In this document: piece by piece, positions 1-64,000 of the stretch | Position numbering within the stretch: the stretch's first letter is position 1 | How the letters are laid out: each line of letters starts with the position of its first letter | Source of the DNA: an uncultured Candidatus Saccharibacteria bacterium | GTDB taxonomy: Bacteria; Patescibacteriota; Minisyncoccia; Phycocordibacterales; CSBR16-119 | Assembly: GCA_964557535.1 (NCBI GenBank) | Contig: CAZLAD010000002.1 | Span: 85,560-149,559 of the forward strand | Direction of reading: 5' to 3' | Length of the DNA: 64,000 nt | The notes under the pieces: generated by a model | Told to the model about the DNA's origin: nothing | The model's database searches: none | Seen by the model: the letters and a program-made list of their open reading frames with translations, nothing else | Translations under genes and position numbers: made by a program

Positions 1-47
1 AATCTCTAACGGGACAAGTAACCCCAAGTATATACAAAAATAGCCTT

Positions 48-1919
48 TTATTCCACCGTTACGGATTTGGCCAAACCTTCGGGCTTGTCTGGATTTTTAC
101 CCTTCAGAACCGCCAACTCAAAAGCCAATATTTGAAGAGGTATAACATTAACAAACGGTGAAAATTCCTCTTTGACTTCTGGCATTTCAATGTGTACCGT
201 CGCCGGAATATTTGCCTTATTTCCCCTAGTCACAAGAGCGATGATCGGTGCTCCGCGCGCCTCAGCTTCTTTTATATTAGAAATCATTTTATCAATCTGT
301 GAAGACGAAGTGGCAATAGCAACAACCGGCATATGTGCACCCAAAAGACCGATTGGGCCATGCTTCATTTCTGAGGCAGCATAACCTTCGGCATGAATCC
401 CGGCGATTTCTTTGATTTTCAGAGCACCCTCAAGCGCTATCGGATAAGAAACGCCTCGTCCCAGATAATATGCGCTCGTAGCGTCTTTTAAAATGGAAAT
501 TGCCCGATTAATACTTTCTCTGTTCATGGAAACAACTTCATCAATATAAATTGGCAGTGACTGAAGTTCCTCGAACATTTTTTGATAAACATTTTTCGAG
601 AGATTTCCATTAATTCTAGCCAAGTGCAAAGAAAGCATCATGGCAACAGTCATCTGTGCCATAAAAGCTTTTGTCGAAGCAACGCCGAGTTCTCGTCCTG
701 CACGCAAAAATATTCCCGCATCGGTCATTTCAGCCAAATGAGACCCTTCGACATTACAAATCCCAAGGATTATGGCGCCGAGTTCCTTGGCATGTTCAAG
801 AGCCCCAATAGTATCTGCGGTCTCACCAGACTGAGAGATCCCAATAACAATACTTCCTGGACCAACCATTGTTTTTCGATACCTAAACTCACTTGCAAGT
901 TCCACGCTTACAGCAATACCGGCAATTGCCTCGCACCAATATTTAAAAAGTAGCGCAGAATTATAGGAAGTGCCATGCGCTACAACATAGATAACAGACG
1001 CTTGTGCCAAAACTTTTTCGTATTCTTTGATCCCACCCAAAACCACTTCCATGTCCTTATGATGCAACCTGCCCTGTAAAACATTTTCAATCATGCGTGA
1101 TTGTTCGTGAATTTCTTTATCCATCCAAAACTTATATTCTCCTTTTTCAACAGCATACAGAGTGGATTCCAGGTGTTTTATTTCAGGAATCTCTTCTTCC
1201 CCCGTACGGGAATCTTCTACTGTATAACCATCTTTGGTCGCAGTAATAATTCTGTGTGATGGAACAACGACATACGTTTCTGTATAATGTGCAAATGGAT
1301 AAACTTCCGAAGCAATGAAAAATTCCTTTTCACCGTCGTGTTCACCCACTCCAATACGCATGGTACGACCTCTAACCGCACCAACAAATGTCTCGGGTTC
1401 ATCAAGCGACATAACAATAAAAGCAAACGTTCCCTCTACTTGACCTAGTGCCAAACGAACGGATTCTTTTAGATTTTTATTTGATATTTTTTGGATGTAC
1501 TCAATCCAATTAACTAAAATCTCCGAGTCAGTGTCAGAAGCAAGTTTTAGTTTCTTGCCAGTTTCTTTCTCGATTGTTTCTTTGAGTGATAAATAGTTTT
1601 CTATGATTCCATTATGAACAATTATTAACCGTTGATTTTGGCTTAAATGAGGATGAGCATTGCGATCTTCGGGAGCACCATGGGTCGCCCAACGATTGTG
1701 CCCAATGGCAATGTTGGATTTCATGGATTCGTGATCGTGAACAACAACTAAAAATTCTTCTAGACAATCTTCGCCACCCTTTTTCCTAATTAAAAATTTA
1801 TCACCAGAAGCGATAGCAATCCCGAAGCCGTGATACCCTCTAGTCTCCGCCCTTTTTAGAGCGTCGATAACAATATCCGGGGCATTTCTCTTACCTATAT
1901 ATCCAATAATTCCACACAT
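48..1919 (-). CDS. glmS: glutamine--fructose-6-phosphate aminotransferase
   Basis: N-terminal MCGIIGY class-II amidotransferase motif, two C-terminal SIS domains, ends KSVTVE. ATG at 1919; the ORF track extends to a TTG at 1937. Confidence 0.93.
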   Translation of the reverse strand: MCGIIGYIGKRNAPDIVIDALKRAETRGYHGFGIAIASGDKFLIRKKGGEDCLEEFLVVVHDHESMKSNIAIGHNRWATHGAPEDRNAHPHLSQNQRLIIVHNGIIENYLSLKETIEKETGKKLKLASDTDSEILVNWIEYIQKISNKNLKESVRLALGQVEGTFAFIVMSLDEPETFVGAVRGRTMRIGVGEHDGEKEFFIASEVYPFAHYTETYVVVPSHRIITATKDGYTVEDSRTGEEEIPEIKHLESTLYAVEKGEYKFWMDKEIHEQSRMIENVLQGRLHHKDMEVVLGGIKEYEKVLAQASVIYVVAHGTSYNSALLFKYWCEAIAGIAVSVELASEFRYRKTMVGPGSIVIGISQSGETADTIGALEHAKELGAIILGICNVEGSHLAEMTDAGIFLRAGRELGVASTKAFMAQMTVAMMLSLHLARINGNLSKNVYQKMFEELQSLPIYIDEVVSMNRESINRAISILKDATSAYYLGRGVSYPIALEGALKIKEIAGIHAEGYAASEMKHGPIGLLGAHMPVVAIATSSSQIDKMISNIKEAEARGAPIIALVTRGNKANIPATVHIEMPEVKEEFSPFVNVIPLQILAFELAVLKGKNPDKPEGLAKSVTVE

Positions 1920-1988
1920 GAGTATGATTTTACACAAAACAAACCCCTTTTAAAAGGCAGAAATCTATCACTTTTAAATAACAAATCT

Positions 1989-2026
1989 GTATCATTTTTG
2001 TGGACGACCGTCCACAAAAATGATAC
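1989..2026. repeat. 38-bp near-perfect palindrome GTATCATTTTTGTGGACG-AC-CGTCCACAAAAATGATAC (copy 1)
   Basis: Seen directly. Abuts the stop codon of the wHTH-Cas2-like gene. Confidence 0.85.
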
Positions 2027-2028
2027 GC

Positions 2029-2613
2029 CTACAGATCAAATATTTTCTTCAATCTTTTTTCATTCTCTATATAACTTGTTTCCAAATAAATCACCTCTTC
2101 GACGAGCTTCGTGTCGGTCTTTATAAGATCGATCAAACCTTCACTTTTGTATGGGTACACCCACACGCTTGTTTGTAAAAGTCGAAACCCAATTTCTTGG
2201 AGTTTTCGACGGAAACGATTTCTACTCCCGCGACTTTTCTCCGGCACATCATAGACAACTACTCGCCATTTACCATCCCATTCTTTTTTGATTGGAATCT
2301 TATAGATATTCTTAAGATATGAGTCCCCTTTGTCTGTGATTTCCACATAAACTTCCCCACCACGAACACTCCTTTTTAAAAGTCCGAGCTTTATCAGTTT
2401 TTCCATCGAACGCTTGGCGCGAAAAATATGAGAGCGATTATCTCCAAGTTTTAGATTTTTTAATATCTTAATGGCGTTTGGCGCCATCATCGTCATACTC
2501 AACATCCCAGCAGTATAAATAGTCCGAAGCAAAACTTCCTGCCAATTTATTCTGTCTTTCCCTGCATATTTCGGCAATTTTATTTTCTTACGTCTTTCAC
2601 CACCCTTACTCAT
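2029..2613 (-). CDS. winged-helix DNA-binding domain fused to a Cas2-like domain (putative regulator)
   Basis: The N-terminal half has wHTH-like features (GLLKRSVRGGEVYVEITDKG wing). The C-terminal half WRVVVYDVPEKSRGSRNRFRRKLQEIGFRLLQTSVWVYPY follows the Cas2/VapD-fold pattern (VxxYDV..RRR..kL...G.R.Q.SVf). Long palindromes flank it on both sides. Confidence 0.55.
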   Translation of the reverse strand: MSKGGERRKKIKLPKYAGKDRINWQEVLLRTIYTAGMLSMTMMAPNAIKILKNLKLGDNRSHIFRAKRSMEKLIKLGLLKRSVRGGEVYVEITDKGDSYLKNIYKIPIKKEWDGKWRVVVYDVPEKSRGSRNRFRRKLQEIGFRLLQTSVWVYPYKSEGLIDLIKTDTKLVEEVIYLETSYIENEKRLKKIFDL

Positions 2614-2620
2614 TTTTTAA

Positions 2621-2662
2621 ATGTAACATTTAGTTGGACGACCGTCTAGTTTAATGTGACAT
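2621..2662. repeat. imperfect palindrome with the same GGACGACCGTC core (copy 2)
   Basis: 15 of 20 arm positions are symmetric. Lies 8 nt upstream of the start codon of the wHTH-Cas2-like gene. Confidence 0.6.
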
Positions 2663-2691
2663 AACTATGTTGAAAAATTAAAATAAAAGCC

Positions 2692-2943
2692 CTATTTAAA
2701 AGGCATTAAAAACGAACGAAGCCCCGACGCATTTGCGTGGGGCTTCGGCATGTAGTACTTACCCCGTGGGGTTTCCTTTTGTTGTCTTGGGTTTTGTTCG
2801 ATCTTCAAGTTAAAGTGCTTGCTCCAATAAGGCGCAGTCACCAATACGAGGAAGAGAAGGACGAAGAAAACCAAGATTCCAGTGTATTCGTTTGGCTCGG
2901 GTTTGATTCCAAGCTTTTTGCTAATTCCGTATCCTGGTCCCAT
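2692..2943 (-). CDS. small membrane protein (hypothetical)
   Basis: 83-aa ORF with a central hydrophobic helix. Its 3' end runs through a terminator hairpin (2711-2748) and the stop codon lies in the U-tract. Confidence 0.4.
   Translation of the reverse strand: MGPGYGISKKLGIKPEPNEYTGILVFFVLLFLVLVTAPYWSKHFNLKIEQNPRQQKETPRGKYYMPKPHANASGLRSFLMPFK
2711..2748 (-). terminator. terminator GAAGCCCCGACGC-AUUUGC-GUGGGGCUUC plus U-tract
   Basis: Overlaps the 3' end of the small membrane-protein ORF. Confidence 0.6.
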
Positions 2944-2978
2944 GTGCGCTTGTTTTAAACAAAAATATTATAAATGTT

Positions 2979-5069
<2,091 letters not shown>

Positions 5070-5133
5070 TTACCGCATTTTTAGCTTATTGTGGAGCAAA
5101 ATCTAAATTTTCTAAATCCCAATAACTTGTTAA

Positions 5134-5265
5134 GCGAAACGAAACCATTCATGAAAAGGACTTTCGGAGGCGAGCCTGCCTTTTGAAGGACAGGCTCGCC
5201 GAGAAGGAACGGACGGCCATTTACAGGCCGTACCGTGTGCCTTTTCATGAATGGCTTCGTGGAGC
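5134..5265. repeat. GC-rich multi-hairpin element A, closed by a roughly 20-bp outer stem
   Basis: Outer stem CGAAACCATTCATGAAAAGG / CCTTTTCATGAATGGCTTCG. Inner hairpins GGCGAGCCUGCC-UUUUGAA-GGACAGGCUCGCC and ACGGACGGCC-AUUUACA-GGCCGUACCGU. Confidence 0.6.
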
Positions 5266-5297
5266 AATTTAATAAGTCAAATTTTTAAGCGGAGTAA

Positions 5298-5366
5298 GGC
5301 GGGGCTTTTGAAAGTCTGAGGACGTAGTGCAAAGACACGCTCCCGCGGGACTTGAAAAAGCCCCGC
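5298..5366. repeat. GC-rich hairpin element B with conserved 33-nt core
   Basis: GGCGGGGC...GCCCCGC closing stem. Core GAGGACGTAGTGCAAAGACACGCTCCCGCGGGA is shared with the element at 52684-52773. Confidence 0.65.
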
Positions 5367-5380
5367 TTTGCGAAGCCTTT

Positions 5381-5860
5381 TTAGTAGGTTACTTCGATTA
5401 CACGCTCAACGGTTCTCTCAGTATTTTCTCCGCACGGAGTATTTGTCCCCTTTGAAATAATTCGAACTCCGCCAAATGGATCAATCTTATCGACGGACAA
5501 ACTCGCACAAGTAGAAGACGTTCCATCAGACAAAGGAATTTCAAATGTCGCAACAGACGGTTGTAAATAATTTACTTCGATAGCAATGCCCGCACAATCT
5601 ATCCCATTAAGTCCTTGACCAAAAGAATTGACGCGCAAATCGTGATAAAGCGCACACTCAACTCCAGAGTCAGCCGCATAAAAGGATTTATTGGCATCGG
5701 TTGCCGATCCAGACAAAACAACTTGCTTGAGCGAAATATTGGCAATACCCACCGCCATCGCCAAAACAACAGAAGCCAAAAGGACGGAAAAAAGCGCCAC
5801 AAATCCGCCAGATGATTCACTGCTCGCTTGGGATTTTAAATTTTTTAATGAGATTTTCAT
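5381..5860 (-). CDS. membrane-anchored Cys-containing protein at the distal end of the pilus operon (possible minor pilin-like)
   Basis: N-terminal SSGGFVALFSVLLASVVL hydrophobic segment resembling a prepilin leader but lacking Glu+5. Four Cys in the extracellular part. Confidence 0.45.
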   Translation of the reverse strand: MKISLKNLKSQASSESSGGFVALFSVLLASVVLAMAVGIANISLKQVVLSGSATDANKSFYAADSGVECALYHDLRVNSFGQGLNGIDCAGIAIEVNYLQPSVATFEIPLSDGTSSTCASLSVDKIDPFGGVRIISKGTNTPCGENTERTVERVIEVTY

Positions 5861-5876
5861 AATTTATAAATTTATT

Positions 5877-6542
5877 TTATGGATTGATCCAATTCGAAAG
5901 ATTATATTCGTAGGAAACACTATGAGTTTTCGTACCCTGTATCCAATCCACTCGTGAAGTCACAGTAATTTCCGACGGAGAGATACTTTCGATTGATATG
6001 CTTCTGGTAAAAATTGAAGCAAAAGAGTCCAGTCCATCAATCGAATCATAACTAAAGTGACCAGAGCTTTCTGTGTAGGTCATCGGCGGACAACCTTCAT
6101 TAGGACAAGCAACCGGAGTACTGATCGTCCAAGGATCAACGTAACAAAACTCTGAAGAGATACAATAATCAAGTTCAGATAAAACGGCAGACCATCCGCC
6201 AGATGGATTTGAAATCGATACTGTGTCTCGAATGTTGTGAATCAATTCTGCGCCCTCCATGGCCAAGTAACCAGCCGTAAATTTATTTTTCACAAAATTT
6301 GTATTAGCAATTCCCGAAGCCGTAATAGCGATTAGACCCGTGATTGCTGTGGCAAATATAGCCACGGCGACGAGTGTTTCGATAAGGGTGAATCCGCGCA
6401 CCAAATTTGGTTTATTTTGTGTATCTCCGAAGAAACTGCCATGAGGATTTTTCTTTGAATTTGGTGTTCGGATAAATCCGCGCGTAAAATTCGCATTTTC
6501 TGAATCGGTCTTTATTGTTTTTTTATTTAAAGGAATATTCAT
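5877..6542 (-). CDS. type IV pilin-like / pseudopilin protein
   Basis: Prepilin cleavage-methylation motif RGFTLIETLVAVAIFA (G-1, F+1, E+5). Start taken at MNIPLNKK (6542) rather than the track start 6701, which overlaps the upstream gene. Confidence 0.75.
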   Translation of the reverse strand: MNIPLNKKTIKTDSENANFTRGFIRTPNSKKNPHGSFFGDTQNKPNLVRGFTLIETLVAVAIFATAITGLIAITASGIANTNFVKNKFTAGYLAMEGAELIHNIRDTVSISNPSGGWSAVLSELDYCISSEFCYVDPWTISTPVACPNEGCPPMTYTESSGHFSYDSIDGLDSFASIFTRSISIESISPSEITVTSRVDWIQGTKTHSVSYEYNLSNWINP

Positions 6543-6552
6543 AAATTTAATA

Positions 6553-7284
6553 TCAAGGACCAGCCGGACCAGCAGGACCAACCGGTCCACCGGTTGAGCC
6601 AGTACCAGTGGTTGTAGTAGATCCGTTGTCTGGTATAGAAACAACATCAAGCACACGCTGAGACACTGTCGTCTGCATATTAAAATCTGTCTCGGCGCCA
6701 CTTAAATTTACAGTACCGACCAAAATGATGGTTATGGTTGGTTGTTTGCCGTCATCTATCTGCGAACCATCGACGATGAAGCCAGATTTATCTGGATCTA
6801 TGTATATCTCCGGTGGAGTAATTGGAACCATCGTCCCAGAAGCAAAGTTGAGATTGTTATAATCTTTTTTCCAAATAATGCCACCGTTTATATAATAAGC
6901 GACTTGATTATACGGATCAGCTGATGAATATTGCCAATAAGGTTCAAAAGAAATACTTTCACACGGACCAAAGCTTGGGTTATCTGGACCATCGTTGGTC
7001 AATGGACCAGATGAAACACTATAAACATCGTTATACGTAACTGCACCAGAATCCACACAAACAAAGTAATTCCCCAATCTCATCGAGCGGGCCATATCTT
7101 CCATGATAAAGCTCATGTTGTCGATGATGGCGCGCATGGACTGGGTTTTTCTACTCGTGGTATTCACACCCAGCACCGCACCGATACCAACAACCATGAT
7201 CACCGTAAACAAACCAATAGAAATCATCACTTCCACCAAAGTAAATCCTTTCTCGTATTGTTTTTTGACTGTTGCACGCTTCAT
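6553..7284 (-). CDS. type IV pilin-like protein with collagen-like Gly-Pro C-terminal tail
   Basis: KGFTLVEVMISIGLF prepilin motif. C-terminus ...GTGSTGGPVGPAGPAGP. Confidence 0.8.
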   Translation of the reverse strand: MKRATVKKQYEKGFTLVEVMISIGLFTVIMVVGIGAVLGVNTTSRKTQSMRAIIDNMSFIMEDMARSMRLGNYFVCVDSGAVTYNDVYSVSSGPLTNDGPDNPSFGPCESISFEPYWQYSSADPYNQVAYYINGGIIWKKDYNNLNFASGTMVPITPPEIYIDPDKSGFIVDGSQIDDGKQPTITIILVGTVNLSGAETDFNMQTTVSQRVLDVVSIPDNGSTTTTGTGSTGGPVGPAGPAGP

Positions 7285-7293
7285 GATTTTATT

Positions 7294-8034
7294 TTATCTG
7301 ATGTTTATATATCCCGAAGACCAAATAGAAACGTATTTGTGCGATCCTGACGGAGAAGTAATTTTCAAGAAAACATTGTTGTGTGGTGATACACCACCAT
7401 CATCCTGTGCGCCGTCTAGAATTATCGGGTTACCGCGCGGACGAGTAAAAGAGATAAAAGCTTGTGTACCCAAAACACCGTCGCAAGACAAACCAACGTA
7501 CTCAAAATCAAAACAAATCATGTCAATCACGTCACCGGAAGTTATCCTGATTTCTTCTAAACACTCTGATTCGGCACCAAGTCCGAAGCATCCTTCATAA
7601 GTCGATTCCGTAGTATCCCAAAAATCCCTATCGATCTCTATAACATTTGGATCGAGAACGGAGTTTTTGTTGAAATAATAAACGAAACCTTTGCCGGCCA
7701 AATCCCAACCATTTTGCGTATCTGTCTGAAATGCAATACCGTAACTCGGTTTCCAATCAAGAGGAGTTGACTGAATACTTCCGGGCGGAAATACTGGCAA
7801 ACTTCCAGACACCGCATCGGTCTGCGCACGCTTGATCTGCAGAGCAATATCCTGAGCTAAATTTTGCAAAGACACGTTGTTACTAAAATTTCTGTAATTG
7901 AAAAGTACGGTCGAAGAAATAGCCGCAAATATTCCCATCACGACAACAAGCTCAAGGGCGGTCATGCCCTTGTTTGTTGAAACGCTTCTATCAGAAGCGA
8001 GCCTGATTATTTTTTTATAAAAAAATCCAAACAT
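7294..8034 (-). CDS. type IV pilin-like / pseudopilin protein
   Basis: KGMTALELVVVMGIFAAI prepilin-type N-terminus after a basic leader. Confidence 0.75.
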   Translation of the reverse strand: MFGFFYKKIIRLASDRSVSTNKGMTALELVVVMGIFAAISSTVLFNYRNFSNNVSLQNLAQDIALQIKRAQTDAVSGSLPVFPPGSIQSTPLDWKPSYGIAFQTDTQNGWDLAGKGFVYYFNKNSVLDPNVIEIDRDFWDTTESTYEGCFGLGAESECLEEIRITSGDVIDMICFDFEYVGLSCDGVLGTQAFISFTRPRGNPIILDGAQDDGGVSPHNNVFLKITSPSGSHKYVSIWSSGYINIR

Positions 8035-8855
8035 TAGAACAAACTTCCAAAGAATACTCCAATGGAAGACATATCAACATTATACAAGAACGCTACTATT
8101 GCGCCTACAATAATAAATGGTCCAAATGGAATTTGATCGCTTGGTTTCTTGCCATAAATAATCATGAGCGCGATACCAAAAACAGCGCCAATCCAAAAAG
8201 CCAAGAGAAGTCCAGCAAATCCATAAGATAGTCCGAGAATCCAGCCAATTGGCAGAGCAAGTTTTACATCGCCAAAGCCCATTCCTCGCCCACGTGTTAT
8301 CGCCCACAAGACAAAAATCGGCAAAGCAAGAATCGGTCCAGCAAGAAATCCCAAAAATGGCAGTCCCCCATAAACAAGCGGAATAATGGACAAAATCATA
8401 AGCGGATAGACGAAATCGTTTGGAATTATCTTGTGACGAAAATCATAGACAAAAATCAAAATCAGAAAACTGTAAACAGTAAAGTAGAAAATGATGTTGA
8501 GCAAAAACGATTCGGGTCGCAAGTAAAGAAGCGGTAGAAAATGCGACACAATTGCCACAAATCCCACTCCAGTAAAAAACTCTACGAGCGGATACTGCAA
8601 AGATATACGCGCGCCACCGTGACGAGTTCGACCACCTTGGATGATATATGAAATGATCGGAATAAGCTCAAACCAACGCAAAGGCTTGCCTGTAACAGCA
8701 CATTTTGATCGGCCACCAAGACCTCGACCAGTACCATAACGCAAAACTACGACGTTTAGAAAACTTCCGATAATTGAACCAAATACAAAAATAAAAATAG
8801 ATGTAACTAAAGACATGCCTAAAGTATAACCCAAAAAGACTTGAAGGGTTATCAA
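8034..8855 (-). CDS. pilD: prepilin peptidase (A24 family)
   Basis: GSFLNVVVLRYG and Cys-containing N-terminal region, FGDVKLALPIGWILG aspartyl-protease motif, 7-8 TM helices. The real start may be M14 (8816). Confidence 0.88.
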   Translation of the reverse strand: MITLQVFLGYTLGMSLVTSIFIFVFGSIIGSFLNVVVLRYGTGRGLGGRSKCAVTGKPLRWFELIPIISYIIQGGRTRHGGARISLQYPLVEFFTGVGFVAIVSHFLPLLYLRPESFLLNIIFYFTVYSFLILIFVYDFRHKIIPNDFVYPLMILSIIPLVYGGLPFLGFLAGPILALPIFVLWAITRGRGMGFGDVKLALPIGWILGLSYGFAGLLLAFWIGAVFGIALMIIYGKKPSDQIPFGPFIIVGAIVAFLYNVDMSSIGVFFGSLF

Positions 8856-8867
8856 ACCTGGTGAAAA

Positions 8868-8900
8868 ACAAAAACCCCGCCGAAGCGGGGTTTTTGTTTT
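8868..8900 (-). terminator. terminator AAAACCCCGCCGAAGCGGGGUUUUUGUUUUUU
   Basis: Immediately downstream of the major pilin gene. Confidence 0.85.
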
Positions 8901-8913
8901 TTAAGACAATTAA

Positions 8914-9417
8914 CTAAGGGGTTGGTTCACATCTGTACGGATCACTTGAAGTTCCGGCTCCTGCAATAGAATAATCAGTCGTAGCGGTTCCTCCTCCGGC
9001 AAAACCCTGAGAATCTACACAAAAGAATGTACCGTTTGCAAGCATTTGCATGTGAGCGGCCCAACTACCGTTATTAGAGTTGCAGTCGGCACCAGCGAGC
9101 GGACCATTTGAGCTGTTATCCCATTGTCCAACTTGTTTTGCGGCCGCTTCGAACAAGCCGTAAGGGTCAGATGTTGGAACGTTACAAACATCGTTATAAG
9201 AAAGAGTATCATCAAACATAATCTCCGCTTCGGCGCGCATGGAGGAGAGACTTCCCTTTGCACCAGCGTCACGGCCCTTGCTTCGAGCCGTTCCCAGAGA
9301 TGCGAGAACGATTGAGGCGAGGATACCGATGATCGCGACCACGACCAAAAGTTCAATTAGAGTGAAACCCTTCGCGTTGCTCAGGGCCTGCGGCCCCTTT
9401 TTAAATCCAAATTTCAT
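8914..9417 (-). CDS. major type IV pilin
   Basis: [21 protein letters not shown] canonical class III signal. 167 aa with C-terminal Cys pair. Followed by a strong terminator. Confidence 0.9.
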
Positions 9418-9514
9418 ATTAAAAAATTTCGTTAGTTATGCTTATAAATTTTTAGATGACTTTATTATATCACGCAATGGATTGGTCAATACAACCAAAA
9501 GACAAATCTGTGGA

Positions 9515-10717
9515 TTAAGCGATCGAACTTGCAATGTTGTAAATCGGCACCAAAATAGAAGTTAGGAGAATTCCAACCCCAAGACCGAGAAGCACGATCA
9601 TCGCTGGCTCAATAAGACCAATCAATGTGTCAACCGCGTCGTCGACTTCGCGTCGATAAAAATCCGCAAGAGTTTTTAGAATTGATCCAAGTGAACCCGT
9701 CTCTTCACCGACTTTAATCATCTGCACCATTATTGATGGGACCTCGACATGTCGCCCCATGGCTTCGGACAAAGTCTTTCCGGATTTTACTGATTCCAAC
9801 GCTTCTCTTAGGATAACTGTGTAAACTTGATTGCCCACCACATCAGCTGTGATTTCAATAGCCCGAACGATTGAAATACCCGAAGAAAGCATCGTGTTTA
9901 AGTTGTCAGAAATACGCGAAAGATACATTTTTTTGTACAAATCACCGATAAGCGGAAGAGAAATTTTGAGATGGTCCAAGTACTGTTTTCCCTTGTCACT
10001 TCGATGAAACCAGAAAAGGTAAACGATAAGTGCTACGAAAAATATCGCAATGAAAATTCCATAATTGACCAAGAAGCTACTTATGCCGATGATGATACTA
10101 GTATAGATGGGAATTTCTTGACCAGATTCGAGCAAAAGCTGTGACAGGTTTGGGATGACCATCGTAAACATAAGAAGCATAACGGTGATAAACACCACGA
10201 TAACAAATGCCGGATAAATCAAAGCGTTGCGAGTTTTTGAAGTCAAATTATACTGTCGATCCAAATACTGAGCCAAATATTCAAAAGTTTCGTTTAGTTT
10301 TCCAGATTCTTCACCGGCTTTTATCATGTTTACATAAAATTCCGAGAAAGTGTCAGGGTGCTTGGCTAATGCGTCAGATATGGACGAACCTGCCTGTAAA
10401 TCGTCACTAACTCCGCGCAACTGATTTGCCAACATTTTGTTGTCGGCATTGTCGGAAAGCATGGTAAAAGCTTTCAAGGCCGAAATTTGTGAGGAAAAGA
10501 GTGTGGCGAGTTGTCGCGACATGACCACCACGTCACGAAGCGGTACCCGATCAAGAAAAGTCCCTCTCAAAAAAGATTTGCTTTCTTCTCCTTTGAGCGA
10601 CACCACGATAAATCCGCGTCGCTGAAGTGCAGAAATTGCCACGGTTTTATTTAGGGCATCAATTGAACCGTCTTTTTTCTTCCCTTCTTGGTCTAGGACT
10701 TTGTATTTGAATAACAT
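9515..10717 (-). CDS. pilC: type IV pilus assembly platform protein PilC (GspF family)
   Basis: Two GspF repeats, three TM segments. 400 aa. Confidence 0.9.
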   Translation of the reverse strand: MLFKYKVLDQEGKKKDGSIDALNKTVAISALQRRGFIVVSLKGEESKSFLRGTFLDRVPLRDVVVMSRQLATLFSSQISALKAFTMLSDNADNKMLANQLRGVSDDLQAGSSISDALAKHPDTFSEFYVNMIKAGEESGKLNETFEYLAQYLDRQYNLTSKTRNALIYPAFVIVVFITVMLLMFTMVIPNLSQLLLESGQEIPIYTSIIIGISSFLVNYGIFIAIFFVALIVYLFWFHRSDKGKQYLDHLKISLPLIGDLYKKMYLSRISDNLNTMLSSGISIVRAIEITADVVGNQVYTVILREALESVKSGKTLSEAMGRHVEVPSIMVQMIKVGEETGSLGSILKTLADFYRREVDDAVDTLIGLIEPAMIVLLGLGVGILLTSILVPIYNIASSIA

Positions 10718-10723
10718 AAATTT

Positions 10724-11788
10724 TTATAACAATGCTTCAAAACTTTTTTTGTTGAACGCATGATAACGTGCGTCTTCGACACTAATTTCACCCCGACGAA
10801 CCAAATCAAGAAGTGAGTGATTCATATCAATCATGCCCTGTTGAGAACTGGTCTCGATAATCAAATCTATCTCATGAGTACGATTTTCACGGATAAGATT
10901 TGCTACGGCTTTGTTGTTGATCAAAAGTTCGTAAGCCGGCACAAGTCCGCCGTTGATACGAGGGATAAGCCTCTGAGAGAAAATTCCTGCCAAAGAATTC
11001 GCAAGTTGTGACCTAGCTTGGTCTTGTTGTTCTGCAGGAAAAGAGTCGATGATACGATCGATTGTCTGTGAAGCGTTGTTGGTGTGAAGCGTTGAAATAA
11101 CCAAATGACCTGTTTCGGCGGCAGTTACGGCCGCAGAAATAGTGTCGCGACTACGCATTTCGCCAATCATCAAAACATTTGCATCCTGGCGAAACGCGGA
11201 TTTCAAGGCTGTGGCAAAAGTTTGGGTGTCGATTCCGACTTCTCGCTGATCGATGATGGATTTTTTGGATTCAAACAAATATTCGATTGGTTCTTCGATA
11301 GTGATGATGTGCTCAGATCGTTCGTTGTTGATGAGATCTATTATCGAAGCCATTGTGGTCGATTTACCCTGTCCGACTGGACCAACAATCAGGAAAAATC
11401 CTTGTTTTATTCTGGCAAATTCTGCCAAGGACGGCGGAAGTCCGAGTTCGGCAAAAGTTTTGACCTGTGGGATAAGTCGAAGAGCGATTCCGATTTTACC
11501 TTTTTGAAAATACGCATTTCCGCGCAGACGATTTGTTTTTTGGTAATTGTAAGCGAAATCAATTTCCTGATTTACTAAAAATTCCTGAAATTTTTTATCA
11601 TCGCCAATCATGTGTTTTATCATGGCGATGACCTCTTCTTGCCCAAGAGGTTCTTGGTTGACCATCGGCACTAACTGAGTCGCGACTCTGATGTTCGGTA
11701 CTCTATCGGTTGCCAAATGCAAATCAGAACCGTTGGCAACAACGACCTGTTCGATTAAATTTTGTAATTTTTGAACTGCTGAATCCAT
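10724..11788 (-). CDS. pilT: twitching motility ATPase PilT
   Basis: Walker A GPVGQGKSTT. Asp box and His box LVISTLHTNNASQTIDRI. 354 aa. Confidence 0.9.
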   Translation of the reverse strand: MDSAVQKLQNLIEQVVVANGSDLHLATDRVPNIRVATQLVPMVNQEPLGQEEVIAMIKHMIGDDKKFQEFLVNQEIDFAYNYQKTNRLRGNAYFQKGKIGIALRLIPQVKTFAELGLPPSLAEFARIKQGFFLIVGPVGQGKSTTMASIIDLINNERSEHIITIEEPIEYLFESKKSIIDQREVGIDTQTFATALKSAFRQDANVLMIGEMRSRDTISAAVTAAETGHLVISTLHTNNASQTIDRIIDSFPAEQQDQARSQLANSLAGIFSQRLIPRINGGLVPAYELLINNKAVANLIRENRTHEIDLIIETSSQQGMIDMNHSLLDLVRRGEISVEDARYHAFNKKSFEALL

Positions 11789-11817
11789 CCCGTTAGAGAT
11801 AGCAAACTTTCGTTTGC
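11789..11817 (-). promoter_or_regulatory. proximal half of the leader-helix motif (AUCUCUAACGGG-AUG) plus hairpin GCAAAC-GAAA-GUUUGC upstream of pilT
   Basis: CCCGTTAGAGAT sits directly 3' of the pilT start codon on the plus strand. The hairpin co-varies with the pilN copy. Confidence 0.5.
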
Positions 11818-11869
11818 GTATCTAATTTATTATTTTGTAAATAATCGACGACCATCTGATTTAATCTAA

Positions 11870-13618
11870 TTAAAACTTATAAACTTCAGTTATCGGAATT
11901 TGGCCGTTTACAGCCTTGATCAAAGCATCTTCTTTCATCGTAAGCATTCCCTTTGATCTAACAACGGCGTGAATGTCGAGCTCTGTCGGTGATTTCAATA
12001 TTGCCGACTCAACGTCTTTGTCTACTTCAAACATTTCAAAAATCGCCATACGTCCTCTTGTTCCCGAAGGACAGGTTGCTGAAGGCACTGTCTTAATCAT
12101 TTTATCACCTATTTTTATTTTTGCTCTATGTTCTGCTGGAAAATCAGCAAATTCTTTGTTGATAATTGCAGAAATAGATTCATCCATAGGCACTTCTTCG
12201 CGTGCATCTTCGCAGGTCTTCTTTGCAAGTCTCTGAGCAATCGCGAGTACAAGTGTCGGTGCAATCAAAAATGGATCAACACCCATGTCGATAAGACGTG
12301 GGATTGCTCCAGCTGAGTTGTTGGTGTGGAGCGTCGATAATACCAAGTGACCGGTCAATGCCGCTTGTATGGCAAGTGAGGCCGTTTCCTTGTCGCGAAT
12401 TTCTCCAACAAGAATAACGTCCGGATCTTGGCGCAAAATTGAACGAAGTCCCGAGGCAAAAGTATACCCGATTTCCGGCATAACCTGAGACTGACTAACG
12501 CCGTCGACATGATATTCGACTGGATCTTCAAGGGAGACGACGTTTTTGGATTCGCGATCGATTTCGTTTAGCATGGCGTATAGGGTCGTAGTTTTACCGG
12601 AACCTGTCGGACCCGTAATCAAAACAATTCCGTAAGGCACTTCTAGTGCGCGCTTCACCATCTCTAGATGTTCTGAAGTCATATCGAGATCTTCCAGACT
12701 TTTTACGCCCTTTTCTGCATCCAAAATTCGCATAACGACTTTTTCTCCATAATACGCAGGGAAAGTCGAAACACGTAAATCAATTTTGCGTCCATCAATT
12801 TTTGCCGTGAATCCACCGTCTTGGGGTTTGCGTTTTTCGTCGAGACGGAGTTTGGATAGTATTTTTATACGCGCGACAACCCCAGAATAGACATTTAGGG
12901 GGAGAGTGAGCGAGGTGTGCAATTCCCCATCAACACGAAAACGGACTTTGACTTCTTTGCCGGTATTTTCGATATGAATATCAGAAGCCATTCCTTCGAC
13001 AGCGTGGCGTAAAATGACGGCGACGACTTTGATGATAGGTGCTTCTTCGACAATCTTTCTCTCGTCGACTTCCTCGGCTTCGGTCTCAGAAATTCTCGAA
13101 CCCTTGGCATTCTTTTGATCTCTCATTTGGGCTTCGGCTTGAGACAACTCGGTATCAAGATCCGAAAGGGCCTGATCAACCTCTCCGGTCATTCCTCGAT
13201 AGCTATCCAAAACAGCGTCATAGGTCTTTTTGGTTATAACAAAAAGTTTATATGGGAGTTCATTTCTAGAAGAAATAAATTGTAAAGCATCAAGCGAATC
13301 GGTTCTGGCGGGATTGACGATTCCCACTTCCAAAACTTTATCTTTGAGTCCAACCGGCACGAACCCATACTGACGAGCTGAATCTTCGGATAGATACTCC
13401 AAAACCCTAGGGTCAAGTTCTTTTTGAGTAACAGACTTTGAAGGAATGCCAAAGAACTGGCTCTTGAAAGCAAGTAGTGCTTCATCATCGATATCTGTTT
13501 CTTTGGCCAAAGCCTCATCGACGTCACCGTTGTATTTTTTTTGAGCAGCTGTGGAAACCCGTGCCAACAACTCTGGCGTCAAAAGACCTTGTTTGACGAG
13601 TCCCTCAAGAAAACTCAT
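11870..13618 (-). CDS. pilB: type IV pilus assembly ATPase PilB (GspE family)
   Basis: Walker A TGPTGSGKTTT. LVLSTLHTNNSAGAIPRL. N-terminal GSPII domain. 582 aa. Confidence 0.92.
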   Translation of the reverse strand: MSFLEGLVKQGLLTPELLARVSTAAQKKYNGDVDEALAKETDIDDEALLAFKSQFFGIPSKSVTQKELDPRVLEYLSEDSARQYGFVPVGLKDKVLEVGIVNPARTDSLDALQFISSRNELPYKLFVITKKTYDAVLDSYRGMTGEVDQALSDLDTELSQAEAQMRDQKNAKGSRISETEAEEVDERKIVEEAPIIKVVAVILRHAVEGMASDIHIENTGKEVKVRFRVDGELHTSLTLPLNVYSGVVARIKILSKLRLDEKRKPQDGGFTAKIDGRKIDLRVSTFPAYYGEKVVMRILDAEKGVKSLEDLDMTSEHLEMVKRALEVPYGIVLITGPTGSGKTTTLYAMLNEIDRESKNVVSLEDPVEYHVDGVSQSQVMPEIGYTFASGLRSILRQDPDVILVGEIRDKETASLAIQAALTGHLVLSTLHTNNSAGAIPRLIDMGVDPFLIAPTLVLAIAQRLAKKTCEDAREEVPMDESISAIINKEFADFPAEHRAKIKIGDKMIKTVPSATCPSGTRGRMAIFEMFEVDKDVESAILKSPTELDIHAVVRSKGMLTMKEDALIKAVNGQIPITEVYKF

Positions 13619-13691
13619 ATTAAAAAGAGGTTAAATTTTCTAATATTCCATGAACAACGACTTTTGATTGTAAATTCTTTACTGACATAAT

Positions 13692-14423
13692 TTACATATT
13701 TCTTTGAATAAATTCACCAAAAGCGTTTTTGTCTTCACTTGAAATTGTTCCGCCAAGTACCTCAACTGTCACATTTTTCAAACAGGTTTTTGTTGACACA
13801 CCATACTGAAAAGCGCCAAACGAACCAGTAGTGCAAGAAGATTGTGGTCCACCATAAACAACCGACAAACCATTTGGTAACTTAAACGTATAACCAACTA
13901 TCGGCGGTGGTGTTACGCCCTGCGCGCTGTAATTTATAGTAGTCGGTGTCCAAGAACTAGGATAAAAAATATCGGTATTACCAAGTTTTACAGCACTCCA
14001 CGCCTCCGGACCAGGAGTAAATATGACATCTCCTCCAGACCCCAAACCAGTATCAGTATTGTCAGCTCCAAAAGGGGCAAATGGATTTGGACGACCTTCG
14101 TTGCCCGGCTGGACAAGCGTGATACTGAAATCTTGTAGTGACTGGAAAGCGAGTGAGGAAAAAATATCATCATTTAATTTAATAGCTTTTAGATTGATTA
14201 GCTGATTGACAAACTCTTGGCTAATCTTGTTGGCTTCTGCTCCTGTTAGGGGGTTTGGATTTACAATTGAACTAACTGGACTACTGCCGGCCGAGGTTTC
14301 GAGGGTGTTGTTTGGTGTCACCGTCTGAACATTTTTTGTTTTACCGAAAAATAGAAAATACGCCAGTCCCAACAGAGCCAAAATTATAACGAAGATTATT
14401 ATGTTTTTGATATTCTTACCCAT
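13692..14423 (-). CDS. membrane-anchored hypothetical protein in the pilus operon
   Basis: N-terminal TM helix, Ser/Thr/Gly-rich extracellular region. Sits between pilO and pilB. Confidence 0.55.
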   Translation of the reverse strand: MGKNIKNIIIFVIILALLGLAYFLFFGKTKNVQTVTPNNTLETSAGSSPVSSIVNPNPLTGAEANKISQEFVNQLINLKAIKLNDDIFSSLAFQSLQDFSITLVQPGNEGRPNPFAPFGADNTDTGLGSGGDVIFTPGPEAWSAVKLGNTDIFYPSSWTPTTINYSAQGVTPPPIVGYTFKLPNGLSVVYGGPQSSCTTGSFGAFQYGVSTKTCLKNVTVEVLGGTISSEDKNAFGEFIQRNM

Positions 14424-14426
14424 TTT

Positions 14427-15068
14427 TTAATCCTTAAGACGATAAGTATTAATCTTGAACAAATATTTATATTGATCGGTATAAACTTTGTCCTTTTCAG
14501 AAGTTCCTGGGGTGAAAGTAATAGACTGAATATCGATCAGACGCAAACTTCTCTCCATCAGCCCCATAAAAGCCACGAAATCTTTGTATGAACCCTCGAC
14601 AGAAAATTGAAGTTCGAAAATATCGTAATCCAAGTTGTCTGTTGGCGATACGGCTGTTCGACGAACCGGCGTGGTCGCTGTAGTAGAAGTTGTTGAGGCG
14701 GTGTTTTCTGTTGATCCTTCTGGTTTTTCTTCTTCCTCTTCCACGAATTGCTTTGGCTCAAATTGGACGTTTCTGACAACGATGCCTTGGTTGGAGGCTT
14801 GTTCTTGGATCTCTAAAATAAGTTTGATGTTATCAACAGTGTCTGGTAACATTTTTTCTAATTTTGCCAAATCTTCTGGGGCAAAACTATTCAATTTGGT
14901 GGTCAAACGATCGCGTTCTTTTTGGAGGTTTGCAGAATTTTGTAGGGCTTGCTCGTAAGCCTCACTCTCCTTCTGGATAGTTTCGATTTCAGAATATATG
15001 GGTTTTGTAATAAGGATAAATCCCCCGATTCCAACCCCTATTAAAACTATTGGTAATAACCATTTCAT
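14427..15068 (-). CDS. pilO: PilO-like pilus assembly protein
   Basis: N-terminal TM, coiled-coil, acidic low-complexity linker. Position in pilMNO. Confidence 0.6.
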   Translation of the reverse strand: MKWLLPIVLIGVGIGGFILITKPIYSEIETIQKESEAYEQALQNSANLQKERDRLTTKLNSFAPEDLAKLEKMLPDTVDNIKLILEIQEQASNQGIVVRNVQFEPKQFVEEEEEKPEGSTENTASTTSTTATTPVRRTAVSPTDNLDYDIFELQFSVEGSYKDFVAFMGLMERSLRLIDIQSITFTPGTSEKDKVYTDQYKYLFKINTYRLKD

Positions 15069-15071
15069 AAA

Positions 15072-15767
15072 TTAACTTTGATTAGGCATCACATTAGAAG
15101 CATCATCTGTTGGTAATGTTGGCGATACGGGCAATGTTTCGGGTATTATTTCTGGCTCGTTCAATGATTGCTGTCTTTCTAGGAAAGATTCATACACGAC
15201 CAGAGACTTGTCCACAGAAAAAGTTAGGTTGAAAGAAATGTTCCCGAACTGATCAAGTGTAAAACTAGAAAATATTGGATTTTTAATGAAATTATTTTGA
15301 GCAAAGAGATCCGACTGCAATGCAATATAATTATAACCTTTTGCTTGACCGTTTATCTTTATATTAACAAGATTTGGATTTTGTTTATTGAATTCATAAG
15401 AGAAATCAGAATAACGAACTGTCGGAAGAGTAATTTCACCCAAAAGAGAAAATATAGGTGAAACAGCAACATGATTATCTAAAATTATCGTAGACGCCTT
15501 CATGCGCTTATCTAGAAGTTGGAGTTTTGTTATAAGTGTTGGCTCAAAAGCCGCTTTCGCTCTGACCAAAGATTCTTTGTAGGACTCCAGAGTATTTAAA
15601 AGAGAAGAACGATAGAAATAAACCCCTCCGGCACCCAAAATTGAAGCGATAAAAATCAAAAGCGCCAAAAGATTTAATAGACCACCAAAACCACCCCCCG
15701 AACGCTTTGGTTCGCGCTCTGCTATCGTTTTTTTAGGTACAAAAGATGTTTGAAATTCTTTATCCAT
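15072..15767 (-). CDS. pilN: PilN-like pilus assembly protein
   Basis: Single N-terminal TM after a basic cytoplasmic segment, periplasmic domain. Follows pilM. Confidence 0.6.
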   Translation of the reverse strand: MDKEFQTSFVPKKTIAEREPKRSGGGFGGLLNLLALLIFIASILGAGGVYFYRSSLLNTLESYKESLVRAKAAFEPTLITKLQLLDKRMKASTIILDNHVAVSPIFSLLGEITLPTVRYSDFSYEFNKQNPNLVNIKINGQAKGYNYIALQSDLFAQNNFIKNPIFSSFTLDQFGNISFNLTFSVDKSLVVYESFLERQQSLNEPEIIPETLPVSPTLPTDDASNVMPNQS

Positions 15768-15883
15768 CCCGTTAGAGATAGCAAATCTTTAGATTTGCGT
15801 ATCTTTTTTATTATTCTTTGAGTAATTCACGACCATATTTTTGTATCTTTTGTGATTAACTTTAACTATAACATCTCTAACGG
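15768..15883 (-). promoter_or_regulatory. structured 5' leader upstream of pilN, closed by the 12/11-bp helix CCGUUAGAGAU ... AUCUCUAACGGG, ending directly at the AUG
   Basis: Plus-strand CCCGTTAGAGAT at 15768-15779 and ATCTCTAACGG at 15873-15883. Internal hairpin GCAAAUC-UAAA-GAUUUGC. TAGAAT sits 10 nt upstream of the distal half. Confidence 0.6.
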
Positions 15884-15896
15884 TATCCATAAAATT

Positions 15897-17036
15897 CTAT
15901 ACTAATTCTCTGAGTGCGAGTCCAGCTGCAACTCCAAACTCTGGACCAGATTCAGCTAAAATGTTTTCCAGAAACGCCGGTGCTTCGATCTGCGCAAATG
16001 AATTACCCATTGATACTTCTGTTCCGAATTTTTCCTTTGCTATCGGCAGAATACCTTTTAACAAAACTCCGCCACCAGTAAGTATAACTTTGTCGATGCT
16101 TTTATTATACTTCTTTTCATAATTCAACACCACATTACCTGCTTCAAAAAAAATATAATCAAGCGTCGATTGTATAACGGCAGACGCTTTAGGTTGTTTA
16201 GGATTATCATTTAATCCAAATTCTTTTTTCATATTTTCAGCATCATGAAAACTCAAACCCAAAGCCGTAACCATAGAGGCGGTGATATCGTGCGAGCCAC
16301 GATTAATTATGTGGAAGTCCTGAATAATGCCACGATCGACTATTGAAATCTTAGTTTTGGCTGCACCAATATCGAGTACCATCGATGTAGCGAGATCTCG
16401 TCCGAGACTTGAGCGCACAGAAGAAAACATTTCAATCTCAAAAAATTCCGTCGAGAGTTTGGCGTCAGCCACGAGACTTTTGTACTTATCGAGCGCTTCA
16501 TTGTGAATTGCGGCAACCAGTACTTTGGTTTTTTCTTGTTGCATATCGCCCGTGGTTGGTTTGTCTGAATCGTCTGTTAAATTATCGAGCGGACGTTTTG
16601 GCACAAGCCACCAATCAATAGACACTTCAGTGATTGGAACGGGAATGTAACGCCTGGCTTCGTTGTAAATAATCGAAGAAATATCTTTTTCATTTATATT
16701 TCCTGGAAGCTCCACTAGAAAAACAAGAGAGGCTGACGCGGGTATCGACATGGCGGAGTTATGAGTTGTTATATTTGCTTCCAGAAACAAATCATTCAGG
16801 GCTTTGACCAGCGCCTCTTCTGGGACAGATATTACTTGTCCGGCCTCGCCTTCTGCGTATGGGGCAACAGAAATAGAACCGTAAGTTTCCAAAACTGCTC
16901 TACCAGAAACTTTCTTGATCTGAACAACTTTTATAGCCGAAGCACCAACATCAATACCAATGACGCTTCCGCTGGAACCACTTTTTAAAACCCCAGAGAG
17001 TTTACCCAAGAGCCCTTTTAGCACTCCTTCTAACAT
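15897..17036 (-). CDS. pilM: type IV pilus assembly ATPase-like protein PilM (actin/FtsA fold)
   Basis: IGIDVGASAIKVVQI phosphate-1 motif, FtsA-like. 379 aa. Confidence 0.85.
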   Translation of the reverse strand: MLEGVLKGLLGKLSGVLKSGSSGSVIGIDVGASAIKVVQIKKVSGRAVLETYGSISVAPYAEGEAGQVISVPEEALVKALNDLFLEANITTHNSAMSIPASASLVFLVELPGNINEKDISSIIYNEARRYIPVPITEVSIDWWLVPKRPLDNLTDDSDKPTTGDMQQEKTKVLVAAIHNEALDKYKSLVADAKLSTEFFEIEMFSSVRSSLGRDLATSMVLDIGAAKTKISIVDRGIIQDFHIINRGSHDITASMVTALGLSFHDAENMKKEFGLNDNPKQPKASAVIQSTLDYIFFEAGNVVLNYEKKYNKSIDKVILTGGGVLLKGILPIAKEKFGTEVSMGNSFAQIEAPAFLENILAESGPEFGVAAGLALRELV

Positions 17037-17093
17037 ATATAGTAAAATTGTATCACAATATAATGATTGATATGGTTAAATTTGTTGATAATT

Positions 17094-17741
17094 ATGAGGA
17101 GTTTGATTAAAAAATTCTTTGCTAGCCTCTTTCCCGCCAAATGCGTGGTCTGTCGATCTTTTGGAACATTTATTTGTGAAAAAGATTTACGACAAATTCC
17201 CTTGTGCGCCAGACCAGACAAGGATTGGATTATTTCTGTTTGGAGCTACAAAAGCCCAGTGATTAAAAAACTTCTCTGGATGCTTAAATTTGAAAACAAG
17301 TTTGCCGTCATCGATGATATCGGCCAAAGTCTTTACGATCACCTCTTTGATGAGCTCACCGAACGGAGTATTTTTGACAATACCCAATCCCCAATTCTCG
17401 TCCCCATTCCACTTTCAAAGAAAAGTTTGCGTCGTCGCGGATACAACCAGTCAGAAATAATCGCAAAAGACCTAAGCGTGCGAAGTCAGGATAGATTGGT
17501 TGTAGAAAATATTTTGAAAAAAATAAAAGAAACGCCGACACAACATTCGATAAAAAATCGCAGTGTTAGGTTGCGAAATCTTCAAAATTCTTTTGCGATT
17601 AAAGATGACGTGTCGTTAAAAGGTAAAAATATAATTCTCGTTGATGACATAACGACTACGCACGCAACGCTTGTCGAAGCCAGACGAACGCTCAAAAACG
17701 CCGGAGCACGGAGCGTGATTGGATTTACCGTGGCGCACTAA
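17094..17741 (+). CDS. comFC: ComF-family phosphoribosyltransferase (competence protein ComFC-like)
   Basis: N-terminal Cys pairs (CVVCRS...C), C-terminal PRTase motif ILVDDITTTHATL. ATG at 17094 (MRSLIKKF); the track start at 17067 is a TTG. Confidence 0.8.
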   Translation: MRSLIKKFFASLFPAKCVVCRSFGTFICEKDLRQIPLCARPDKDWIISVWSYKSPVIKKLLWMLKFENKFAVIDDIGQSLYDHLFDELTERSIFDNTQSPILVPIPLSKKSLRRRGYNQSEIIAKDLSVRSQDRLVVENILKKIKETPTQHSIKNRSVRLRNLQNSFAIKDDVSLKGKNIILVDDITTTHATLVEARRTLKNAGARSVIGFTVAH

Positions 17742-17937
17742 TGGCGCTTTGTAGAACTTGAATTTTCTAACTCCAAAGAAGCGGGTTTTTGATGTTCTTG
17801 TACTTCCCGATCATCGATCTTCTATTTCTCACGAATATATTTTAGCATGTCTAAATAGTCGGTTTTTGTTTCGAATATCACCTGCTCGCGCGCCGACACC
17901 TCAATCAAATGACAAAAGTCATTTTCTTGAGTCATTG

Positions 17938-18024
17938 CGGAGACGAGAGGATTCGAACCTCCGAGGGCTTTTACACCCTACCTCGTTAGCAGTGAGGCGC
18001 TTTCGACCACTCAGCCACGTCTCC
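17938..18024 (-). tRNA. tRNA-Ser (anticodon GCU), class II with long variable arm
   Basis: Reverse complement folds as acceptor GGAGACG/CGTCTCC, D-loop GAGTGGTCGAA, anticodon loop CUGCUAA, long variable arm, T-loop GGAGGTTCGAATCCTCT. No encoded CCA. Confidence 0.85.
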
Positions 18025-18182
18025 ATGAGGCTCACATTAACATAAAATATGTGTATAATAAACCCGCGTAAATGGATGATTGGATGAGATGGGCAAGACA
18101 CAAACTGCTTTGTGTCGAGCCGGAGCCGAAAGCTCCGACCACGAATCCAATTGTCCCGAAGGGCGACAACGCAAAGCATGTT

Positions 18183-18269
18183 GGAGGATTGGATGAGTGG
18201 TTTAAATCAGCGGTTTACTAAACCGCCGGCTGGTAAAACGGCCCGTGAGTTCGAATCTCACATCCTCCG
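18183..18269 (+). tRNA. class II (Ser-like) tRNA with apparent ACU anticodon (unusual; possible pseudo- or atypical tRNA)
   Basis: Acceptor GGAGGAT/ATCCTCC, T-arm GTGAG-TTCGAAT-CTCAC, anticodon arm GCGGT-UUACUAA-ACCGC, long variable arm. Shares the GAGTGGT D-loop with the neighbouring tRNA-Ser. Confidence 0.6.
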
Positions 18270-18289
18270 CAAATTTTCTAAAAAAGCAA

Positions 18290-18311
18290 CCCCGGGCACT
18301 GTGGCCCGGGG
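18290..18311 (-). terminator. GC hairpin CCCCGGGC-ACUGUG-GCCCGGGG followed (minus strand) by a U-tract
   Basis: 8-bp GC stem. The minus strand continues UUGCUUUUUUAG. Lies 25 nt downstream of the small minus-strand ORF. Confidence 0.6.
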
Positions 18312-18335
18312 TATGAGGAGGTTGACCCTCTCGGA

Positions 18336-18446
18336 TCAACTACCAATGGTTAAAATCATGCACAGACAGATGAGGAAGACTACCACGAAAAGTCTTGGTC
18401 TCGTGGTGATCTCATCAAACAGATGCCAGCTGTACTCGGTCTTCAT
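18336..18446 (-). CDS. 36-aa hydrophobic peptide (MKTEYSWHLFDEITTRPRLFVVVFLICLCMILTIGS), candidate small membrane protein or type-I-toxin-like
   Basis: Not in the ORF track (under 60 aa). ATG 18446, TGA 18336-18338. Preceded by TTGACC-N16-TATTAT (18466-18493, minus strand) and followed by the terminator at 18290-18311. Confidence 0.35.
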   Translation of the reverse strand: MKTEYSWHLFDEITTRPRLFVVVFLICLCMILTIGS

Positions 18447-18465
18447 GGTGGTGTGGTTTTCCTTC

Positions 18466-18493
18466 ATAATACCCCAAAAGCAAATTTGGTCAA
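18466..18493 (-). promoter_or_regulatory. sigma70-like promoter TTGACC-N16-TATTAT
   Basis: The minus-strand -35 (18488-18493) and -10 (18466-18471) match the consensus. A G-tract block GGGTGTGGGGGTAAGGGGAGAGG lies just upstream. Confidence 0.45.
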
Positions 18494-18659
18494 GATTTAC
18501 CCCCATTTTCCTCTCCCCTTACCCCCACACCCATATTTATGTTTTTTAGGATGTTGTACGTTAGTTATTCTCTGAATATAGGTTTGGACTTGCACTCTCT
18601 AGGGGGAAATAGTGTATAATTAAAGGCGTTAGTAATTTATCAATTTATTTAAGGAAATT

Positions 18660-18920
18660 ATGCCAGCAAAAAAAGCAAACTCTGCATTTATGAAGCCGAT
18701 GACAATCTCTGCTGAACTAGCAGAAGTTGTCGGAAAAGGCCCAATGCCTCGTTCCGAAGTCGTCAAAGCTCTCTGGGCTTACATCAAGAAGAACGATCTT
18801 CAAGATCCAAAGAACAAGAGAAATATCAACGCTGATGCCAAACTCCAAGCCGTATTCGGTGGAAAGAAAGTAGTCAACATGTTTGAGATGACAAAGCTTG
18901 TCTCAAAACACCTTTCTTAA
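18660..18920 (+). CDS. SWIB/MDM2 domain protein
   Basis: 86 aa, ...VVKALWAYIKKNDLQDPKNKRNINADAKLQAVFGG...MFEMTKLVSKHL, typical of the SWIB fold. Confidence 0.7.
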   Translation: MPAKKANSAFMKPMTISAELAEVVGKGPMPRSEVVKALWAYIKKNDLQDPKNKRNINADAKLQAVFGGKKVVNMFEMTKLVSKHLS

Positions 18921-18929
18921 TCTTCCGTA

Positions 18930-18963
18930 GCAATCAAAAAATCCCCGTGAGGGGATTTTTTGA
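18930..18963. terminator. bidirectional rho-independent terminator AAAAAATCCCCGTGAGGGGATTTTTT
   Basis: Perfect hairpin with an A-tract on one side and a T-tract on the other, between convergent genes. Confidence 0.85.
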
Positions 18964-18967
18964 TTGC

Positions 18968-19474
18968 TTAGTTATTTCTTTGTTTATCACCAGGGACATC
19001 ACCTGTTCCAGATGAATAAAGTGTTTTATCTACAAACTTACCCTCTTTATCTCTTCCTATATATTTCCATTTTCCTAATGCTTCTTTATAAGCTTGTGCA
19101 ACTTTTGCACCCTCTGTTACAAGATAGTTTTCGTAAGCTTTTATCAAGGCTGGGTTTTCTTCCATTCTCTTTTCACCAAGCTTTGAATATTTTGCTGATA
19201 GTTGTTCTGGAGCCTGACCAAAAAATCCCATGATCTTACTTTTCAATGCTTCCATTTTGCCACCTTTCTCTGTCGCGGTTTCGGGTGTTTTATTTTCTAG
19301 TTGCCCCTTAGTTGCGTCTGCCCTGATTGCATCAGATGATTCACTGTCAATCATTCCTGTCTTTTCAGCATGTTCAACAGTCATTCCTGAGTCTACCCTC
19401 TCTTTAACGGCCTCATTAGATGTAAGTTCTTCTTTTCTGCCAGGCGCAACTTCTACTTTTGGTGCTTCTCTCAT
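18968..19474 (-). CDS. hypothetical hydrophilic protein (168 aa, Lys/Glu-rich)
   Basis: Long ORF with a TTTGTA-N17-TATAAT promoter upstream (19490-19520, minus strand). No recognisable domain. Confidence 0.55.
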   Translation of the reverse strand: MREAPKVEVAPGRKEELTSNEAVKERVDSGMTVEHAEKTGMIDSESSDAIRADATKGQLENKTPETATEKGGKMEALKSKIMGFFGQAPEQLSAKYSKLGEKRMEENPALIKAYENYLVTEGAKVAQAYKEALGKWKYIGRDKEGKFVDKTLYSSGTGDVPGDKQRNN

Positions 19475-19552
19475 AAAATTTAAAAATTAAATACTAATTT
19501 AGCGTCTTCTAAGAACTGGCTAAATTATACCAAAATCTCCAAAAGCTACAAA

Positions 19553-20695
19553 CTATAACCCTGTAGAAAATATCGCATTTAGTATCTCTTTTGTTTTTGG
19601 CCCCACTACCCCATCAGCTTTTAGACCATTGGCTTTTTGAAAATCCTTGACGGCCTGAAGCGTACACGGACCGAAGTTTCCTGTAAACGGACAGTCGTTC
19701 ATCGTCTTTGGCGGGTAGAAACCAATTTCGCGCAGACCATATTGGAGCGCCATAACGTCATTTGACAGACTCTTGCCTATCGGCTCTTTGCCCCATGAAT
19801 ACAAAAGGTTCTTCATGTCTTGGCGACCATTTAGATAATCATAAATTCCTCGTGTAGTGGCTCTAGCCATAACAAACGCCGACAAATCAAAAACCTCCGG
19901 TCGAGTTTGCGGTTCATAAATGTACGAATACTCGACGAGAACGCTCGGAATCTTTAGCGTTCGGTTTGACCCGAGGGCAATCAGATTAAAATCGGTAATA
20001 ACACCATTTTCGTCGGCCTTGTTCTTCTCGAGAGGCATGTCACTCACCGGAAAAGTCTGTTTCATTCTCTGGCCTATCGCTTCACCGATAATGATGGCGT
20101 CGTCGTGGTTTGGTAAATTTTCATCTGGGACATAAATAGAAAATCCAGAAAAGTCTCCACGCTCTTTTGGAGAATGGTTCGTGTCATCATTGAAATGAAT
20201 ATTGATAATGATATCGAAATCATTTTCACTGGCCCATTTGTTCACCCCATATAGTTGATAAGCAACTGTCGGCAACGCATCCGCGTGCGGAACTTGTTCG
20301 CCGGGATCAATTTCATTTTCACTAATCGCATTTTTAGTGCTTTCTTTGTGATTTTTTATAAATCTATTTATCTCTCGTTCTTCTTCATCAAAATATTCCT
20401 GAATTTCTGGTATATAGCCGTCGTCGTTTCTAGTTACCGTAACGCTTAATTGTGGATCTTTGGTTAGCTCTTCTTTGATCTTGTTGGCAAGTTGTAAATT
20501 TATAGCCTGCTCACTAACACCGTTGAAATATGCCCCCGAATATTTCTTGTCGTGACCTGGAATGACGAGAATTTTAATTGTTTCTCCCGCACGATAACGT
20601 AGAGCGTTTGGCAAAAACGCTTCTTCGCCAAATGACACTTTTGGTAAAAAACCAAAGATTATTATGATGGCGAAAATATTTAATTTCATAATCAA
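19553..20695 (-). CDS. N-acetylmuramoyl-L-alanine amidase (Amidase_3-like) with C-terminal peptidoglycan-binding domain
   Basis: Signal/TM N-terminus, KILVIPGHD zinc-amidase region, C-terminal LQAVKDFQKANGLKADGVVGPKT PG_binding_1 motif. Confidence 0.75.
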   Translation of the reverse strand: MIMKLNIFAIIIIFGFLPKVSFGEEAFLPNALRYRAGETIKILVIPGHDKKYSGAYFNGVSEQAINLQLANKIKEELTKDPQLSVTVTRNDDGYIPEIQEYFDEEEREINRFIKNHKESTKNAISENEIDPGEQVPHADALPTVAYQLYGVNKWASENDFDIIINIHFNDDTNHSPKERGDFSGFSIYVPDENLPNHDDAIIIGEAIGQRMKQTFPVSDMPLEKNKADENGVITDFNLIALGSNRTLKIPSVLVEYSYIYEPQTRPEVFDLSAFVMARATTRGIYDYLNGRQDMKNLLYSWGKEPIGKSLSNDVMALQYGLREIGFYPPKTMNDCPFTGNFGPCTLQAVKDFQKANGLKADGVVGPKTKEILNAIFSTGL

Positions 20696-21498
20696 TGTTT
20701 TATAGGCAAAACAACCCGAAACGTACTGCCGTGTCCCATGCCAGCAGAATACGCGGAAATCTCGCCGTGCAAAGCATGTACTATTTGCCTAGCCAAATAC
20801 AACCCAAGTCCCGAACCAGCCTCGGAAGCTTTCCCGGCTTTGCCACGCAAAAATTTATCAAAAAGCTCCGAAAGCTCCGCCTTATCAATACCAGGACCTG
20901 TGTCTTTGACCTCGACAACGGCCTTGTGATCTGGCTTCTTGAAACTTACACTGATTTCTCCTTTGTTGGTGTACTTAATAGCGTTATCAATCAAATTAAC
21001 AAAAACCTGTCGCAATTTATTTTGATCTGAACGAATAAAACATGGATTGTTATCGCCCTGAAAGACGAGTCTTAGACCCTTGGCCTCGGCCGACATGCGA
21101 AATTCCTCGACCAAACGACCAACGAAATCATGCAAATCAAATTCTTCGAATTTCATGACCATTCCGCCTTGTTCCATTTTTGAAATATCGAGTAAATCAT
21201 TGACTGTGCCGATGAGATCGTCAGTGGTCAAAAGCAGGTGGTTTACCGTTTCTATTGAAAACTTTTCTTTGAGTGAATCTAGTCCCCATTTTATAGAAGT
21301 AAGTGGACTGCGTAACTGATGTGTCGCAAAAGACAAAAATTCGTTTTTCCTTGCATCTAGATCTGTGAGGTTGGTGTTTAATTTCTGGAGCGCGTCTTTC
21401 TGTCGGCCTTGAGCTCTAGAATTTCTGATCAACAAAGCACCGATTGCCATCATAACAAGAAGCGTTCCAGTCAAAACGATATTTAGGGTTGTCTCCAT
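20692..21498 (-). CDS. sensor histidine kinase
   Basis: N-terminal TM, HisKA H-box (ATHQLRSPLTSI), N-box NLIDNAIKYT, DTGPGI, GSGLGLYLARQIV. Overlaps the amidase start by 4 nt. Confidence 0.88.
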   Translation of the reverse strand: METTLNIVLTGTLLVMMAIGALLIRNSRAQGRQKDALQKLNTNLTDLDARKNEFLSFATHQLRSPLTSIKWGLDSLKEKFSIETVNHLLLTTDDLIGTVNDLLDISKMEQGGMVMKFEEFDLHDFVGRLVEEFRMSAEAKGLRLVFQGDNNPCFIRSDQNKLRQVFVNLIDNAIKYTNKGEISVSFKKPDHKAVVEVKDTGPGIDKAELSELFDKFLRGKAGKASEAGSGLGLYLARQIVHALHGEISAYSAGMGHGSTFRVVLPIKH

Positions 21499-21528
21499 GC
21501 AAATATTTTAACACATTTACGAAACGAT

Positions 21529-21556
21529 TTGCGTGTATTTTATAACATAGTAGAAT
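21529..21556 (+). promoter_or_regulatory. sigma70-like promoter TTGCGT-N16-TAGAAT for the receiver gene
   Basis: The -10 ends 9 nt before the first base of the CCCGTTAGAGAT leader element. Confidence 0.5.
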
Positions 21557-21565
21557 TAAGCTCGT

Positions 21566-21681
21566 CCCGTTAGAGATGTTTTGTTTTACATAACTACGAA
21601 AGCGGTGACGTTACTATTTATAAAAGGTTTATCAAAATTTAATCAAGGTACGTCAGCCCAAGACTGACTATCTCTAACGGG
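21566..21681 (+). promoter_or_regulatory. structured 5' leader closed by a 12-bp long-range helix (CCCGUUAGAGAU ... AUCUCUAACGGG), ending 4 nt before the ATG
   Basis: Perfect 12-nt inverted pair at 21566-21577 and 21670-21681. Internal hairpin GUCAG-CCCAAGA-CUGAC at 21652-21668. See findings. Confidence 0.6.
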
Positions 21682-21685
21682 ATAA

Positions 21686-22042
21686 ATGAAAAAAGTTTTA
21701 ATTATCGAAGACGATTCTTTCCTTCAAGGACTAGCCGCGAACAAACTTTCAAAAAGTGATTTTGCCGTTACAACAGCGAGCAAGGGCGAGGACGCGGTAA
21801 CAAAAATAGTCAACGAGAAATTTGACTGTATACTGCTTGACCTTATGCTTCCAGATATTTCAGGATTCGACATTTTGAAAAATATCAAAGACGCTCACCA
21901 AAAAGTCCCTGTCATCGTTTTCTCCAACCTTTCGGACGACAAAGATATCAAAAGAGCCATGGATTTGGGCGCCGAGGAATACCTCATCAAATCAAACTTC
22001 ACTCTCGAAGAACTCGTCGAAAAAGTCAAAAAAGCCGCGTAA
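21686..22042 (+). CDS. stand-alone response-regulator receiver domain protein (CheY-like)
   Basis: DD...D...T...K receiver residues (IIEDD, ILLDLMLPD, VIVFS, K). 118 aa, no output domain. Confidence 0.88.
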   Translation: MKKVLIIEDDSFLQGLAANKLSKSDFAVTTASKGEDAVTKIVNEKFDCILLDLMLPDISGFDILKNIKDAHQKVPVIVFSNLSDDKDIKRAMDLGAEEYLIKSNFTLEELVEKVKKAA

Positions 22043-22065
22043 ACGACCCTTAAAAATCTCCGCAC

Positions 22066-22223
22066 TAAAAACAAGATGTTTTGCCTTAAAAGTCCGTTCT
22101 GTTTGAGGAGTGTCTAAACACTCCGAGTTAACGGATCTTTTTGGCTTAAAACATCTTGTTTTTAGGCTAGATTTTTTCTGGGTCTTGAATTTTTGGTTAC
22201 TTTTGCTTCAAGGCAAAAGTAAC
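22066..22223 (+). promoter_or_regulatory. nested hairpin region between the receiver gene and recG (terminator or attenuator-like)
   Basis: 18-nt perfect inverted repeat CTAAAAACAAGATGTTTT at 22066-22083 and 22148-22165, enclosing hairpin GGAGTG-TCTAAA-CACTCC (22107-22124). A third hairpin GTTACTTTTGC-TTCAAGG-CAAAAGTAAC lies at 22196-22223. Confidence 0.5.
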
Positions 22224-22250
22224 GGAGAGAGCTACTGTATAATAGAACTC

Positions 22251-24455
22251 ATGCAAATCTCGGAAAGGATTGAAGATAATTTTAGATTAACTCCAGACCA
22301 GAAAAAGGCTCTTTCGCGTCTCGGCTTGCAAACGATTGAAGATCTCCTATTTTACTTCCCCACCCGCTACAGCGACATAAGCGAAATCAAACTCATCCGC
22401 GATCTCGTCGCCGGCGATGTCGCGACAGTTTATGGCGAGATAAATAAACTCAAAGTCAAAAAAGCCTTTCGAAGCAAAATACCTATGGCCGAAGGCGTCA
22501 TCGATGACGGCACCGGCCGACTCAAAGTCACATGGTTTAACCAAGCCTACATCGGAAAAATGCTTCACGACGGACAGAAGGTTTCACTAACTGGAAAAAT
22601 TAGCGAAGGCAAATACGGCATGTCGATGTCGAATCCTGAATACGCGCCGACAGCTGGTCTCCCTATCGACATGCACAACACACTTTTCGCTGGAGAAAAT
22701 TCCGAAGAATTTTCATATCCAATTTATCCCGAAACTCGCGGCATCACTTCAAAATGGATTTATCACGCCGTGCAAAAAATTGTTGGGAGTGGAATCATAA
22801 AAAGTCTGAACGAATATATTCCGGAGGAGATTTTAGAAAAGTATCATTTACCGAAACTTTCAACAGCGCTGGTATGGATCCATATGCCAAAGAAAAAATC
22901 TGACGCCGATTCAGCTCGAAAACGTTTTGCCTTCGAAGAAGTTTTTATGATTCAGCTCGAAAAAGCCCGCGAGCGCGAAGAAAATCGCGAGAAAAAATCT
23001 TTTAAAATTTCTGTCGACAAAAAAGATATTCTGGATTTTACAAAACGCTTTCCATTCGAAATGACGGCCGGACAAAAATCAGCAATCGATGACATACTTC
23101 AAGACTTCCAAAAAGAATATCCGATGTCGCGACTTCTCGAAGGAGACGTTGGTTCGGGCAAAACAGCCGTCGCAGCCACGGCAGCGTATGCGGTGATCAA
23201 CAATAAGCCCTTCGACGTTGCTCGGGGCCGTTTGCAGACCTTCGGAAATCTGCAAACGGCCTACATGGCGCCGACGGAGATCTTGGCCAATCAACATTTT
23301 GAAAGTTTTATAAAATATTTTACTCACCCGTCCGAACGAGACGGTTCGGCTCGGGCGGGTACCGGCATCCAGGTCGGACTAATCACCGGCTCGGGATGCA
23401 AGAAGTTTCCGTCAAAAATAAACCCGACGGAGTGGACGGATATTTCAAAAGCCCAACTACTAAAATGGGTGGCCAATGGCGAAATCCCAATCCTTATCGG
23501 CACACACGCCCTCATTTACAAGTCCGTCAAGTTCAAACATTTGGCGCTTACCATCGTCGACGAACAGCATCGCTTCGGAACAAAACAACGCGGCAAATTG
23601 GCGAAAAAAGATGAATTTGCACCACATTTTCTGTCGATGACGGCGACGCCTATTCCCCGCACGCTCGCGCTCACCATCTACGGCGACCTCGATTTGACGC
23701 TCCTAGATGAAATGCCGGCTGGCCGAAAAAAAGTCATCACTGAAATCATCGCGCCCAACAAACGTGACGAAACATATGATTTTATAAAAAGTGAAATGGC
23801 AAACGGTCGCCAGCTCTACGTCATCTGCCCGAGAATTGATGAACCTGATCCGGATAAAGAATTTGCGTTACAGGCAAAGTCGGTCAAAGCCGAGGCACAG
23901 AGATTGAAACGTGAAATTTTCCCCGACAAAACAATCGGCATTCTGCATAGCAAAATGACACCAGCCGAAAAAGAACGCGTCATGGAAAAATTTGAAAAAG
24001 CCGAAATTGATATTTTATGCGCGACGTCAGTCGTCGAAGTCGGCGTGAACGTCCCAAACGCTACACTCATCATAATTGAAGGCGCGGAAAGATTCGGCCT
24101 GGCCCAACTTCACCAGCTTCGTGGACGTGTTATACGTTCGAACCATCAGGCGTATTGTTTCGTCATGCCAGAAAGCGTTAGCAAGAAAAGTGTGGATAGA
24201 TTGAAAGCTTTGAAGACTGCCAAAAATGGATTTGAACTTTCGGAACTCGACTTACAACTTCGCGGTTCAGGAGACCTAGCTGGCATGAAGCAATGGGGCG
24301 TCACAGACCTTGGTATGGAAGCGATCAAAAATATTAAAATGGTCGAAGCCGCGCGAAACGAAGCGCGTGAAATCGTAACCAACAACCTCCTGCCTAAATT
24401 CCCCGCCCTAGAAACTGAATTCCTAAAACGAGAAAAGAAAATTCACTTTGAATAA
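22251..24455 (+). CDS. recG: ATP-dependent DNA helicase RecG
   Basis: Wedge domain, helicase motifs GDVGSGKT, DEQHRFG, TATPIPRTL. ATG at 22251 (MQISER...) sits 7 nt after a TATAAT box; the track start at 22110 is upstream of that box. Confidence 0.92.
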   Translation: MQISERIEDNFRLTPDQKKALSRLGLQTIEDLLFYFPTRYSDISEIKLIRDLVAGDVATVYGEINKLKVKKAFRSKIPMAEGVIDDGTGRLKVTWFNQAYIGKMLHDGQKVSLTGKISEGKYGMSMSNPEYAPTAGLPIDMHNTLFAGENSEEFSYPIYPETRGITSKWIYHAVQKIVGSGIIKSLNEYIPEEILEKYHLPKLSTALVWIHMPKKKSDADSARKRFAFEEVFMIQLEKAREREENREKKSFKISVDKKDILDFTKRFPFEMTAGQKSAIDDILQDFQKEYPMSRLLEGDVGSGKTAVAATAAYAVINNKPFDVARGRLQTFGNLQTAYMAPTEILANQHFESFIKYFTHPSERDGSARAGTGIQVGLITGSGCKKFPSKINPTEWTDISKAQLLKWVANGEIPILIGTHALIYKSVKFKHLALTIVDEQHRFGTKQRGKLAKKDEFAPHFLSMTATPIPRTLALTIYGDLDLTLLDEMPAGRKKVITEIIAPNKRDETYDFIKSEMANGRQLYVICPRIDEPDPDKEFALQAKSVKAEAQRLKREIFPDKTIGILHSKMTPAEKERVMEKFEKAEIDILCATSVVEVGVNVPNATLIIIEGAERFGLAQLHQLRGRVIRSNHQAYCFVMPESVSKKSVDRLKALKTAKNGFELSELDLQLRGSGDLAGMKQWGVTDLGMEAIKNIKMVEAARNEAREIVTNNLLPKFPALETEFLKREKKIHFE

Positions 24456-24460
24456 AAACA

Positions 24461-24488
24461 AAACCACCCTTTCGGGTGGTTTTGTTTG
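24461..24488 (+). terminator. rho-independent terminator AAACCACCCTTTCGGGTGGTTTTGTTTG
   Basis: Hairpin plus U-tract immediately after the recG stop. Confidence 0.85.
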
Positions 24489-24494
24489 CAAATT

Positions 24495-25718
24495 TTATTT
24501 TTTAGCTAACTTCTCTTGCAATGAATTAATAATGACTGCATTTGCTATGTTCTGCCAAAGAACGGCACTTTTACCAGTTCTATTAGGATTACTACCATAC
24601 TCTTTCGTGTGGGCTTCTAGGATTTGACCAACTAGTTTTGAACCGTGTTTCTCCAAAAAATCTTCTGGAGCAACAGCCCAATCAAGTTCACCTTCTCTTT
24701 CTTCGAGTAAGAAACGTAGAGATGCGAATATAGGCATTATAAAACCTTTTGCAAGCCTGTAATCAACAATCTCTCCTGTGAAAGGTAACTTAATCTCTAA
24801 TGCTTTTTTATTTTCACCTTTCCCTCTATATTTTTCAACGCCTTTTATTCTACCGAAAATTTTAGTACCTGAATTTTTGGCGTAATCTTCAAAATTTTTG
24901 TAGAGATATTCGTATAATCTGACAATAGAAGGAAGTAGATGGTATATCTTTTCATAGGATGAACGATTTTTCTTGTTCGACCATTTTTTGAAACAAGAAT
25001 TGAGACCTGTATATGTAACTGTTGGTTGATTTGTTTCCGAATAAAGTTCTCTGTTAAGGGCCGTCATAAGTGCTATGAGTTCTTCGATTGGGAATACCGC
25101 TTCGTCGTCGCCTATATCCTGATTTTGATAGAAAATTATTTTCCTACTCAAACTTCCTAGTGCTTCTTTTATTGGATCAAACTCTTTATTTTGGTTACTT
25201 ATTGATTTTTCATCAACCTGCACACTTGTATTTCTCGCCCTCGCCAATTTAGTAGCAAATTCATCTGCCCCTTCTATGACTGTTACAAATATGGGTAGAT
25301 CTTTGAGTGATTCATCTTTTATTACTTTCTTCAATACTTCATATGTATGTCCCCCATCGACAAGACCTCCTTCTGAATTACCTTCTTCATCCTGACCAAA
25401 ATCAATAATTACTCTCTTGTCTTGATCATTAACTGCTGGAAAGTGTACCTTTTTAGCAATTAAGAGTAGTCCTCTGTTACAATCTGTGAAATATTCTGGT
25501 TCATCTTCCAAGGTTTCTAACATTTGTTTACATGGTTTACTATTGATATCAGGTTTTCTCGGATTAGGTACTAGTGGTATATCTTGAGGAAGGTCTTTAA
25601 GTAAAATAAAAAGGAAATGCGTCTTTATGACATCATTCCCCTCTGTGTCGTTATAATGCAACTTGCGAGTTATAGTCCTAGATTGTGAGTAATTAAACTC
25701 AAGATTTGTGTTCGTCAT
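24495..25718 (-). CDS. orphan 407-aa protein in an AT-rich islet next to a tRNA; possible ParB/Srx-fold (DGQHR/DGQQR-like) defence-associated protein
   Basis: GC about 36% against about 40% in the flanks. Motif GLVDGGHTYEV resembles the DGQHR/DGQQR signature of DndB/DUF262 ParB-like nucleases. Sits between the recG terminator and tRNA-Ile, with no integrase. Confidence 0.5.
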   Translation of the reverse strand: MTNTNLEFNYSQSRTITRKLHYNDTEGNDVIKTHFLFILLKDLPQDIPLVPNPRKPDINSKPCKQMLETLEDEPEYFTDCNRGLLLIAKKVHFPAVNDQDKRVIIDFGQDEEGNSEGGLVDGGHTYEVLKKVIKDESLKDLPIFVTVIEGADEFATKLARARNTSVQVDEKSISNQNKEFDPIKEALGSLSRKIIFYQNQDIGDDEAVFPIEELIALMTALNRELYSETNQPTVTYTGLNSCFKKWSNKKNRSSYEKIYHLLPSIVRLYEYLYKNFEDYAKNSGTKIFGRIKGVEKYRGKGENKKALEIKLPFTGEIVDYRLAKGFIMPIFASLRFLLEEREGELDWAVAPEDFLEKHGSKLVGQILEAHTKEYGSNPNRTGKSAVLWQNIANAVIINSLQEKLAKK

Positions 25719-25861
25719 ATATTTCTTATCTATAAAATTAATAATTTTACGTCAACTCAAAGCAGGGTTACTTTGGCCAACTTTGATCTGCGACAAGGTT
25801 GTCTTCAAATCAACATTGAAATTATATACTATGGAATATCTATTGTCAAAAAAATATTTTG

Positions 25862-25936
25862 TCCACCCTCCACGACTCGAACGTGGGACCCTCGAGGTAT
25901 AAGCTCGATGCTCTAACCAACTGAGCTAAGGGTGGT
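25862..25936 (-). tRNA. tRNA-Ile (anticodon UAU)
   Basis: Reverse complement: acceptor CCACCCU/AGGGUGG, D-arm GCUCAGUUGGUUAGAGC, anticodon arm UCGAG-CUUAUAC-CUCGA, T-arm CCACG-UUCGAGU-CGUGG, discriminator A. Confidence 0.8.
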
Positions 25937-25979
25937 CGGTCGCCCCATTATGCCTATTCGAGGGGGCGATTTCAAGCGA

Positions 25980-27983
25980 CTATTTCTTCAAGTCTTTCTT
26001 CTCGACATCTGTCATTTCTGGTTTTGGATCACCTTTTTTCTTTGATTCGGGGAGAACTTTTGGTTCGATGCCGAATTTTTTGATGAGTTCGTTGTATTCT
26101 TTTTGCTCCAGCGTTTCTTTTTCTATCAAAGCATTGGCAATTGCATCGAGGACTTCTCGCTTTTCGGCCAAAACTTTCTCGGCGACTTTCAAGCTATCAT
26201 CGATAATCTTTTTAACTTCTGAATCGATCGTCATGTTCATCTGATCAGAATATTCTTTCTCGCCAAATCCGCGTCCAAACATTACTTCCGAGTCATGTCC
26301 TTCGAGAGCAATCGGACCGATGGCGTCAGACATACCCCACTTCGTCACCATGGCGCGGGCCAATCGTGAAGCAACTTGTAGATCCGAAGAAGGTCCCGTT
26401 GTAACATCTCCAAAAATCATTTTCTCGGCTACATACCCGCCCAAAGACATGACGATGTCGTCGAGAAATTCTTTTCGTGTTTGAAGTTTGCGTTCTTCAA
26501 GTGGAAGCTTCATAGTAAATCCACCAGCGCGTCCGCGCGAAACGATTGTCACTTTATGAACTGGATCAGCGTCTGGAAGTACCGAGGCGATGAGCGCATG
26601 ACCGGCTTCGTGATACGCAGTGATTTTCTTTTCTTTTGGTGTGAGCAAATGACTTTTGCGTTCTGGACCAATGAGAACTTTTTCGATCGAGCTCAATACG
26701 TCTTCTTGGACCACCTTTTTTCGATCAGCGCGCGCGGCACGGATTGCGGCCTCGTTCATAAGCGACGCAAGGTCTGCGCCAGAAAATCCTGGTGTTCTCT
26801 CAGCTACAACTTTCAAATCAATATCAGTTTCAAGAGGTTTTTTCCTCGAGTGAATTTTGAGAATTTCTTCGCGGTCGCGTCTGTCTGGCAAATCAACCAT
26901 CACACGCCTATCAAATCGTCCGGGACGCAGAAGCGCTGGGTCGAGAACATCAGATCTGTTTGTCGCCGCCATGACGATAACTTTTTGATTTTGTTCGAAG
27001 CCATCCATTTCAGTCAAAATTTGGTTCAATGTTTGTTCGCGCTCGTCATTTCCACCACCAAATCCACTTCCTCGTTTGCGACCAACAGCATCAATCTCGT
27101 CGATAAAGACGATTGCCGGTGCGGCACGTTTGGCCATTTTGAAAAGATCGCGCACACGCGACGCGCCGACACCAACAAACATTTCCACGAAATCAGATCC
27201 AGATAAATGAAAGAATGGCACATTCGCTTCCCCAGCAACAGCTCTTGCAAGCAATGTCTTGCCTGTTCCTGGAGCACCTTCGAGAAGCACACCTTTTGGA
27301 ATTGAGGCGCCAATGTCTATAAACTTTTTCGGATTTTTCAAGAAGTCGACAATTTCTTCGAGTTCGGTTTTCGCCTCGCGGACACCGGCCACATCTTTGA
27401 ATGTCACGCGATTATTTTTGTCATCGGGATCCGTAAGTTTGGCTTTTGACTGACCAAAAGAAAATGCTTGCATACCGGCACCTTTTGCCTGACGAGACAA
27501 AAACCAAAAGAAAAGCAAAATAAAAATTACCGGGATCAAAAATGGCAACAAGTTGCCGATCCAATACCAAAACCCTGATTCGTTTTTGATTTCAATGTTT
27601 GATCGACTTAAATCATCGGCGGTTACGCCATAATTTGACAACGTTTCAGTCAGAGATGACTCTAATTCTTTTTTGGAAGTAACGACCGTACTCGACACAT
27701 CGTTTAAAGTAATTTCAAGTTTTTCTCCTTCAACTAAAATACTTTTTATTTCGCCCGCTTTTATTTTTTGGGACAAGGCAGAAAGCGTGATGTTTTCTGG
27801 TTTTGATTTATCAGAAGCAAAAAGAGAATACAGGGCCATAATAGTCAGGAGTATCAGAAAAACGCTCCACAATTTCGACATGAAACCGCCGTCGTTTTTC
27901 TTTTTGTTCTTATTTTTCTTGTTATCTTTCAATATTTCCATAATTTTTAAGTGTTTTGGATAAAACGTCCCGCTATTATACAA
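25980..27983 (-). CDS. ftsH: ATP-dependent zinc metalloprotease FtsH
   Basis: Two N-terminal TM helices, AAA Walker [22 protein letters not shown], zinc motif HEAGHAL. The start is uncertain (27983, 27941 or 27881). Confidence 0.92.
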
Positions 27984-27992
27984 TGAAAACCT

Positions 27993-28448
27993 ATGTCAGG
28001 AAAGCCGGAAACATTATTAAAAAACGCCAAATTTGGCCGAGATTACGAAACGATCGAGAAATACGAAGCGGGTATTTCCTTGCGCGGATTTGAGGTCAAA
28101 TCACTCAAAGATCACCAGGGCTCTATCAGCGAATCTTATGTCGCTATCCGTAATGGCGAGGCCTACCTTCTAAACGCCCATATCCCCGCCTACCAGCCCA
28201 AAAATACCCCCGAGGGCTTCGACCCGTACCAAGAGCGCAAACTGCTCCTATCGAAGCGTGAGCTCACCGAACTTGCTGACAAAGTCAAACGCGGTAACTT
28301 GACAATTATGCCTATTTCAATGTATAATAATGGCAAGAAAATCAAGGTAAACTTGGCTTTGGCGCGCGGTAAGAAAAAGTTCGACAAGCGTCTTAGTATA
28401 AAGAAAGCGGACATTGAAAGAGACTTGGGCCGAAGATTGAAAAATTAG
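27993..28448 (+). CDS. smpB: SsrA-binding protein SmpB
   Basis: 151 aa, typical SmpB sequence ([18 protein letters not shown]...), basic C-terminal tail, followed directly by tmRNA. Confidence 0.92.
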
Positions 28449-28508
28449 GACTTTGAAAATTTATTCCCGGCCGTTCACGATGGCTTGATGATTATTCGTC
28501 TGGCTTTC

Positions 28509-28884
28509 GGGGATGACCGGCTTTGACATTTGATTCCCTTTTGTTAGCGCATGTCGAGCTGAAGTAACTCGTCAAACTGCTTCAAACCCTTAGATGCAAA
28601 ATCTAAAGGACTAGTGAAGTCTCCATTTCAAATGAAGGCTTTCACTCCAGCTTTCGCGTAAGCCAGGGCTGGTGTCATTCATTCTGAATCCTGATACGGA
28701 TGAATGGCATAATAAAATCGGGATAAGCGCTCGGCCTTCTCGCCCGCGCGACAAAAATCTAGAGATCGATTCGTGTTTGTTTTGTTTATCCTATAGAACA
28801 CGTCTCTAAATCAAAAGATAAACTACACATGTAGACCCTAGCAGAAGCATCTTATGGACGGGGGTTCAATTCCCCCCATCTCCA
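28509..28884 (+). ncRNA. ssrA: tmRNA (SsrA)
   Basis: 5' GGGGAUG pairs with 3' CAUCUCC including the G3-U wobble. T-arm GGGGGUUCAAUUCCCCC then ACA. An internal reading frame ends ...QMKAFTPAFA*. Terminator follows. Confidence 0.8.
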
Positions 28885-28890
28885 CAATTA

Positions 28891-28922
28891 GCAAAAGACT
28901 CCTTCGGGGGTCTTTTGCTTTT
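28891..28922 (+). terminator. rho-independent terminator GCAAAAGACUCCUUCGGGGGUCUUUUGCUUUU
   Basis: Hairpin plus U-tract after tmRNA. Confidence 0.8.
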
Positions 28923-28962
28923 GGTGGTAAAATATAATTATTAGAAGCTTAAGAAATTTCTT

Positions 28963-29391
28963 ATGATCGAAATAAATTGGTTAGCAATTGTTGTGTGTGG
29001 AGTCGTGGCGATGATTATCGGCATGATTTGGCACAGTAAAGTTTTGTTTGGCCCTACATACATGAAAGCTATCGGCGCCGACCCAAATATGTCAAAGGAG
29101 AAAATGGCCGAGATTCAGAAAAAGATGTGGCAGCTCTATATCGCACAATTTGTTTTGGTGTTACTACAGGTCAGGGTTTTGTGGTATTACATCGCCGGAG
29201 CAATCCAAGTAATGTCTCCGATTTCAAATGCCTTCTGGATTTGGCTTGGATTCGTCCTACCAACACTTGCTGGACAATGGATGTGGAGCGCTCGTCCACG
29301 TAAATGGGCCTGGAAAGGATTTTTGATTTCCGCTGGATACAATCTCGTCCTCTTCATCGTCTTTGCGCTCATACTTGGAGCTTGGATGTAA
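28963..29391 (+). CDS. small integral membrane protein (DUF-type, 4 TM)
   Basis: Hydrophobic throughout, Trp-rich. Followed by a terminator. Confidence 0.6.
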   Translation: MIEINWLAIVVCGVVAMIIGMIWHSKVLFGPTYMKAIGADPNMSKEKMAEIQKKMWQLYIAQFVLVLLQVRVLWYYIAGAIQVMSPISNAFWIWLGFVLPTLAGQWMWSARPRKWAWKGFLISAGYNLVLFIVFALILGAWM

Positions 29392-29407
29392 TCTAAAATT
29401 TAGAAAA

Positions 29408-29440
29408 GAAAAGCCCCGACATGTCGGGGCTTTTCTTTTA
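29408..29440. terminator. bidirectional terminator AAAGCCCCGACAUGUCGGGGCUUUUCUUUU
   Basis: Between convergent genes. Confidence 0.85.
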
Positions 29441-30157
29441 ATCCAACGTATATTCCCCCACCCTTGTCCTCTTTATCGAATATGCGATCCCGCCCATTTC
29501 ATTTGCAATACTTCGAACATAAGTTCCCGAGGAACAATTTATTTTAAATTTTGCGATTTGGAATTTCTCTGGAGCATTTTCTAAAATGTTTTTCCAAGCA
29601 CTTTTGATTTCTTCTTGACGGAAATCACCATGAACGAGATTGATTCGGTGCTGAATTTCCATCAAAACATCTTTCGCGGAAATGAAGTGCTCCTCCAATT
29701 TATCTAAACTAAAAATCTCAATTTCTTTTGTCGGCGCCTCAAAATCAACTCCATCTCGCGCCATTTGAAAAAGTGGTTTTCCGTCTACCGTCTTTGACGA
29801 ATACGCCGGATATTTTTGTGTATGTTTTCCAACAAAACTATCCTCGCTACCCATTACCATTTTCTCGCGGTCGCGAATGTTTGGTAATCTTGGGATTCCG
29901 AGGATGTCGTATGTGTCGGTTTGAACTCCGAACAAAACTTCGAAAATGTATTCTTTATCGAGACCCAAATACTCATCTTTCTTCTTGCATTCCTCGCCCG
30001 TGAGCACTATCAAAAGCCCCTCAGCCATTGGGTCCAGCCGTCCAGCATAAGTCATGGGAACACCATTGTATTCTGAATTCTCTGCGCGAAATCTCTCCAG
30101 ACACTCAAGCGGCGTTTCGCCAAGATTTTTGTAGAGTTTTAAAACAATCTTATTCAT
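29438..30157 (-). CDS. truB: tRNA pseudouridine(55) synthase TruB
   Basis: GRLDPMAEGLLIVLTGE catalytic Asp motif. 239 aa. Confidence 0.88.
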   Translation of the reverse strand: MNKIVLKLYKNLGETPLECLERFRAENSEYNGVPMTYAGRLDPMAEGLLIVLTGEECKKKDEYLGLDKEYIFEVLFGVQTDTYDILGIPRLPNIRDREKMVMGSEDSFVGKHTQKYPAYSSKTVDGKPLFQMARDGVDFEAPTKEIEIFSLDKLEEHFISAKDVLMEIQHRINLVHGDFRQEEIKSAWKNILENAPEKFQIAKFKINCSSGTYVRSIANEMGGIAYSIKRTRVGEYTLD

Positions 30158-31023
30158 TTGATAATAGTTATTAGGACTATTCCTAGGGTAAAAAGAATTA
30201 ACGACAAAATCTTTCGTTTTGTTAACTTCTCTTTCAAAACGAACACGCCCGACAATACGGCAAACAAGAATCCGGTTGATTGTACAGCCAAGACATAGGA
30301 CGTTGGACCACTAGAGAAAGCAAACATCGTCGATACATAACTAAGTGCCATAAAAATTCCAAATAAAGTCAGTGGCCAGAATTTTGGTTTTATTTTTTGT
30401 AAGTCATCTTTCTTTTTATAAATAAAAATAAGTATTAAGAAAATTATAGAAGCCCCCAAAGTATTCACGAAACTATAGAAGACAGGCGTTGACACAGTTA
30501 ACGAAACTTTGTCCAGAGTTGATCCGATAGCCATACAAAACATAGCAATAATCATATAGACGACCGCCCTATTATATTTTTTACCGCTATCGCCCGAGAC
30601 ATTTTCTGAAAGTAAAAGATATGTAGCGTACACAATAACAAAAATACCAATAATTCCAACAAGGCTCGGCACCTCTTTAAGTAAAATAAAAGATGTCCCA
30701 ATATTAAAAACCGGAAGTATAGCTTTTATTGGAGTAACTTGGACGATTTCACCCTCTCGTATGGCTTTATATAAAAAGTGTGTTTGTACTGGATATAAAA
30801 CAAACCAGATAATCAAAAGTGGCCACCAGAAACGCCAAGGCAAGTGCCAAATATCGTTAGGTATTGGTAAAAACAAAAACAGCAACAACATGGGTAGTAG
30901 ACAAAAAGTTTGCATGACAAAACCCATACCGAAATTGCTGAAAGAACCCGTAAGACTTTTTTCATACGTTCTCCGAGCACCAGAAGTAATAGCACTAAAT
31001 AAAGCAAAAGGGAGCCATGGCAT
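30154..31023 (-). CDS. EamA/DMT-family membrane transporter
   Basis: About 10 TM helices in two repeated halves. Overlaps the truB start by 4 nt. Confidence 0.6.
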   Translation of the reverse strand: MPWLPFALFSAITSGARRTYEKSLTGSFSNFGMGFVMQTFCLLPMLLLFLFLPIPNDIWHLPWRFWWPLLIIWFVLYPVQTHFLYKAIREGEIVQVTPIKAILPVFNIGTSFILLKEVPSLVGIIGIFVIVYATYLLLSENVSGDSGKKYNRAVVYMIIAMFCMAIGSTLDKVSLTVSTPVFYSFVNTLGASIIFLILIFIYKKKDDLQKIKPKFWPLTLFGIFMALSYVSTMFAFSSGPTSYVLAVQSTGFLFAVLSGVFVLKEKLTKRKILSLILFTLGIVLITIIK

Positions 31024-31049
31024 AAAAGTATTCTAACATAGCCATAGGC

Positions 31050-31077
31050 TTGGCTTTTTCCAAAAATCGGGTAGAAT
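31050..31077 (+). promoter_or_regulatory. sigma70-like promoter TTGGCT-N16-TAGAAT, 7 nt before the efp ATG (leaderless-type)
   Basis: -35 at 31050-31055, -10 at 31072-31077, ATG at 31085. Confidence 0.5.
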
Positions 31078-31084
31078 ACGGAAC

Positions 31085-31678
31085 ATGTTATCTTATAGTG
31101 AAGTTCGAAAGAACAAAGTAATTATGTACGAAGGCGAGCCTTGGCTTGTCGTTGACGCGCACGTTTTTAGAAAGCAACAACGAAAACCAGTAAACGCCAC
31201 CAAACTCAAGAACCTCATTTCTGGGCGTATGGTCGAGACGACTTTTCACGTCTCGGACAAAGTCGAAGAAGCCGACATGGGTAAACGCACAATCAAATTC
31301 CTCTTCCAGAAAAAAGATGAGCTATGTTTCGTCGATCCGAAAAACCCAGCCGATCGCATGTTTCTCTCTGGCGAACTTCTCGGTGACCAAATAAAATTTT
31401 TAAAAGAAAATACCGAAGCAACCGCCAGCATCTTCACCAACGATGACGACGAGGAACAAATTATCGCTATCGAGCTCCCGGTCAAGATGGCTTTCGAAGT
31501 CAAAGATGCGCCACCATCGATCAAGGGCGACACCGCAACCGGCGGCAACAAAGTTGTGACTTTGGAAAACGGTGCGAAGCTCGACGTTCCCCTATTCGTG
31601 GAAGCTGGAGATAAAATCATCGTAAACACTGAAACTGGAGAATATGTCGAAAGGTACAAGGAAAGTTTTGATGCGTAG
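31085..31678 (+). CDS. efp: elongation factor P
   Basis: 197 aa, three-domain EF-P, N-terminal KOW-like region. Confidence 0.9.
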   Translation: MLSYSEVRKNKVIMYEGEPWLVVDAHVFRKQQRKPVNATKLKNLISGRMVETTFHVSDKVEEADMGKRTIKFLFQKKDELCFVDPKNPADRMFLSGELLGDQIKFLKENTEATASIFTNDDDEEQIIAIELPVKMAFEVKDAPPSIKGDTATGGNKVVTLENGAKLDVPLFVEAGDKIIVNTETGEYVERYKESFDA

Positions 31679-31735
31679 TGTGAAGTGAGTCGGAAGTAGC
31701 AAGTCGTAAGTCGCAAAGAAAATACAAAGAGCGAA

Positions 31736-31764
31736 GGGCCGAAAGACTTACAGTCCCTCGGCCC
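31736..31764 (+). terminator. hairpin GGGCCGA-AAGACUUACAGUCCC-UCGGCCC after efp
   Basis: 7-bp GC stem followed by a U-rich stretch. Confidence 0.5.
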
Positions 31765-31788
31765 TTGGTGTTTCGGTCTAAGCCGAAC

Positions 31789-31998
31789 TCAGAAATACAT
31801 GACAACGTACTTTCCGTCTGATCCCCTCTCGACGTGGAAGATGACGTTTTCTGGTCCGAGATAAGTGGCCTTATCTGGTCCTTTACGTCTAAGGAGATCG
31901 AGTCTGACCCTTCGCCCTTCGGAGAATGGTGTTGGCTCTGTTATCACGTTGTCAAAAGAACGATCCTGTCCTGCTTGAGTCCCGGTGGTGGTTGGCAT
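31789..31998 (-). CDS. small GC-rich orphan ORF (about 69 aa, MPTTTGTQAGQDRSF...GKYVVMYF)
   Basis: GC about 55% with atypical codons. Its own promoter-like TTCGCA...TATATT lies upstream. Downstream of the purA terminator. The track ORF is longer (to 32256) and overlaps purA. Confidence 0.35.
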   Translation of the reverse strand: MPTTTGTQAGQDRSFDNVITEPTPFSEGRRVRLDLLRRKGPDKATYLGPENVIFHVERGSDGKYVVMYF

Positions 31999-32049
31999 GG
32001 GATGTAAAATGTTCGTTGGTTGATAATATAACACGAAATCCCAAAATGC

Positions 32050-32078
32050 GAAAGCCCCGCGAGAATACGCGGGGCTTC
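32050..32078 (-). terminator. terminator AAAGCCCCGCGAGAAUACGCGGGGCUUCG
   Basis: Hairpin 20 nt after the purA stop. Confidence 0.7.
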
Positions 32079-32098
32079 GCCTTGTGGGCGTAAAAGAA

Positions 32099-33453
32099 CT
32101 AAGTGCTTTCCTCAGAGACTTCCGAATCAGACTTCTGGTTGATGCCAAGCCCAAGGAAAGATTCAGCTCCGAGAGCTTTGTGAGCACCGACTTGATCACG
32201 ATGAACCGTTTCCTTACGATCGGGGCCCATGGAGATCGTGTTGATGGGAACTCCAACCGCTTCTTCGATCAGGTTGACGTACACTTGAAACTGACTCGGC
32301 AGGCCACGATCGGCTTGCAAGCCATTCCATCCCGGCAACACCGTGTATTCGGGCTCAACGCCAATAGTGATGTCGTAAGGCATGCAGTCCGTCAACTTCC
32401 CGTTGATACGGTAGTGCGTACAGACCTTCACGAAATCGAAACCGTTCAGAACGTCGGCTTTCGTCATCGCAAGCTCGGTGATACCGTTCACCATCACTGC
32501 ATAACGCAGTGCTGGGAGATCAAGCCATCCACAACGACGCGGGCGTCTCGTGGTACTACCGAACTCGTCTCCAGCCTTGCGGATGGCTTCACCGATTTCG
32601 TTATCAAGCTCGGTCGGAAACGGACCACTGCCAACCCTAGTACAGTACGCCTTGAAGATCCCAGTGATATTCCCGATCCTGTTTGGAGCAACACCAAGTC
32701 CAGTACAAGCTCCTGCAGAGATCGTGTTACTACTCGTCACGAACGGGTATGTACCGAAATCAATGTCGAGCAATGTACCTTGAGCCCCTTCGGCCAAGAC
32801 ACGTTTACCTGCACGTAAAGCATCGTTCAAGTAATGCTCGCAATCGACCATCTTGAATTCACGCAACTGCTCCACCGCATCCAGCCACTCCTGTTCGGCT
32901 TCGGTTTTCATACCGGGCCGATCATAAAGAGAGAGTAGTCTTTCGTGCTTTAGTACAAGCGTTGCGTAGCGATCCCTGAAAGCTGGCAATGAAAGGTCCC
33001 CGAGACGCAGACCGTTACGTCCGGTCTTGTCCATATAGGTTGGACCAATGCCCTTTAGGGTACTACCGATTTTCTCGAGTCCCTTTTCGGCTTCGCTTGC
33101 GGCATCAAGTGCACGATGCGTTGGTAGGATGAGGTGTGCGCGACGCGAAAGCAGTAATGCCTTGCGCACATCTACGCCGTCAGCTTCCAGGGCCTTCGCC
33201 TCCTTCAGGAAGATCACCGGGTCCACCACCACACCATTCCCCACCAAGTTCACAGTGCCCTCGCGGAACACACCGCTTGGGATGGTATGCAGGACATGCT
33301 TGTGCCCTTCGAAGAGCAGTGTGTGACCGGCATTCGGTCCACCTTGGAAACGAGCAACAATGTCGTAATCCGGCGCAATCACATCAGTGACTTTTCCTTT
33401 GCCCTCGTCGCCCCACTGGGCGCCAAGGAGAACATCCATTCTAGTGTGTCCCA
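32099..33453 (-). CDS. purA: adenylosuccinate synthetase (GC-rich, probably horizontally acquired)
   Basis: P-loop GAQWGDEGKGK, GTP and IMP-binding motifs. GC about 55% against about 40% genome-wide. Start taken at MGHTRMDVLLG. Confidence 0.9.
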
Positions 33454-33567
33454 TTTGTGGGGGTTTTGGTTTTTGTTTCAATTTTTAAAGCCCAGGGAAT
33501 CCCTAGGCTTTGCAATCCTCGACAAATTTATATGAAATTACATCTCGTGTCAATTCAAATCTCAAAA

Positions 33568-33600
33568 GAAAAGAGCCCCGAGAATACGGGGCTCTTTTCT
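33568..33600. terminator. bidirectional terminator AAAGAGCCCCGAGAAUACGGGGCUCUUUUCU
   Basis: After the secY stop. Confidence 0.85.
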
Positions 33601-33627
33601 CATTTCCAATTTCTAACCTCTAACTTT

Positions 33628-34896
33628 TTAGTATTGTCTCATTGAAACCTGTCCTTCGACTTTCTTCAAAATATCCAGGATGACCGACACGACGATTAGC
33701 ACTGCCGTACCTCCGATGGCCAAAGTCGAAAGCCCTGTCACTTGTTGCATAATTATCGGAAGCACAGCCACAAGACCAAGGAAAATCGCACCCAAAAAAG
33801 TGATTCGAGAAACAATCTTACCAATATACTCACTCGTCGAAACTCCTGGACGAATACCTGGAATAAACGCACCATTTTTCTGTAAATTTGTAGCAACAGA
33901 ATCCGGATCAAAAGTTACTGCTGTGTAGAAATATGTAAACAAAAACACCAGAACAAAGTACGCCAGAGCATAAATCCAAGTAGATTGCATAAACCAAGTC
34001 ATGGCTTTTGAAACAGCCAACAAGAACGCATGTGACGAATTAGCGAAAAAGTTAGCAATAAGTTGTGGAAACAAAAGTAACGATAGCGCAAAGATGACTG
34101 GCATAACTCCGGCCTGGTTGATACGTAGTGGTAGGTATGATGATCTAGCTGCCGCAGTTCCTCCGGCTCTAGCCTGATTTGCGTATGTTATTGGAAGCAA
34201 TCTTTCAGCTTCGGTGATGATAATAATTCCCGCAATAAGAATTAAAGCGACGACGACGAATCCGATATAAGTTAGAAGTTGTGCCTTGTCAAAAGTAAAT
34301 ATAAGCTGACTAATTTGTCCTGGGAGCGCTGCCACAATACCCGCAAAGATAATAACGGATACACCATTTCCAATACCTCGTTCTGAGATAAGCTCACCCA
34401 ACCAAACCAAAAACATAGATCCGGCCATAACAACAATCATTGCGAGAGCTTTCTCGTAAGCGGTCAAAGCTTCCAGAACGCCATTTTGAAAAAGAATAGT
34501 TAGAAGCGCGTATCCTTGGATAAGAGAAAGTGGGACTGTCAGATATCTAGAATATTTGGCAAATTGTGTTCGTCCCATCTCGCCCTCTTCATGATACATT
34601 GACTTAAGTCTAGGAGACATAAGAGTCAAGAGTTGCATGATAATTGATGCAGTAATATAAGGACCGACTCCCATCATTACAATAGACAAGGCTGACAATC
34701 CACCACCAGAGAAAATATTTAAAACACCCAGAAGCTGGTTACTCTCGAGGAATCCTTGTAGACGAAAAGCATCAACACCTGGTATCGGAATAGTCGAAAG
34801 CAATCTAAATATTGCCAATATTAACAAAACAAAAATTATTTTCTTGCGAAGATACTTGTCCGTGAAAACTAATTTTATTTTTTGCCAAAGTGTCAT
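33628..34896 (-). CDS. secY: preprotein translocase subunit SecY
   Basis: 10 TM helices, typical SecY. 422 aa. Confidence 0.95.
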   Translation of the reverse strand: MTLWQKIKLVFTDKYLRKKIIFVLLILAIFRLLSTIPIPGVDAFRLQGFLESNQLLGVLNIFSGGGLSALSIVMMGVGPYITASIIMQLLTLMSPRLKSMYHEEGEMGRTQFAKYSRYLTVPLSLIQGYALLTILFQNGVLEALTAYEKALAMIVVMAGSMFLVWLGELISERGIGNGVSVIIFAGIVAALPGQISQLIFTFDKAQLLTYIGFVVVALILIAGIIIITEAERLLPITYANQARAGGTAAARSSYLPLRINQAGVMPVIFALSLLLFPQLIANFFANSSHAFLLAVSKAMTWFMQSTWIYALAYFVLVFLFTYFYTAVTFDPDSVATNLQKNGAFIPGIRPGVSTSEYIGKIVSRITFLGAIFLGLVAVLPIIMQQVTGLSTLAIGGTAVLIVVSVILDILKKVEGQVSMRQY

Positions 34897-34897
34897 T

Positions 34898-34959
34898 CCA
34901 TTAGTAAATTAAATTTGTAATTTTTTTATCAACTTATCTTCCGCTGATTTACTAACGGG
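34898..34959 (-). promoter_or_regulatory. variant leader helix upstream of secY (CCCGUUAGUAAA ... UUUACUAAUGG-A-AUG)
   Basis: Same architecture as the pilN and receiver leaders, with compensatory changes on both strands. Confidence 0.55.
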
Positions 34960-34969
34960 ACAAGTCATT

Positions 34970-35419
34970 TTACTTTACTGAACCGCCAGCTTTTTCAATT
35001 GCTGTTTTTGCTGTTCCGGAAATTTCTAAACCTAGAATTTTGAATTTCTTTTTGACTTCTCCTCTTGCGAGAATTTTTACGTTAGGATTCTTGCCGCGAA
35101 CTTTTTTGACCAGACTCTTTTCCAGAAGCGCACTCAAATTTATCGTATCTCCATCTTTGAAATTTTCTTCTAGAACGTCAATGTTTACGACTGTTGGTCG
35201 AATTTTTGATCCATCGACACTTGCTGATCTATTTTTACCGTGTCCGCGAAGTTTTGGAAATTTCTTGATGGTGTCACGAAGCTCAGGACGAACTCCATGA
35301 GAACCGTGTGCCCACTGACCTTTTGTTCCGCGTCCAGAAGTCTTGCCACGCTTGCCTCCTCGGCCGATAAGCTTGGTTTTCTTGTTCTTGGTTTTTCTTA
35401 CTAAATTATTTGTTTGCAT
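34970..35419 (-). CDS. rplO: 50S ribosomal protein L15
   Basis: Gly/Lys/Arg-rich N-terminus (GRGGKRGKTSGRGTKGQ). Confidence 0.93.
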   Translation of the reverse strand: MQTNNLVRKTKNKKTKLIGRGGKRGKTSGRGTKGQWAHGSHGVRPELRDTIKKFPKLRGHGKNRSASVDGSKIRPTVVNIDVLEENFKDGDTINLSALLEKSLVKKVRGKNPNVKILARGEVKKKFKILGLEISGTAKTAIEKAGGSVK

Positions 35420-35429
35420 AAAAGTCTTA

Positions 35430-36053
35430 TTATTCTACCACTTCACCCTTGGCTTTTGGTAATTTTGCTGGTTTCAAAGTCTTTAGGGCGATGACGACGG
35501 CCTTGGCGTTATTCAAATGAGTCTTTGAGCGAGAAAAGATTTTACTGGTGACATTTTTCAAGCCACCCAAAATCATAATGTCACGAATTGCACCACCCAC
35601 AACCAGACCCTTGCCCGAGTTTGGCATAAGCATAACGCGAGACGCCTTGAATTTACCTTCGACTGCGTGACTTATGGACATGTCCTTGGTTGTCGCGATT
35701 TTAAACATGTGCTTTCGAGCAGAGGCAACGGCTTTGTTGATGGCAAGAGTTGTGTCAGAAGATTTACCAAGACCAAGACCAACTGAACCCTTTTTGTCTC
35801 CCACAAGCATTGCTACTGAAAAAGAGAATCGGCGACCACCAGAAACTACACGCGTAACGCGACGAATAGACAGGATTTTCTGATCAAATTCAGGCTTTTC
35901 TCGTCGTTCAGAAGTTTTGCGTCTATCACCACCTCGGCCATAAGAACGTCCAGAAGAAGATGTCGATCCCGAGCCTTTTTGGTATGACGAAGGAGACTTT
36001 GGAGCCACGGCTACGTCTGTCTTTACTTCTGTTGTTGTATTTGGAGTATCCAT
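35430..36053 (-). CDS. rpsE: 30S ribosomal protein S5 (with N-terminal low-complexity extension)
   Basis: RVTRVVSGGRRFSFSVAMLVGDKKGSVGLGLGKS core. Confidence 0.93.
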   Translation of the reverse strand: MDTPNTTTEVKTDVAVAPKSPSSYQKGSGSTSSSGRSYGRGGDRRKTSERREKPEFDQKILSIRRVTRVVSGGRRFSFSVAMLVGDKKGSVGLGLGKSSDTTLAINKAVASARKHMFKIATTKDMSISHAVEGKFKASRVMLMPNSGKGLVVGGAIRDIMILGGLKNVTSKIFSRSKTHLNNAKAVVIALKTLKPAKLPKAKGEVVE

Positions 36054-36062
36054 AAAAATTAT

Positions 36063-36413
36063 TTAAAAGTTTAAACCGCCTTCGCGCGCACTGTCGGCCA
36101 AAAGCTTAACTCGACCAGTATAATTAAATCCGTTTCGATCGAACACGACTGAATCGATTTTGGCAGATTTTGCGAGTCCAGCCAAAAGCTTTCCAACTTC
36201 GACAGCTCGATCTCTTTTGGTGCCTTTTTTGATCTTGATGTCAGAAGCAGAAACCAAAGTAGTTCCTTTCGTATCATCAATAATCTGCGCATAAATGTTT
36301 TTGTTGGAACGATAAACAGAAAGTCGTGGTCGCTCTGATGTACCAGAAATTTTCGTACGAATCTTGCGCTTGATTCTGGCTCGACTATTTGATTTTCCTT
36401 TTCTTGTTTGCAT
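36063..36413 (-). CDS. rplR: 50S ribosomal protein L18
   Basis: 116 aa, L18 family. Confidence 0.9.
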
Positions 36414-36428
36414 ATAAGTATTTCAAAA

Positions 36429-36965
36429 TTATACGGCCTTCTTACCTTGTTTTCGGCGGATAAACTCACCTTCGTATCGAATTCCCTTGCCTTTGTATGG
36501 TTCTGGTTTCTTCCAATCACGTAGCTTGGCAGCAAAAGCACCAACAGATTCTTTGTCTGAACCGGTAATAGTAACAATGTTTTTTTCTGCCGTAACCTTT
36601 AGATCTGCCGGAATAGGAACAATGACTGGATGAGAAAACCCGAGAGCCAACTTGATACTATCACCAGTGACTTCGGATTTGAATCCGACACCTTCGATAA
36701 TAAGCTTCTTTACGAAAGGTTCGTTTACGCCCTTGATCATATTTTTAACATGCGAAGCGTATGTTCCCCAAAGAGCTTTGGTTGGACCTTCAGCATTGGC
36801 TGGAGTGAAAGTTATCTCGTCGCCAGCAATATTAATAGCTACGATTTTCGTTTTAAAATCTTTTTTTAGCTCACCCTTTGCACCTTTTACTGTCAAAGTG
36901 ATACCCTCAAGAGCGACAGTGGTGCCGGTTGGGATTTTTATAATTTGTTTTCCTACTCGTGACAT
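36429..36965 (-). CDS. rplF: 50S ribosomal protein L6
   Basis: 178 aa, two-domain L6. Confidence 0.93.
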   Translation of the reverse strand: MSRVGKQIIKIPTGTTVALEGITLTVKGAKGELKKDFKTKIVAINIAGDEITFTPANAEGPTKALWGTYASHVKNMIKGVNEPFVKKLIIEGVGFKSEVTGDSIKLALGFSHPVIVPIPADLKVTAEKNIVTITGSDKESVGAFAAKLRDWKKPEPYKGKGIRYEGEFIRRKQGKKAV

Positions 36966-36994
36966 ATATGTTTATTTATAGTGAGTTTATCGAA

Positions 36995-37384
36995 CTACCA
37001 AATTCGGAATAACGCTTCCCCGCCGACCAATTCTTTGCGGGCATCGTCTGCAATCATCACACCTTTTGGCGTCGACAAAACCATCATGCCATACCCCTGG
37101 CGAACAGGCTTGATGTCTTTGGCTTTGATGTACACACGCTTTGAAGGTTTGGAAATTCGCTCGACATCAGTGATGCGAGGTGCTTTGTCTTTGACGATTA
37201 GTTCCATTTCTAGGAAAAATTTATTACCCTCGGTCGTCATCTTCGAAGCCTTGGCGATAAATTTGCCTTTAACCAAGCAATTGGCAATAGCGTGGCGAAG
37301 ATTTGAATAAGGAACAAGAACCGTTTTGTGTCCGGCGATTCCAGCGTTCTTGATCTTTATTAACATGTTGGCAATTTTGTCCAT
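36995..37384 (-). CDS. rpsH: 30S ribosomal protein S8
   Basis: 129 aa, S8. Confidence 0.93.
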   Translation of the reverse strand: MDKIANMLIKIKNAGIAGHKTVLVPYSNLRHAIANCLVKGKFIAKASKMTTEGNKFFLEMELIVKDKAPRITDVERISKPSKRVYIKAKDIKPVRQGYGMMVLSTPKGVMIADDARKELVGGEALFRIW

Positions 37385-37427
37385 ATATTTTATTTAGTAA
37401 GTCGGAAGTAGTAAGTCGTAAGTCGCT

Positions 37428-37697
37428 TTACCAAGATGACTTGCGAACACCTGGAACTTCACCTATAGAAGCTAATTCGCGGAATTTGATACGAGAAAGT
37501 CCAAAGTCTCGTAGATATCCTCGTGGACGACCAGTGATCCCGCAACGATTCTTTACGCGTGTTGGACTAGAATTTTTTGGAAGCTTCTGAAGACCTTCGT
37601 AGTCTCCGGAAGCCTTAAGAGCTGCTCTTTTAGCAGCGTATTTTGCAACCATTTTGATGCGCTTATTATTTCGCGCGATTACTGATTTTTTAGCCAT
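37428..37697 (-). CDS. rpsN: 30S ribosomal protein S14 (long form)
   Basis: 89 aa, C-terminus [33 protein letters not shown]. Confidence 0.93.
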
Positions 37698-38133
37698 TGT
37701 TTTTTAGCTGTTAGCTTCTGGCCATTAGCTATTAGCTAAAGGCTAATGGCTAATGGCTCCGGTTCAGTAATATCTCACGTTTTTTCTTGAAGGTCCCGAG
37801 GGGCATTCAAGGAGAAACGCGGATTAAACTGAACTGAGGGCTATATTAGCAGATTGAGATTTTATGTCAATCAAAATAATTTGAGCCCCGGTCTTGTTAG
37901 ACCAGGGCCCCATAGCTGACACGTAAAGTGCTTTTGATAGCGACTTGAATAGCCAAAGGACTTTGGTCCTCGGCAGGGGCAAGAGCACCTGCAAGAATGC
38001 TCTGCCACCCGCCGAGACCATACGACTTGTTGGCATGAACTCTATCATACTCCAACCATATTGTCAAGCGATTTTGGACAATCTTTTACTACCCTGAATT
38101 TATTCATTCCAACGTTCCTCATTGTCTCCACCG

Positions 38134-38170
38134 GACCGTCTCCGCTAGGCCGGACCTAGCGGAGACGGTC
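38134..38170. repeat. perfect 16-bp GC-rich hairpin GACCGTCTCCGCTAGG-CCGGA-CCTAGCGGAGACGGTC
   Basis: Seen directly. Adjacent to palindrome copy 3. No U-tract on either strand. Confidence 0.7.
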
Positions 38171-38184
38171 TCGCGGATAAAAAT

Positions 38185-38222
38185 GTATCATTTTTGTGGA
38201 CGGTCGTCTCAAAAAATGATAC
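38185..38222. repeat. long AT-arm/GC-core palindrome, copy 3 (GTATCATTTTTGTGGACGGTCGTCTCAAAAAATGATAC)
   Basis: Near-identical to the palindrome at 1989-2026 downstream of the wHTH-Cas2-like gene. Confidence 0.8.
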
Positions 38223-38290
38223 GCAAGAAAAATTATGAGATATGAAACAAGAAAGCCCGCGGGCGGCTTTCAAGGGCCAAGAGCGGGCTA

Positions 38291-38689
38291 TTAGGCAGAT
38301 TTGAGGTGGTAACGGCCTTCGAGATAGACACGAAGGGCGTCTTGTACGATTATCAGATCTTTTGTTTCTAGCTCCTCAGACAGAAGGTTCGGCACCATCT
38401 CGATGAAATAGTGCTGGAACATGGCCGCTAGATCATCCAACTCTTCGTTGAAGTTTGCCATGTCTTTTGGAGTAGCTCTGTGATTCCATTCAGTAATCGG
38501 TAGGGCTGCTGGCACGCGATTTCCAGAAAGCCCTTTAAAGGCTATCCTATGCGCTTTTGAGAGAGCTATGTCGATCATACTCACCAACGTGAGCAAACGA
38601 CTCGCCTCTTTAGGGAACAGTTCGCGAATGAGATCGTGCACTGTGGGGATCTCATTTTTTGAGGTCTCATTTTTAGTTAGCATGGCCAC
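38291..38689 (-). CDS. orphan 132-aa protein inserted between rplE and rpsN
   Basis: Higher GC (about 47%). Five spaced His residues (possible DinB-like helical bundle, speculative). Confidence 0.55.
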   Translation of the reverse strand: MAMLTKNETSKNEIPTVHDLIRELFPKEASRLLTLVSMIDIALSKAHRIAFKGLSGNRVPAALPITEWNHRATPKDMANFNEELDDLAAMFQHYFIEMVPNLLSEELETKDLIIVQDALRVYLEGRYHLKSA

Positions 38690-38775
38690 TGAGTTTGTTT
38701 TACCTTACACCAATCTCTAAAAAAACAAAAGCCCCTTTTGGGGCGATTGTTTTCTTAATACTTAATTCCTAATTC

Positions 38776-39315
38776 TTACTTCTTAAACGGAATTCCGAGG
38801 TAATCGAAGAATGCTTTAGCTTCTTCTTTGTTCTTTGCAGTCGTTACAAATGTGATCGCGAGGCCAAAAACGTCTTTGAGTTCTTCGTCCCCTGTTTCTG
38901 GGAAGATCGTGTGTTCTTTGATACCGATTGTCAGGTTTCCGACGTCATCGATTCCTTTCGATTCGAGTCCGCGGAAGTCTTTGGTTCGAGGAAATGACAC
39001 ATGGATTAGTTTGTCGACAAACGAATTCATGCGTTCACCGCGAAGTGTAACCATCTGACCAATGACTTCGTTTTCGCGAAGTTTGAAAGACGCGATTGAC
39101 TGTTTGGCTGCACGTGGAGATGTTTTCTGGCCAGTAATCTTGGCAAGTCGGTCAGCGATAAAATCATTTTTATTTTTATCGTTTTTCATTTTCGATCCTG
39201 TTCCAGAAGAAACAACGACTTTTACCAATCGTGGCGCAGACAAAGGATTTTTGTAACCAAATTTTGGTTTCAAAACCTTGTAAGTATTTGCTAGTTTTTG
39301 TTTAGTAGTTTCCAT
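38776..39315 (-). CDS. rplE: 50S ribosomal protein L5
   Basis: 179 aa, L5. Confidence 0.93.
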   Translation of the reverse strand: METTKQKLANTYKVLKPKFGYKNPLSAPRLVKVVVSSGTGSKMKNDKNKNDFIADRLAKITGQKTSPRAAKQSIASFKLRENEVIGQMVTLRGERMNSFVDKLIHVSFPRTKDFRGLESKGIDDVGNLTIGIKEHTIFPETGDEELKDVFGLAITFVTTAKNKEEAKAFFDYLGIPFKK

Positions 39316-39352
39316 ATTCTAAAGGTTATAGGTATTAGGTGATAGGTTATAG

Positions 39353-39652
39353 TTATCTGATTTCATTGCCGGATTTGGTGGCAACACGGACCTTTTTACC
39401 ATTAATAAGTTTTGCTTTAACTCTGGTCGGTTTGTTGTTGTCGACAAGCATGACATTTGAGGCGCTGATTGGCGCAGACATTTCAATTATTGCCCCAGCT
39501 TTGTTGGCAGTCTTTTTCTTGTGAACTTTGCGGACATTGACACCTTCGACGATAACTTTGTTAGCCTCACGAAAAACCTTCAAGACCTTGCCTGTCTTGC
39601 CTTTGTCAGATCCTGCTACCACTATTACGTTGTCGTTTTTTCTGATATTCAT
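39353..39652 (-). CDS. rplX: 50S ribosomal protein L24
   Basis: KOW motif region. 99 aa. Confidence 0.92.
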   Translation of the reverse strand: MNIRKNDNVIVVAGSDKGKTGKVLKVFREANKVIVEGVNVRKVHKKKTANKAGAIIEMSAPISASNVMLVDNNKPTRVKAKLINGKKVRVATKSGNEIR

Positions 39653-39656
39653 AAAA

Positions 39657-40028
39657 TTATAGAACCTCTGGGGCTAGTGACACGATTTTCTGATAACCTT
39701 TTTCACCAATTTCTCTTGGAATTGGACCGAAGATTCGTCCAGCCTTTGGTTCGAACTTACCTTTTTCGATGATAACTACAGCGTTGTCGTCAAAAGAAAT
39801 ATATGAACCATCTTTGCGACGAAAAGGTTTGGTCGTACGTACAACAACAGCGTGATGAACGTCTTTCTTTTTTATCATCTTGCGAGGCGAAGCTGTTTTG
39901 ACAGCGATAACTACCAAATCACCAAGCGAAGCATATCGACGTTTTGATCCGCCGAGAACTTTGAAGACGCGAGCTGACAAAGCTCCTCCGTTATCTGCCA
40001 CTGTTACATTTGTTCCGTCTTGAATCAT
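39657..40028 (-). CDS. rplN: 50S ribosomal protein L14
   Basis: 123 aa, MIQ... Confidence 0.93.
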   Translation of the reverse strand: MIQDGTNVTVADNGGALSARVFKVLGGSKRRYASLGDLVVIAVKTASPRKMIKKKDVHHAVVVRTTKPFRRKDGSYISFDDNAVVIIEKGKFEPKAGRIFGPIPREIGEKGYQKIVSLAPEVL

Positions 40029-40034
40029 AAAAGT

Positions 40035-40292
40035 TTAGATTTTCTTAGTTACTTTGAAATACTTCGTTTTCGAAATCGGACGTGTTTCAATCATTTCTAC
40101 CTTGTCACCGATTTTGAATTCATTGTTCTCGTCGTGAGCCTGGTAACGCTTGTCTTTCTTGAAAAATTTCTGATATTTGGCGTGCTTGACGAATCTTGGC
40201 ACAGTAACAACCACGGTCTTGTCGTTGCCGTCCTTGACCACAGTTCCCTGTAGTACTTTTGGTTTTTTAGTTGTATTACTGTCTGTTTTCAT
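40035..40292 (-). CDS. rpsQ: 30S ribosomal protein S17
   Basis: 85 aa, S17. Confidence 0.92.
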   Translation of the reverse strand: MKTDSNTTKKPKVLQGTVVKDGNDKTVVVTVPRFVKHAKYQKFFKKDKRYQAHDENNEFKIGDKVEMIETRPISKTKYFKVTKKI

Positions 40293-40300
40293 AAAATTTA

Positions 40301-40486
40301 TTATTTTGTATTACGAGCGGTAAGCTCTGTGTTGATACGAGCAATGTCTCGTCGCAACTCTTTCATGCCGTGGTTTTTGGCTCGGCCAGAAACGTTGAAT
40401 CGCATTTTTTGCAATTCGGCTGATTTTTCAGCCTTTTGCTTATGCAAATCAGCAACGCTTGTGGATTTTAAATCAAGTTTCTTCAT
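40301..40486 (-). CDS. rpmC: 50S ribosomal protein L29
   Basis: 61 aa, L29. Confidence 0.9.
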   Translation of the reverse strand: MKKLDLKSTSVADLHKQKAEKSAELQKMRFNVSGRAKNHGMKELRRDIARINTELTARNTK

Positions 40487-40495
40487 ATTACATTT

Positions 40496-40921
40496 TTATT
40501 TATTTCTGGCAACTACGCGAGTCTTGACTGGCAATTTTGTTCCCGCTTTGCGCAAAGCCTCTTTGCAGATAGCTTCTGTCGCACCGTCGGCCTCGAAAAT
40601 GATGCGTCCTGGGTGAACTTCGAAACAGTACCCCTTCAAATCTCCTTTTCCCTTACCCATTCCGACTTCTGCGGCCTTGGCAGTAACTGGTCGGTCAGGG
40701 AAAATACGAATCCAAGACTTACCTTCTTTGGTCAAATGTCGAACCATAGCCTTTCGAGCAGATTCAATCTGAGCGGAAGTAACACGAGCCATAGATTCAG
40801 CTTTCAAGCCAAAAGACCCGAAGCTCACTTCTATTCCACGAGTGTCGGCACGCTTCATCTTAAGAGGATTTTTGCGGGCCGTTTGCCACTTTCGATATTT
40901 AACTTTTTTAGGAAACATCAT
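40496..40921 (-). CDS. rplP: 50S ribosomal protein L16
   Basis: 141 aa, L16. Confidence 0.93.
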   Translation of the reverse strand: MMFPKKVKYRKWQTARKNPLKMKRADTRGIEVSFGSFGLKAESMARVTSAQIESARKAMVRHLTKEGKSWIRIFPDRPVTAKAAEVGMGKGKGDLKGYCFEVHPGRIIFEADGATEAICKEALRKAGTKLPVKTRVVARNK

Positions 40922-40934
40922 ATAAATTCATTTA

Positions 40935-41618
40935 TTACTTGCCGTGAGCATTAGTCGAACGGTCTTTTTCAAAAACCTCGCCTCGGTAGATCCAGACCTT
41001 GATACCAAGTGTTCCATAGTAGAGCACTGCACGTTCGCGAGCAAAATCAACATCAGCACGCAAAGTTTGAAGCGGGATAGAACCTTGTTTAACTTCTTCT
41101 CGACGAGCCATGTCAGCACCGTTCAAGCGACCCGAAACAACGATACGAGCTCCTTTGACTTCGCGAGAAGCCATGACTTTATCAAGAGTCTGCTTGATAA
41201 CGCGTCGGAATGGAAGACGTTTTTCGAGACCCTCGACGATGGTATATGCCACGATTTGTGCGTCTGCATCAGGGTTCGTTACTTCCTGAATATCGATTTT
41301 GAAATCTTCTGGAATAGAGATTTTATTTTTTGTCATCATCTTCGTCAAATCTTCGCGAAGCTTTTTGGCACCCTCGCCTGATCGGCCGATGATAACACCA
41401 GGACGAGCAGTCTTGATGATGATGCGAGCGCCTTTGCGTGAACGTTCAATTTCAACAGACGACAAATATGCTGAGCGCAGTTTTTTCGTAAGCCAAGCAC
41501 GAATCAAAATATCAGACTTCAAAGTCTCGGCGAATTTCTTGCCAGTAGAAAACCAGCGAGATTTCCAATCTCGAAGCACTACTAGTCTATGTGAATATGG
41601 GTTTACTTTTTTTGACAT
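40935..41618 (-). CDS. rpsC: 30S ribosomal protein S3
   Basis: KH domain. 227 aa. Confidence 0.93.
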   Translation of the reverse strand: MSKKVNPYSHRLVVLRDWKSRWFSTGKKFAETLKSDILIRAWLTKKLRSAYLSSVEIERSRKGARIIIKTARPGVIIGRSGEGAKKLREDLTKMMTKNKISIPEDFKIDIQEVTNPDADAQIVAYTIVEGLEKRLPFRRVIKQTLDKVMASREVKGARIVVSGRLNGADMARREEVKQGSIPLQTLRADVDFARERAVLYYGTLGIKVWIYRGEVFEKDRSTNAHGK

Positions 41619-41622
41619 ATTA

Positions 41623-42090
41623 TTAGCTGTTAGCTGTTAGCTTTTGGCTTTTAGCTTTTTTGGCGACCCCCGCTCGGGCTGGCTTTTTGACTGTAGCCTT
41701 CTTGGCAACGGGTTTTTCGGCTTTTTCTACTTTGATCTCTGCTACTTCCTTGGCACCAGCAGATTTTTTGGAAGCCAAAGTTACCACAACATGGCAAGTT
41801 CTTTTATTTATCGGATATCCGGAACCACGAGCACGAGGTCGCATACGTTTCAATGTGATGCCTTTGTTGACCTCGATACTTTTGACCATCAAATCAGCAG
41901 TGTCGACACCAGAATTTACGCGAGCATTAGCGATCGCAGAATCAATCAATTTTTTGATTGGGTCAGCAGAGCGTTTCGGCATAAAAGACAAAATCAAAGA
42001 CGCATTCTGAGCAGATTTACCAACGACGGCCTTCGCCACTAGGCGGACCTTTCGAGGTGATTGTCTGTAGTTTTTAAGAATGGCTTTCAT
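41623..42090 (-). CDS. rplV: 50S ribosomal protein L22 (with C-terminal Ala/Lys extension encoded by a TAGC-type repeat)
   Basis: 155 aa. The C-terminal tail ...KKAKSQKLTANS is encoded by the GCTAA repeat block at 41625-41665. Confidence 0.92.
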   Translation of the reverse strand: MKAILKNYRQSPRKVRLVAKAVVGKSAQNASLILSFMPKRSADPIKKLIDSAIANARVNSGVDTADLMVKSIEVNKGITLKRMRPRARGSGYPINKRTCHVVVTLASKKSAGAKEVAEIKVEKAEKPVAKKATVKKPARAGVAKKAKSQKLTANS

Positions 42091-42095
42091 ATATT

Positions 42096-42452
42096 TTATT
42101 TCTTCTTATCAGCACCCTTATCTGCAGTCGCGGCTTTGGCAGACTGAGCAGCTGCGATTTCAGATTCTTTCTTCTTCTGCTCAAGCTCTTTCATAAGCTT
42201 ACCGCCGTGTCGGTGGAATTTACGGGTCGGAGAAAATTCACCCAATCGGTGTCCAACCATGTCTTCGGTGACGAAAACTTTGATGTGGTCTTTGCCATTG
42301 TGAACGCCAAAAGAAAAGCCAATCATTTCAGGAGCGATTTGGGAAGCTCTGGCCCACGTGTTAATAACCCCAGTTTCTTGGGGCTTTTTTCCAGCAATCT
42401 TCTTTAGAAGCTTTGCATCTATGTATGGACCTTTTTTAAGTGATCTTGTCAT
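42096..42452 (-). CDS. rpsS: 30S ribosomal protein S19 (with C-terminal extension)
   Basis: [18 protein letters not shown] motif. Confidence 0.93.
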
Positions 42453-42632
42453 TGTTGTTTAATGAGAAATCGTCGTCATGGCTAGGTCGTGGGTCTCTAG
42501 AGAATCCAGAGCGTCACCGCCATCTTCGTATTTCATTTTCAAAAAAATTCAGGCCCTTCGGCCGAATAGGTAGCATACTAGCAGATAGGGTTTTGAAAGT
42601 CAAACTTGGTAAGCCAGTTTCTTTTTAATAAT

Positions 42633-42660
42633 TGACAATATGGCTTATATATGATACTAT
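42633..42660 (+). promoter_or_regulatory. sigma70-like promoter TTGACA-N16-TACTAT for the opposite-strand lipoprotein gene
   Basis: -35 at 42633-42638, -10 at 42655-42660, ATG at 42679. Confidence 0.5.
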
Positions 42661-42678
42661 CATGCAAAACCAACCCTG

Positions 42679-43182
42679 ATGAAGCACCTGCTCTTCCTTT
42701 TTTCCTGTGCGTTGTTCATCTTCTCCTGCGCCAACCCTTCCCTCGAGGAAGAAGCGATGGGTGAGATCACACAGCTCCAACCCAACAACCAAAGCGCATC
42801 TATGGAACCAACGAGTGCAATAGATGAGCACCTGCGGTTCAAACTCCCCCAAGGTTCATACCAGAATCTGGTCTATCTGATGGAGTTGAATGCAATAATC
42901 GGCGAGCATGCTGACCTGACCACTTGGTGGTATGCGACCCCACCGATAAATGGGTACGTTCACGACCTGAACGTAATACAAGGACCTACACCTGAGGAAT
43001 GGCGTCAACTCCAAACTCCTCGATGGATCCTGGTCCATGTGAGATCCAAAGGTGCACCTTGGGGAGAGAAATTGTTTTCCTACAGTCTTCTGCCGAGCGA
43101 TGACATCCTCTTCGATTCACCCGCAGACACGGTCCATGCAGACATGATCCGAGATGCTATAAACGAAATACTGAAGGAGTAA
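42679..43182 (+). CDS. putative lipoprotein (167 aa), high-GC, inserted antisense within the S10 operon
   Basis: Signal peptide with a lipobox-like LFSCA/IFSC. GC about 50% with atypical codons. Has its own promoter and terminator. Confidence 0.6.
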   Translation: MKHLLFLFSCALFIFSCANPSLEEEAMGEITQLQPNNQSASMEPTSAIDEHLRFKLPQGSYQNLVYLMELNAIIGEHADLTTWWYATPPINGYVHDLNVIQGPTPEEWRQLQTPRWILVHVRSKGAPWGEKLFSYSLLPSDDILFDSPADTVHADMIRDAINEILKE

Positions 43183-43202
43183 ACGCACTAATGAACAACG
43201 CG

Positions 43203-43236
43203 AAAGCGCCCCGAGTATACGGGGCGCTTTCTGCTT
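43203..43236 (+). terminator. terminator AAAGCGCCCCGAGUAUACGGGGCGCUUUCUGCUUUUCU (bidirectional-capable)
   Basis: Perfect hairpin plus U-tract after the lipoprotein gene, 3 nt from the rplB stop. Confidence 0.8.
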
Positions 43237-43238
43237 TT

Positions 43239-44093
43239 CTACACAATCTTCTGCTGATTTCTCTTTGTTTTTCTGCGAGTAACCACTTGATTGTTTGAGT
43301 ATTTCTTTGATTTTCGAGTTTTGACTCCGTAAGCGAGTTTTCCGTGACGAGTCTTTGGACCTCGGCGAAGTCCGATTCCCTGTCGTCCTTCTCCTCCACC
43401 GTGTGGGTGATCAACTGGACTCATGGCCGAACCGCGAACCGTTGGGCGAATGCCCTTCCAGCGACTTCGTCCAGCTTTACCAAAGTTTGTAAGTTTCCAT
43501 TCAGCGTTTGAAACTTCGCCGACACATGCCCAAGCAAGCGTTGGAACTTTTCGAACTTCAGTTGAAGGCATTTTTAGGAATGTCTTGTCGCCATCATGTG
43601 CCACAACCTGCAGGAACGATCCAGCAGACCTGGCGAGCTTGGCACCGCCGTTTGTCTTGATCTCGACGTTGTAAACAAAAGTACCAACTGGAATATTTAC
43701 AAGCGGAAGTCGATTACCAAGTTTTGGTTCGGCAGTCTTTGAGACAATAAATTTGTCTCCGACTTTTGCACCCTTTGGAATTACGACATAACGTTTTTCA
43801 CCATCAGCATAAACAGCAAGTGATATAAAAGCGTTTCGATTTGGATCGTATTCGACGGTTGTAAATTTAGCTGGGATATCAAATTTGTTGTATTTGAAAT
43901 CGACATCGCGATAAGAACGCTTGTGTCCACCTCCTTTGTGCGGAGTAGTAATGCGTCCCTGGTTGTTGCGACCAACATGGCGTTTACCACCTTTGGTCAA
44001 TTTCTTGTGCGGATGCTTGGTCGTCAAATTGTCTCGATAAGAAACAACTGTCATTCCACGGCGTCCGGCTGATGTTGGTTTGAACTTCTTCAT
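43239..44093 (-). CDS. rplB: 50S ribosomal protein L2
   Basis: 284 aa, L2. Confidence 0.95.
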   Translation of the reverse strand: MKKFKPTSAGRRGMTVVSYRDNLTTKHPHKKLTKGGKRHVGRNNQGRITTPHKGGGHKRSYRDVDFKYNKFDIPAKFTTVEYDPNRNAFISLAVYADGEKRYVVIPKGAKVGDKFIVSKTAEPKLGNRLPLVNIPVGTFVYNVEIKTNGGAKLARSAGSFLQVVAHDGDKTFLKMPSTEVRKVPTLAWACVGEVSNAEWKLTNFGKAGRSRWKGIRPTVRGSAMSPVDHPHGGGEGRQGIGLRRGPKTRHGKLAYGVKTRKSKKYSNNQVVTRRKTKRNQQKIV

Positions 44094-44215
44094 TTGATTA
44101 TCGTTTTTAAAACACTACTTATCGGCAAGTGCAACCATAATTTGTAAATTAAGAAGCCTTGAGCCCTTAGCTTTTAGCCGTTAGCTAACGGCCAATGGCT
44201 AAGAGCTAACAGCTC

Positions 44216-44653
44216 TTAGATGAATTCTATCTTGTCTCCCTTTTTCAAGGTGACGTATGCTTTGCGACCTCCGCGCTTAACGCCATTTGCCGTCTGACGG
44301 AACACTCGTTTCGTCGGAATTGCGAGGACGTTTACGCGAACCGGTGTAAAACCGTAAATTGCCTTGATGGCTTTTACGACTTCAATCTTGTTCGCGCCCG
44401 GATAGACATCAAATGTATAGACGTTTTGATCTGAGACATTGGCGGCCTTCTCCGTAATACGAGGATTTCGGATAACCATAGAATCAACTTTGGCTGTTCC
44501 CTTCTTTGCCTCCTTTACGACCGCGGGCTTTTCGGCTTTTTCTGCAACCCCCGCCCGAACGACCGATTTTCGGTCGGGCAGGTTTTTAGCCGCTACTTTT
44601 TTTGTAGCTGGTGCTGGCTTCTTCTTGTCATCAGATTTTGAAAAAATTCCCAT
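44216..44653 (-). CDS. rplW: 50S ribosomal protein L23 (with N-terminal basic extension)
   Basis: 145 aa. Confidence 0.88.
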   Translation of the reverse strand: MGIFSKSDDKKKPAPATKKVAAKNLPDRKSVVRAGVAEKAEKPAVVKEAKKGTAKVDSMVIRNPRITEKAANVSDQNVYTFDVYPGANKIEVVKAIKAIYGFTPVRVNVLAIPTKRVFRQTANGVKRGGRKAYVTLKKGDKIEFI

Positions 44654-44654
44654 A

Positions 44655-45320
44655 TTATTTATCTAATTTAGCTGACAAAGTCGCGAGTGACTCCGCAGGA
44701 TTGACTATTAATAGGTATCGGTGATTCAAAACATCTGACACGGAAAGATTTCTAAGCTCGTTAACTTCCACGTACGGAATGTTGTTGTAGCTTTTCTTTA
44801 CAGTTTCGTTTACTTGATCAATCGCGACCTGAGCTACGACTTTCTTTGAGCCTTTCAAGCGCTCAAATCCAGATATATTTCCAAGTGCGTTCATGATAGT
44901 TGCAGCTTCTTTGGTCTTGATGGTCGATGGAGAAATGTTGTCGACAAACAAGATCTGACCTTTGCGGAATTTCTCTGATAGTAGTGTGAACAAAGCCGCT
45001 CGGTTCATTTTCTTGTTAATCTTTTTCTTGTAGTTTCTCTCAGGCGTTGGACCATGAGCAATACCTCCACCAACCCAAATCGGTGAACGTTTAGAACCAT
45101 GTCTGGCGCGTCCTGTACCCTTTTGTTTCCAAGGCTTCTTGCCTGTTCCCGAAACTTCTGAACGATCTTTAGTTTTTGCGGTATTGGCCCGAGCATTTGA
45201 TTGCTGTGACGTAAATACTTGGTGAACCAAGTCGGCATTCCAATTAAGCCCGAAAATACTTTCCGGAAGTTCAATACTTCCTGCTTCTTTTCCTTTTTTA
45301 TCGTAAATTAAAGCTTTCAT
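44655..45320 (-). CDS. rplD: 50S ribosomal protein L4
   Basis: 221 aa, L4. Confidence 0.93.
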   Translation of the reverse strand: MKALIYDKKGKEAGSIELPESIFGLNWNADLVHQVFTSQQSNARANTAKTKDRSEVSGTGKKPWKQKGTGRARHGSKRSPIWVGGGIAHGPTPERNYKKKINKKMNRAALFTLLSEKFRKGQILFVDNISPSTIKTKEAATIMNALGNISGFERLKGSKKVVAQVAIDQVNETVKKSYNNIPYVEVNELRNLSVSDVLNHRYLLIVNPAESLATLSAKLDK

Positions 45321-45324
45321 ATAT

Positions 45325-45948
45325 TTATCCGGTTATTGTTACCAATGTTCCACGTCGACCAGGAATTGCTCCCTTTACCAATATTTTTGAATTTTCATTG
45401 TCTACTGCTAGAACTTTCAGATTCTTTACAGAGACGATATCTCCGCCCATGCGTCCGGCCATGCGAATGTCTTTGGCTACACGTCCGCCGGCTCGTCCAC
45501 CCGAACCAGAAATTGTTCCGGCTTCACGCTCAGAATGTTTCTGACCGTGTGAACGGCGACCTCCTTTGAAGCCATGTCGTTTAACAACACCCTGAAAGCC
45601 TTTACCCTTTGACACGCCTGTAACCACAACAGTATCACCAACGGCAAATGTCGTAGCATCTACTGTGTCACCGAGATTAAGTCCTGATGTTGCGCCTTTT
45701 TCTAATCGGTATTCTTTCAAGTGACGGAAATTTCCAAGACCTTTTAGATGACCTTTTAGAGGTTTGTTGACGCGAGATTCTTTCATTTCACTGTAACCAA
45801 ACTGAATAGCATCATAACCATCAGTTGCCACAGTTTTGATTTGGACGACTTTCATCGGTCCTGCTTCGACGAGGGTCGCTGGGAACACGTTCCCTGACTC
45901 GTCGAAGAACTGCGTCATATTTACTTTTTTTCCTAATATAAATTTCAT
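45325..45948 (-). CDS. rplC: 50S ribosomal protein L3
   Basis: 207 aa, L3. Confidence 0.93.
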   Translation of the reverse strand: MKFILGKKVNMTQFFDESGNVFPATLVEAGPMKVVQIKTVATDGYDAIQFGYSEMKESRVNKPLKGHLKGLGNFRHLKEYRLEKGATSGLNLGDTVDATTFAVGDTVVVTGVSKGKGFQGVVKRHGFKGGRRSHGQKHSEREAGTISGSGGRAGGRVAKDIRMAGRMGGDIVSVKNLKVLAVDNENSKILVKGAIPGRRGTLVTITG

Positions 45949-46022
45949 AATTTTTAGTTAAGTTACTCCCTCCGCGTCAAACGCAGTTAGAGCATTGTAA
46001 CCATAAGTTCGAAGTCTGGTAA

Positions 46023-46388
46023 TTACACCATCTTTACATCAATCTCGACTCCCGAAGGCAAATTCAAGTTTGTAAGTGCTTCAATCGTTTTCGCAGATGG
46101 ATTCAAGATGTCAATAAGACGTTTGTGCGTCCTGATCTCGAACTGTTCTCGTGCATCTTTGTAAACGAATGGTGAACTATTTACAGTGTACTTCTTGATC
46201 TCTGTCGGTAGAGGTACCGGACCCAGAATCGTCGCATCGTGGCGAGCGGCTGTGTCGATAATCTGTTTGACTGAGTTGTCGAGAATCTTATTTTCATAAG
46301 CTCGGACACGAATTCGAAGCACTACTTTGTCTGACTTTGTAGTCGTTTTCTTTACTGATGTTTTTGATTGTGCTTTTTTTGTCGCCAT
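46023..46388 (-). CDS. rpsJ: 30S ribosomal protein S10 (with N-terminal extension)
   Basis: 121 aa. Confidence 0.92.
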
Positions 46389-46414
46389 AATTTAATGAGC
46401 TAATTATTTTTGAA

Positions 46415-47614
46415 TTATTTTGTGATCTTTGTGACGACTCCAGCACCGACAGTTCTGCCTCCCTCTCGGATAGCAAAACGCATCTTTTCTTCGAGTGCGA
46501 CCGGTGCAACCAATACAACCTTCAAGTTAACAGTATCTCCAGGCATAACCATTTCGGCTCCTTCTGGGATAGTAACTTCTCCGGTAACGTCAGTTGTTCG
46601 GATGTAAAACTGTGGTTTGTAACCTTTGAGGAATGGAGTGTGTCGGCCACCTTCTTCTTTCTTCAAGATGTAGGCTTCACATTCAAATTCTGTGTGAGGT
46701 GTAACTGATCCAGGTATTGCAAGAACTTGTCCACGGTGAACATCTTCTTTCTTCACACCTCGGAGCAAGATTCCAGCATTGTCTCCAGCCATACCTTCGT
46801 TTAGCTGTTTGTTAAACATTTCGATTCCAGTAACTGTTGTTTTAACAGTGTCTTTGATACCGACGATTTCAACGTCTTGACCAACTTTGACAACTCCTCG
46901 TTCGATTTTACCTGTAGCAACTGTTCCACGTCCTTCGATAGAGAAAATGTCTTCGATAGGCATAAGGAAAGGTTTTTCAAGATCACGAACTGGTGTTGGG
47001 ATGTAAGTATCTAGAGTATTTGCAAGTTCTAGAACTTTCTGGGCCCATTCGTCATTGTTATCAGCTGATTCAAGAGCTTTTAGACCTGAACCTCGGATAA
47101 CTGGGGCACCGGCACCATCAAATCCCTGCTTTGTAAGCAATTCACGGATTTCTTCTTCGACTAGGTCGATCATGTCTTTATCATCAACCATGTCGCACTT
47201 GTTTAGGAAAACGATAATCTTTGGCACACCTACTTGCTTTGCAAGCAAAACGTGTTCGCGTGTCTGTGGCATCGCACCATCAGTTGCGGCTACGACAAGT
47301 ACAGCGCCGTCCATTTGAGCGGCACCAGTAATCATGTTTTTGATGTAGTCGGCGTGACCTGGGGCGTCGATGTGAGCGTAGTGACGATTTGGAGTTTCGT
47401 ACTCATTGTGAGAAAGGGCGATGGTGATACCACGAGCCTTTTCTTCTGGAGCTGAGTCAATGTCGTTGACACCTTTTAGCTTCGCAGAGTAGCCCCCTCC
47501 TTGTCGTCCAAGGACAGAGAGAATAGCGGCTGTTAATGTTGTCTTGCCGTGGTCGACGTGGCCGATTGTACCAACGTTGACGTGAGGCTTACTTCGATCA
47601 AATGCTTCTGCCAT
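46415..47614 (-). CDS. tuf: elongation factor Tu
   Basis: [19 protein letters not shown] GTPase motifs. 399 aa. Confidence 0.97.
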
Positions 47615-47834
47615 ATATTTACATTGGTTGACGGGCGTAACTTTTAGACACGAGAACGCGCTCCAAAAATTAAACTCGCCAACATATATTAATTTTTAAT
47701 AAAACCGCGAGCTTCAAACAAGTCTGATAAATTCAGCCCGCGTTTGACGCGGGAAATTCGGCAGAATCGCTAGAAGCTATTGCGTAAGGACATACTATAT
47801 TAGAAGTTTAGACGAGTCAAGTATTTGGGTAACG

Positions 47835-47858
47835 AAAAACCCCGCCTTGCGGGCGGGG
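47835..47858 (-). terminator. terminator CCCCGCC-UUGC-GGGCGGGG plus U-tract (minus strand)
   Basis: 30 nt downstream of the 114-aa gene stop. Confidence 0.75.
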
Positions 47859-47887
47859 CTCTCACAATCGTTCACAAGGCAACTTGC

Positions 47888-48232
47888 CTAGTCGGCTCTC
47901 ATCTGCAGTACTGGCACCCAACTTCCCGTTGCAAGACCGTGGATCACGTAGGTTCTGTCGAACCAAACGCGAAAGAGTCGCTCTTTGAGCACGGCCCTGA
48001 TCACTTCGTACCAATCACTCTCCTTTCTGATGCAACGCTTCAGGTGGGTTTCATGCTCCAACACTTCAGATCTCCACATGCTTTCCTTTGCTTGAAGATC
48101 AATGCCCTTGTCCACATCCTTGAAATCGATTTGAAATTCGAAGTCAAGGTCTGCATCGCTTTTGGAAAGCTTCTCAGCTATTTCTTTCAACTGTCGGAGT
48201 CCTGCTAGGATATCCGTGCTTCGCTTTGTCAT
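47888..48232 (-). CDS. orphan 114-aa protein, higher-GC, own promoter and terminator
   Basis: GC about 48%. TTGACA-N17-TAATTT lies upstream on the minus strand. No recognisable domain. Confidence 0.5.
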   Translation of the reverse strand: MTKRSTDILAGLRQLKEIAEKLSKSDADLDFEFQIDFKDVDKGIDLQAKESMWRSEVLEHETHLKRCIRKESDWYEVIRAVLKERLFRVWFDRTYVIHGLATGSWVPVLQMRAD

Positions 48233-48285
48233 CGGCGTGGGTTTTGTTGAAAATTATCATGCATTCTTGTTATTGTCAAACTTCA

Positions 48286-48314
48286 TTGACTTCCCTGTAT
48301 TTTCAAGCTAGAAT
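48286..48314 (+). promoter_or_regulatory. sigma70-like promoter TTGACT-N17-TAGAAT for infC
   Basis: -35 at 48286-48291, -10 at 48309-48314. Confidence 0.5.
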
Positions 48315-48345
48315 TGCCAAACGTTTAAAGAAAAACAAGGAATCA

Positions 48346-48864
48346 TTGAGAAATAGAATAAACAACCAAATACGTACCGAAGAAGTTCGTCTCATCGAAG
48401 GTGCCGAAGGTATGCCGACCGGCGTCATGAAGACCGCCGACGCTATAGCACTCGCCGCCGAACACGGACTTGATCTCATCGAGATTACCGCGACTGCCAA
48501 CCCACCCATTGCAAAAATAATGGATTATGGTAAATTCGAGTACGAACAAAACAAGAAGCAGAAAGTTGCAAAGGCAAATGCACACCGAACCGAGACCAAA
48601 TCTATCCAGATTAAAGTCGCAACAGGTGACCACGATCTCGCTCTAAAAGCGAAAAAGGCGTCCGAATGGCTCGCCGAAGGACATCGTGTAAAGATTGAAC
48701 TGTATCTCGTCGGTCGCTCGAAGTACACCGCTGACACTTTCAAAAAAGAACGTCTAGATCGAGTACTTCATCTCATCACTGAGAATTACAAAATTGCCGA
48801 GGCCTACAAACCAAGTCCCCGTGGCGTCATGATCACCATCGAGAGAGACACAAAGAAAAATTAA
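48346..48864 (+). CDS. infC: translation initiation factor IF-3 (non-AUG start likely)
   Basis: RINNQIRTEEVRLI...GVMKT...DLIEI... typical of IF-3. The track N-terminus (from 48226) lies upstream of the promoter, and a TTG at 48346 follows AAGGAA. The start position is uncertain. Confidence 0.8.
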   Translation: MRNRINNQIRTEEVRLIEGAEGMPTGVMKTADAIALAAEHGLDLIEITATANPPIAKIMDYGKFEYEQNKKQKVAKANAHRTETKSIQIKVATGDHDLALKAKKASEWLAEGHRVKIELYLVGRSKYTADTFKKERLDRVLHLITENYKIAEAYKPSPRGVMITIERDTKKN

Positions 48865-48932
48865 GAAAGCCATTAGCCTTTAGCCATTAGTTTTTAGCTA
48901 ACGGCCAACGGCTAAGAGCTAAAAGCTATAAT

Positions 48933-49157
48933 ATGAAAACAAACAAATCACTAGCCAAAAGAATAAAGATCACCAAAACCGGCAAGCTCAAAGCTCGCAA
49001 ACCTGGTTTTAACCATTTCAATGCAAAACAAAAGCGCCGAAAGCAACTCCAGGGCAAGACAGCTATCGACATGGTGCTGACAAACAGAGCCAAGGCCCGA
49101 TTCTTCCCTTACGCGAATACAAAGGTCCGAAAGCCAAAACCGGAAACTAAAAAATAG
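48933..49157 (+). CDS. rpmI: 50S ribosomal protein L35
   Basis: 74 aa, basic. Confidence 0.85.
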   Translation: MKTNKSLAKRIKITKTGKLKARKPGFNHFNAKQKRRKQLQGKTAIDMVLTNRAKARFFPYANTKVRKPKPETKK

Positions 49158-49182
49158 CCACTAACAACTAAACACTAATTCT

Positions 49183-49527
49183 ATGACTAGAGTAAAACGA
49201 GGAACAATTTCGCTAAAACGAAGAAAGAATGTATTGGCCAAGGTCAAAGGCTATCGATTTGGACGTTCAACCAAAGAACGCGAAGCAAAAGTCGCTATCA
49301 AACACGCTGGTGCTCACGCCTTTGCTCACCGCAAGGACAAGAAGGCCGACAAGCGCGCCCTCTGGCAGGCAAAAATAAACGCCGCTGTTAGACCACTTGG
49401 CATGACCTACTCACGATTCATCGAAGCCTTGAAGAAGAAAAACATCGAACTTGACCGCAAAATCCTCGCTGACATTGCCAAGAATCATCCAGAAAGTTTC
49501 AAGGCGATTGTGGAACTAGTGAAATAA
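49183..49527 (+). CDS. rplT: 50S ribosomal protein L20
   Basis: 114 aa, MTRVKRG... Confidence 0.93.
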   Translation: MTRVKRGTISLKRRKNVLAKVKGYRFGRSTKEREAKVAIKHAGAHAFAHRKDKKADKRALWQAKINAAVRPLGMTYSRFIEALKKKNIELDRKILADIAKNHPESFKAIVELVK

Positions 49528-49647
49528 ACCCACACACCAAGTTTTTGATTAAACCAGTTGCGATCATACGTTTTAGATAAAAAGATAATTATTAGTTACA
49601 CACTTAGAATTATTTAAAACTTGGTGTGCGGGTAAAATAATCTAAAT

Positions 49648-49676
49648 CAAAAAATCCCCGGGCGGGGATTTTTTGA
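49648..49676. terminator. bidirectional terminator AAAAAAUCCCCGGGCGGGGAUUUUUUG
   Basis: Between convergent genes. Confidence 0.85.
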
Positions 49677-49680
49677 TTAC

Positions 49681-50478
49681 CTAATTAATTTCTACCGACC
49701 CTAAATCAATCAATGTAGCGTTTTGGATTACCAAAGTCTTGCCATTCTTTTTGTACATATAAGATGTTTCCGTTCCACTATCCGTTTGAACGGATCCGTA
49801 ATAAAATATTTTGCCGTTAATAGTGGTTGTTTGGTTAAAGAAAGAAGGATTGAAGTTAGAGGGTAAATTATAAGGATAGAATTTTATACTATTAAATTTA
49901 TTTCCTGACGACAATTCAACATAAGTACCATTTGGAATATTGCCGGAGGTAATATTTACTCCAGCGTCATGATTGAAAGAGAAACCTTGGCCACTATAAG
50001 AGGTGTTTGAATTTTGAATTGCCGGCGTTGTAACTGTAAACGTTCCGCTTTTTACTACGAGGCTTCCTGATTCGATCCCTATCTGATAACTATTTGTATT
50101 TAATCCCGTGAAACTCTTACCTGGATTGATGGCTGTCCACTGATACGAACCTTGCGATGCAGGAATAGGGGCTTGAGTTATTTGACCATGATCTTTTCCT
50201 CCGCTCATCAAACCAATAGTTACATTCTGAACCCCACAACTTGTCCATTTGATAGTCACCTGTTTACCCGTAGTGTATGCCGCGCCCTGAACTGGAGAAC
50301 TAACGGTAATACTAGGCGTACAAGCAATTGGATCTGTTTGTGGCTTCGGAGTCGTCGAATTTGCCGGTTCCGTTTCTGGCCAAGGTTCGTAGGATACGTT
50401 TGATTTCTTGTGCGTGAAAAACAAAAACGCAAAGACCAAAACCAAGGCGACGAGAATTGCGATGATTATGTTTTTCAT
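49681..50478 (-). CDS. membrane-anchored surface protein (hypothetical)
   Basis: ATG at 50478 (MKNIIIAILV...); the track extends to 50571. TM anchor, Ser/Thr/Gly/Asn-rich beta-rich ectodomain. Confidence 0.55.
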   Translation of the reverse strand: MKNIIIAILVALVLVFAFLFFTHKKSNVSYEPWPETEPANSTTPKPQTDPIACTPSITVSSPVQGAAYTTGKQVTIKWTSCGVQNVTIGLMSGGKDHGQITQAPIPASQGSYQWTAINPGKSFTGLNTNSYQIGIESGSLVVKSGTFTVTTPAIQNSNTSYSGQGFSFNHDAGVNITSGNIPNGTYVELSSGNKFNSIKFYPYNLPSNFNPSFFNQTTTINGKIFYYGSVQTDSGTETSYMYKKNGKTLVIQNATLIDLGSVEIN

Positions 50479-50533
50479 ATGATCGAATTTTACCTTTTTG
50501 TCGAGATTTCTGGAATTGGTTGTGGGGATAAGA

Positions 50534-50557
50534 GAACAGCCCCCGCGGGGGCTGTTC
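50534..50557 (-). terminator. hairpin GAACAGCCCCCGCGGGGGCUGUUC
   Basis: Perfect 11-bp stem after the 118-aa gene stop, with a weak U-tract. Confidence 0.5.
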
Positions 50558-50578
50558 CAAAGTTGGTACATTCACCAT

Positions 50579-50935
50579 TTACGGCGAGTAAGTCTTGAGC
50601 TCTTCCAGCAAGGGGGCGGTGCTTATTTTCGAACCGCCCGAAAAGCTTTGATGTGACGCGCTCGTGCTTCGGCTGATAGTGTCAAAGACGATCTCGTCCC
50701 ATCCGGCCGGTAACGCTCGCCAAAACCTAACCGTAAGTGGCGACCGGCACGAGACGCCGATGTTTGTGCTATTGAAATCCGACAACGTCACGGCCTTTTT
50801 GTACGCCTCGTTCTCGAGCGCGGTCTGAAATACTCCTCCAGCGACGGTGTCCAGTTCGTTGTCAGGAGCAAAGGCCTGGGCCCGCAAGAATGTGCTCACA
50901 AGCACGAAAAGTACAGCAGCAATGATGTTCTTCAT
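50579..50935 (-). CDS. secreted 118-aa protein, GC-rich (about 52%)
   Basis: Signal peptide MKNIIAAVLFVLVSTFLRAQA. Atypical composition. Confidence 0.55.
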   Translation of the reverse strand: MKNIIAAVLFVLVSTFLRAQAFAPDNELDTVAGGVFQTALENEAYKKAVTLSDFNSTNIGVSCRSPLTVRFWRALPAGWDEIVFDTISRSTSASHQSFSGGSKISTAPLLEELKTYSP

Positions 50936-50962
50936 GGCAATCGGGTTTTGCTTATTATACTC

Positions 50963-52666
50963 CTATTTTATCTCTACAATCCTAAGCCTGATTTCTTTCT
51001 TATATCCAAAAACGGATTTTTCAATTGTGGCATAGAGATTTATACGTCCGTCGGGTTTTACGCGATCGCCAAAATCTTCGGGCTTTTTGAAAAAACTTAT
51101 CGCCTTCACGGCTTGCCCGCGAGAATTTTTGAAAGATAGTTCCAAATGATCCTTGGCCTTGCCGAAAATTTTCACATCAAAAATTTCAACGTCTTCGAAA
51201 AGAAATGTTGGTTTCGGATTCCCTGCCCCAAATGGCGCCAGGCGATCTATTTCGTTAAAAGTTTTTTCATTTACTTCATCGAGCGTTAGTATCGAATCAA
51301 AAGTAATTTGTTCGTCAGAATTTACTGAGACTTTCTCGGTTTTGTCATACGCTTCGACAAGTCTTTCCTCCAAAAAATGAATTTCTTCGTGCGAGACAGA
51401 GAATCCTCCGGCGCCAGCATGTCCGCCAAACTCCAGTAATGAATTTTCCCTCAGATTTGTCATGAGCTCGACAATGTTAACTGAGCCATCCGAACGACAT
51501 GAGCCTTTGATGACCGTTCCGCCCTCAAGTCCCCAGACGAAAGCCGGCTTTTTGTACTCGTCGACAATTTTCCCGGCGACTAGTCCCAAAACCCCAGCGC
51601 GCCACGTCGGATCACCGACGACCATAATACTGCGCTCAGCACGTTCCGGATGAGAAAAAGTTTTTTTGACCGATTTCATCATCGTCGCGACGAGAATTTT
51701 CCTCTCGTCATTCATCTTGGTCAGATTCATGGCGGCAAGTCCGGCCACGCCTTCGTCACTGGCCGACAGAAGTTCGTAGGCACGCATTGGAGAGTCCATT
51801 CTCGAGGCCGCGTTTAATTTCGGACAAATTGAAAACGTCACGTCGTCTTCTTGGAGATTTCTCGAATCAACATTAATCCGACGCAAAAGTTGTAAAAGTC
51901 CCGGCCGACGCGTCTGGCGCAAAACCTTCAGCCCGTAGTAAGCGAGCGCGCGGTTTTCCCGCACAAGCGGAACCATGTCGGCGAGCGTTGCGAGTCCTAC
52001 CATATCAAGCATCCATTTATCCGCGCCTTTCTTTACACCAAATTCTTCGCCGTACTTTTGGAAAAATCCTTGGACCAGTTTGAAAAAAACTCCCGAACCA
52101 CAAAGCATGTTGTCGGGATATTCGTCGCCTGGTTGTTTGGGATTTAGTATTAAACAATTTGGCAAAACGTCTTTCGGTAAATGATGATCGGTGATGATAA
52201 CTTCAAGTCCGAGACTCTTGGCAAATTCGACATCTTCAACCGCCGTGATGCCGAGGTCGATCGTGATAATAAGCTTCGCACCACGTTCGGCAATCTCCTT
52301 GAGCGCTTCAGGATTGAGACCGTAGCCTTCTTTGTGTCTATCAGGGATATAGATTTCAAAATTTTCATATCCAACACTTTTAAAAAAATCGTTCGCTATC
52401 GTCGCCCCCGGAATACCATCGCAGTCATAGTCAGCAAATATGCAAATTCTCTCGTCACCCGTAATAGCCTGATGAACCCTCTCGACGACAGCGTCCATGT
52501 TCTTCATGAGATACGGATCATAGACGTGATTTTCATATGAAGGATTTAAGAATTCCTCGGCCTCGTCACTCGAAGAAATATCGCGATTAAAAAGAAGTCT
52601 TCGCGTCAGAGGCGAATATTTATCAAGCTCTTTTTCAACTTTTTTCGGAATTTCCTTCAAAGGCAT
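50963..52666 (-). CDS. recJ: single-stranded-DNA-specific exonuclease RecJ
   Basis: DHH and DHHA1 motifs (ICIFADYDCDGIPGA, DHH), C-terminal OB region. 567 aa. Confidence 0.9.
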   Translation of the reverse strand: MPLKEIPKKVEKELDKYSPLTRRLLFNRDISSSDEAEEFLNPSYENHVYDPYLMKNMDAVVERVHQAITGDERICIFADYDCDGIPGATIANDFFKSVGYENFEIYIPDRHKEGYGLNPEALKEIAERGAKLIITIDLGITAVEDVEFAKSLGLEVIITDHHLPKDVLPNCLILNPKQPGDEYPDNMLCGSGVFFKLVQGFFQKYGEEFGVKKGADKWMLDMVGLATLADMVPLVRENRALAYYGLKVLRQTRRPGLLQLLRRINVDSRNLQEDDVTFSICPKLNAASRMDSPMRAYELLSASDEGVAGLAAMNLTKMNDERKILVATMMKSVKKTFSHPERAERSIMVVGDPTWRAGVLGLVAGKIVDEYKKPAFVWGLEGGTVIKGSCRSDGSVNIVELMTNLRENSLLEFGGHAGAGGFSVSHEEIHFLEERLVEAYDKTEKVSVNSDEQITFDSILTLDEVNEKTFNEIDRLAPFGAGNPKPTFLFEDVEIFDVKIFGKAKDHLELSFKNSRGQAVKAISFFKKPEDFGDRVKPDGRINLYATIEKSVFGYKKEIRLRIVEIK

Positions 52667-52683
52667 TTTTCGATTATAGCAAA

Positions 52684-52773
52684 GCGGGGCCAGATTGCGG
52701 TTTTGACAATCCGAGGACTATAGTGCGTAGACACGCTTTCGCAGGATTGGAAAAATCTGCAATCTGGCCCCGC
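52684..52773. repeat. GC-rich hairpin element C (second copy of the B family)
   Basis: 13-bp perfect closing stem GGGGCCAGATTGC/GCAATCTGGCCCC. Core GAGGACTATAGTGCGTAGACACGCTTTCGCAGGA. Confidence 0.65.
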
Positions 52774-52794
52774 GCCCTATGCTACAATTTATTT

Positions 52795-53193
52795 ATGAAA
52801 ACAATTTTCGAGAAAATTATTGATGGTGAGATTCCATCGACAAAGGTTTACGAGGACGACAAATTCTTGGCTTTTTTAGATATTCATCCGGTTTCCAAAG
52901 GTCACACACTCCTAATAACCAAAACCCACTACACATGGATACACGAAGCACCCGATGAAATTGTCGGAGAAATTTTCATCAAGGCGAAAAGTCTAATCGA
53001 AGCGATGAGGGCAGGTCTTCCATGTGATTACGTTCAAGTCGGAGTCGTTGGCAACGAAGTCCCTCACTTTCACATCCATCTAATTCCAAGATTTTTGACC
53101 GAGGAAGTTCATATGTCATCAAGACCAGAAACTCCCTATGAAAATTCTGATGAGATGTCCGAATACGCCGAGAAAATAAAATCCCACCTCTAA
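52795..53193 (+). CDS. HIT-family (histidine triad) hydrolase
   Basis: HFHIHLIP histidine triad. ATG at 52795 (MKTIFEKIIDGEIPS); the track start at 52723 is upstream. Confidence 0.85.
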   Translation: MKTIFEKIIDGEIPSTKVYEDDKFLAFLDIHPVSKGHTLLITKTHYTWIHEAPDEIVGEIFIKAKSLIEAMRAGLPCDYVQVGVVGNEVPHFHIHLIPRFLTEEVHMSSRPETPYENSDEMSEYAEKIKSHL

Positions 53194-53211
53194 GCTCCAC
53201 TTACCGACGGA

Positions 53212-53347
53212 GCAAAACCTATTTAAATTTTTCTTCAACATCACCCGTAGGGTGCGCGCTAGTGAAAGCTTGGTAATCTTTGGTCTCCCGAGTGCTCGGA
53301 GGGAGACTTTGGCGCGCATCTTGAAGAAAAATTTAAATAGGTTTTGC
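53212..53347. mobile_element. MITE-like element: perfect 27-bp terminal inverted repeats flanking an 82-bp GC-rich structured core
   Basis: Left GCAAAACCTATTTAAATTTTTCTTCAA (53212-53238), right TTGAAGAAAAATTTAAATAGGTTTTGC (53321-53347). The core contains GCGCGC pairs and a CTCCCGAG/CTCGGAGGGAG hairpin. Between convergent HIT and pgk. Confidence 0.5.
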
Positions 53348-53358
53348 GAAGTTCCTTG

Positions 53359-54477
53359 CTACTGTTCTAGTGCTTGTATCCCCGGCAATGTTCCCTTGGC
53401 CAAAAATTCTAGCATTGCCCCACCACCAGTTGAGACAAATGAAATTTTGTCTTGAAGTCCCATTTCTTTGACCAAGTTCACGGTGTCGCCGCCACCGAGA
53501 ATTGACGTGGCGCCAGATTCGGCAATCGCTCGAAGAACTTTTTTACTGCCATCGGCATAACCTTCTTCATAAAGCCCAAGCGGTCCGTTCCAGAGAATTG
53601 TCTTGAATGTTGGAATAGTTTTTATAAGCTCAGCCAAAGTGTTCGGGCCAACATCGACAATTACATCTTCTGCGACAATATTTGGAAGTTCCTTGGCCTC
53701 CCCGCCCCCAACCACAACATCAAAAGGAATTTTAATATGATCTTTGTTGAAAAATTCCGCAACTTTAGCATCTTTGTCTACCAAAGATTTACCAACGTGC
53801 AAGCCAATCGTTTGGAAAAAATTGTTTGCAAGAGCGCCACCGATAAAAATCTGATCAGCGATCGTTTCAAACTTCCTGATCAAAGCAATTTTGGTATCAA
53901 ATTTCGCCCCGCCCAGGATAAATAGGAACGGGTGTTCAGGCTTTTCGATTGCTTTACCCAAATTCGCAATTTCTTTCTGTAGCCAAAATCCCGCATACGC
54001 CTGTAGATAGTCCGGCACGCCGACGATAGAGGCGTGAGCCCGATGCGACACCGCGAAAGCATCGTTGACATACATGTCGGCAAGCGAGGCCAAGAAACTT
54101 GCGAACTTCTCATCATTTTTCTCTTCGCCGTCGTTTTGTCGCAAATTTTCAAGGAGGATAACATCACCCGGCATCATATCCTGCACAATCGCCCTGATAG
54201 TATCGTGATCCCATGTCGGCACAAAATTTACTTTGACGAATTGTTGTAAATATTCGGCAATAGGTTTCAAAGATTCTTTTTTATCTCTGCCTATATGGCT
54301 CATGACTATCACTTTCGCTCCGCCTTTTTGCAAAAAATTGATAGTTTCTAGACTTTTCTGTATGCGCCAATCTTCACTTGCATCCACGGTGCCGTTTTTG
54401 CCAAGCGAAACATTGAAATCCACGCGCACGAGCACTTTCCTTTCTTTTAAATTTGTAACTTCTTGGATATTTTTCAT
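53359..54477 (-). CDS. pgk: phosphoglycerate kinase
   Basis: 372 aa, RVDFNV..., hinge and C-terminal nucleotide-binding motifs. Confidence 0.92.
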   Translation of the reverse strand: MKNIQEVTNLKERKVLVRVDFNVSLGKNGTVDASEDWRIQKSLETINFLQKGGAKVIVMSHIGRDKKESLKPIAEYLQQFVKVNFVPTWDHDTIRAIVQDMMPGDVILLENLRQNDGEEKNDEKFASFLASLADMYVNDAFAVSHRAHASIVGVPDYLQAYAGFWLQKEIANLGKAIEKPEHPFLFILGGAKFDTKIALIRKFETIADQIFIGGALANNFFQTIGLHVGKSLVDKDAKVAEFFNKDHIKIPFDVVVGGGEAKELPNIVAEDVIVDVGPNTLAELIKTIPTFKTILWNGPLGLYEEGYADGSKKVLRAIAESGATSILGGGDTVNLVKEMGLQDKISFVSTGGGAMLEFLAKGTLPGIQALEQ

Positions 54478-55247
54478 TACTTGTTTGATTCTGACGTGAT
54501 TTTGATAATTTCACCAAAAAGTTTCGGTGTCAGGCTCGCTCGTCCGACAAGGAAACCATCGACGCCTGAGGTTTTCAAAATATCTTCGGCGTTGTTTGTC
54601 GAAACTGATCCGCCGTAAATAATTTTAACCGGCGGGACACTCGAGGTTTTGTAAATATCACCGACAATACGTTTGATCAATATCACGATTTCTTCTACTT
54701 CTGACGGCTTCGCATCACGCTTGGCGTTCTCGCCTATTGCCCAGACGGGCTCGTAAGCAACAATCACGTCTTTGACTCGCGACTTCGGCACGTCTTTGAA
54801 ACCTTCGGTTAATTGAAGTTTGAGAAGTCCCAGATATTCCAAATTCGGATCGCGTTTGGCCTCACCGATGCAAAGAATCGGCCTGACACCGACGGCGAGG
54901 GCGGTTTTCACTTTCTTGTTTATGAAGATATTGTCCTCTCCCATCGCCCGGCGTTCAGAGTGGCCGATGATGGCGTATTTGATCTTGGTTTCAAGAAGCG
55001 CCGAGTAGCCGGTAGAACCAGTATGTGCACCGTTTGGTTCTGGGAAAAAGTCTTGAGAGCCGAGAATGGCGGGCTTTGATGAAGCCTTGAGGCTCTCTAG
55101 GAATATAACTGGCGGACAAACCACGACTTCGACGTTTTTGAATTTTTTGGCGAATTTTTTGGTTTCGTTTAGGTAAGATTTGGCGAGTTTCAGGGTGTCA
55201 GGATTCGCCTTCCAGTTAGCCACAATGAGTTTTTTGTCGGATTTCAT
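54477..55247 (-). CDS. tpiA: triosephosphate isomerase
   Basis: ANWKAN, IGHSERR, AYEPVWAIG motifs. Confidence 0.93.
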   Translation of the reverse strand: MKSDKKLIVANWKANPDTLKLAKSYLNETKKFAKKFKNVEVVVCPPVIFLESLKASSKPAILGSQDFFPEPNGAHTGSTGYSALLETKIKYAIIGHSERRAMGEDNIFINKKVKTALAVGVRPILCIGEAKRDPNLEYLGLLKLQLTEGFKDVPKSRVKDVIVAYEPVWAIGENAKRDAKPSEVEEIVILIKRIVGDIYKTSSVPPVKIIYGGSVSTNNAEDILKTSGVDGFLVGRASLTPKLFGEIIKITSESNK

Positions 55248-55400
55248 AATCTAAATTGTAGCACGAACCCATTTTTATCATCCATAAAAGCATTAACCAC
55301 TTACTTGACAAAGATAGCTTTATATGATATCCTTCAACCAGAGAACCTTTACACAAATCCCGTCCCTTGGTTACACCAGGAAGACACAAACTGACAAGAA

Positions 55401-55673
55401 ATGAGAGAGACTAAGCTCAGAATTGAGAATTTCCTCCGCTATGTTGAACACCGCCCCTCAAGTGAGATCGTGGATTTCGCAAGATCACTACACTGGGATA
55501 TCATCAGGAACCTCCAGGAGTACAGAAGGATGATAAAGAATCCTCTTGGAATATCTAAGCGTTCCTTGTTCACTGAAGGTGTGCTTGGTCACGTTTCCAT
55601 CAATGTGGCAAGGTCTAATTTATTAGATATTGCCACAGCTAAGCAGATTGTGGATAACACCAAGCAAACCTAA
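55401..55673 (+). CDS. orphan 90-aa protein (higher-GC cassette, gene 1)
   Basis: GC about 47%. No recognisable domain. Confidence 0.45.
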   Translation: MRETKLRIENFLRYVEHRPSSEIVDFARSLHWDIIRNLQEYRRMIKNPLGISKRSLFTEGVLGHVSINVARSNLLDIATAKQIVDNTKQT

Positions 55674-55712
55674 CTAGGGTAGAGATTCACCTCTCTACCC
55701 TACTGTCCACGA

Positions 55713-56252
55713 ATGTGTGTTCGTGCTGATGAGTCCAAAAGGACGAAACAGTTGCACTTTAAAACAAATGAACCACCCCACCTCATGAACACCCCCAGTA
55801 ACGAACTGCACGCAATGGCAAACGAGCCAAAGCCGAACATCGAACAGGTGATCCTTGAGTGGGTCATACTGCTGAATAAGCTCAGTATCTTACACGGACA
55901 AGTGTTCATCTACGGAGTTAGCGAACAATTAGCCCGCAAAGCCTATTGCATGCTGCTAACCGAGGTGGAAAGCTCGCACGACAACACGGCCTTCGAAGTG
56001 ATGATCATGAGTCATGCCCAGCAGATCGTCAGCGAAGAACATGTCGATAATCCAATCTGGTCGTATTTTACTCGTGATGGGCAGGCTGGGATCGAACGTT
56101 CCAGTAATGAAGATCTCGATGCTTCCATTGTGCCCTTCATTGGGTTCCGAGGTACATGGGAAGAAGTGGCTCGCAAGCTCTTCGAGCTCGAGAAGCTCAT
56201 GCTTGCAAAAGCACAGGTTGCGGAGGTTCCGGAAGATCTGAAGAAGCAGTGA
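55713..56252 (+). CDS. orphan 179-aa protein (higher-GC cassette, gene 2)
   Basis: ATG at 55713, preceded by intercistronic hairpin GGGTAGAGA-TTCACC-TCTCTACCC. Terminator follows. Confidence 0.5.
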   Translation: MCVRADESKRTKQLHFKTNEPPHLMNTPSNELHAMANEPKPNIEQVILEWVILLNKLSILHGQVFIYGVSEQLARKAYCMLLTEVESSHDNTAFEVMIMSHAQQIVSEEHVDNPIWSYFTRDGQAGIERSSNEDLDASIVPFIGFRGTWEEVARKLFELEKLMLAKAQVAEVPEDLKKQ

Positions 56253-56270
56253 CCATGTTGTTCACACAGC

Positions 56271-56298
56271 GAACCCCGGCTAGTCCGGGGTTTTCTTC
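56271..56298 (+). terminator. terminator GAACCCCGGCUAGUCCGGGGUUUUCUUCU
   Basis: After the two-gene cassette, before nusA. Confidence 0.8.
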
Positions 56299-56437
56299 TA
56301 CTCATTTGACGAAAATCCTGTTTTCGTTTATTATTAGTACGTTATTGTCCTGGCTCGCGCCGGGATTTATTGTTAAAAGAGGCATTACAATTAAATAAGC
56401 TAAGGGCCAATGGCTAAAAGCTAACGGCTCAAAACAT

Positions 56438-57697
56438 ATGTTAGACCTAAAAACATTAAAATCCGCCCTGCTCCAACTCGAAGAAGAGCGAAAAATCCCA
56501 AGAGATAAAATCATCGACGCCATCGAGCAGTCTTTGGCGGCGGCGTACAAGAAAGATTACGGCAAGAAAGGCCAAATCATCCGCGTCAAACTCGACCTTG
56601 ATTCCGGCGCCCAAGAATTCTACCAAGTCAAAATCGTCGTCGATGAATCAACAGTTAGATTTCTAGCCGAAGGCGAAGAAGCTGATTTTGGCGATGACGA
56701 GAAACGCCCAAGCCGATTTGAACCGGTCGTTGAAAAAAATCCAAACGAGCCTGAACCACTCCCTGTTTTCAACCCAGAAAAGCACATGCTCATCGAAGAC
56801 GCCAAGAAAATCAAAAAGAACGTGGAACTTGGCGAAGAAATGATCTTCCCCCTCGAACTCAAAGACGACTTCGGACGCATCGCCGCTCAAACAGCCAAAC
56901 AAGTTATCATTCAAAGAATTCGTGAAGCTGAACGTGGCGCGGTCATGGAAGAATACGGCGACAAAGCCGAAGAAATAGTTTCCGGTGTTGTTCAAAAAGT
57001 TGAACGCGGGGTAATCTTTGTCGACTTCAACCGCGCAACCGGTGTGCTGGGCCGAGAAGAGCAAATCTTCGGCGAACGATTCATGCCGGGCCAGCGCATT
57101 CGCGCATACTTGATGGCCGTCGAAGAAACACCTCGCGGAGTAAATTTGGAACTTTCGAGATCTCACCCACGATTCCTCGAAGGTTTATTTGCAATTGAGT
57201 CTCCAGAAATAGCAAACGGTGTCGTCGAGATCAAGGCCATCGCTCGCGAAGCAGGGTCCCGATCGAAAATGGCGGTAAGTTCAAACGACAACAACATCGA
57301 TCCAATCGGTGCTTGTGTCGGTCAGAAAGGCTCACGCGTCACAACTGTCATGAATGAACTTGGTGGCGAGAAAATCGATATTATCGAATGGAGTGACAAC
57401 CCGACGGAATTTGTCGCGGCCTCACTTTCTCCTGCTAAAATCCAAAACATTGAACTAAACGAAGAAGAAAAAATTGCTACTATTACCGTTGCAAATGATC
57501 AGCTTTCACTTGCTATCGGCAAGGGCGGACAAAACGTTCGCTTGGCTGCAAAACTAACCGGCTGGAGAATCGATATCAAAAGCGATGAACCAGAACCGGT
57601 AGAAGAAGAAACTGTCGAACCATCTCCAGAAGAAGTTGTGGCAGAATCAGTAGAGGAAACTCCTAGCGCCGAAACGCCTGACAAGTCAGATGAATAA
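56438..57697 (+). CDS. nusA: transcription termination/antitermination factor NusA
   Basis: N-terminal domain, S1, two KH domains, acidic C-terminal tail. 419 aa. Confidence 0.9.
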   Translation: MLDLKTLKSALLQLEEERKIPRDKIIDAIEQSLAAAYKKDYGKKGQIIRVKLDLDSGAQEFYQVKIVVDESTVRFLAEGEEADFGDDEKRPSRFEPVVEKNPNEPEPLPVFNPEKHMLIEDAKKIKKNVELGEEMIFPLELKDDFGRIAAQTAKQVIIQRIREAERGAVMEEYGDKAEEIVSGVVQKVERGVIFVDFNRATGVLGREEQIFGERFMPGQRIRAYLMAVEETPRGVNLELSRSHPRFLEGLFAIESPEIANGVVEIKAIAREAGSRSKMAVSSNDNNIDPIGACVGQKGSRVTTVMNELGGEKIDIIEWSDNPTEFVAASLSPAKIQNIELNEEEKIATITVANDQLSLAIGKGGQNVRLAAKLTGWRIDIKSDEPEPVEEETVEPSPEEVVAESVEETPSAETPDKSDE

Positions 57698-57720
57698 TTA
57701 TAATTTTTAATCAAAAAATT

Positions 57721-58305
57721 ATGGCAAACATAAACGAAAAACCATCTAAATTCATGTACAACCTTCTTCACGTTCTTCCACCGTTTGTGGACGAGGCGAA
57801 AGGAATAGTAAACACAATTGTTGAAGTTTCTGCGGGAAGCATAAATAAATACGAACTAATTACCGAAAGCGGCCAACTAAAACTTGATCGTGTCGGATAT
57901 TCTTCCTTAGCATATCCATTTACCTATGGAGCAATTCCAGCAACCTGGGACTTCGATGGTGACCCGCTAGACGTTGAGATTGTAAACATTACCGAGCCTC
58001 TTGTTCCGGGATCTCTGGTAGAAATTCGAGTCATCGGAGTTATGAAATTCGTTGACGGAGGCGAAGTCGATGACAAAATTATCGCAGTTTTAAATAACGA
58101 TAAACGTTCTGACCACATCAAAAGCTACAAAGATTTGGGTGAGTACTGGGAAAAAGAGACGAAATACTATTGGGAGAACTACAAGGCCATGAAGAAGCCT
58201 GGCACGGGAGTAGTCGAGACTTTCCACGGACCAGAGGAAGCTATAAAAGTAATAAAAGAATGCGCGGAAAGATATCAAAAAGATTACGCGCCTAAACTTT
58301 CTTAA
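57721..58305 (+). CDS. ppa: inorganic pyrophosphatase (family I)
   Basis: DGDPLDV metal-binding motif. 194 aa. Confidence 0.88.
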   Translation: MANINEKPSKFMYNLLHVLPPFVDEAKGIVNTIVEVSAGSINKYELITESGQLKLDRVGYSSLAYPFTYGAIPATWDFDGDPLDVEIVNITEPLVPGSLVEIRVIGVMKFVDGGEVDDKIIAVLNNDKRSDHIKSYKDLGEYWEKETKYYWENYKAMKKPGTGVVETFHGPEEAIKVIKECAERYQKDYAPKLS

Positions 58306-58306
58306 A

Positions 58307-59326
58307 ATGAGCATCGAAATAAAAAAACTAGAAAAATCATTGGTGGAAATAAAAGGCGAAATTGACGCCGTGGAGCTCGAAAGTTTCCGCGCGACGGCTT
58401 TGAAAAAGCTTGGCGAATCTGTCGAAATTGATGGTTTCAGAAAGGGTCATGTACCGGCAAATATCCTAGAGCAAAAGCTTCCGGAAATGGCGATTTTGGA
58501 AGAAATGTCGCAAATGGCCTTGTCAAAAAATTACGGCAAAATCCTGATCGATAACAAAATCGATGCTATTGGCTATCCGAAAATAAATATTACGAAACTC
58601 GCCAAAGGCAATCCTCTCGGTTTTACTATCACTGTTGCCACACTTCCGGAAATAAAACTTCCCGACTACAAATCTCTCGCGAAAAAAGCGAATTCAAAAG
58701 AAGAAAAAGTCGAAGTGACTGACGAAGAATTCGAAGCTATCATCAAACAAGCCAAGATAATCCGCGCCAAAGAAGCGGTCAAGGGTGGCGAAATTGATGA
58801 GAATGCCCTACCGGAGCTCGATGACGAATATGTGAAAACTCTAGGTGGTTTTGAAAACCTAGAAGACTTCAACAAGAAAATTCGCGAAAATGTTCTCGCA
58901 GAAAAAGAGATGCGGGCCAAAGACAAGAAACGTTTAGAAATCATCGAGGCAATTATTTCTGAAACAAATCTCGAGGTTCCGGAAGTTCTCATTGATTCCG
59001 AAGTCCACAAAATGATTCATAAGATGAGAAATGATATCGAAGCCATGGGACTAAAATATGATGACTATCTGAAAACCCTAAACAAAACAGAAGCCGATCT
59101 TCACAAAGACTTCGAAAAAGACGCCGAGAAGCGTGCCAAGCTCCAACTCATCGTCGGCGAAATCGCCAAAGCTGAGAAAATCGAAGCACCAAAAGAAGCC
59201 GTGGAAGCCGAGGTAAAAAAAGTTACTGAAATTTACAAAGACGTAAGCCCTGAAAATGCCCGTGCCTATATCGAATCAGTCCTCCAGAACGAAGAAGTCT
59301 TCAAATTCCTCGAAGCCCAAAAATAG
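58307..59326 (+). CDS. tig: trigger factor (short form)
   Basis: N-terminal ribosome-binding GFRKGHVP signature. 339 aa. Position upstream of clpP. Confidence 0.8.
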   Translation: MSIEIKKLEKSLVEIKGEIDAVELESFRATALKKLGESVEIDGFRKGHVPANILEQKLPEMAILEEMSQMALSKNYGKILIDNKIDAIGYPKINITKLAKGNPLGFTITVATLPEIKLPDYKSLAKKANSKEEKVEVTDEEFEAIIKQAKIIRAKEAVKGGEIDENALPELDDEYVKTLGGFENLEDFNKKIRENVLAEKEMRAKDKKRLEIIEAIISETNLEVPEVLIDSEVHKMIHKMRNDIEAMGLKYDDYLKTLNKTEADLHKDFEKDAEKRAKLQLIVGEIAKAEKIEAPKEAVEAEVKKVTEIYKDVSPENARAYIESVLQNEEVFKFLEAQK

Positions 59327-59384
59327 TGTAGAATCAATCCATTACAAGCTAACTGCTAAAAGCTAACAACTAATAGCTCCAAAA

Positions 59385-59975
59385 ATGTTAATCCCAACCG
59401 TAATCGAAAAATCTTCATTCGGCGAAAGAGCCTACGACATTTATTCCAGACTTTTACGTGAACGAATCATCTTTGTCACGGGAGAAATAAATGATCAAAT
59501 GGCCAACACTGTCGTTGCTCAATTACTATTTCTTGAATCCGAAGATCCGAAAAAAGACATTAGTCTATACGTCAACTCCCCGGGGGGATCGGTCTCGGCT
59601 GGTATGGCAATCGTTGATACGATGAACCACATCAAACCGGAAGTTTCGACCATCTGCGTCGGTATTGCAGCCTCGATGGGCGCCTGGATCCTCTCTCAGG
59701 GCCAAAAAGGTAAAAGATTTGTCCTACCAAATGCTGAAGTGTTGATTCATCAACCACTTGGCGGAGTTTCTGGTCAAGCATCTGACATACTCATCACTGC
59801 CGAAAATATCATCAAAATCAAAAACAAGATGGCGAAAATGCTTGCAGACGCAACCGGTCAAAAAGTAGAAAAAATAATAAAAGATGTCGATCGCGATTTT
59901 TGGATGGACGCCGATGAAGCCAAAAAATACGGAATTGTCGACAAAATAATGACCAAACCGCCTTCAAAGAAATAA
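59385..59975 (+). CDS. clpP: ATP-dependent Clp protease proteolytic subunit
   Basis: Ser-His-Asp triad context ([15 protein letters not shown]). 196 aa. Confidence 0.93.
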
Positions 59976-60011
59976 GCGGAACAAAACATAATTTAAAAAG
60001 ACAATACGGAG

Positions 60012-60090
60012 AAAGGTCTGCCTTTTGAAGGACAGACCTTTCGAGTCTTTAGCGGCTCGCTGTTTACAAGCGAGAACGCGTGTCTTTTTT
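60012..60090 (+). terminator. clpP 3' hairpin cluster ending in ACGCGUGUCUUUUUU
   Basis: Hairpin AAAGGUCUGCC-UUUUGAA-GGACAGACCUUU (60012-60040), also found at 5170-5200. A second hairpin and a U-tract follow. Confidence 0.6.
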
Positions 60091-60109
60091 AATTATGTTT
60101 TGCGGAGCG

Positions 60110-61735
60110 CTACCTACTCAAGTCAAATCCCCACAAGATACCGTCCTTTTTGTTTATGAAGCCGAGATAATCTTCGGAAGCATTTAATTGCAAGTTTGTG
60201 GCATCAATATAAGCTTTGTCCTTGGAGATAAAATCATAAATAATATTGCCGGTCATGTCTGTGGCATTTATTGTCCACAAAACATCATTGAAACTAATTT
60301 TACCTTTGTACCAATCATCCGGATAAAGAGCATTGGCCATGCTCGTGGCTGCAGCACAGTAAATTTTCTTGGAGTCTTTTGTCCAAACGCACTTTTCTGG
60401 CAGAGTCGATGGCGATATAGAAGTCTTTTTGCCAGAAGCAGTCTCTAAAATAAAAGTCGATAGGCTGTTTTTTGCATACACAGAATACAAAATCTTTTTA
60501 CCGTCAGGACTTGAAAGTGTAGTAAGCCCATTTTCGCCACCTAAATTTTTCGCAAATGTTCCACTTGGATTACCGAGAGTATATGAGTAACCGAGGGCGC
60601 GTCCCGAAGCTTTGGTCGTGAGATTAATTTTTGCATTATTTGCAAAATCCGCTATCCACTCTGTTATAGGACTCGTGAAAATTTGTTTCTTGGCCTTTGT
60701 GGCAAAATTATAAGTAAAACCACTAACTCCTCCAGAGACCGGACCCAGATAAAAGAAATTCTTTTTGTCTCGAGACAAAGCGACAGTCTTTATGTTTTCT
60801 GGTAAATAATCCCCGTTGACCTCGGCAACTTTCGGCACAGCGTCACGCTCTTCTTTGGTTAGATTTGGATCGATTTTAGGAAAAGTAAGTTTGGCAACAT
60901 AAGTCTCTATTTTTCTATCTTTCAAATATCGAAAAACAACATTTGTAGCCGTATCATCAAAAAAGGCTTCGACGACAGACGGTATGGTTTTGTTTGAGCG
61001 AACGATTGGTTGTTCTTTCTTCCTTGTAGCATTATCAAAAACAGTTCCAGAAACAGCATCTACAAATCTAGCCACCAACACACTTTCGGTCTTTGGAGCT
61101 TTTTTAACCTGAGTGAAATTTGTAATTCCTTGGAAAGAGTTTAGTTTGCCGTAGGTTTTCGGACCAATAACCCCATCCCCCGTCAAGCCATTTTTGTTTT
61201 GGAAATCAACGACGGCGTTTTTCATATCGGTGTCGTAATTGTTATCAACGATAAGCCCCGGGGTTGGAGTCTGTCTATTTAGAACTGTCTTGATCGCCAC
61301 AACCTCATCGGCCTTGTCACCAAAGTTAATCGTTTTATATCCAGAAAAATCAAAAACTTCGACAATGTTTGTTTCTGGTGTATTTGAATCAACTTCTGGA
61401 AGTTCGCGTTCTTCACTAATAAATGTAAATCCAGCAACAGGCGCAGAAGAAAGCGGTTTCAAAACAGGATTATCTTCTATGATAACGACGGTGGTGCTTG
61501 GAATCGGACTTTCTGGATTATTTTGATTTGAGGATGATGTTTCGGATTTCGGTTTGTCTTTGCCATTCAGATCATTCTCCCCCGAACTCGTGCCAAATGG
61601 ATCTTCAATACCCGTCGAAGTTGGAGTGTTTCGGATTTTTTTATTTTGAGCATCCTGAACAACGATCCAGGTAAAAATTATTACCAAGAAAAGTGCAACG
61701 AAACCCAGGATTTTAAATAATTTCTTGTTTTGCAT
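60110..61735 (-). CDS. membrane-anchored extracellular protein with peptidoglycan-binding domain and beta-propeller-like C-terminal region
   Basis: N-terminal TM, PG_binding_1-like AVVDFQNKNGLTGDGVIGPKTYGKL. 541 aa. Confidence 0.6.
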   Translation of the reverse strand: MQNKKLFKILGFVALFLVIIFTWIVVQDAQNKKIRNTPTSTGIEDPFGTSSGENDLNGKDKPKSETSSSNQNNPESPIPSTTVVIIEDNPVLKPLSSAPVAGFTFISEERELPEVDSNTPETNIVEVFDFSGYKTINFGDKADEVVAIKTVLNRQTPTPGLIVDNNYDTDMKNAVVDFQNKNGLTGDGVIGPKTYGKLNSFQGITNFTQVKKAPKTESVLVARFVDAVSGTVFDNATRKKEQPIVRSNKTIPSVVEAFFDDTATNVVFRYLKDRKIETYVAKLTFPKIDPNLTKEERDAVPKVAEVNGDYLPENIKTVALSRDKKNFFYLGPVSGGVSGFTYNFATKAKKQIFTSPITEWIADFANNAKINLTTKASGRALGYSYTLGNPSGTFAKNLGGENGLTTLSSPDGKKILYSVYAKNSLSTFILETASGKKTSISPSTLPEKCVWTKDSKKIYCAAATSMANALYPDDWYKGKISFNDVLWTINATDMTGNIIYDFISKDKAYIDATNLQLNASEDYLGFINKKDGILWGFDLSR

Positions 61736-61737
61736 AA

Positions 61738-63258
61738 TTATTGTGTAACTATAGCATTTCCCCCCTCACTTGTAGGATACTTACTAAAGTGCATTGCGTC
61801 TTTCAAAGTGGCCCAGCCTCCTCCCCAACCCCAACCCTGTTCCGTCCACATTTGTACAAAGGCTGGTGGCATATCTGTAGTAAGTTGATTTTGACTAGGT
61901 GGACTAAATGGATTTTGTGCTGGATTTATATCTACAGCAACACCGAAAGCATGGGCCGACCAAGTATTTGTCCCTTTGACTTTTCTACAATTATAACCGC
62001 CGATGCTTTTTATTTCGTAAAAATCTTGTCCGCCAGCGTTAACCCACTGAGCGTTGACTGCCTGAATACTACTCACCAAACCTTCATAGATTTTAAATGT
62101 CTTACCAAAAGCGGTAACTTGTTCCATTTTTGTTTGATCACAAGCGGCTAGAGTTGTAGTAGTCCCGTCGACTAAGTTTAGTGTTATTGTCTCACCCACC
62201 GCACCCGTACCGATACCAGTTTCTGGTTCACTTGCGGGGTTAATATAAACGACCGGTATATTTATTCCCAAATTCGCAGCTAGGTTTGGATTGATTGTGT
62301 TTAAAATAATCCACGCACCGAGAGCAAGCACTAGACCCAAAACCGCATTCAACATCATTTCCTTGCCCGAACTTTTACCACCAATAGCGTCTGTGGACAT
62401 GTACGTGATCGCCCCAACAACAATCATGATAAACGCGAGTATCCCAGCCACAACGATAAGTAGTGTGAAAAAACCTCGAATGAAATTACCGAGCGCTGAA
62501 CATGGCGGATTTTCGCAGGTATTCGAAAATCCGGGCAATTGGACCAGAGGAAAGGTTTGTGGATCAAAAGTGGTGCTTATGGGAGCAGAATTGAATTGAT
62601 CCAAAGAATGAGAAAATCCGTATGGAAAGATTCCATTCTCACTTCCGGGCATGTTGTTACTTTCGTCTTCCATAACTCTAACCCACGCTGGAGGAGAACC
62701 ATCGCATACTACCCCGAGAAAACCATCTTCACAATCATAGGTCAACATTGCCCCTGAAACATAATAGGCATCCGATGAAGACACGAGCGCTATTGTCGAA
62801 TAATAAGACGAATCAAAATCTCCACCAGGAACGACCAAGTGGAAATAGAATTGGCAATCCCATCCACTATAATCAGTTAAACACCCCTCTGTAGTGGCTT
62901 TGTAAATTAAAGTAAAATCATTTTGCAAAACAGTGATTGGGTCTCCATCTGCCACATCAATGTCCGGATCTGGAATAAGCCCAAACTGAGTATAAAAATT
63001 GTAACTTCTTATAGTAATCTCTATTGCTTGATCGATACAATTTTGTGTCTTAATATCTACATAGACAAGCGGCTCATTGCCAGGATAAGTAAAATCATCC
63101 GCAGGCATATCAGCATTGGTGCGCCACTTAGCAGCAACAACTTCACACTCGCCCGTCTGTGCCGAAACCGGCTCTGAAAAACTACAGAATAAAAAAACAA
63201 CGGTAACAAGCAAGGATACTATTAGAAATGTCGTTTTTTTGTTCTGAAATATCTTCAT
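61738..63258 (-). CDS. secreted Cys-rich protein with two TM helices and C-terminal LAS/M15-type peptidase-like motif
   Basis: Signal peptide. Hydrophobic hairpin GFFTLLIVVAGILAFIMIVVGAI...AVLGLVLALGAWIIL. C-terminal SAHAFGVAVDI (SxHxxGxAxD) and DAMHF motifs. Confidence 0.55.
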   Translation of the reverse strand: MKIFQNKKTTFLIVSLLVTVVFLFCSFSEPVSAQTGECEVVAAKWRTNADMPADDFTYPGNEPLVYVDIKTQNCIDQAIEITIRSYNFYTQFGLIPDPDIDVADGDPITVLQNDFTLIYKATTEGCLTDYSGWDCQFYFHLVVPGGDFDSSYYSTIALVSSSDAYYVSGAMLTYDCEDGFLGVVCDGSPPAWVRVMEDESNNMPGSENGIFPYGFSHSLDQFNSAPISTTFDPQTFPLVQLPGFSNTCENPPCSALGNFIRGFFTLLIVVAGILAFIMIVVGAITYMSTDAIGGKSSGKEMMLNAVLGLVLALGAWIILNTINPNLAANLGINIPVVYINPASEPETGIGTGAVGETITLNLVDGTTTTLAACDQTKMEQVTAFGKTFKIYEGLVSSIQAVNAQWVNAGGQDFYEIKSIGGYNCRKVKGTNTWSAHAFGVAVDINPAQNPFSPPSQNQLTTDMPPAFVQMWTEQGWGWGGGWATLKDAMHFSKYPTSEGGNAIVTQ

Positions 63259-63262
63259 AAGA

Positions 63263-63949
63263 TTATTGAACGTTTAATTTCAAAGATTCAGTAAATTTAC
63301 GAAATAGCTTTTTTTCTTCGTTGTATTCTAGAGAAACATTTATGACACCCGGCTTGTCTGTAATTACCCCCAGAGTATTTTTATCTCCTGCGCTCGCTGG
63401 CTGATTATTTAACCGCCAATTCATCACTATACTATTGCCTGTATACCAATCTTTGGCTAGAAAGTACGGTTCTGCGACCAAAGTAATTCTTGGTTGTTTT
63501 ATTGAAGTGTTTCCTGTAAAGGCTTTGGAATAATTTGGGGCGCCACGTAATTGATTGTACTCGTAAAAGACGATTTCTGGCTCGAACAGAGGAACGACGA
63601 TTGAGGCTTTGGCTGTTTTCTCGCTACTTGCCACAGACACGTCTATTTGATTGTTTCTATCTAAAATCTGATTACCAAAAATCATAGAGTTTTTACCAAA
63701 CCCTGATTGCGGAGCCAAATTTTTACCGTCTTTGGTCCAAGTATAGACGAAATTTTTGGCCGAGATGTTTATGCCCTTGCCATCTTTAACATTTGGAATA
63801 GCCGACACCCTAATAATTCCCTGTTTTATGGGCAGAGTCTTACCACGATAAAATGGCGGAGTATAACCATCGACTGATTCCCATATCAAATCAATTTCTC
63901 CGTCAAATTTAATGGTTTGTGTTTTCTCTACTTTGGTTCCATTTGCCAT
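63263..63949 (-). CDS. hypothetical beta-rich secreted protein (possibly N-terminally truncated by the window end)
   Basis: ORF-track protein. No domain recognised. Confidence 0.4.
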   Translation of the reverse strand: MANGTKVEKTQTIKFDGEIDLIWESVDGYTPPFYRGKTLPIKQGIIRVSAIPNVKDGKGINISAKNFVYTWTKDGKNLAPQSGFGKNSMIFGNQILDRNNQIDVSVASSEKTAKASIVVPLFEPEIVFYEYNQLRGAPNYSKAFTGNTSIKQPRITLVAEPYFLAKDWYTGNSIVMNWRLNNQPASAGDKNTLGVITDKPGVINVSLEYNEEKKLFRKFTESLKLNVQ

Positions 63950-64000
63950 AGTAACAACGACGAGTACTTGTTTCGACCCGCCAACAGGTGGAGCCGTAAA

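Follow-up and report, generated by a model that had tools for sequence, protein, structure and literature searches.

The 194-aa protein encoded near the left end of the window (the whole stretch of 64,000 nucleotides analysed here, from a Saccharibacteria genome) is a truncated PaaX-family regulator built of two domains and lacking the C-terminal effector-binding domain. Its gene lies between two palindromes of 38–40 bp, and sequence comparison shows that this layout of a gene between two palindromes belongs to the whole family, recurring in most of the relatives sampled across CPR bacteria. Taken together the comparisons suggest that the protein is probably an autorepressor with paired operators, for which the palindromes are the predicted sites. 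The features concerned are:

2029–2613, minus strand: gene for the short PaaX-like protein (194 aa), identified by a PF20803 match and by profile and fold comparison
1989–2026, no strand: downstream palindrome, the second cognate site, perfect over 18+2+18 nt (GTATCATTTTTGTGGACG-AC-CGTCCACAAAAATGATAC), dyad at 2007/2008
2621–2662, no strand: upstream 38–40 bp quasi-palindrome, the predicted operator, diverged, with the same core as 1989–2026 (GGACGACCGTC), dyad at 2641/2642
2620–2648, minus strand: putative promoter within the upstream palindrome, composed of a -35-like TAGACG (2648–2643), a 17-nt spacer and TGT plus a TACATT -10 (2625–2620)
38134–38170, no strand: perfect GC-rich hairpin of 16 bp, 14 nt from the solo palindrome
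38185–38222, no strand: solo palindrome copy, in minus-strand reading with 3 mismatches to the 1989–2026 palindrome

The N-terminal winged helix spans approximately residues 24–103 and the Cas2-like PaaX_M domain residues 110–186, the protein stopping 8 residues past the latter; a domain search found no match to the PaaX_C effector-binding domain. The PaaX_M model PF20803 matches with an E-value of 1e-21 (77.3 bits, cut-off 24), while of the two Cas2 models PF09827 gives a marginal match (E 3e-5, 24.5 bits, cut-off 23.8) and TIGR01573 is formally passed (28.8 bits, cut-off 24.5). The PaaX equivalog level is not reached (TIGR02277, 43.1 bits versus a cut-off of 264.55), and the winged helix is weak by sequence (HTH_27, E 0.029). 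The sequence-only reading had described a winged-helix half joined to a half of the Cas2/VapD fold; the domain call was correct and its imprecision lay in the second half, which is the central Cas2-like domain of PaaX, the match to Cas2 itself being marginal.

Among solved structures the best relative is E. coli PaaX (8A39), followed by Rv0674, VapD and Cas2. PaaX is reached in the PDB with the family profile (E 0.0037, residues 63–179 aligned with 8A39 residues 58–171) and not with the single sequence, which retrieves Cas2 alone and marginally (E 0.18). A Foldseek search with the AF2 model places 8A39 first (E 1e-5) with VapD and Cas2 chains next. In this model residues 116–179 adopt a β-α-β-β-α-β fold (pLDDT ~88) and the winged-helix region forms three helices and a β-hairpin wing, the N-terminal half being of low confidence (pLDDT <50 at residues 1–22 and 34–59). 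The Cas2-like fold proposed earlier for the C-terminal half is borne out by this comparison with PaaX, VapD and Cas2.

The protein resembles E. coli PaaX (8A39; TIGR02277), a repressor that responds to phenylacetyl-CoA, in its N-terminal winged helix, in a WDGKW linker motif common to both in the profile alignment and in its central Cas2-like domain. However it is 194 rather than 316 aa long, and since the C-terminal effector domain is missing no control by a phenylacetyl-CoA-type ligand is expected. The surroundings differ as well, with no paa genes near the gene, whose neighbours are ligA, glmS, gatC/gatA and pilin genes. With Cas2 and VapD it has in common the ferredoxin-like β-α-β-β-α-β fold, a YDV...R...Q.S motif and an Asp ending β1 that aligns with the Cas2 catalytic Asp. 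This residue (D122), whose counterpart in Cas2 3EXC is the Asp of the VVYDV motif, has been lost in E. coli PaaX. Unlike Cas2 and VapD, the protein carries a fused DNA-binding winged helix and sits in housekeeping surroundings. No cas1 is found among the called neighbours of related loci, the window shows no CRISPR array, and no partner resembling VapX was noticed.

On direct reading all the reported features (three palindromes, GC hairpin, 194-aa gene) are where they had first been placed, and comparison with shuffled sequence puts them far above chance. The 38-mer has 3 matches in the window at up to 3 mismatches (0.00 expected from shuffles) and GGACGRYCGTC has 4 (0.14 expected), while a relaxed scan (C-K-R-Y-M-G centre, complementary arms at ≥8/11 positions) recovers exactly these three palindromes versus 0.2 in shuffles. 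The downstream palindrome, initially described as near-perfect, is perfect and begins 2 nt past the stop codon of the gene; the upstream palindrome ends 7 nt from the ATG at 2613. A fourth candidate at 29870 (ATTACCA...TGGTAAT around GCGGTCGC) was rejected as chance: it pairs at 7/11 arm positions and falls inside a 239-aa ORF, presumably a pseudouridine synthase judging from its sequence by eye.

The same bracket characterises the family. In 70 of 85 distinct homologous loci (32–80% identity), and in 17 of 347 control ORFs, the start is closely preceded by a cognate 38–40 bp palindrome and a second one lies at the stop codon, a bracket being scored when the upstream and downstream flanks had a common motif scoring at least 14. 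Orthologs at 69–80% identity keep both palindromes and the ligA-...-gatC synteny, with the upstream palindrome at the same position in L005, L007, L009 and L010 and the stop codon included in the left arm of the downstream palindrome (TGTAA followed by CATT); in the wider family the downstream dyad lies between -13 and about +60 nt from the stop codon. Homologs at 32–41% identity have different but cognate palindromes on both sides. The arm sequences are lineage-specific, a contig with two paralogs has a different palindrome type for each of them, and orthologous sites are more alike than the paralogous site within the same genome.

At 50% identity the family forms 921 clusters if E <1e-30 is required and 3770 at E <1e-10, and nearly all of its 150 best representatives are 170–220 aa long. 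Of 232 members, all have D122 and S149, and 99% have W112, D113 and R131; overall the Cas2-like domain is strongly conserved and the winged helix variable. No phage homologs were found, and plasmid homologs were distant full-length actinobacterial PaaX regulators alone, the short form being absent.

A matching division is seen in the sites. The palindrome centre is always C-K-R-Y-M-G, every one of 102 sites having C at -3 and G at +3. Arm-to-arm complementarity is 0.91–1.0 at positions 2–4 from the dyad, 0.61–0.68 at positions 5–8 and 0.75–0.94 at positions 9–19, and is at background beyond position 20, giving the repeat unit sharp boundaries at ±19–20. This profile fits protein boxes rather than a full hairpin, and the invariant centre and variable arms of the site appear to be mirrored by the conserved Cas2-like domain and variable winged helix of the protein. 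The three window sites and those of orthologs follow a GTAACA-N26-TGTTAC geometry, and it is in geometry only that these predicted sites match the E. coli PaaX operator, TGATTC(N27)GAATCA, with its 6-bp half-sites about 27 bp apart (PMC9493321). Mutual information between the centre class (CG-type or TA-type) and protein columns was set aside as confounded by phylogeny; the top columns, equally confounded, fall in the wing (78–84), the linker (100–102) and at position 141. Upstream and downstream copies also have an asymmetric linker in common (identity 0.7–0.8) and lie mainly in direct orientation (direct 15, inverted 3); neither the sharing of the linker nor the direct orientation is explained by a symmetric operator, which counts against the operator reading.

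The upstream palindrome holds a plausible promoter for a leaderless transcript. The putative -10 (2625–2620) stands 6 nt before the ATG, and the promoter as a whole scores 8/12 plus an extended -10, below the scanner's 9/12 threshold and thus not called. A like layout recurs in L007 (TGGACG-17-TACAGT-6-ATG) and L022 (GAGACG-17-TACAAT-7-ATG), and in several lineages the -35/-10-like hexamers of the upstream site end 6–7 nt before the ATG. In the 1989–2026 palindrome the -10-like hexamer is poor (TACAGA).

From the comparative evidence as a whole we infer the following mechanism. The Cas2-like domain probably forms a dimer, which most likely binds the 38–40 bp palindromes with its two winged helices on the lineage-specific outer arms, about 28 bp apart, and the Cas2-like dimer over the conserved C-K-R-Y-M-G centre. 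The upstream site would span the -35 and -10 elements of a leaderless promoter that serves the gene itself, and by binding there the protein would repress its own transcription, as E. coli PaaX does at its Px promoter (PMC9493321). The stop-codon site would be an integral part of the module rather than an operator of the neighbouring gene, most likely cooperating with the upstream site, whether through a loop of about 630 bp or with bound protein as a roadblock insulating the unit, and the few solo sites elsewhere would be extra binding sites made by copying. Neither a second site at the stop codon nor a conserved central hexamer has been described for PaaX.

Paired operators flanking a repressor's own gene or region are familiar from phage lambda CI, with OR and OL, and from looping repressors such as GalR, LacI and DeoR. 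The present module likewise has two cognate sites hundreds of bp apart with one over the predicted promoter, an arrangement compatible with cooperative looping, but throughout this family the second site keeps to the stop codon of the regulator itself, and the protein is a predicted dimer. With cognate palindromes throughout the family and the upstream one overlapping the predicted promoter, operator sites and autoregulation, among the explanations first offered, are best supported by the comparison. Two points sit less easily with the operator reading: a protein whose conserved sites mainly flank its own gene has no obvious cellular payoff, and the downstream site has no evident regulatory logic, 14/54 loci having no co-directional gene that starts within 300 nt.

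Genomes have few solo copies, about 1–2 each. Strict copies of the palindrome number 2–3 per Saccharibacteria MAG and about 3 solo copies were found in 496 kb of flanks, these counts being lower bounds given incomplete MAGs and a strict pattern. The window's own solo copy (38185–38222), first suggested to mark a distant target of the regulator, turns out to lie within a strain-specific insertion between rplE and rpsN and finds no support as a conserved regulatory target: the insertion is absent in L110 and L111, a different ORFan without a palindrome occupies the position in L106–L109, and these relatives are close, their L5 being 94–96% identical. The copy carries this genome's own GTATCA arms and linker, like the stop-codon copy, from which it looks to have been copied. 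The adjoining 132-aa gene is a true ORFan, as had been supposed, matching itself alone among 5.8 billion proteins, and an Rfam search of the insertion region (37600–38800) returned sub-threshold noise and nothing more. The nearby GC hairpin (38134–38170) is followed by no T-tract on either strand and has no further copies in the window or in 112 loci; it is at most a possible part of the palindrome system.

In MAG CAZHCS the solo copy matches the genome's own upstream copy, taken as its reverse complement, across 27 nt that include the linker, and lies in an insertion between ppa and tig, which abut in the window. Both of these solo copies are in strain-specific insertions, each adjoining an ORFan and a terminator, with no similarity between the solo-adjoining ORFans (132 aa in the window, 114 aa in L017). 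Other solo copies (L018, L020) lie between ordinary genes, as judged by ORF translations, with no ORFan nearby. That solo copies repeat one flanking copy almost base for base is unexplained by a symmetric operator and is a further observation against the operator reading.

In the most probable of the alternatives, the palindromes are low-copy mobile or copy-prone elements which the wHTH-Cas2-like protein, as their cognate factor, would maintain or mobilise, by analogy with a RAYT gene and its REP sequences. The Cas2-like domain, with its retained catalytic-type Asp, would act on the palindrome in duplex or extruded-hairpin form, nicking or processing it and yielding new solo copies, sometimes with adjacent foreign DNA. 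RAYT genes are single-copy, vertically inherited and bracketed by cognate REP/REPIN palindromes with more copies elsewhere in the genome, an organisation that the bracket found here recalls. The window solo copy, with the arms and linker of the stop-codon copy and 3/38 differences, the inverted CAZHCS copy, the location of both beside an ORFan and terminator, the sharp unit boundaries, and an invariant D122 where E. coli PaaX has lost the Asp all favour such a role. However, RAYT proteins have an HUH/Y1 transposase fold, whereas no transposase or integrase fold is present in this wHTH and Cas2-like protein, and we know of no strand-transfer activity of Cas2 alone. REP sequences occur in tens to hundreds of copies, compared with the 1–2 solo copies per genome (lower bounds) seen here, and the flanking sites here, unlike those of RAYT genes, overlap a predicted promoter and the stop codon. 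The gene and both sites are syntenic across 69–80% identity, with orthologous sites closer than the paralogous site in the same genome, the L018 and L020 copies have no ORFan nearby, and no short-form homolog was found on phages or plasmids. We consider this explanation unlikely. The earlier idea of a mobile palindromic repeat family keeps some force in that solo copies look copy-pasted, but the small number of them and the stable synteny of gene and sites speak against it.

A more far-reaching form, to which we assign a low probability, is that the short wHTH-Cas2-like CPR proteins and their palindromes constitute a self-contained DNA element, the Cas2-like domain, with its invariant catalytic-type Asp, acting on the C-K-R-Y-M-G centre and occasionally copying the palindrome to new sites or promoting an adjacent foreign insertion. 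It would explain the solo copies at the edges of strain-specific ORFan insertions and, if true, would represent a system, RAYT/REP-like or of the integration-hotspot kind, that uses a Cas2 fold and no Cas1.

It is quite improbable that the downstream palindrome is instead the operator of the next gene (glmS in the window, gatC in relatives), with the bracket an accident of compact genomes. Many loci do have a co-directional gene start 40–130 nt past the downstream dyad, and the mainly direct orientation of the two copies would suit this arrangement. But different lineages have unrelated genes at this place (glmS, gatC, a TP_methylase protein, a PHP-domain protein), the 14/54 loci noted above have no such gene within 300 nt, and the site follows the regulator's stop codon (dyad -13 to about +60) rather than the next start: its distances to the stop and to the next gene are 15 and 159 nt in L007 and 19 and 267 nt in L015. 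In the window about 35 bp separate it from the -35 hexamer of glmS, which it precedes, leaving no promoter overlap.

Less credible still is a role as RNA hairpins, with the stop-codon copy a terminator or 3' stabiliser, the upstream copy a terminator of the preceding gene, and the protein unrelated or RNA-binding. A terminator scan flags 2026–1989 on the minus strand (17 pairs, tail AGATTTGTTA), many family sites are perfect or near-perfect palindromes, and the titles of the structure matches include ribonucleases among the Cas2 and VapD relatives. The T-rich tail is however found in the window alone and is not kept in orthologs, so the palindromes lack the conserved T-tract that follows the GC-rich stem of an intrinsic terminator; other window genes have ordinary terminators of GC stem and T-tract. 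Complementarity also drops to about 0.6 at positions 5–8, the upstream copy, if the promoter reading is right, would lie mostly upstream of the transcription start and go untranscribed with the gene, and the matching of lineage-specific arms to individual paralogs implies that something reads them specifically, which generic termination would not require.

The least probable reading, largely refuted by context, is a system derived from Cas2 that would be CRISPR-like or serve in defence. In its favour, the TIGR01573 and PF09827 cut-offs are formally passed and palindrome-insert-palindrome superficially recalls repeat-spacer-repeat. But PaaX_M fits far better than Cas2, the "insert" is the gene itself and stable, and the genes on either side have housekeeping functions. 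The array scan, in agreement with the original observation, found no CRISPR-like array anywhere in the window, and the called neighbours of related loci include neither cas1 nor any other cas gene. The uncharacterised Cas2-derived system once proposed has no support beyond retained Cas2 hallmark residues.

Two other classes of site were considered and rejected. For an RTP- or Tus-Ter-like replication terminator, there are few sites per genome, one of them by the gene, and GC skew, uniformly negative across the window, does not switch near 2 kb or 38 kb. Integron attC core sites read RYYYAAC ... GTTRRRY with intI nearby; the TGTAAC/GTTACA arms misfit this consensus by eye and no integrase is found among the called neighbours.

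An open-access literature search found no paper connecting PaaX with Cas2 or with CPR bacteria. To our knowledge, CPR bacteria (Patescibacteria) have tiny genomes and few characterised regulators, and the layout described here suggests a self-regulating module that has gone unstudied, and not one related to CRISPR. With the putative binding site adjoining the gene in most loci examined, protein-DNA specificity pairs may be read straight from metagenomes, making the family a natural series on how a PaaX/Cas2-fold dimer would read a 40-bp site and one that could be a source of orthogonal repressor-operator pairs. The stop-codon site and the retained Cas2 catalytic-type residues would allow a mechanism undescribed for PaaX, be it looping, roadblocking or DNA processing, and the family may bear on how the Cas2 fold came to be common to regulators and CRISPR adaptation.

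The ORF, the three palindromes and the GC hairpin, read directly from the sequence, lie where the sequence-only reading had placed them and have the sequences it gave:

2029-2613, minus strand: paaX-like ORF of 194 aa
1989-2026: downstream palindrome, perfect (18+2+18), starting 2 nt past the paaX-like stop codon
2621-2662: upstream palindrome, diverged, with core GGACGACCGTC as in the downstream copy, ending 7 nt ahead of the ATG
38185-38222: third palindrome copy, mismatching the downstream copy at 3 of 38 positions
14 nt from the third palindrome copy: perfect 16-bp GC hairpin

These palindromes and the hairpin are not a chance outcome. At up to 3 mismatches the 38-mer has 3 matches in the window against 0.00 in shuffles, its core has 4 against 0.14 expected, and a looser scan for the same architecture returns exactly the three known sites. 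The nearest genome records are Candidatus Saccharibacteria MAGs.

Residues 110-186 of the protein match PaaX_M, the PaaX protein central Cas2-like domain (Pfam, E 1e-21). The Cas2-like fold proposed earlier for the C-terminal half is upheld, with PaaX_M as the closest family and Cas2 itself marginal: the Cas2 Pfam model matches at threshold only, and in NCBIfam PaaX is matched partially, far under the equivalog cut-off, with a marginal match to Cas2. The best solved relative by family profile is E. coli PaaX (8A39), the alignment starting at helix 3 of the winged helix, taking in a common WDGKW linker and spanning the Cas2-like domain. In the AF2 model residues 110-194 are confident (pLDDT about 88) and adopt a β-α-β-β-α-β fold, the N-terminus being poor, and Foldseek ranks PaaX first, followed by Rv0674, VapD and numerous Cas2 chains. 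The chain terminates directly behind the Cas2-like domain, so that it lacks the C-terminal domain with which PaaX binds its effector. With 921 clusters at 50% identity (E < 1e-30) the family is large, and almost all of its best 150 representatives are 170-220 aa long. D122 and S149 do not vary among 232 distinct members, and W112, D113, R131 and P154 reach 99% conservation; the winged-helix half varies much more across the family than the Cas2-like half. D122 aligns to the Asp in the VVYDV motif of Cas2, whereas E. coli PaaX has Ser-Glu at this position.

Orthologs (69-80% identity) share the gene order pilin genes, ligA, small ORF, paaX-like gene and gatC/gatA, glmS intervening before gatC/gatA only in the window's genome among those compared. 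Each has one palindrome just 5' of the start and a second with the stop codon inside its left arm (consensus TGTAACATT-N5-TGGACGRYCGTCCA-N5-AATGTTACA). Homologs at 32-41% identity are still bracketed in unrelated gene contexts, by palindromes of different sequence (e.g. TTACCTAACTCTACCGGCCGCAAAAGTTAGGTAA, ATTACCTTCATTTCATGCTATAGCATGAAATGAAGGTAAT). A common motif (score of at least 14) joins the upstream and downstream flanks at 70 of 85 distinct loci, compared with 17 of 347 control ORFs drawn from these loci, and on one contig two paralogs each have a separate palindrome type. By these comparisons the bracket is a trait of the protein family. At one family locus (L092:4761-4875) several tandem partial copies of the cognate site (ACGCTATAGCGT centre) take the place of the single upstream palindrome. 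The small ORF between ligA and the paaX-like gene (2692-2943, minus strand; 83 aa) has its own terminator, is kept at 80-83 aa in relatives and, judging by a hydrophobic stretch, may encode a membrane protein; in the same-species locus L001 an overlapping 154-aa gene is called there.

Over 102 distinct sites, arm complementarity is 0.91-1.0 at positions 2-4 from the dyad, drops to 0.61-0.68 at positions 5-8, recovers to 0.75-0.94 at positions 9-19 and beyond position 20 is at background (about 0.3). All 102 carry C at -3 and G at +3, and of 140 flanking copies tallied 111 have CGGTCG/CGACCG, CGGCCG or CTATAG as their central hexamer. The site thus resolves into two symmetric boxes, a centre common to all lineages and arms of about 11 bp particular to each, with a linker of lower symmetry in between. 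This anatomy fits a symmetric protein as reader better than a continuous hairpin. The arm geometry, GTAACA-N26-TGTTAC, can be set beside the published operator of E. coli PaaX, a repressor of its own promoter Px: TGATTC(N27)GAATCA (PMC9493321). The constant centre and variable arms of the site parallel the invariant Cas2-like domain and variable winged helix of the protein, which suggests that a Cas2-like dimer may sit over the dyad with the winged helices on the arms.

The upstream copy coincides with a putative promoter. In gene orientation the window reads TAGACG, a 17-nt spacer, TGT-TACATT, TAAAAA and ATG; the -35-like and extended -10-like elements thus end 6 nt ahead of the start codon, a predicted position that implies a leaderless mRNA. 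The same arrangement occurs at two relatives' loci, L007 (TGGACG-17-TACAGT-6-ATG) and L022 (GAGACG-17-TACAAT-7-ATG), and in the CCTATAGG class TATAAT lies 7 nt ahead of the ATG at no fewer than 8 loci. A promoter scanner at a 9/12 threshold does not call the window's upstream promoter. How far the -10 lies from the dyad varies among lineages, so promoter elements alone do not account for the palindrome. A -10-like hexamer also ends 6-8 nt before the ATG, with no Shine-Dalgarno seen, in the paaX-like gene, glmS (true start the ATG at 1919, giving MCGIIGY) and gatC (window 1917-1954 and 2611-2625; L005 about 6650-6669), and leaderless transcripts may be frequent in this lineage.

Counted from the stop codon, the downstream dyad lies between -13 and about +60 nt, and its position follows the stop and not the start of the next gene. 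The genes 3' of it vary by lineage, and no co-directional ORF starts within 300 nt in 14 of the 54 loci whose sequence extends far enough. Since it tracks the stop codon while the next genes vary, the downstream copy is best read as part of the regulator's own unit. The window's downstream copy is placed about 35 bp 5' of the -35 hexamer of glmS, and its own -10 is poor (TACAGA). The two copies of one locus are 0.7-1.0 identical to ±19, with background farther out, and at asymmetry-informative loci are mostly in direct orientation (15 vs 3); they are therefore homologous copies rather than independently evolved sites. The downstream copy may loop with the upstream site, act as a bound roadblock or insulator, or be a relic of the unit's origin.

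The distant palindrome, suggested earlier as a target of the regulator, is not a conserved one, being missing at rplE-rpsN in relatives with 94-96% identical L5. Those at 96% have 155 nt there, taken up by the terminator of rplE and the promoter and leader of rpsN and nothing more, and those at 94% a different 122-aa ORFan. Besides a terminator, the palindrome and the GC hairpin, the window insertion holds a 132-aa ORFan that finds no match elsewhere in protein searches and a structured RNA with promoter and terminator of its own. The palindrome of this insertion shares both the GTATCA arms of its own genome and the linker with the stop-codon copy, and so looks to have been copied within the window's lineage. 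In another Saccharibacteria MAG, CAZHCS, a lone solo copy lies within an insertion (L017:4787-5222; ppa - palindrome - terminator - 114-aa ORFan - tig) where ppa and tig abut in the window (57808-58296, 58295-59323); in a third, CAZRRY, ORF translations place two solo copies between ordinary genes. Solo copies number about three in 496 kb of flanks, and the genome-wide count likewise bears out a rare site, with 2-3 strict matches per MAG in a scan of 185,579 species representatives.

The rplE-rpsN junction (window 37700-38775; L106:4540-5162, L110:4540-4696) is a hot spot of variable insertion, with nothing inserted in the closest relatives, the 122-aa ORFan in others and the 132-aa ORFan plus extra elements in the window. 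The two cassettes are alike in their 5' region (AGATT-GTGTAA...AACAAAC) with unrelated ORFs. On the minus strand, 37875-38067 carries a promoter-like TTGACA-17-TAGAGT, then an RNA of about 150 nt and a terminator (37910-37883); its fold is very stable (MFE -75.6 kcal/mol, z -6.4), it has no Rfam match, and it is a candidate novel small RNA. Intergenic quasi-palindromes also occur among the ribosomal-protein and nusA-tig genes, one array directly upstream of the rpsN start codon:

37687-37758, 41620-41656, 44154-44224, 48863-48937, 56398-56430, 59347-59379: 7-nt-periodic repeats (TTAGCTN / AGCYNTT)

Elsewhere, ARAGORN calls a second tRNA-Ser (anticodon ACT; 18183-18270, plus strand) adjoining tRNA-Ser(GCT) (17937-18024, minus strand); Rfam at gathering threshold finds only the minus-strand tRNA of the pair, and the plus-strand call is possibly false or unusual.

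A predicted PaaX-type autorepressor with paired cognate operators would explain the most, favoured by domain identity, operator geometry, promoter overlap, paralog-site pairing and low copy number. Left unexplained by this reading are the second site fixed at the stop codon and the copy-pasted look of solo copies at insertion edges. Both are addressed by a RAYT/REP-like system, in which the retained Cas2 Asp would be put to use, but very low copy number, stable synteny and the lack of a transposase fold clash with it. An operator of the next gene, an RNA hairpin or terminator, and a CRISPR-like system are contradicted by specific results, such as the stop-codon tracking, the complementarity dip at 5-8 and a search of the window that found no CRISPR-like array, respectively.

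The protein family is already covered by a Pfam domain model; for the short form, its cognate palindromes and the bracket we found no description in the open-access literature. The autorepressor reading describes a predicted PaaX-family repressor without an effector domain, with Cas2 hallmark residues conserved and a putative self-bracketing operator pair, and this self-bracketing short PaaX-like unit is widespread in CPR bacteria.

Follow-up and report, generated by a model that had tools for sequence, protein, structure and literature searches.

The window, by which we mean the whole 64,000-nucleotide stretch of DNA analysed here, holds two intergenic hairpins on its plus strand that carry a common apical core. 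The first (copy 1) is flanked by ligA and a pilin-like gene, both on the minus strand, and the second (copy 2) lies between the divergent starts of recJ on the minus strand and a HIT gene on the plus strand. Both belong, on the evidence of sequence, fold and a covariance model, to what we call module A, copy 1 being of its GC-rich-stem subtype. The whole element of copy 1 occupies 5289-5382 and begins with a 5' flank, GCGGAGT (5289-5295), which leads into an outer stem (5294-5309 paired with 5356-5371), a GA/GA internal loop (5310-5311 and 5354-5355), an inner stem (5312-5317 paired with 5348-5353) and the apical core GAGGAC GT AGTGC AA AGACACGCT CC CGC G (5318-5347); it ends with a 3' flank, GCGAAGC (5370-5376), and a T-run (5378-5382) that overlaps the stop codon (5381-5383) of the pilin-like gene. 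The hairpin of copy 2 (52684-52773) consists of an outer stem (52684-52704 paired with 52752-52773, the 3' arm with one bulged T), a GA/GA loop (52705-52706 and 52750-52751), an inner stem (52707-52712 paired with 52744-52749) and the apical core GAGGAC TAT AGTGC GT AGACACGCT TT CGC A (52713-52743). A preliminary description of this DNA had placed two plus-strand copies in these intergenic spacers, with which both the pattern matches and the open reading frames agree; the extent that it gave for copy 1 (5298-5366) is correctly located and slightly short of the full hairpin (5294-5371).

The core common to the two copies can be written GAGGAC-N2-3-AGTGC-RN-AGACACGCT-YY-CGC and sits inside a two-tier hairpin, with matches at 5318-5346 and 52713-52742, both on the plus strand. 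Dinucleotide shuffles of the window served as the control, and none of them reproduced the core match: the pattern GAGGACN{2,3}AGTGCNNAGACACGCT occurred twice in the window against 0.00 expected (100 shuffles), and a 21-nt pattern, AGTGCNNAGACACGCTNNCGC, searched with up to three mismatches, returned the same two matches against 0.04 expected. A shared core had been described before and is upheld by these comparisons, but the fixed two-base first spacer given for it is not: the spacer measures 2 nt (GT) in copy 1 and 3 nt (TAT) in copy 2, so that a motif with fixed spacing falls one base off in copy 2. The inner stems pair in both copies in spite of their differing sequences (AAGTCT/GGACTT in copy 1 and CAATCC/GGATTG in copy 2), as had been claimed, and this covariation holds far beyond the two copies. 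Folding energies were -39.1 kcal/mol for copy 1 (z = -5.3 against shuffles) and -52.9 kcal/mol for copy 2 (z = -7.7), and the covariance model scored them at 62.1 and 60.1 bits, respectively. The GC content of copy 1 (0.59) and copy 2 (0.54) is above that of the window (0.43) but not extreme, as the earlier wording ‘far above the genome average’ would have it, and stems in other genomes are AU-rich; likewise, a GC-rich outer stem of the form GCGGGGC.../...GCCCCGC is present in both window copies but characterises one subtype only and not the family. No third module A copy was found in the 64 kb by either nhmmer or the covariance model.

The family is larger than these two copies, as their first description had supposed, since related genomes contain 10 further main-type copies, four variants and one hybrid. 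When one genome per species was scanned with the exact pattern, 13 loci came back (these and other related loci are numbered with an L below). Ten of them belong to four related Patescibacteria MAGs, each of which has 1-4 copies, and are uniform in architecture; the other three (L001, L003 and L006) are chance matches in unrelated taxa without a hairpin. Together with the window copies, this gives 12 main-type copies in five genomes, all of the same architecture. An Infernal-type check had been suggested, and an nhmmer profile and a covariance model built from the alignment recover 13 main-type copies at 60-75 bits, and both searches also found the variants and the hybrid in relatives; in L016, a contig of the window's own species, copy 1 is identical. 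By its LigA and RecJ homologs, the window falls into a Paceibacteria/Nomurabacteria-like clade. A pattern scan of metagenomes gave two chance matches and no true copy, a pattern scan of viral sequences gave no match and BLAST against phage genomes detected no copy. The Rfam scan that had also been proposed gave no matching family: with Rfam 15, the whole window yielded only a tmRNA and two tRNAs at the gathering threshold, and E-value searches with both copies, the region of a further module (module B, below) and five related loci returned only far-sub-threshold miRNA and sRNA noise. A literature search on hairpins, non-coding RNA and MITEs of CPR/Patescibacteria found nothing relevant. We conclude that the hairpin-repeat family is real and apparently has not been described before, and we propose that it is restricted to one lineage, a small clade of ultra-small Patescibacteria.

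The scaffold, or chassis, of the family reads AGCGRA-[GCAAAA…TTTTGC]-GRAGC with a GA/GA internal loop. On the GAGGAC strand (henceforth the ‘purine’ strand) the order is the flank AGCGRA, outer stem, internal loop, inner stem, core, a mirror-image 3' half and the flank GRAGC. The outer stem has 12-26 bp and typically starts with GCAAAA and ends with TTTTGC, the GA/GA internal loop is 2x2 or sometimes 3x2, the inner stem has 3-6 bp, and the consensus of module A is GAGGAC-N2-3-A-[GUG-YNNAGA-CAC]-GCU-YY-CGC-R. The flanks and the terminal G-C pairs read GCGRAGC at both ends, the sequence of the known GNA-triloop mini-hairpin (PMC13037366); in another arrangement, the two flanks would be opposed and form a GGA/GGA purine loop that two G-C pairs close. 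Once the 12 copies are aligned in corrected register, standard pairs make up 98% of the 198 stem cells, and compensatory double changes occur at 14 of the 18 stem pairs; covariation scores 0.86 compared to 0.26 in shuffles, none of 500 of which scored as high, and sliding the pairing partners by one column reduces pairing to ~60% (61% or less). The stems share no sequence between copies, and the core is kept even by copies whose stems cannot be aligned. It is therefore the fold of the stems that is under selection and not their sequence: the stems are selected to pair. The near-invariant 30-nt loop is itself constrained. The identity of 19 core positions is partly a matter of ascertainment, since the collections were scanned with the exact pattern, and the constraint on the loop rests instead on invariant positions outside the search pattern (the T after ACGC, and CGC, in 12/12 copies), on the contrast with the scrambled stems and on an orthologous pair of elements described below.

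The four variants have a short core (26-34 bits with nhmmer and the covariance model) in which GC-GAA/AAA/GCA-GC replaces the central GUG-YNNAGA-CAC hairpin (L002 5893-5967; L005 5719-5794; L008 1613-1681; L012 3561-3629), and the hybrid (L029 9460-9563) retains the scaffold and GAGAAC and has a larger apical hairpin. Within the window, three other apical modules (B, C and D) are carried by the same chassis. A module B element, recognised from its inverted repeat and fold, occupies 5139-5260 on the plus strand in the same ligA-pilin spacer as copy 1; it forms a three-way junction between the flanks GCGAAAC and GTGGAGC and folds at -76 kcal/mol (z = -9.9). We considered whether this region encodes SRP or another housekeeping RNA and rejected the idea, as it has no Rfam match and has a second copy at 59982-60102, with CTGCCTTTTGAAGGACAG common to both, which makes it another module of the same repeat scaffold. 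Including its flanks GCGGAAC (59976-59982) and GCGGAGC (60102-60108), this second module B element spans 59976-60108 on the plus strand, starting directly after the TAA of a plus-strand gene and ending one base before the stop codon of a converging minus-strand gene. Module C (53207-53352, plus strand; inverted repeat and fold), with the flanks ACGGAGC and GCGAAGT and a 30-bp outer stem, GCAAAACC.../...GGTTTTGC, lies between the converging HIT gene (plus) and pgk (minus); orthologs of the latter in L029, L031 and L033 have a PGK Pfam call.

Module D (22057-22165, minus strand, with the 3' flank GCGGAGA on that strand) was delimited by its inverted repeat, its fold and comparison with an ortholog; its apical helix, GGAGTG-TTTAGA-CACTCC, and the core of module A are homologous. 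In L010 the orthologous position is taken by a module A copy: both elements lie in the same orientation downstream of orthologous response-regulator genes (84% identity), stem bases are homologous (TAAAAAC/GTTTTTA) and AGTG...AGACAC aligns, and the upper stems differ by changes that are compensated. This orthologous spacer has retained an element with compensated stems. Judging by the continuous GGAGTG/CACTCC helix of module D, module A probably pairs GGA with YYC and GTG with CAC, the two helices being separated by an internal loop.

Elsewhere, orthologous spacers differ in their content. The pilin-ligA spacer is empty (28-34 bp) in L018, L019 and L022. It is occupied by other hairpins in L020 and L024, by a module A copy with an AU-rich stem in L013 and, in the window and L016, by a truncated 5' arm followed by module B and then copy 1. 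The truncated arm, GTGGAGC plus AAAATCTAAATTTTCTAAATCCC at 5091-5121 on the plus strand, matches the 5' flank and the 5' arm of the AU-rich-stem subtype, of which L013 has an intact element at this site, and it ends exactly where the core would be expected. Similarly, nothing fills the recJ-HIT spacer of L029, L031 and L033, and that of L027 and L028 holds an unrelated hairpin. The same arms (GCAAAATCTAAATTTTCTGAATCCC) recur at L002 and L013, which belong to two genomes and are not orthologous. Such empty, filled and refilled spacers, and arms repeated elsewhere, indicate that elements are gained, lost and replaced, and that some are retained for long. No target-site duplication was evident between the filled L013 spacer and its empty counterparts in L018, L019 and L022, the flanks of which are too diverged for base-by-base alignment.

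We considered whether such turnover is that of a purely selfish, non-autonomous DNA hairpin of the REPIN or MITE kind without any host function, in which the loop and flanks would form the site for a trans-acting enzyme, such as an HUH/Y1 transposase, that recognises single-stranded DNA in its folded form, and the stems would need only to pair. The patchy presence of elements in both orthologous spacers, the identical arms in L002 and L013, the truncated remnant with its nested arrangement (5091-5371) and the head-to-head A+a pairs in L002 and L005, which recall BIMEs, all fit such an element, as does a purine strand with an excess of G.U over A.C (14 to 2), tandem G.A loops and GCGNAGC motifs, the last of which form DNA mini-hairpins of exceptional stability (PMC13037366). 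However, neither a terminal inverted repeat nor a target-site duplication is visible between filled and empty sites, as far as their diverged flanks can be compared, no transposase-type Pfam domain occurs among the genes called in the related loci (a set distinct from the genes of the window), and the copy number is low, with two module A copies in 64 kb. Further, the orthologous retention of an element with compensated stems, at ~84% protein identity, argues for selection in place. Overall, we regard a purely selfish hairpin as rather unlikely.

All elements in the window and in the related loci are intergenic, between genes that Pfam confirms to be real and that include ligA, recJ, fusA, rplI, rpmA and clpP, and most of them begin 0-33 nt after a stop codon. 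In tandem spacers the element lies 4-33 nt past the upstream stop codon and is followed by a promoter-like site of the next gene (TTGTGG-17-TGcTACAAT in L011, TGaTATAAT in L012 and TCCACA-17-TAAAAT in L013 and the window); a promoter-like TGTATAAT directly follows module D, and a promoter-like site also follows the element of L029. No other terminator was found between element and next promoter in tandem spacers with such sites. Four convergent spacers are filled from stop codon to stop codon (those of L008 and L009 and, in the window, those of the module B element at 59976-60108 and of module C), and two copies, copy 2 and that of L004, lie between divergent gene starts, where no transcript ends. 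In eight of the nine tandem spacers the purine strand lies antisense to the genes on either side, L029 being the exception with a sense orientation, and all four elements of the head-to-head pairs in the convergent spacers of L002 and L005 are antisense to the nearer gene, those of L005 with ~20 nt between their 5' ends. Module D flips with the local gene strand while the GC skew stays negative across the window, and orientation therefore follows transcription and not replication. Such a transcription-linked orientation is not predicted by single-strand transposition at replication forks, although selfish insertions would acquire an orientation bias if those that disturb gene expression were purged.

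Both strands have features expected of the one that folds. On the purine strand these are the symmetric GA/GA and GGA/GGA loops, the flanks GCGNAGC of GNA-triloop type, a minimum free energy that is slightly better in 12 of 20 elements and, in the 12-copy alignment, 14 G.U against two A.C cells; the last is not decisive because most of these cells adjoin loops or sit in closely related copies. On the reverse strand, the equivalent of GGA/YYC pairing at the YY positions is found in 14/16 copies versus 10/16 on the purine strand, and from the orientation of the genes we infer that this is the strand which the upstream mRNA would contain. A GNRA tetraloop (GC-GRRA-GC) on the reverse strand seems doubtful, as it conflicts with the GGA/YYC helix that the homologous module D implies.

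Were the purine strand the transcribed one, the elements could be free-standing small RNA genes, each with its own promoter, producing a rod-like RNA of ~80-110 nt that ends in GCGRAGC-UUUUU and works in trans, for instance as a sponge or decoy for a protein. The purine strand does have the traits of a folded RNA (tandem sheared G.A loops, GNA triloops and more G.U pairs), GCGRAGC is followed by TTTTT on this strand in 3/12 copies (copy 1, L005 and L007), and an antisense placement would suit an independent, convergently placed gene. In most copies, however, the U-tail is absent after the flank, and upstream no conserved -35/-10 was found at a fixed distance; the TAAG that recurs before the flank has no T at its end, where one is essential, and both in L009 and in the module B copy of the window it is the neighbour's stop codon. 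The L005 pair leaves no room for promoters in the ~20 nt between its 5' ends, and presence is patchy even between close relatives. Free-standing small RNA genes therefore seem to us an improbable explanation.

A further possibility is that the elements are DNA-level sites, that is, a cruciform or duplex for a nucleoid, topoisomerase, recombination or DNA-uptake protein, or a promoter inside the hairpin, so that the structure of the RNA would not matter. In E. coli, gyrase and IHF bind to REP/BIME elements, and the core contains AAGTGCG, which resembles the uptake-signal core of Pasteurellaceae. Within the element, the GAGGAC strand includes a sigma-70-like site, TAGACA-17-(TG)GAAAAT/AAAAAT, which was detected in copy 2 and has the terminal T in 7/12 copies. 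Yet this internal site is degenerate in the other 5/12 copies and points in the wrong direction for neighbouring genes, being antisense into the upstream gene in 8/9 tandem spacers, and we rejected it as a promoter; two copies per 64 kb are far too sparse for an uptake signal. The pairing of 98% maintained by compensation requires intrastrand folding and not recognition of a duplex, and a symmetric cruciform would not tie orientation to transcription. We therefore consider a DNA-level site very improbable.

The explanation that we tentatively favour, while giving it somewhat less than an even chance, is that the family is a REP/BIME-like interspersed, copy-and-replace hairpin repeat which acts as an RNA hairpin at transcript ends and presents a factor-binding apical loop. 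From sequence and gene arrangement, the element would be transcribed within the neighbouring transcription unit, mostly in such a way that the reverse complement of the GAGGAC strand forms the 3' end of the mRNA upstream. In this place the hairpin, which is very stable, may mark or protect the transcript end, either in a terminator-like manner or as a block to 3'-exonucleases, and the conserved apical module together with the purine/pyrimidine internal loops could provide a docking surface for a putative sequence-specific factor. New copies would arise by a putative copy-or-replace process, with modules swapped on one scaffold. Evidence against the role of a canonical terminator is that G-C pairs close the U-run, which is itself part of the stem, and that many stems are AU-rich. 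The two copies between divergent gene starts, the sense-oriented element of L029 and the folding features of the purine strand also count against this explanation. No candidate for the binding protein or for a mobilising enzyme was identified. We also considered whether the scaffold might be a dedicated expression-and-processing cassette which, in these episymbionts with their reduced genomes, frees a range of small structured RNAs (modules A, a, B, C, D and E) at transcription-unit ends, loosely as snoRNA- or tigRNA-type units are excised from longer transcripts. We think this quite improbable; if true, it would define a CPR-specific class of scaffold-displayed RNAs, each module with its own partner.

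A transcript-end hairpin repeat of the kind we favour shares most with the REP/BIME (PU) elements and REPINs of enterobacteria and pseudomonads, which are found in mRNAs as 3' stabilisers or attenuators. Like these, the present elements are short, extragenic, imperfect palindromes at gene ends and inside operons, single or in opposed pairs (with alternating orientation in L002 and L005) and patchy between relatives; copies are dispersed through each genome, and nested elements and head-to-head pairs occur. The preliminary description had offered a structured small RNA or a REP/MITE-like mobile hairpin, of which REP-like dispersal stands; a free-standing small RNA gene is not supported, and the elements do not qualify as classic REPs or MITEs. 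REPs conserve the stem and a 5' GTAG with small variable loops; here the stems are free, without common sequence, the 30-nt loop and the flanks are conserved, and in place of GTAG the flanks read GCGRAGC. Unlike in REP/BIME families, copy number is low and the scaffold carries interchangeable apical modules. No RAYT gene was seen, and no Y1_Tnp Pfam call was found among the genes listed for the related loci, which come from ~420 kb of genome fragments. With bacterial MITEs (Correia/NEMIS, ERIC/IRU, RUP and BOX) the family has in common that its members are non-coding, ~70-150 bp long and intergenic and form long hairpins; co-transcription with neighbours and promoter- or terminator-like signals are possible in both, and BOX is modular. 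However, the defining marks of MITEs are conserved terminal inverted repeats together with target-site duplications, and their copies are alike over the whole length, whereas here the outer arms are wholly different and the short conserved flanks are direct repeats.

Intrinsic, in particular bidirectional, terminators resemble the elements in their position (after a stop codon and ahead of the next promoter, or in the gap of converging genes), in the A-run and T-run at the two ends of the hairpin and in having a very stable stem, and families of terminators with conserved sequence are known (mycobacterial TRIT and inverted DUS/USS pairs). The elements do lie at the ends of transcription units, with the exception of copy 2 and L004. 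Intrinsic terminators have a short G+C-rich stem and a loop of 3-8 nt, with a U-run directly after the hairpin; in the elements, by contrast, the U-run is paired and G-C-capped, the stems are long and often AU-rich and the loop of 25-80 nt is conserved in sequence. A terminator scan detected none at either window copy; simple canonical terminators occur elsewhere in the window, at 29404-29439, 8864-8901 and 18929-18968. Integron attC sites are likewise imperfect hairpins recognised by structure, with a variable and sometimes branched centre, strand-specific folding and a fixed orientation to the upstream gene. No RYYYAAC/GTTRRRY core sites, cassette array or integrase were found here, however; the arms read GCAAAAY...RTTTTGC, the neighbours are housekeeping genes and the centre is the conserved part.

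The TIGR-Tas stem arrays of CPR bacteria and phages are tandem hairpin guide-RNA units near tas, with loops that carry two variable spacers between box C/D motifs (PMC12045711). Their palindromic variable stems, short conserved loop motifs and Patescibacteria hosts recall the present family. We rejected the view that our elements are TIGR units, as they are solitary, have an invariant loop and housekeeping neighbours, and their GA/GA loop is without the 3-nt bulge of a kink-turn. A kink-turn or box C/D likeness was in general judged a coincidence, the loop being symmetric and having no bulge.

To our knowledge, almost nothing is known about the non-coding elements of Patescibacteria (CPR), whose genomes are very compact, so that every intergenic base is costly. 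An invariant loop on freely covarying stems is the reverse of the conservation seen in REPs and MITEs. This pattern, together with the swappable modules and the transcription-linked orientation, may point to a putative sequence-specific factor at transcript ends or to a new mode of hairpin copying. The covariance model, the set of testable loci and potential clade markers are the outputs of this work.

Several minor likenesses were set aside. An 11-nt tetraloop receptor, CCUAAG, is present in only four copies and is taken as a coincidence, as are the resemblances of GAGGACC to the sarcin-ricin loop and of AAGTGCG to the USS. A role of the stems as guides was rejected, since the window contains no further 11-mer matches to the arms beyond chance. 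A small protein or leader peptide starting at the core GTG, which is preceded by GAGG, was rejected because its length varies and its synonymous positions are invariant: this reading frame has eight codons in most copies, encodes 42 aa in copy 1 and in copy 2 has a 24-codon in-frame extension into the HIT gene.

Besides the conserved GAGGAC core (module A), the shared hairpin scaffold carries further apical modules in the window. Two elements (5139-5260 and 59976-60108) bear a second conserved module, module B, which forms a three-way junction with CTGCCTTTTGAAGGACAG and TTTACA hairpin loops common to both elements; its fold reaches -76 kcal/mol (z ~ -10) and it has no match in Rfam. Module C is found at 53207-53352 and module D on the minus strand at 22057-22165. 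By position, the module D element is orthologous to a module A copy found in L010, a locus from a related Patescibacteria genome, and it retains the AGTG...AGACAC hairpin.

At the HIT gene, which diverges from recJ across the spacer holding the second module A copy, an extended -10-like TGCTACAAT (52780-52797) stops just 6 nt upstream of the ATG (52795), which suggests that the HIT mRNA is leaderless or has a very short leader. The TGTAGCATGTTACAAT-type divergent arrangement is kept in empty orthologous recJ-HIT spacers (L029). An additional kind of hairpin, whose arms are (G)CCCCCACA.../...TGTGGGGG(C) and whose loops are unrelated, was seen at window 49528-49633, at L002 2487-2556 and in the recJ-HIT spacers of L027 and L028, the divergent spacer that in the window is occupied by the second module A copy.

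A separate repeat type consists of ATCCCGTTAGAGAT ... ATCTCTAACGGGAT as an inverted pair enclosing ~35-95 bp. It occurs in the window (15766-15886, 21562-21685 and 34893-34963) and in relatives (L016, of the same species, 21009-21075; L012 2402-2522; L022 18316-18433), and is conserved in several clade genomes. As checked against gene calls for window 21562-21685 and the L016 and L022 copies, the pair brackets a gene start codon or has it at its end, and the repeat may represent an operator or a leader structure.

Three imperfect palindromes of ~60 bp each, centred on TTAGCTAA and composed of ~7-nt TTAGCY-type repeats, lie between genes (window 37690-37753, 44155-44214 and 48868-48927). In L002, the A/T-rich palindrome AAAAAGAAAGG-T-CCTTTCTTTTT (5846-5893) separates the two head-to-head elements and resembles a weak bidirectional terminator.

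Structural RNA genes in the window comprise a tmRNA (28509-28887; 150 bits) and two minus-strand tRNA genes (25862-25935 and 17938-18024); a hairpin (28882-28927) follows the tmRNA. Upstream of ligA lies a series of prepilin-like (N-methyl) genes (6553-7284 and adjoining ORFs within 5381-8034), and the gene order type IV pilus operon, ligA, gatC and gatA is common to the window and all related loci.

Follow-up and report, generated by a model that had tools for sequence, protein, structure and literature searches.

The Correia elements (CREE) of Neisseria are described as non-coding units of ~100-150 bp that are bounded by inverted repeats, lie directly upstream of genes and differ in presence or absence between strains (PMC2649163). 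The same account has CREE transcribed into hairpins that can be bound or cut by RNase III, which alters the expression of the adjacent gene. Their conserved repeats measure ~26 bp, the target is TA, the copies number in the hundreds, and the ends of the element give rise to promoters. REPINs are ~70-110 nt long, have two conserved ends and a hairpin-forming spacer and are regarded as single-strand mobile units; compensatory changes on both sides of their hairpins are common (PMC3116915). They are symmetric REP doublets mobilised by RAYT (Y1 HUH) transposases, are scattered through extragenic space, show no target duplication and have a RAYT gene alongside. The Rickettsia palindromic elements (RPE) are mobile palindromes of ~100-150 bp in a reduced, gene-dense genome, where they survive only at sites that leave genes undestroyed (PMC10969869). 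They are inserted inside ORFs and are translated in frame. Finally, in 5' leaders that are processed by RNase III or gated by structure, such as the phage lambda N leader and the T7 intercistronic hairpins, a long-range helix encloses the leader with its base at the translation start.

The window, which is the whole 64,000-nucleotide stretch of DNA that was analysed, holds a family of hairpin-forming repeats that has something in common with each of these systems. The copies are 65-118 nt long and non-coding, with no reading frame conserved across them. The size, inverted ends, position directly upstream of genes and presence or absence between strains are as in CREE. In contrast to CREE, only 8 nt are conserved, the inner part of the arm covaries, the flanking repeat contains the ATG, there is no convincing outward promoter and the host belongs to the CPR. 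The element has the two conserved ends and hairpin-forming interior of a REPIN, but it is asymmetric with a hairpin at the right end only, it has a 7-bp duplication at pilN, and no RAYT gene is present in the window. Its core, GTTAG, resembles the GTAG motif of REPs. It shares with RPE the palindromic form and the survival in a gene-dense genome where genes are spared, but it lies at the 5' edge of ORFs rather than within them. If transcribed and functional, it would have the geometry of the lambda N and T7 structures; those, however, are fixed parts of genes, whereas the element is a multi-copy insertion with empty alleles and only a putative RNase III site. Several generic features of a prokaryotic MITE were found, namely a length of <300 bp, non-coding content, multiple copies, terminal inverted repeats and empty-site polymorphism. 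The family probably belongs among the small palindromic mobile elements, as a variant distinguished by an apparently start-codon-duplicating insertion in an SD-less, leaderless-rich CPR genome. A literature search found no account of small mobile repeats in CPR/Patescibacteria, where such repeats are hardly described.

Copies of the element and their pairing

The copies in the window have the following features.

15768-15883, minus strand: pilN copy of the long form (116 nt), lying between the stop codon of pilM and the ATG of pilN (covariance model 112 bits)
15873-15883, minus strand: left (distal) terminal repeat of the pilN copy, CCGTTAGAGAT
15769-15779, minus strand: right (proximal) terminal repeat of the pilN copy, ATCTCTAACGG, followed by G15768 and then the ATG at 15767-15765
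15781-15798, minus strand: subterminal 7-bp hairpin of the pilN copy, GCAAATC-TAAA-GATTTGC, 1 nt before the proximal arm
15884-15890, minus strand: left-hand ATGGATA of the 7-bp direct duplication, where the start codon formerly stood
15761-15767, minus strand: right copy of ATGGATA, the working start of pilN
21566-21681, plus strand: long-form element, receiver copy, with arms at 21567-21577 and 21670-21680 (covariance model 106 bits)
21652-21668, plus strand: hairpin GTCAG/CTGAC of the receiver copy
21551-21556, plus strand: native TAGAAT -10 box of the receiver gene, outside the element and kept in element-free relatives
11789-11869, minus strand: pilT copy, 5'-truncated or decayed, with hairpin and right arm but without left arm (covariance model 44 bits)
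34897-34965, minus strand: short-form element before secY, with AATGAC on both flanks (covariance model 23 bits)
34958-34947 and 34909-34898, minus strand: arms of the secY copy, CCGTTAGTAAAT and ATTTACTAATGG
1-13, minus strand: left arm of the gatC short form, the remainder lying beyond the window edge (L011 9944-10012)

The gene assignments of the window hold for PilM, PilO, PilB, PilT, the response-regulator receiver, SecY and GlmS. On the minus strand the ATG of pilN is preceded by the 12 nt ATCTCTAACGGG, and the first 11 of these are exactly complementary to CCGTTAGAGAT across a gap of 93 nt. The inverted pair that had been predicted to end at the pilN start is therefore exact (15779-15769 plus G15768, and 15883-15873), and the internal hairpin is found where it was described, at 15798-15781. 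The receiver copy, the secY variant (34958-34898) and the pilT half-copy (11789-11869) are likewise as first reported. The original prediction also placed an orphan distal half at positions 2-13, and this turned out to be part of a complete short-form copy. L011, a sequence of the same strain that runs past the window edge, reads CCGTTAGAGATTT, 35 nt, AAATCTTCTAATAGG and then the gatC ATG. The public gatC call (L011 9926-10291) starts at a TTG 10 nt after glmS and stays in frame through the whole short-form element, adding ~29 residues to a GatC that otherwise starts MDEKAIEKL. The family thus has a consequence for annotation. Only the gatC copy is open in this way; in most copies there are stops in frame, or the frame differs from that of the upstream ATG (offsets 123, 72, 124 and 122 nt).

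Two forms can be distinguished. The long form is ~116 nt (range 106-118) and comprises the pilN and receiver copies and the truncated pilT copy of the window, the pilN copy of the related locus L004, and two copies in L093, a distant contig whose PilM is 49% identical. The short form is ~65 nt and comprises the secY and gatC copies and the receiver copy of L004. Every copy has the termini (GTC)CCGTTAG...CTAACGG(GA), and every right arm abuts an ATG. The arms are inverted and 11-16 nt long, with an outer 8-nt core, CCCGTTAG/CTAACGGG, that is conserved in all copies; further inward the extension is variable yet self-complementary. In the long forms the sequence TAC-hairpin-T precedes the right arm, so that the hairpin lies 1 nt inside that arm, whereas the short forms have in common an interior motif like GCGGGAAAUAAG. 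In the clearly homologous long copies the hairpin is on the gene side in all, whichever DNA strand is used. Arms containing AGAGAT are common to the pilN, receiver, pilT and gatC copies, which belong to one genome, whereas copies at the same genes elsewhere differ. No common function links the genes that follow the element (pilN, pilT, a response regulator, secY, gatC and an unknown ORF), and the flanking genes are core operon genes, for example pilMNO, rplO-secY and glmS-gatC.

The 11-mer CCGTTAGAGAT occurs exactly six times in the window, where 0.031 occurrences are expected from base composition. The core CTAACGGG occurs 6 times against 0.87 expected, a count reached in 0 of 100 shuffles. 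If up to 2 mismatches are allowed, the 11-mer shows no excess (14 matches, shuffle mean 14). No Rfam family matched over 11700-22000 at the gathering threshold or at E<=10, in keeping with the claim that the family is undescribed as an RNA.

Compared with shuffled sequence, the fold is stronger for the pilN and receiver copies (z = -4.3 and -3.5) and no stronger for the gatC short form (z = +0.38). The five long-form copies were compared over 21 proposed pairs. Standard pairs fill 91.4% of the cells, and 10 of the 21 pairs are changed on both sides; the observed values were reached in 0 of 500 shuffles (n=5 sequences). Slid controls on the same five copies pair at only 32-43%. The hairpin of the copy at L093:220-336, GGAAATC/GATTTCC, is a compensated variant of the hairpin of the window pilN copy. 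Thus the expectation that the internal hairpin changes in sequence and keeps its pairing was borne out. Arms and hairpin remain paired while sequence conservation is limited to the outer 8 nt, a pattern that speaks for a folded single strand and against half-sites read independently by protein. The strand was addressed by the asymmetry of G·U and A·C pairs, which gave 3 sense-strand G·U pairs against 1 antisense, too few to decide. Maintained pairing neither separates RNA from single-stranded DNA nor proves regulation. Covariation is not diagnostic of a regulatory RNA because mobile DNA of the REPIN type also covaries; read naively, it would lead to the element being misclassified as a riboregulator.

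Empty sites and duplicated start codons

By its PilM homologues the window belongs to Candidatus Paceibacterota (Parcubacteria, CPR). A tree of relatives from PilM, PilB and PilT identity is (((L004, L163), L165), window), with L164, L007 and L009 further out. In L163, L164, L165, L007 and L009 the pilM-pilN gap is only 3-9 nt and free of the element. The empty site of L163 reads AATTTTATGGATAAAGAA, with the junction AAATAGAATTTTATGGATAAAGAA, and the same junction in the window reads TATAGAATTTTATGGATA, then the element, then ATGGATAAAGAA. The window sequence is therefore that of the empty site with 116 nt inserted and with 7 bp, ATGGATA, directly duplicated, the start codon included. A TAGAAT before the pilN copy had been proposed as its promoter. 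It is part of the pilM stop-codon context and is also found in element-free relatives.

The receiver gene shows the same type of difference. In L167, L168 and L169 it has a bare leaderless promoter, TAGAAT-N6/7-ATG, and no element. In the window a long-form element stands between the -10 box and the ATG, and L004 has a short form at the same spot. The site is empty in L168, which has the receiver protein closest to that of the window (87% identity), and in L167, the sister of L004 (115 of 118 receiver residues identical). The TAGAAT that had been counted as part of the motif at the receiver copy is the native promoter of that gene, since element-free relatives have it as well.

The pilB-pilT gap is 2-11 nt in relatives, whereas the window holds there a copy without its left arm. 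L004 reads TTTTTAAC-GAG-ATGGAT at 15195-15205, and its sister L163 reads TTTTTAAC-ATGGAT at 9905-9912. The extra GAG in L004 is a probable deletion scar of a former element ending in ...CTAACGAG. The deletion would have occurred between TAAC microhomologies, and the GAG would recreate the L004-type right end, TAACGAG-ATG.

Further copies were sought by screening 2.05 Mb of Paceibacteria loci for inverted repeats that abut an ORF-initiating ATG, and by regex and covariance-model searches of ~2 Mb (~150 loci). The inverted-repeat screen gave two further copies, both in L093. The L093 pilN copy reads ACAG-ATGGAT-CCCGTTAGAGGC...GCCTCTAACGGG-ATGGATAAA. The second, before an unknown ORF, reads GAT-ATGAT-CCTGTTAGAAGT...TAC-GGAAATC-TAAA-GATTTCC-T-ACTTCTAACAGG-ATGAAT; it keeps the hairpin, loop and spacers of the window copy with a compensated C/G swap. 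Both are flanked by direct repeats that contain the ATG. The covariance model was built from the five long copies, and the window was searched with filters off; nothing was found beside the four scored copies listed above. Scores of the long copies in the window and relatives reach 95-117 bits. Among the ~150 other loci the model found nothing besides L004 and L093. A 22-bit match at L080:18349-18450 lacks the core motif and was rejected as spurious. A PilM scan of genome and metagenome collections gave relatives of <=74% identity, all without the element except L093, and two pattern scans of viral contigs gave no match. The family is dense in three lineages (5 copies in 74 kb of the window species, 2 in 21 kb of the L004 lineage, 2 in 15 kb of L093) and absent from the remaining loci, including sister lineages. 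pilN is occupied in all three element-bearing lineages, the receiver gene in two and pilT in one, with the probable L004 scar in addition.

These comparisons show that the copies were inserted into gene junctions whose ancestral form is compact. Where preservation is best, a short direct duplication containing the ATG flanks the copy, with the apparent old start left of the element and an intact start rebuilt flush on its right. The exact end of the helix at the start codon would follow from such a duplication, which restores the ATG directly beside the right arm. The duplicated stretch is perfect at the window pilN site (ATGGATA, 7 bp) and the L093 pilN site ((G)ATGGAT), and partial at L093:215-340 (ATGA). 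At secY (AATGAC) and the L004 receiver (GATG) the flanking repeats are offset or short, and none is evident at the window receiver and gatC sites. Clean duplications are limited to three copies, with repeats that are short, offset or absent elsewhere, so that neither the length nor the existence of a fixed target duplication is certain.

A second strain, L166, is ~98.8% identical to the window. Its pilN, pilT and receiver copies show no differences over 314 nt, and its other non-coding DNA differs at 24 of 1,324 nt, with some of the differences clustered. The gatC copy has one difference between strains, at a paired position.

Readings of the family

The family probably consists of small, non-coding, hairpin-forming insertion elements of the MITE/REPIN type that are found in a few lineages of Paceibacterota (CPR). 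A transposase acting in trans would move the elements. With intergenic gaps of 3-10 nt, insertions elsewhere would be lethal and only copies that regenerate an ATG would persist. The pairing of the ends would be kept because the folded single strand is the form in which the element spreads or is tolerated. A copy would be transcribed from the native leaderless promoter, as at the receiver gene, or within the pil operon, and the terminal repeats would close a stem in the mRNA. The base of that stem would set the old initiation point (the leaderless promoter or the upstream stop) beside the new AUG. The fold would probably dampen or gate translation, or be trimmed by RNase III. The candidate outcomes for translation are melting by ribosomes that start at the duplicated ATG, trimming by RNase III, or simply reduced expression. 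A duplicated upstream ATG is present in the window pilN and secY copies, the L004 receiver copy and both L093 copies. An effect of the element on expression is plausible in such an SD-less, leaderless-rich genome.

The empty sites and flanking duplications speak for this reading, as do the patchy distribution, the arms common to one genome, the truncated pilT copy with the probable L004 scar, the unrelated genes that follow the element and the compensatory changes known from REPINs. Another palindromic element of the window, at 22065-22165, is a supporting case, being present in one strain and absent in the other. Several observations stand against it. First, terminal repeats bound by a transposase should be conserved in sequence, and here only the outer 8 nt are. 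Second, a search of the window and of the loci compared, which covered ~74 kb or ~10% of the host genome, gave neither a transposase or RAYT gene nor a long element with matching ends, and a Pfam scan of 40 window ORFs gave no transposase. Third, the same genes are occupied in independent lineages, the hairpin is always on the gene side and the strain differences are 0 in 314 nt. For this third set and for the limited conservation of the ends, selection on function fits as well as site-specific targeting. The lack of strain differences, the hairpin orientation and the repeated occupancy fit either a strong target preference with purifying selection or selection for an effect at the RNA level.

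Read as mobile inserts, the family would be a case of selfish DNA that persists with almost no intergenic space by occupying and rebuilding start codons. If the transcribed hairpin modulates initiation, it would also be a natural experiment on how SD-less, leaderless-reliant ribosomes face structured leaders.

A related and rather unlikely reading is that of a mobile 5'-leader cassette with a function at the RNA level. Landing on a start codon would give leaderless or coupled genes a closed, SD-less leader, whose helix would have to open, for instance through translation that starts at the duplicated old ATG, or be cleaved flush at the AUG, for instance by RNase III, before the gene is translated. 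If this were true, pilus, secretion and signalling genes would be under common post-transcriptional control, with the wiring acquired repeatedly by lineages.

The original prediction saw in the element a dedicated cis-regulatory 5' leader RNA of these genes, whose closing helix sequesters positions -1 to -13 and which acts as a gate, a 5'-end stabiliser or an RNase III site. On this account pili, the response regulator, secY and gatC would form a small regulon, and RNase III would regenerate a leaderless mRNA. The pairing strongly kept through both-side changes, the better folding of full copies, the right arm at every ATG and the gene-facing hairpin all agree with it. So do the occupation of pilN and the receiver gene in independent lineages and the 0 substitutions in 314 nt between strains that differ at ~1.5% of other non-coding positions. 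The genome is SD-less and rich in leaderless geometry (17 of 67 genes), so that a processing step restoring a 5'-AUG would make biological sense, and CPR bacteria are reported to retain RNase III (PMC12641178). The phylogeny goes the other way. In the nearest relatives these genes are free of the element and retain compact ancestral junctions, and L093, at 49% PilM identity, has it; a patchy distribution of this kind is not that of a conserved cis-regulatory RNA. The 7-bp duplication at pilN and the other flanking repeats, and the different forms at the same gene across lineages, also speak against it. In addition, the pilT copy is retained though it has lost its distal half, the gatC short form folds no better than shuffles, the genes concerned are a heterogeneous group, Rfam has no such family, and covariation of the kind seen is shared with REPIN-type mobile DNA. 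An element that lands on start codons and apparently duplicates them is probably no ancient dedicated regulatory RNA, and this reading is doubtful.

Pilus genes are classic targets of phase variation. This background and the conservation of the outer 8-nt core in all copies would favour an element acting as DNA, either with the CCCGTTAG half-sites as operators of a DNA-binding regulator or as the inverted repeats of an invertible promoter switch. Such a role is very improbable. A protein reading two independent half-sites has no need of the covarying inner arms, and the spacing of the half-sites ranges from ~47 to 101 nt. The short forms enclose only ~35 nt, too short for inversion, and two strains and three further assemblies agree in orientation. 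Neither a recombinase nor a regulator gene was found beside the copies, and the housekeeping genes secY and gatC carry the element. A chance or compositional repeat in AT-rich intergenic DNA, for which the lack of an excess at <=2 mismatches might be cited, is refuted by the six exact copies against 0.03 expected and by the homology of interior and hairpin, at 95-117 bits, between copies and distant genomes.

Some candidates for the element or its parts were tried and rejected. The best candidate for an outward promoter at the right end, TGCTATCTC-N7-ATG, is missing the essential final T, and the L093 and L004 copies do not preserve it. Neither ARAGORN nor Rfam found anything at the element that would make it tRNA-like or a substrate of RNase Z. 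An encoded peptide or an in-frame extension of the RPE type is inconsistent with the frames and stop codons, which differ between copies. An intrinsic terminator of the upstream gene would have a U tract, and there is none. In an integron attC site (5'-RYYYAAC...GTTRRRY-3', found among gene cassettes beside an integrase) the order is the reverse of that seen here, where GTTAG is outermost on the 5' arm and the neighbours are core operon genes.

Translation context and other features of the window

An SD-like 4-mer is found before only 3 of 67 genes, compared with 9% at random positions. A TANNNT box ending 5-9 nt before the ATG is found at 17 of the 67, compared with 7% at random positions. 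These counts suggest that leaderless mRNAs and SD-independent initiation are the norm in the host. It had been pointed out that the element genes have no Shine-Dalgarno sequence, which is true; but with the near-absence across 67 genes this is a property of the organism and not one special to the genes that carry the element.

Ribosomal-protein, nusA and clpP genes are directly preceded by leaders made up of 3-5 tandem 7-nt units (GCTAAYR-like, for example AGCTAACAGCTAACAGCTAA), which have CTAAC(GG) in common with the right arm of the element. These leaders could be an SD-independent translation signal or a protein-binding array. They are at the following positions.

37395-37425: 7-nt-unit leader
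37728-37758: 7-nt-unit leader
39323-39356: 7-nt-unit leader
41623-41659: 7-nt-unit leader
44155-44214: 7-nt-unit leader
48868-48898: 7-nt-unit leader
56395-56437: 7-nt-unit leader
59346-59378: 7-nt-unit leader

A second intergenic palindromic family is found at 5139-5260, 22065-22165, 53212-53347 and 59982-60102. Its members have unique closing arms of 18-30 nt, a conserved GC-rich structured core and a CGGAG-like flank, and Rfam contains none of them. L166 lacks the copy at 22065-22165, with CTTAAAA direct repeats on either side of the difference. Two stem-closed elements, at 5296-5369 and 52684-52773, have a common GAGGAC..GTGC..GACACGC inside a GCGGGGC/GCCCCGC helix and gave no significant Rfam match. 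A candidate type III hammerhead ribozyme at 55700-55754 (plus strand) scores 47.9 bits against a gathering score of 48.5 (E = 3e-8). It overlaps the start of an ORF (55713-56252) that has no Pfam match.

ARAGORN predicts a tRNA-Ser with anticodon ACT at 18183-18270 (plus strand) and a tRNA-Ile with anticodon TAT at 25861-25935 (minus strand), both anticodons being unusual for bacteria. The RecG gene, within 22145-25718, is ~91% identical between strains, compared with ~98.8% in the flanks. It adjoins a gene of the AIPR (abortive-infection) type at 24495-25718, where L166 has a different ORF of 316 aa. The RecG/AIPR region, 22145-25718, is possibly a variable defence island.

Follow-up and report, generated by a model that had tools for sequence, protein, structure and literature searches.

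Among the closest described counterparts of the element analysed here are the MITEs Correia (CREE/NEMIS) of Neisseria, RUP and ERIC. These are non-coding elements of ~100-150 nt that occur in multiple copies and carry terminal inverted repeats (TIRs) and short target duplications; they lie adjacent to genes, are co-transcribed with them, form a long hairpin in the mRNA and are able to supply or abut promoters. In Neisseria, Correia transcripts are cut by an enzyme of the RNase III kind. GIY-YIG domains encoded by selfish genes that sit between host genes and are expressed from host signals are found in the phage T4 seg genes and the intron-encoded I-TevI. Stand-alone GIY-YIG proteins of the UPF0213/YhbQ type (COG2827) have, to our knowledge, not been described as cargo of inverted-repeat elements or as start-codon insertions, and we know of no transposition mechanism for a stand-alone 86-aa GIY-YIG protein. 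Integron attC sites are imperfect inverted repeats of variable length just 5' of the next ORF, with structure partly conserved over sequence and the core order R'' (RYYYAAC) ... R' (GTTRRRY). In CPR bacteria (Patescibacteria), GIY-YIG-encoding non-intron insertions occur in rRNA genes (Tsurumaki et al. 2024, PMC11270868).

The element at positions 21564-21683 of the 64-kb stretch of DNA analysed (the window) resembles Correia, RUP and ERIC in being small, non-coding, multi-copy, adjacent to a gene and bounded by TIRs, and it is predicted to form a long hairpin in the mRNA and to abut a promoter; short target duplications occur in most copies of its family, though not in this one. Unlike these MITEs, it lies exactly on start codons with regeneration of the ATG and a fixed orientation to the gene, it has a conserved subterminal hairpin and 12-mer ends that are near-identical over many lineages, and its coding partner is an 86-aa GIY-YIG nuclease, not a DDE transposase. 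It is very probably a miniature non-coding derivative, a MITE-like relic, of a family of GIY-YIG cassettes that target start codons. The family is characterised by 14-nt TIRs (RT-CCCGTTAGAGAT and ATCTCTAACGGG-AT), a subterminal hairpin (P2) with the consensus TAC-GGAArCG... paired with ...CGyTTCC-T, and insertion exactly at the host start codon. It is apparently undescribed; a literature search found no paper with the motif or such an element, an absence that is in itself no proof.

The copy upstream of the receiver gene is on the plus strand. Its left TIR (GT + CCCGTTAGAGAT; 21564-21577, with the 12-mer at 21566-21577) provides the 5' arm of a terminal helix, P1, and is followed by an A/T-rich, ORF-free interior (21578-21646), which proved poorly conserved when the 105-135 nt class was aligned. 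Next comes P2, headed by a conserved 5' anchor (GGTAC-GTCAG-cccaaga-CTGAC-T; 21647-21669); it has a geometry common to all size classes and precedes the right TIR (ATCTCTAACGGG + AT; 21670-21683), the 3' arm of P1. The right 12-mer (21670-21681) is the exact reverse complement of the left one, and in full-length relatives the right-end bases code for the nuclease C-terminus ...SLTG. ATAA separates the right 12-mer from the ATG at 21686, which lies 4 nt past the GGG, and the start codon is not duplicated in this copy. The host gene (21686-22042, plus strand) encodes a stand-alone response-regulator receiver domain of 118 aa (Pfam PF00072, E 2.5e-26).

The 12-mer CCCGTTAGAGAT occurs in five exact copies on both strands of the window, compared with 0.00 in 100 shuffles. 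Five copies of the element lie in the window, and each abuts the start of a gene (gatC, pilT, pilN, the receiver gene and secY); several copies per genome are a feature of MITEs. The non-coding elements of 116-120 nt are small, ORF-free and bounded by inverted ends of 12 bp exact and 14 bp effective length. The pilN copy (15768-15890, minus strand) has its right end at 15768-15779, P2 at 15781-15798 and the left end ACCGTTAGAGAT at 15873-15884; the host start ATGGAT is duplicated at 15885-15890, and the real pilN ATG is at 15767. In the pilT copy (11789-11869, minus strand), the right end (11789-11800), P2 (11802-11817) and ~50 nt homologous to the pilN copy are present, and the left end is missing by 5' truncation. 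Both copies lie within an operon and are 76-88% identical over the repeat-family stretches D10 and D18 detected by a repeat search.

The remaining two copies are divergent or incomplete. A degenerate copy of ~62 nt between glmS and gatC enters the window with its left end (GT + CCCGTTAGAGAT; 2-15, minus strand), the remainder lying past the window edge; in the same-species contigs L201 and L202 it reads ...CCCGTTAGAGAT-38 nt-ATCTTCTAATAGG-ATGGAC (gatC). The gatC ORF is miscalled from a TTG and then runs through the element, which creates a spurious N-terminal extension. The TTG start of the neighbouring glmS ORF in the window is also wrong, and the MCGI start was used instead. The gene of ribosomal protein L15 is separated from secY by a variant copy (34897-34968, minus strand; genes assigned by Pfam SecY and L15) with the layout ATGAC-TTGT-CCCGTTAGTAAAT ...37 nt... 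ATTTACTAATGGA-ATGACA, with both ends altered in concert, a duplicated ATGAC and a fold z of -2.5.

Comparison with close relatives revealed empty sites. In the two closest ones (L001 and L002; PilM 65-74% identical), the pilM-pilN gap is 4-9 nt compared with 129 nt in the window, and the pilB-pilT gap is 10-12 nt compared with 81 nt. Their insert-free pilM-pilN junction reads TAA-tttt-ATGGATAAAGAATTTCAA. Among 80 related CPR loci the 12-mer was absent, and with up to 2 mismatches gave scattered single matches, never pairs. The receiver locus is identical across six independent assemblies; neither the receiver copy nor the pilN copy differs between any of the species' assemblies, and no presence/absence polymorphism was seen. 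Contigs break at repeats of the element, for example L214.

In metagenomes, an inverted pair with identical 12-mer ends was present in 65 of 120 loci, and the same ends flank dozens of unrelated genes. The element lengths showed modes at ~100-135, 180-200 and 260-280 nt, and the 12-mer was nearly invariant over hosts of 31-55% GC. An ATG was found within 9 nt upstream of the left end in 42 of 54 copies, in a sample biased to copies adjoining AT(G) by a query that contained 'AT' after GGG. Most of these 54 copies show a target duplication, as do pilN (ATGGAT) and secY (ATGAC). The duplication is 3-7 nt long and normally starts with ATG, unlike that of a classical transposase, and the duplicated bases follow the second codon of the host gene (GG, CG, TA, CA or AG). 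The sequences fit a 5-bp duplication as well as a model in which AT belongs to the element ends and 1-2 bp are duplicated; neither gives a constant length. A scan of viral contigs for carriage by phages yielded one short copy only.

The constancy of the ends over such a GC range is what recognition by a protein would predict, and the two inverted 12-bp sites could be read as an operator pair between which a DNA-binding regulator forms a loop. This is highly improbable, as the spacing of the sites varies from ~20 to 300 nt, a nuclease ORF lies between them, the element is an insertion when compared with close relatives and has target duplications, and no regulator is consistently linked. In all copies examined the interior points the same way with respect to the host ATG, and P2 is invariably on the gene side. 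Perfect 12-bp inverted repeats around an A/T-rich segment directly 5' of genes are also the layout of an invertible promoter switch, in which a site-specific recombinase flips the segment between the repeats. We consider such a switch scarcely credible and rejected it on the constant orientation, which holds for all family copies and the six assemblies of the species, and on the position of the best -10 outside the repeats; no recombinase was found among the neighbouring genes scanned. The element also resembles integron attC in its imperfect inverted repeats, variable length, position just 5' of the next ORF and partial conservation of structure over sequence. An attC site was rejected because the core order is reversed (GTTAGAG...CTCTAAC, compared by eye with the consensus RYYYAAC...GTTRRRY) and the cores agree at 6/7; there was no integrase among the neighbours scanned and no cassette array.

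The ~275-nt class of the family carries a coding sequence. Its product is a GIY-YIG nuclease of ~86 aa (Pfam PF01541, E 1e-15 to 1e-19; best 7.6e-19), whose ORF starts 2-9 nt past the left end, or in frame from the duplicated host ATG as MNPVRD.... The last codons of the nuclease, ...RFLSLTG, constitute the right end of the element, and the stop codon TGA overlaps the regenerated host ATG (ATGA). In full-length copies, four to seven host bases, as a rule from the ATG on, are duplicated at both sides. In the example L203 the sequence is tattATGAAT/CCCG...GGG/ATGAATACT, and an ATGA overlap links the cassette to the gene that follows. The protein clusters number at least 5687, measure 86 or 95 aa and come from many CPR lineages; the 95-aa forms begin with MNPVRD and nearly all forms finish with SLTG. 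The only annotation that these ORFs currently carry is 'GIY-YIG nuclease family protein' or the erroneous 'excinuclease ABC subunit C'.

The 86-aa protein matched GIY-YIG-type families alone, with PF01541 above the Pfam threshold and T5orf172 and MUG113 at or below theirs. A separate DNA-binding domain was not detected by Pfam or by comparison with solved structures. The best sequence match among solved structures was UPF0213 (PDB 1zg2 and 1ywl; E 1.7e-5), and the closest solved relatives are UPF0213 and Slx1. With UPF0213/YhbQ-type proteins it shares size and single-domain architecture, a relation by sequence only. With the GIY-YIG insertions in CPR rRNA genes (PMC11270868) it shares the host group and the nuclease superfamily, but those insertions sit in rRNA genes. 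As in the T4 seg genes and I-TevI, the GIY-YIG domain belongs to a selfish gene between host genes and host signals would serve its expression; this domain is found in the full-length relatives alone, the window copies being ORF-free. Unlike seg and I-TevI, the protein is only 86 aa long without a DNA-binding domain, and the element has TIRs and target duplications, occurs at many unrelated loci per genome and has miniature derivatives. Classical homing to a single cognate site was rejected, as it fails to explain the many unrelated loci and the miniature derivatives, and the protein has no DNA-binding domain.

The longer copies with the same ends that code for the nuclease would be the autonomous partner of a MITE; none of them lies in the window, where tblastn with three element nucleases gave nothing significant in the 64 kb. 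An nhmmer model of the full-length copies matched the window at the ends alone. Nor did nhmmer detect homology between the nuclease ORF and the interiors of the window copies, so that the description of these copies as deletion derivatives rests on the ends, P2 and the shared geometry. In miniature copies, we also followed the reading frame that opens at the duplicated ATG; it mostly stops early, and thus no read-through to the host ATG is conserved.

The ends of the element are predicted to pair with each other. P1 is 14 bp long in the receiver copy, rather than 12, because G21564 and T21565 pair with A21682 and T21683, and it appears in both the MFE and centroid folds (-34.5 kcal/mol, z -3.3); the predicted RNA fold of the pilN copy has -29.7 kcal/mol and a z of -4.3. 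The two pairs that flank the 12-mer are conserved, with T-A in 52 of 54 copies and A-T or G.T in 51 of 54. P1 is almost invariant, and its covariation is for this reason uninformative. P2, of 5-7 bp, is present in all size classes, where it closes 144-154, 67-76 or 3-7 nt with the common geometry TAC-G[stem]...[stem]-T; the stem sequences differ and their changes are compensated. In a set pre-selected for at least 5 pairs, the P2 strands paired in 100% with their own partner compared with 78% with permuted partners. This covariation pattern fits folded single-stranded DNA as well as RNA. A single nucleotide separates the 3' strands of P1 and P2.

Such helices could belong to a dedicated cis-regulatory leader RNA, whose halves form a transcript-initial structure that controls translation or stability of pilus and signalling genes. 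The presence of P1 in the predicted folds (z -3.3 and -4.3), the covariation of P2 and the -10 box at the right distance in the receiver copy agree with this, as does the closing pair, which is A-U or G.U but never A.C and suggests folding of the sense strand. However, the genes concerned are unrelated (gatC, secY, pilT, pilN, the receiver gene and many others), close relatives lack the element at their orthologous pilN and pilT sites, its interior is unconserved and longer copies hold a nuclease gene between the same ends. Two copies, those of pilN and pilT, are moreover intra-operon, with the pilN '-10' formed by the pilM stop region. An Rfam scan at E<=1 covered 20 loci with the element and matched none of the elements, and the gathering scan of the window detected a tmRNA and two tRNAs and nothing else. 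A dedicated leader RNA is thus very unlikely.

The same helices might also serve as an RNA-processing site, an overlay on the mobile-element reading and not an alternative identity. RNase III or a similar enzyme would cut P1 (with P2 directly beside it and perhaps stacked on it); the mRNA would lose the element and again have a short leader or almost none, a form that is translatable without a Shine-Dalgarno sequence. The 14 bp of P1, the 5-7 bp of P2 and the single nucleotide between their 3' strands are compatible with such a cut, the genome favours leaderless-type starts, and Correia elements of Neisseria are processed likewise. CPR rRNA genes also tolerate GIY-YIG-encoding non-intron insertions (PMC11270868). 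Nevertheless, classical RNase III substrates have ~20 bp, a length that the helix would reach only by stacking of P1 and P2, and the pilT copy persists without its 5' arm, so we regard processing as unlikely.

A candidate promoter for the receiver gene (21529-21556, plus strand) consists of TTGCGT (21529-21534), a spacer of 16 nt and TAGAAT (21551-21556), with 9 nt (21557-21565) between TAGAAT and the 12-mer. It lies outside the element in the intergenic region between the divergent histidine kinase and receiver genes. The sites score 3/6 (-35) and 5/6 (-10), in total 8/12 and under the threshold of the promoter scan, which found no excess of promoter-like sites in 11000-23000 (25 compared with 22.5 in shuffles). 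TAGAAT is the best -10-like hexamer on the plus strand of 21471-21700, and it fits the TAnAAT boxes found in the window 6-7 nt 5' of many ATGs. Such leaderless-type boxes occur in a genome stretch in which only 2 of 51 ORFs have SD-like sequences. Judged from the sequence, a receiver-gene promoter with TAGAAT as -10 is plausible.

An earlier note on this DNA had given the same positions for the promoter, the 12-mers and the ATG of the receiver gene, and all of them were confirmed, as was the spacing of 9 nt between TAGAAT and the distal half in both the pilN and the receiver copy. It further predicted that transcription starts at the first nucleotide of the distal half; by spacing alone, a -10 of the genome type would put the start 1-3 nt before the 12-mer, at the foot of P1. 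The pilN copy reads TAGAAT-TTTATGGAT-ACCGTTAGAGAT ... ATCTCTAACGGG-ATG on the minus strand. Here, 'TAGAAT' is TAG, the native stop codon of pilM, plus bases from the intergenic gap, followed by the original pilN start ATGGAT, which is now duplicated. As the pilN '-10' is the native pilM stop region, the equal spacing of 9 nt is no evidence of a shared promoter-leader design. The earlier note was right that the repeat is not randomly placed, but it is no leader dedicated to these genes, as the unrelated host genes, the empty sites and the nuclease ORF indicate. Its position is fixed relative to the start codon, not the promoter, and follows from how the element inserts.

For the start-codon-targeting cassette, these observations suggest the following course. 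A full-length cassette would borrow the initiation site of the host gene, which may matter where Shine-Dalgarno sequences are missing and many genes are leaderless, and it would hand translation back to the host gene via the stop-start overlap. Miniature copies would have lost the coding loop enclosed by P2 and kept the ends and P2, which, by MITE logic, may be the cis sites for mobilisation in trans. The receiver copy would constitute the entire 5' UTR of ~120 nt, transcribed from the TAGAAT box of the host. In the modelled RNA, the transcript opens directly with the 14-bp helix formed by the element's ends; P2 lies beside this helix, and AUAA-AUG is left single-stranded. The likeliest consequence would be passive, a tolerated leader that perhaps protects the 5' end, and not a regulated switch.

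We propose, tentatively, that the family may represent an undescribed class of prokaryotic mobile element. It would comprise a ~275-bp cassette with an 86-aa Slx1/UPF0213-like GIY-YIG nuclease, 14-bp inverted ends and a subterminal helix, which inserts precisely at start codons, is translated by host initiation with a stop-start return, has spread in many CPR lineages and leaves structured relics as 5' leaders, as at 21564-21683. A structure-specific nuclease may act on the folded ends, by a transposition chemistry that would differ from that of known IS families. This raises the question of how an 86-residue nuclease without a DNA-binding domain and folded inverted ends move DNA.

For annotation, the element explains spurious N-terminal extensions (the TTG call of gatC and the 95-aa 'MNPVRD' forms of the nuclease) and contig breaks (L214), and the common motif 5' of pilN, pilT and the receiver gene should not be taken as a regulon signal. 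If the proposal is true, a very abundant small ORF of CPR bacteria would be carried by a selfish cassette whose strategy is unusual: it seizes a start codon and returns it by translational coupling, which would suit genomes free of Shine-Dalgarno sequences with leaderless mRNAs.

The left end of the receiver copy of the element, CCCGTTAGAGAT (21566-21577), lies 9 bases after a candidate promoter composed of a -35 hexamer TTGCGT (21529-21534), a 16-nt spacer and a -10 hexamer TAGAAT (21551-21556). Its right end, ATCTCTAACGGG (21670-21681), is the exact reverse complement of the left end and is separated by ATAA from ATG 21686, the start codon of an ORF of 118 aa whose product consists of a receiver domain alone (PF00072, E 2.5e-26). 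All coordinates reported for this copy in an earlier note agreed with the sequence. The exact 12-mer occurs five times in the window and in none of 100 shuffles.

The match to a promoter is modest (-35 3/6, -10 5/6) and absent from the list of the promoter scan; upstream of the receiver gene, no hexamer resembles a -10 box better than TAGAAT at 21551. Of the 51 ORFs with 150 or more codons in the whole window, only 2 have a Shine-Dalgarno sequence, and many window genes display TAnAAT, often TAGAAT, 6-7 nt 5' of their ATG. Such spacing is a signature of leaderless transcripts and suggests that leaderless mRNAs are widespread in this organism. The spacing at TAnAAT genes predicts a transcription start of the receiver gene at about 21563, one base before the 14-bp terminal helix (P1) formed by the paired ends. 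Since the predicted start adjoins this helix, the proposal of the earlier note that the motif begins the transcript seems reasonable for the receiver copy alone. The similar spacing between TAGAAT and the element in the pilN copy, taken in that note as a shared arrangement, is present on the minus strand (TAGAAT-TTTATGGAT-ACCGTTAGAGAT ... ATCTCTAACGGG-ATG); however, this TAGAAT consists of the pilM stop codon TAG and native intergenic bases and is not part of any shared design.

The window genome belongs to the CPR/Patescibacteria, and its closest PilM relatives are Paceibacteria-type MAGs. Its type IV pilus operon on the minus strand comprises pilM, pilN, pilO, an unknown gene, pilB, pilT, pilC and pilin. 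The pilN copy, with both halves present, separates pilM and pilN, and the distance from the pilM stop to the pilN ATG is 129 nt in the window compared with 4-9 nt in the two closest relatives (TAA-tttt-ATGGATAAAGAATTTCAA in the relative contig L001). The flanks of this copy, ...AATTTT-ATGGAT|ACCGTTAGAGAT ... ATCTCTAACGGG|ATGGAT-AAAGAA, carry ATGGAT on both sides, which shows that the original start of pilN was duplicated around it. The pilT copy, between pilB and pilT, retains the gene-proximal half and shares about 50 nt of homologous sequence with the pilN copy (repeat families D10 and D18); here the stop-to-start distance is 81 nt, compared with 10-12 nt in the two closest relatives. The 12-mer was not found in 80 loci of related CPR bacteria, which together span about 1.2 Mb. 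Judged by these sequence comparisons, the window element is an insertion.

The remaining copies are a degenerate edge copy of about 62 nt at the left edge of the window, located between glmS and gatC as in the contigs L201 and L202 of the same species, and a variant secY copy between the L15 gene and secY (ATGAC-TTGT-CCCGTTAGTAAAT ... ATTTACTAATGGA-ATGACA), in which both ends are altered together. In L201, gatC has been called from an intergenic TTG (9926-10288), reading through the element remnant and adding about 29 spurious N-terminal residues (MYILGVTCPVRDFEKL...), and GatC-like sequence begins at the ATG at 10013. A start codon adjoins the element in all five window copies. A leader RNA family failed our tests, as the five genes are functionally unrelated and the pilN and pilT sites of relatives are empty. 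An inverton likewise failed: the receiver copy has the same sequence and orientation in six independent assemblies and the pilN copy in three, which argues against an invertible switch. The same assemblies gave no sign of recent movement of these two copies.

The receiver locus itself is rearranged. In relatives, the histidine kinase gene, the receiver gene and recG all point the same way, and the kinase-receiver gap is about 30 nt, whereas in the window (19553-22042, compared with L052, L007, L037, L080, L069 and L025) the kinase is inverted relative to the receiver gene, with the element at the breakpoint; the window kinase overlaps a downstream amidase gene on the same strand. This rearrangement may account for the missing start-codon duplication at the receiver copy. 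In three more distant relatives (L080, L003, L004) a receiver-domain gene lies between pilB and pilT, which is found neither in the window nor in the closest relatives.

Public metagenome contigs were scanned once with ATCTCTAACGGGAT; in a collection of that size, an isolated 14-mer match is to be expected by chance. Even so, among the 120 loci listed as matches, 65 had both inverted ends within 400 nt; their hosts ranged in GC content over 31-68%, and the lengths had modes of about 100-135, 180-200 and 260-280 nt. The anatomy is constant: a host flank, often -10-like, is followed by ATGNN(T), CCCGTTAGAGAT, a variable interior, TAC-G, stem, loop, stem, T, ATCTCTAACGGG and the ATG of a real ORF, the hairpin always being on the gene side. 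An ATG lies at most 9 nt upstream of the left end in 42 of 54 two-ended copies, and the bases after it follow the host's own second codon (ATGGAT/ATGGAT, ATGCGT/ATGCGA, ATGTAT/ATGTAT, ATGCAT/ATGCAG, ATGAGT/ATGAGA), giving duplications of 3-7 nt. The query included AT after GGG and biased the sample to AT-adjacent copies, but this cannot produce the G of ATG or the duplication. In a subclass comprising the receiver, edge and secY copies and L188, L129, L107 and L162, YYGT replaces (A)T before CCCG; the left flank of the receiver copy (AATTAAGCTCGT) matches that of L188 in 11 of 12 positions. A different repeat family partly shares the 12-mer (GTTTAC-CCCGTTAGAAAT-AATGCCCCGCTG ... ATTTCTAACGGG-GTTTAC) and has several copies per contig in L101, L106, L113, L123, L142, L164 and L168.

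The class of about 275 nt codes for a protein of about 86 aa whose catalytic domain is of the GIY-YIG type (PF01541, E 6e-15 to 8e-19); no such ORF is present in the window. Its ATG lies 2-9 nt past the left end, the right end supplies its last codons CTA TCT CTA ACG GGA TGA (...LSLTG*), and its stop overlaps the host ATG(A). Relatives form at least 5687 protein clusters (E<=1e-5), with a length of 86 or 95 aa in almost every case; among the matches listed they come from Terry-, Sung-, Taga-, Davies-, Ryan-, Wolfe- and Levybacteria, Minisyncoccia and others, and are annotated generically or mistakenly as UvrC. The 95-aa forms start with MNPVRD, corresponding to the duplicated host ATG, AAT and the left end in frame. 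The cassette in L203 begins 4 nt past the preceding stop, has an ATGA overlap with the next ORF and carries ATGAAT on both sides. Among solved structures, those of stand-alone UPF0213 proteins are nearest in sequence (1zg2, E 1.7e-5), followed by a weaker match to the structure-specific nuclease Slx1. In L191, a full-length cassette (204-479) immediately follows a ribosomal protein L10 leader (494-615; RF00557, 45.7 bits) and appears to separate this known leader RNA from the start of the gene under its control.

Within full-length copies, a further inverted pair of 10-15 bp acts over a long range and closes 144-154 nt, with the arms TAC-GGAArCGyTTTAA (coding for DLRKRF) and TTAAArCGyTTCC-T (coding for NRLKRFL). 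With the same anchoring, this subterminal hairpin (P2) closes 67-76 nt in the 180-200 nt class and 3-7 nt in the class of about 117 nt, into which the window copies fall. P2 stems vary by compensated changes, as in GCAAATC/GATTTGC of the pilN copy compared with the common GGAAATC/GATTTCC, or GTCAG/CTGAC of the receiver copy. The outer five pairs all form with their own partner and to 78% with permuted partners (maximum 86%), in a set pre-selected for at least five pairs. Since P2 with compensated stems is common to all size classes, the miniature copies are best read as probable derivatives that lost the loop enclosed by P2; an nhmmer model of full-length copies matched only the ends of the window copies.

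The 12 pairs of P1 hardly vary and, in 54 copies, comprised 638 Watson-Crick, 5 G.U, 3 A.C and 2 other pairs. The two pairs further outward are kept (T-A in 52 of 54; then A-T in 42, G.T in 9 and A.C in none), so that P1 has 14 bp and closes with a purine-U pair. The missing A.C may point to folding of the sense strand (RNA or single-stranded DNA), although only weakly, since the A on the right is at the same time constrained as the first base of the ATG. P1 formed in the MFE and centroid predicted RNA folds of the receiver (z -3.3) and pilN (z -4.3) leaders. Tests for an attC site failed.

Other repeats occur in the window. Arrays of 7-nt units such as AGCTAAC and GGCTAAT, often forming large palindromes, immediately precede housekeeping start codons (37680-37760, 41612-41657, 44154-44224, 48863-48953, 56398-56432, 59346-59391), including those of rpsC (40935-41618), nusA (56438) and clpP (59385), and look like a separate upstream-repeat family. 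A palindrome of about 38 bp, GTATCATTTTTGTGGACG|CGTCCACAAAAATGATAC, occurs at 1983-2028, 2617-2662 and 38179-38224, the first two flanking a PaaX/Cas2-like gene (2029-2613). Two near-identical palindromic, terminator-like hairpins of 34 bp, AATCAAAAAATCCCCGnGnGGGGATTTTTTGATT (18932-18965, 49645-49678), are bordered on each side by T and A runs, like bidirectional terminators. A tmRNA gene (28509-28887; RF00023, 150 bits) and tRNA genes (17938-18024, 25862-25935) were also detected.

The family combines inverted ends, P2, a position at start codons, a duplicated host start and a wide CPR distribution. In its long members the interior is taken up by the nuclease ORF, whose stop lies on the regenerated ATG; the pilN and pilT sites of the closest relatives of the window genome are empty. 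We infer that the cassette would use the initiation site of the host gene for its own expression and that host translation would be restored through stop-start coupling. The ends and P2 would be cis sites recognised for movement, plausibly as a folded structure by an Slx1-like nuclease, and miniature copies would be mobilised in trans. The receiver copy would now serve as a 5' UTR, whose 5'-terminal helix may protect the mRNA or be processed. The window element resembles a bacterial MITE co-transcribed with its neighbour, Correia elements being the closest analogue, and its coding partner resembles a free-standing GIY-YIG selfish gene. Unlike homing endonucleases, the ~86-aa nuclease has no DNA-binding domain and no single cognate site. 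Searches of the literature and Rfam revealed no description of or match to the element; the closest parallel is with rRNA genes of CPR bacteria (PMC11270868), whose non-intron insertions contain GIY-YIG ORFs described as 'outside the context of homing'. The family behind the window element may represent a new kind of mobile element.
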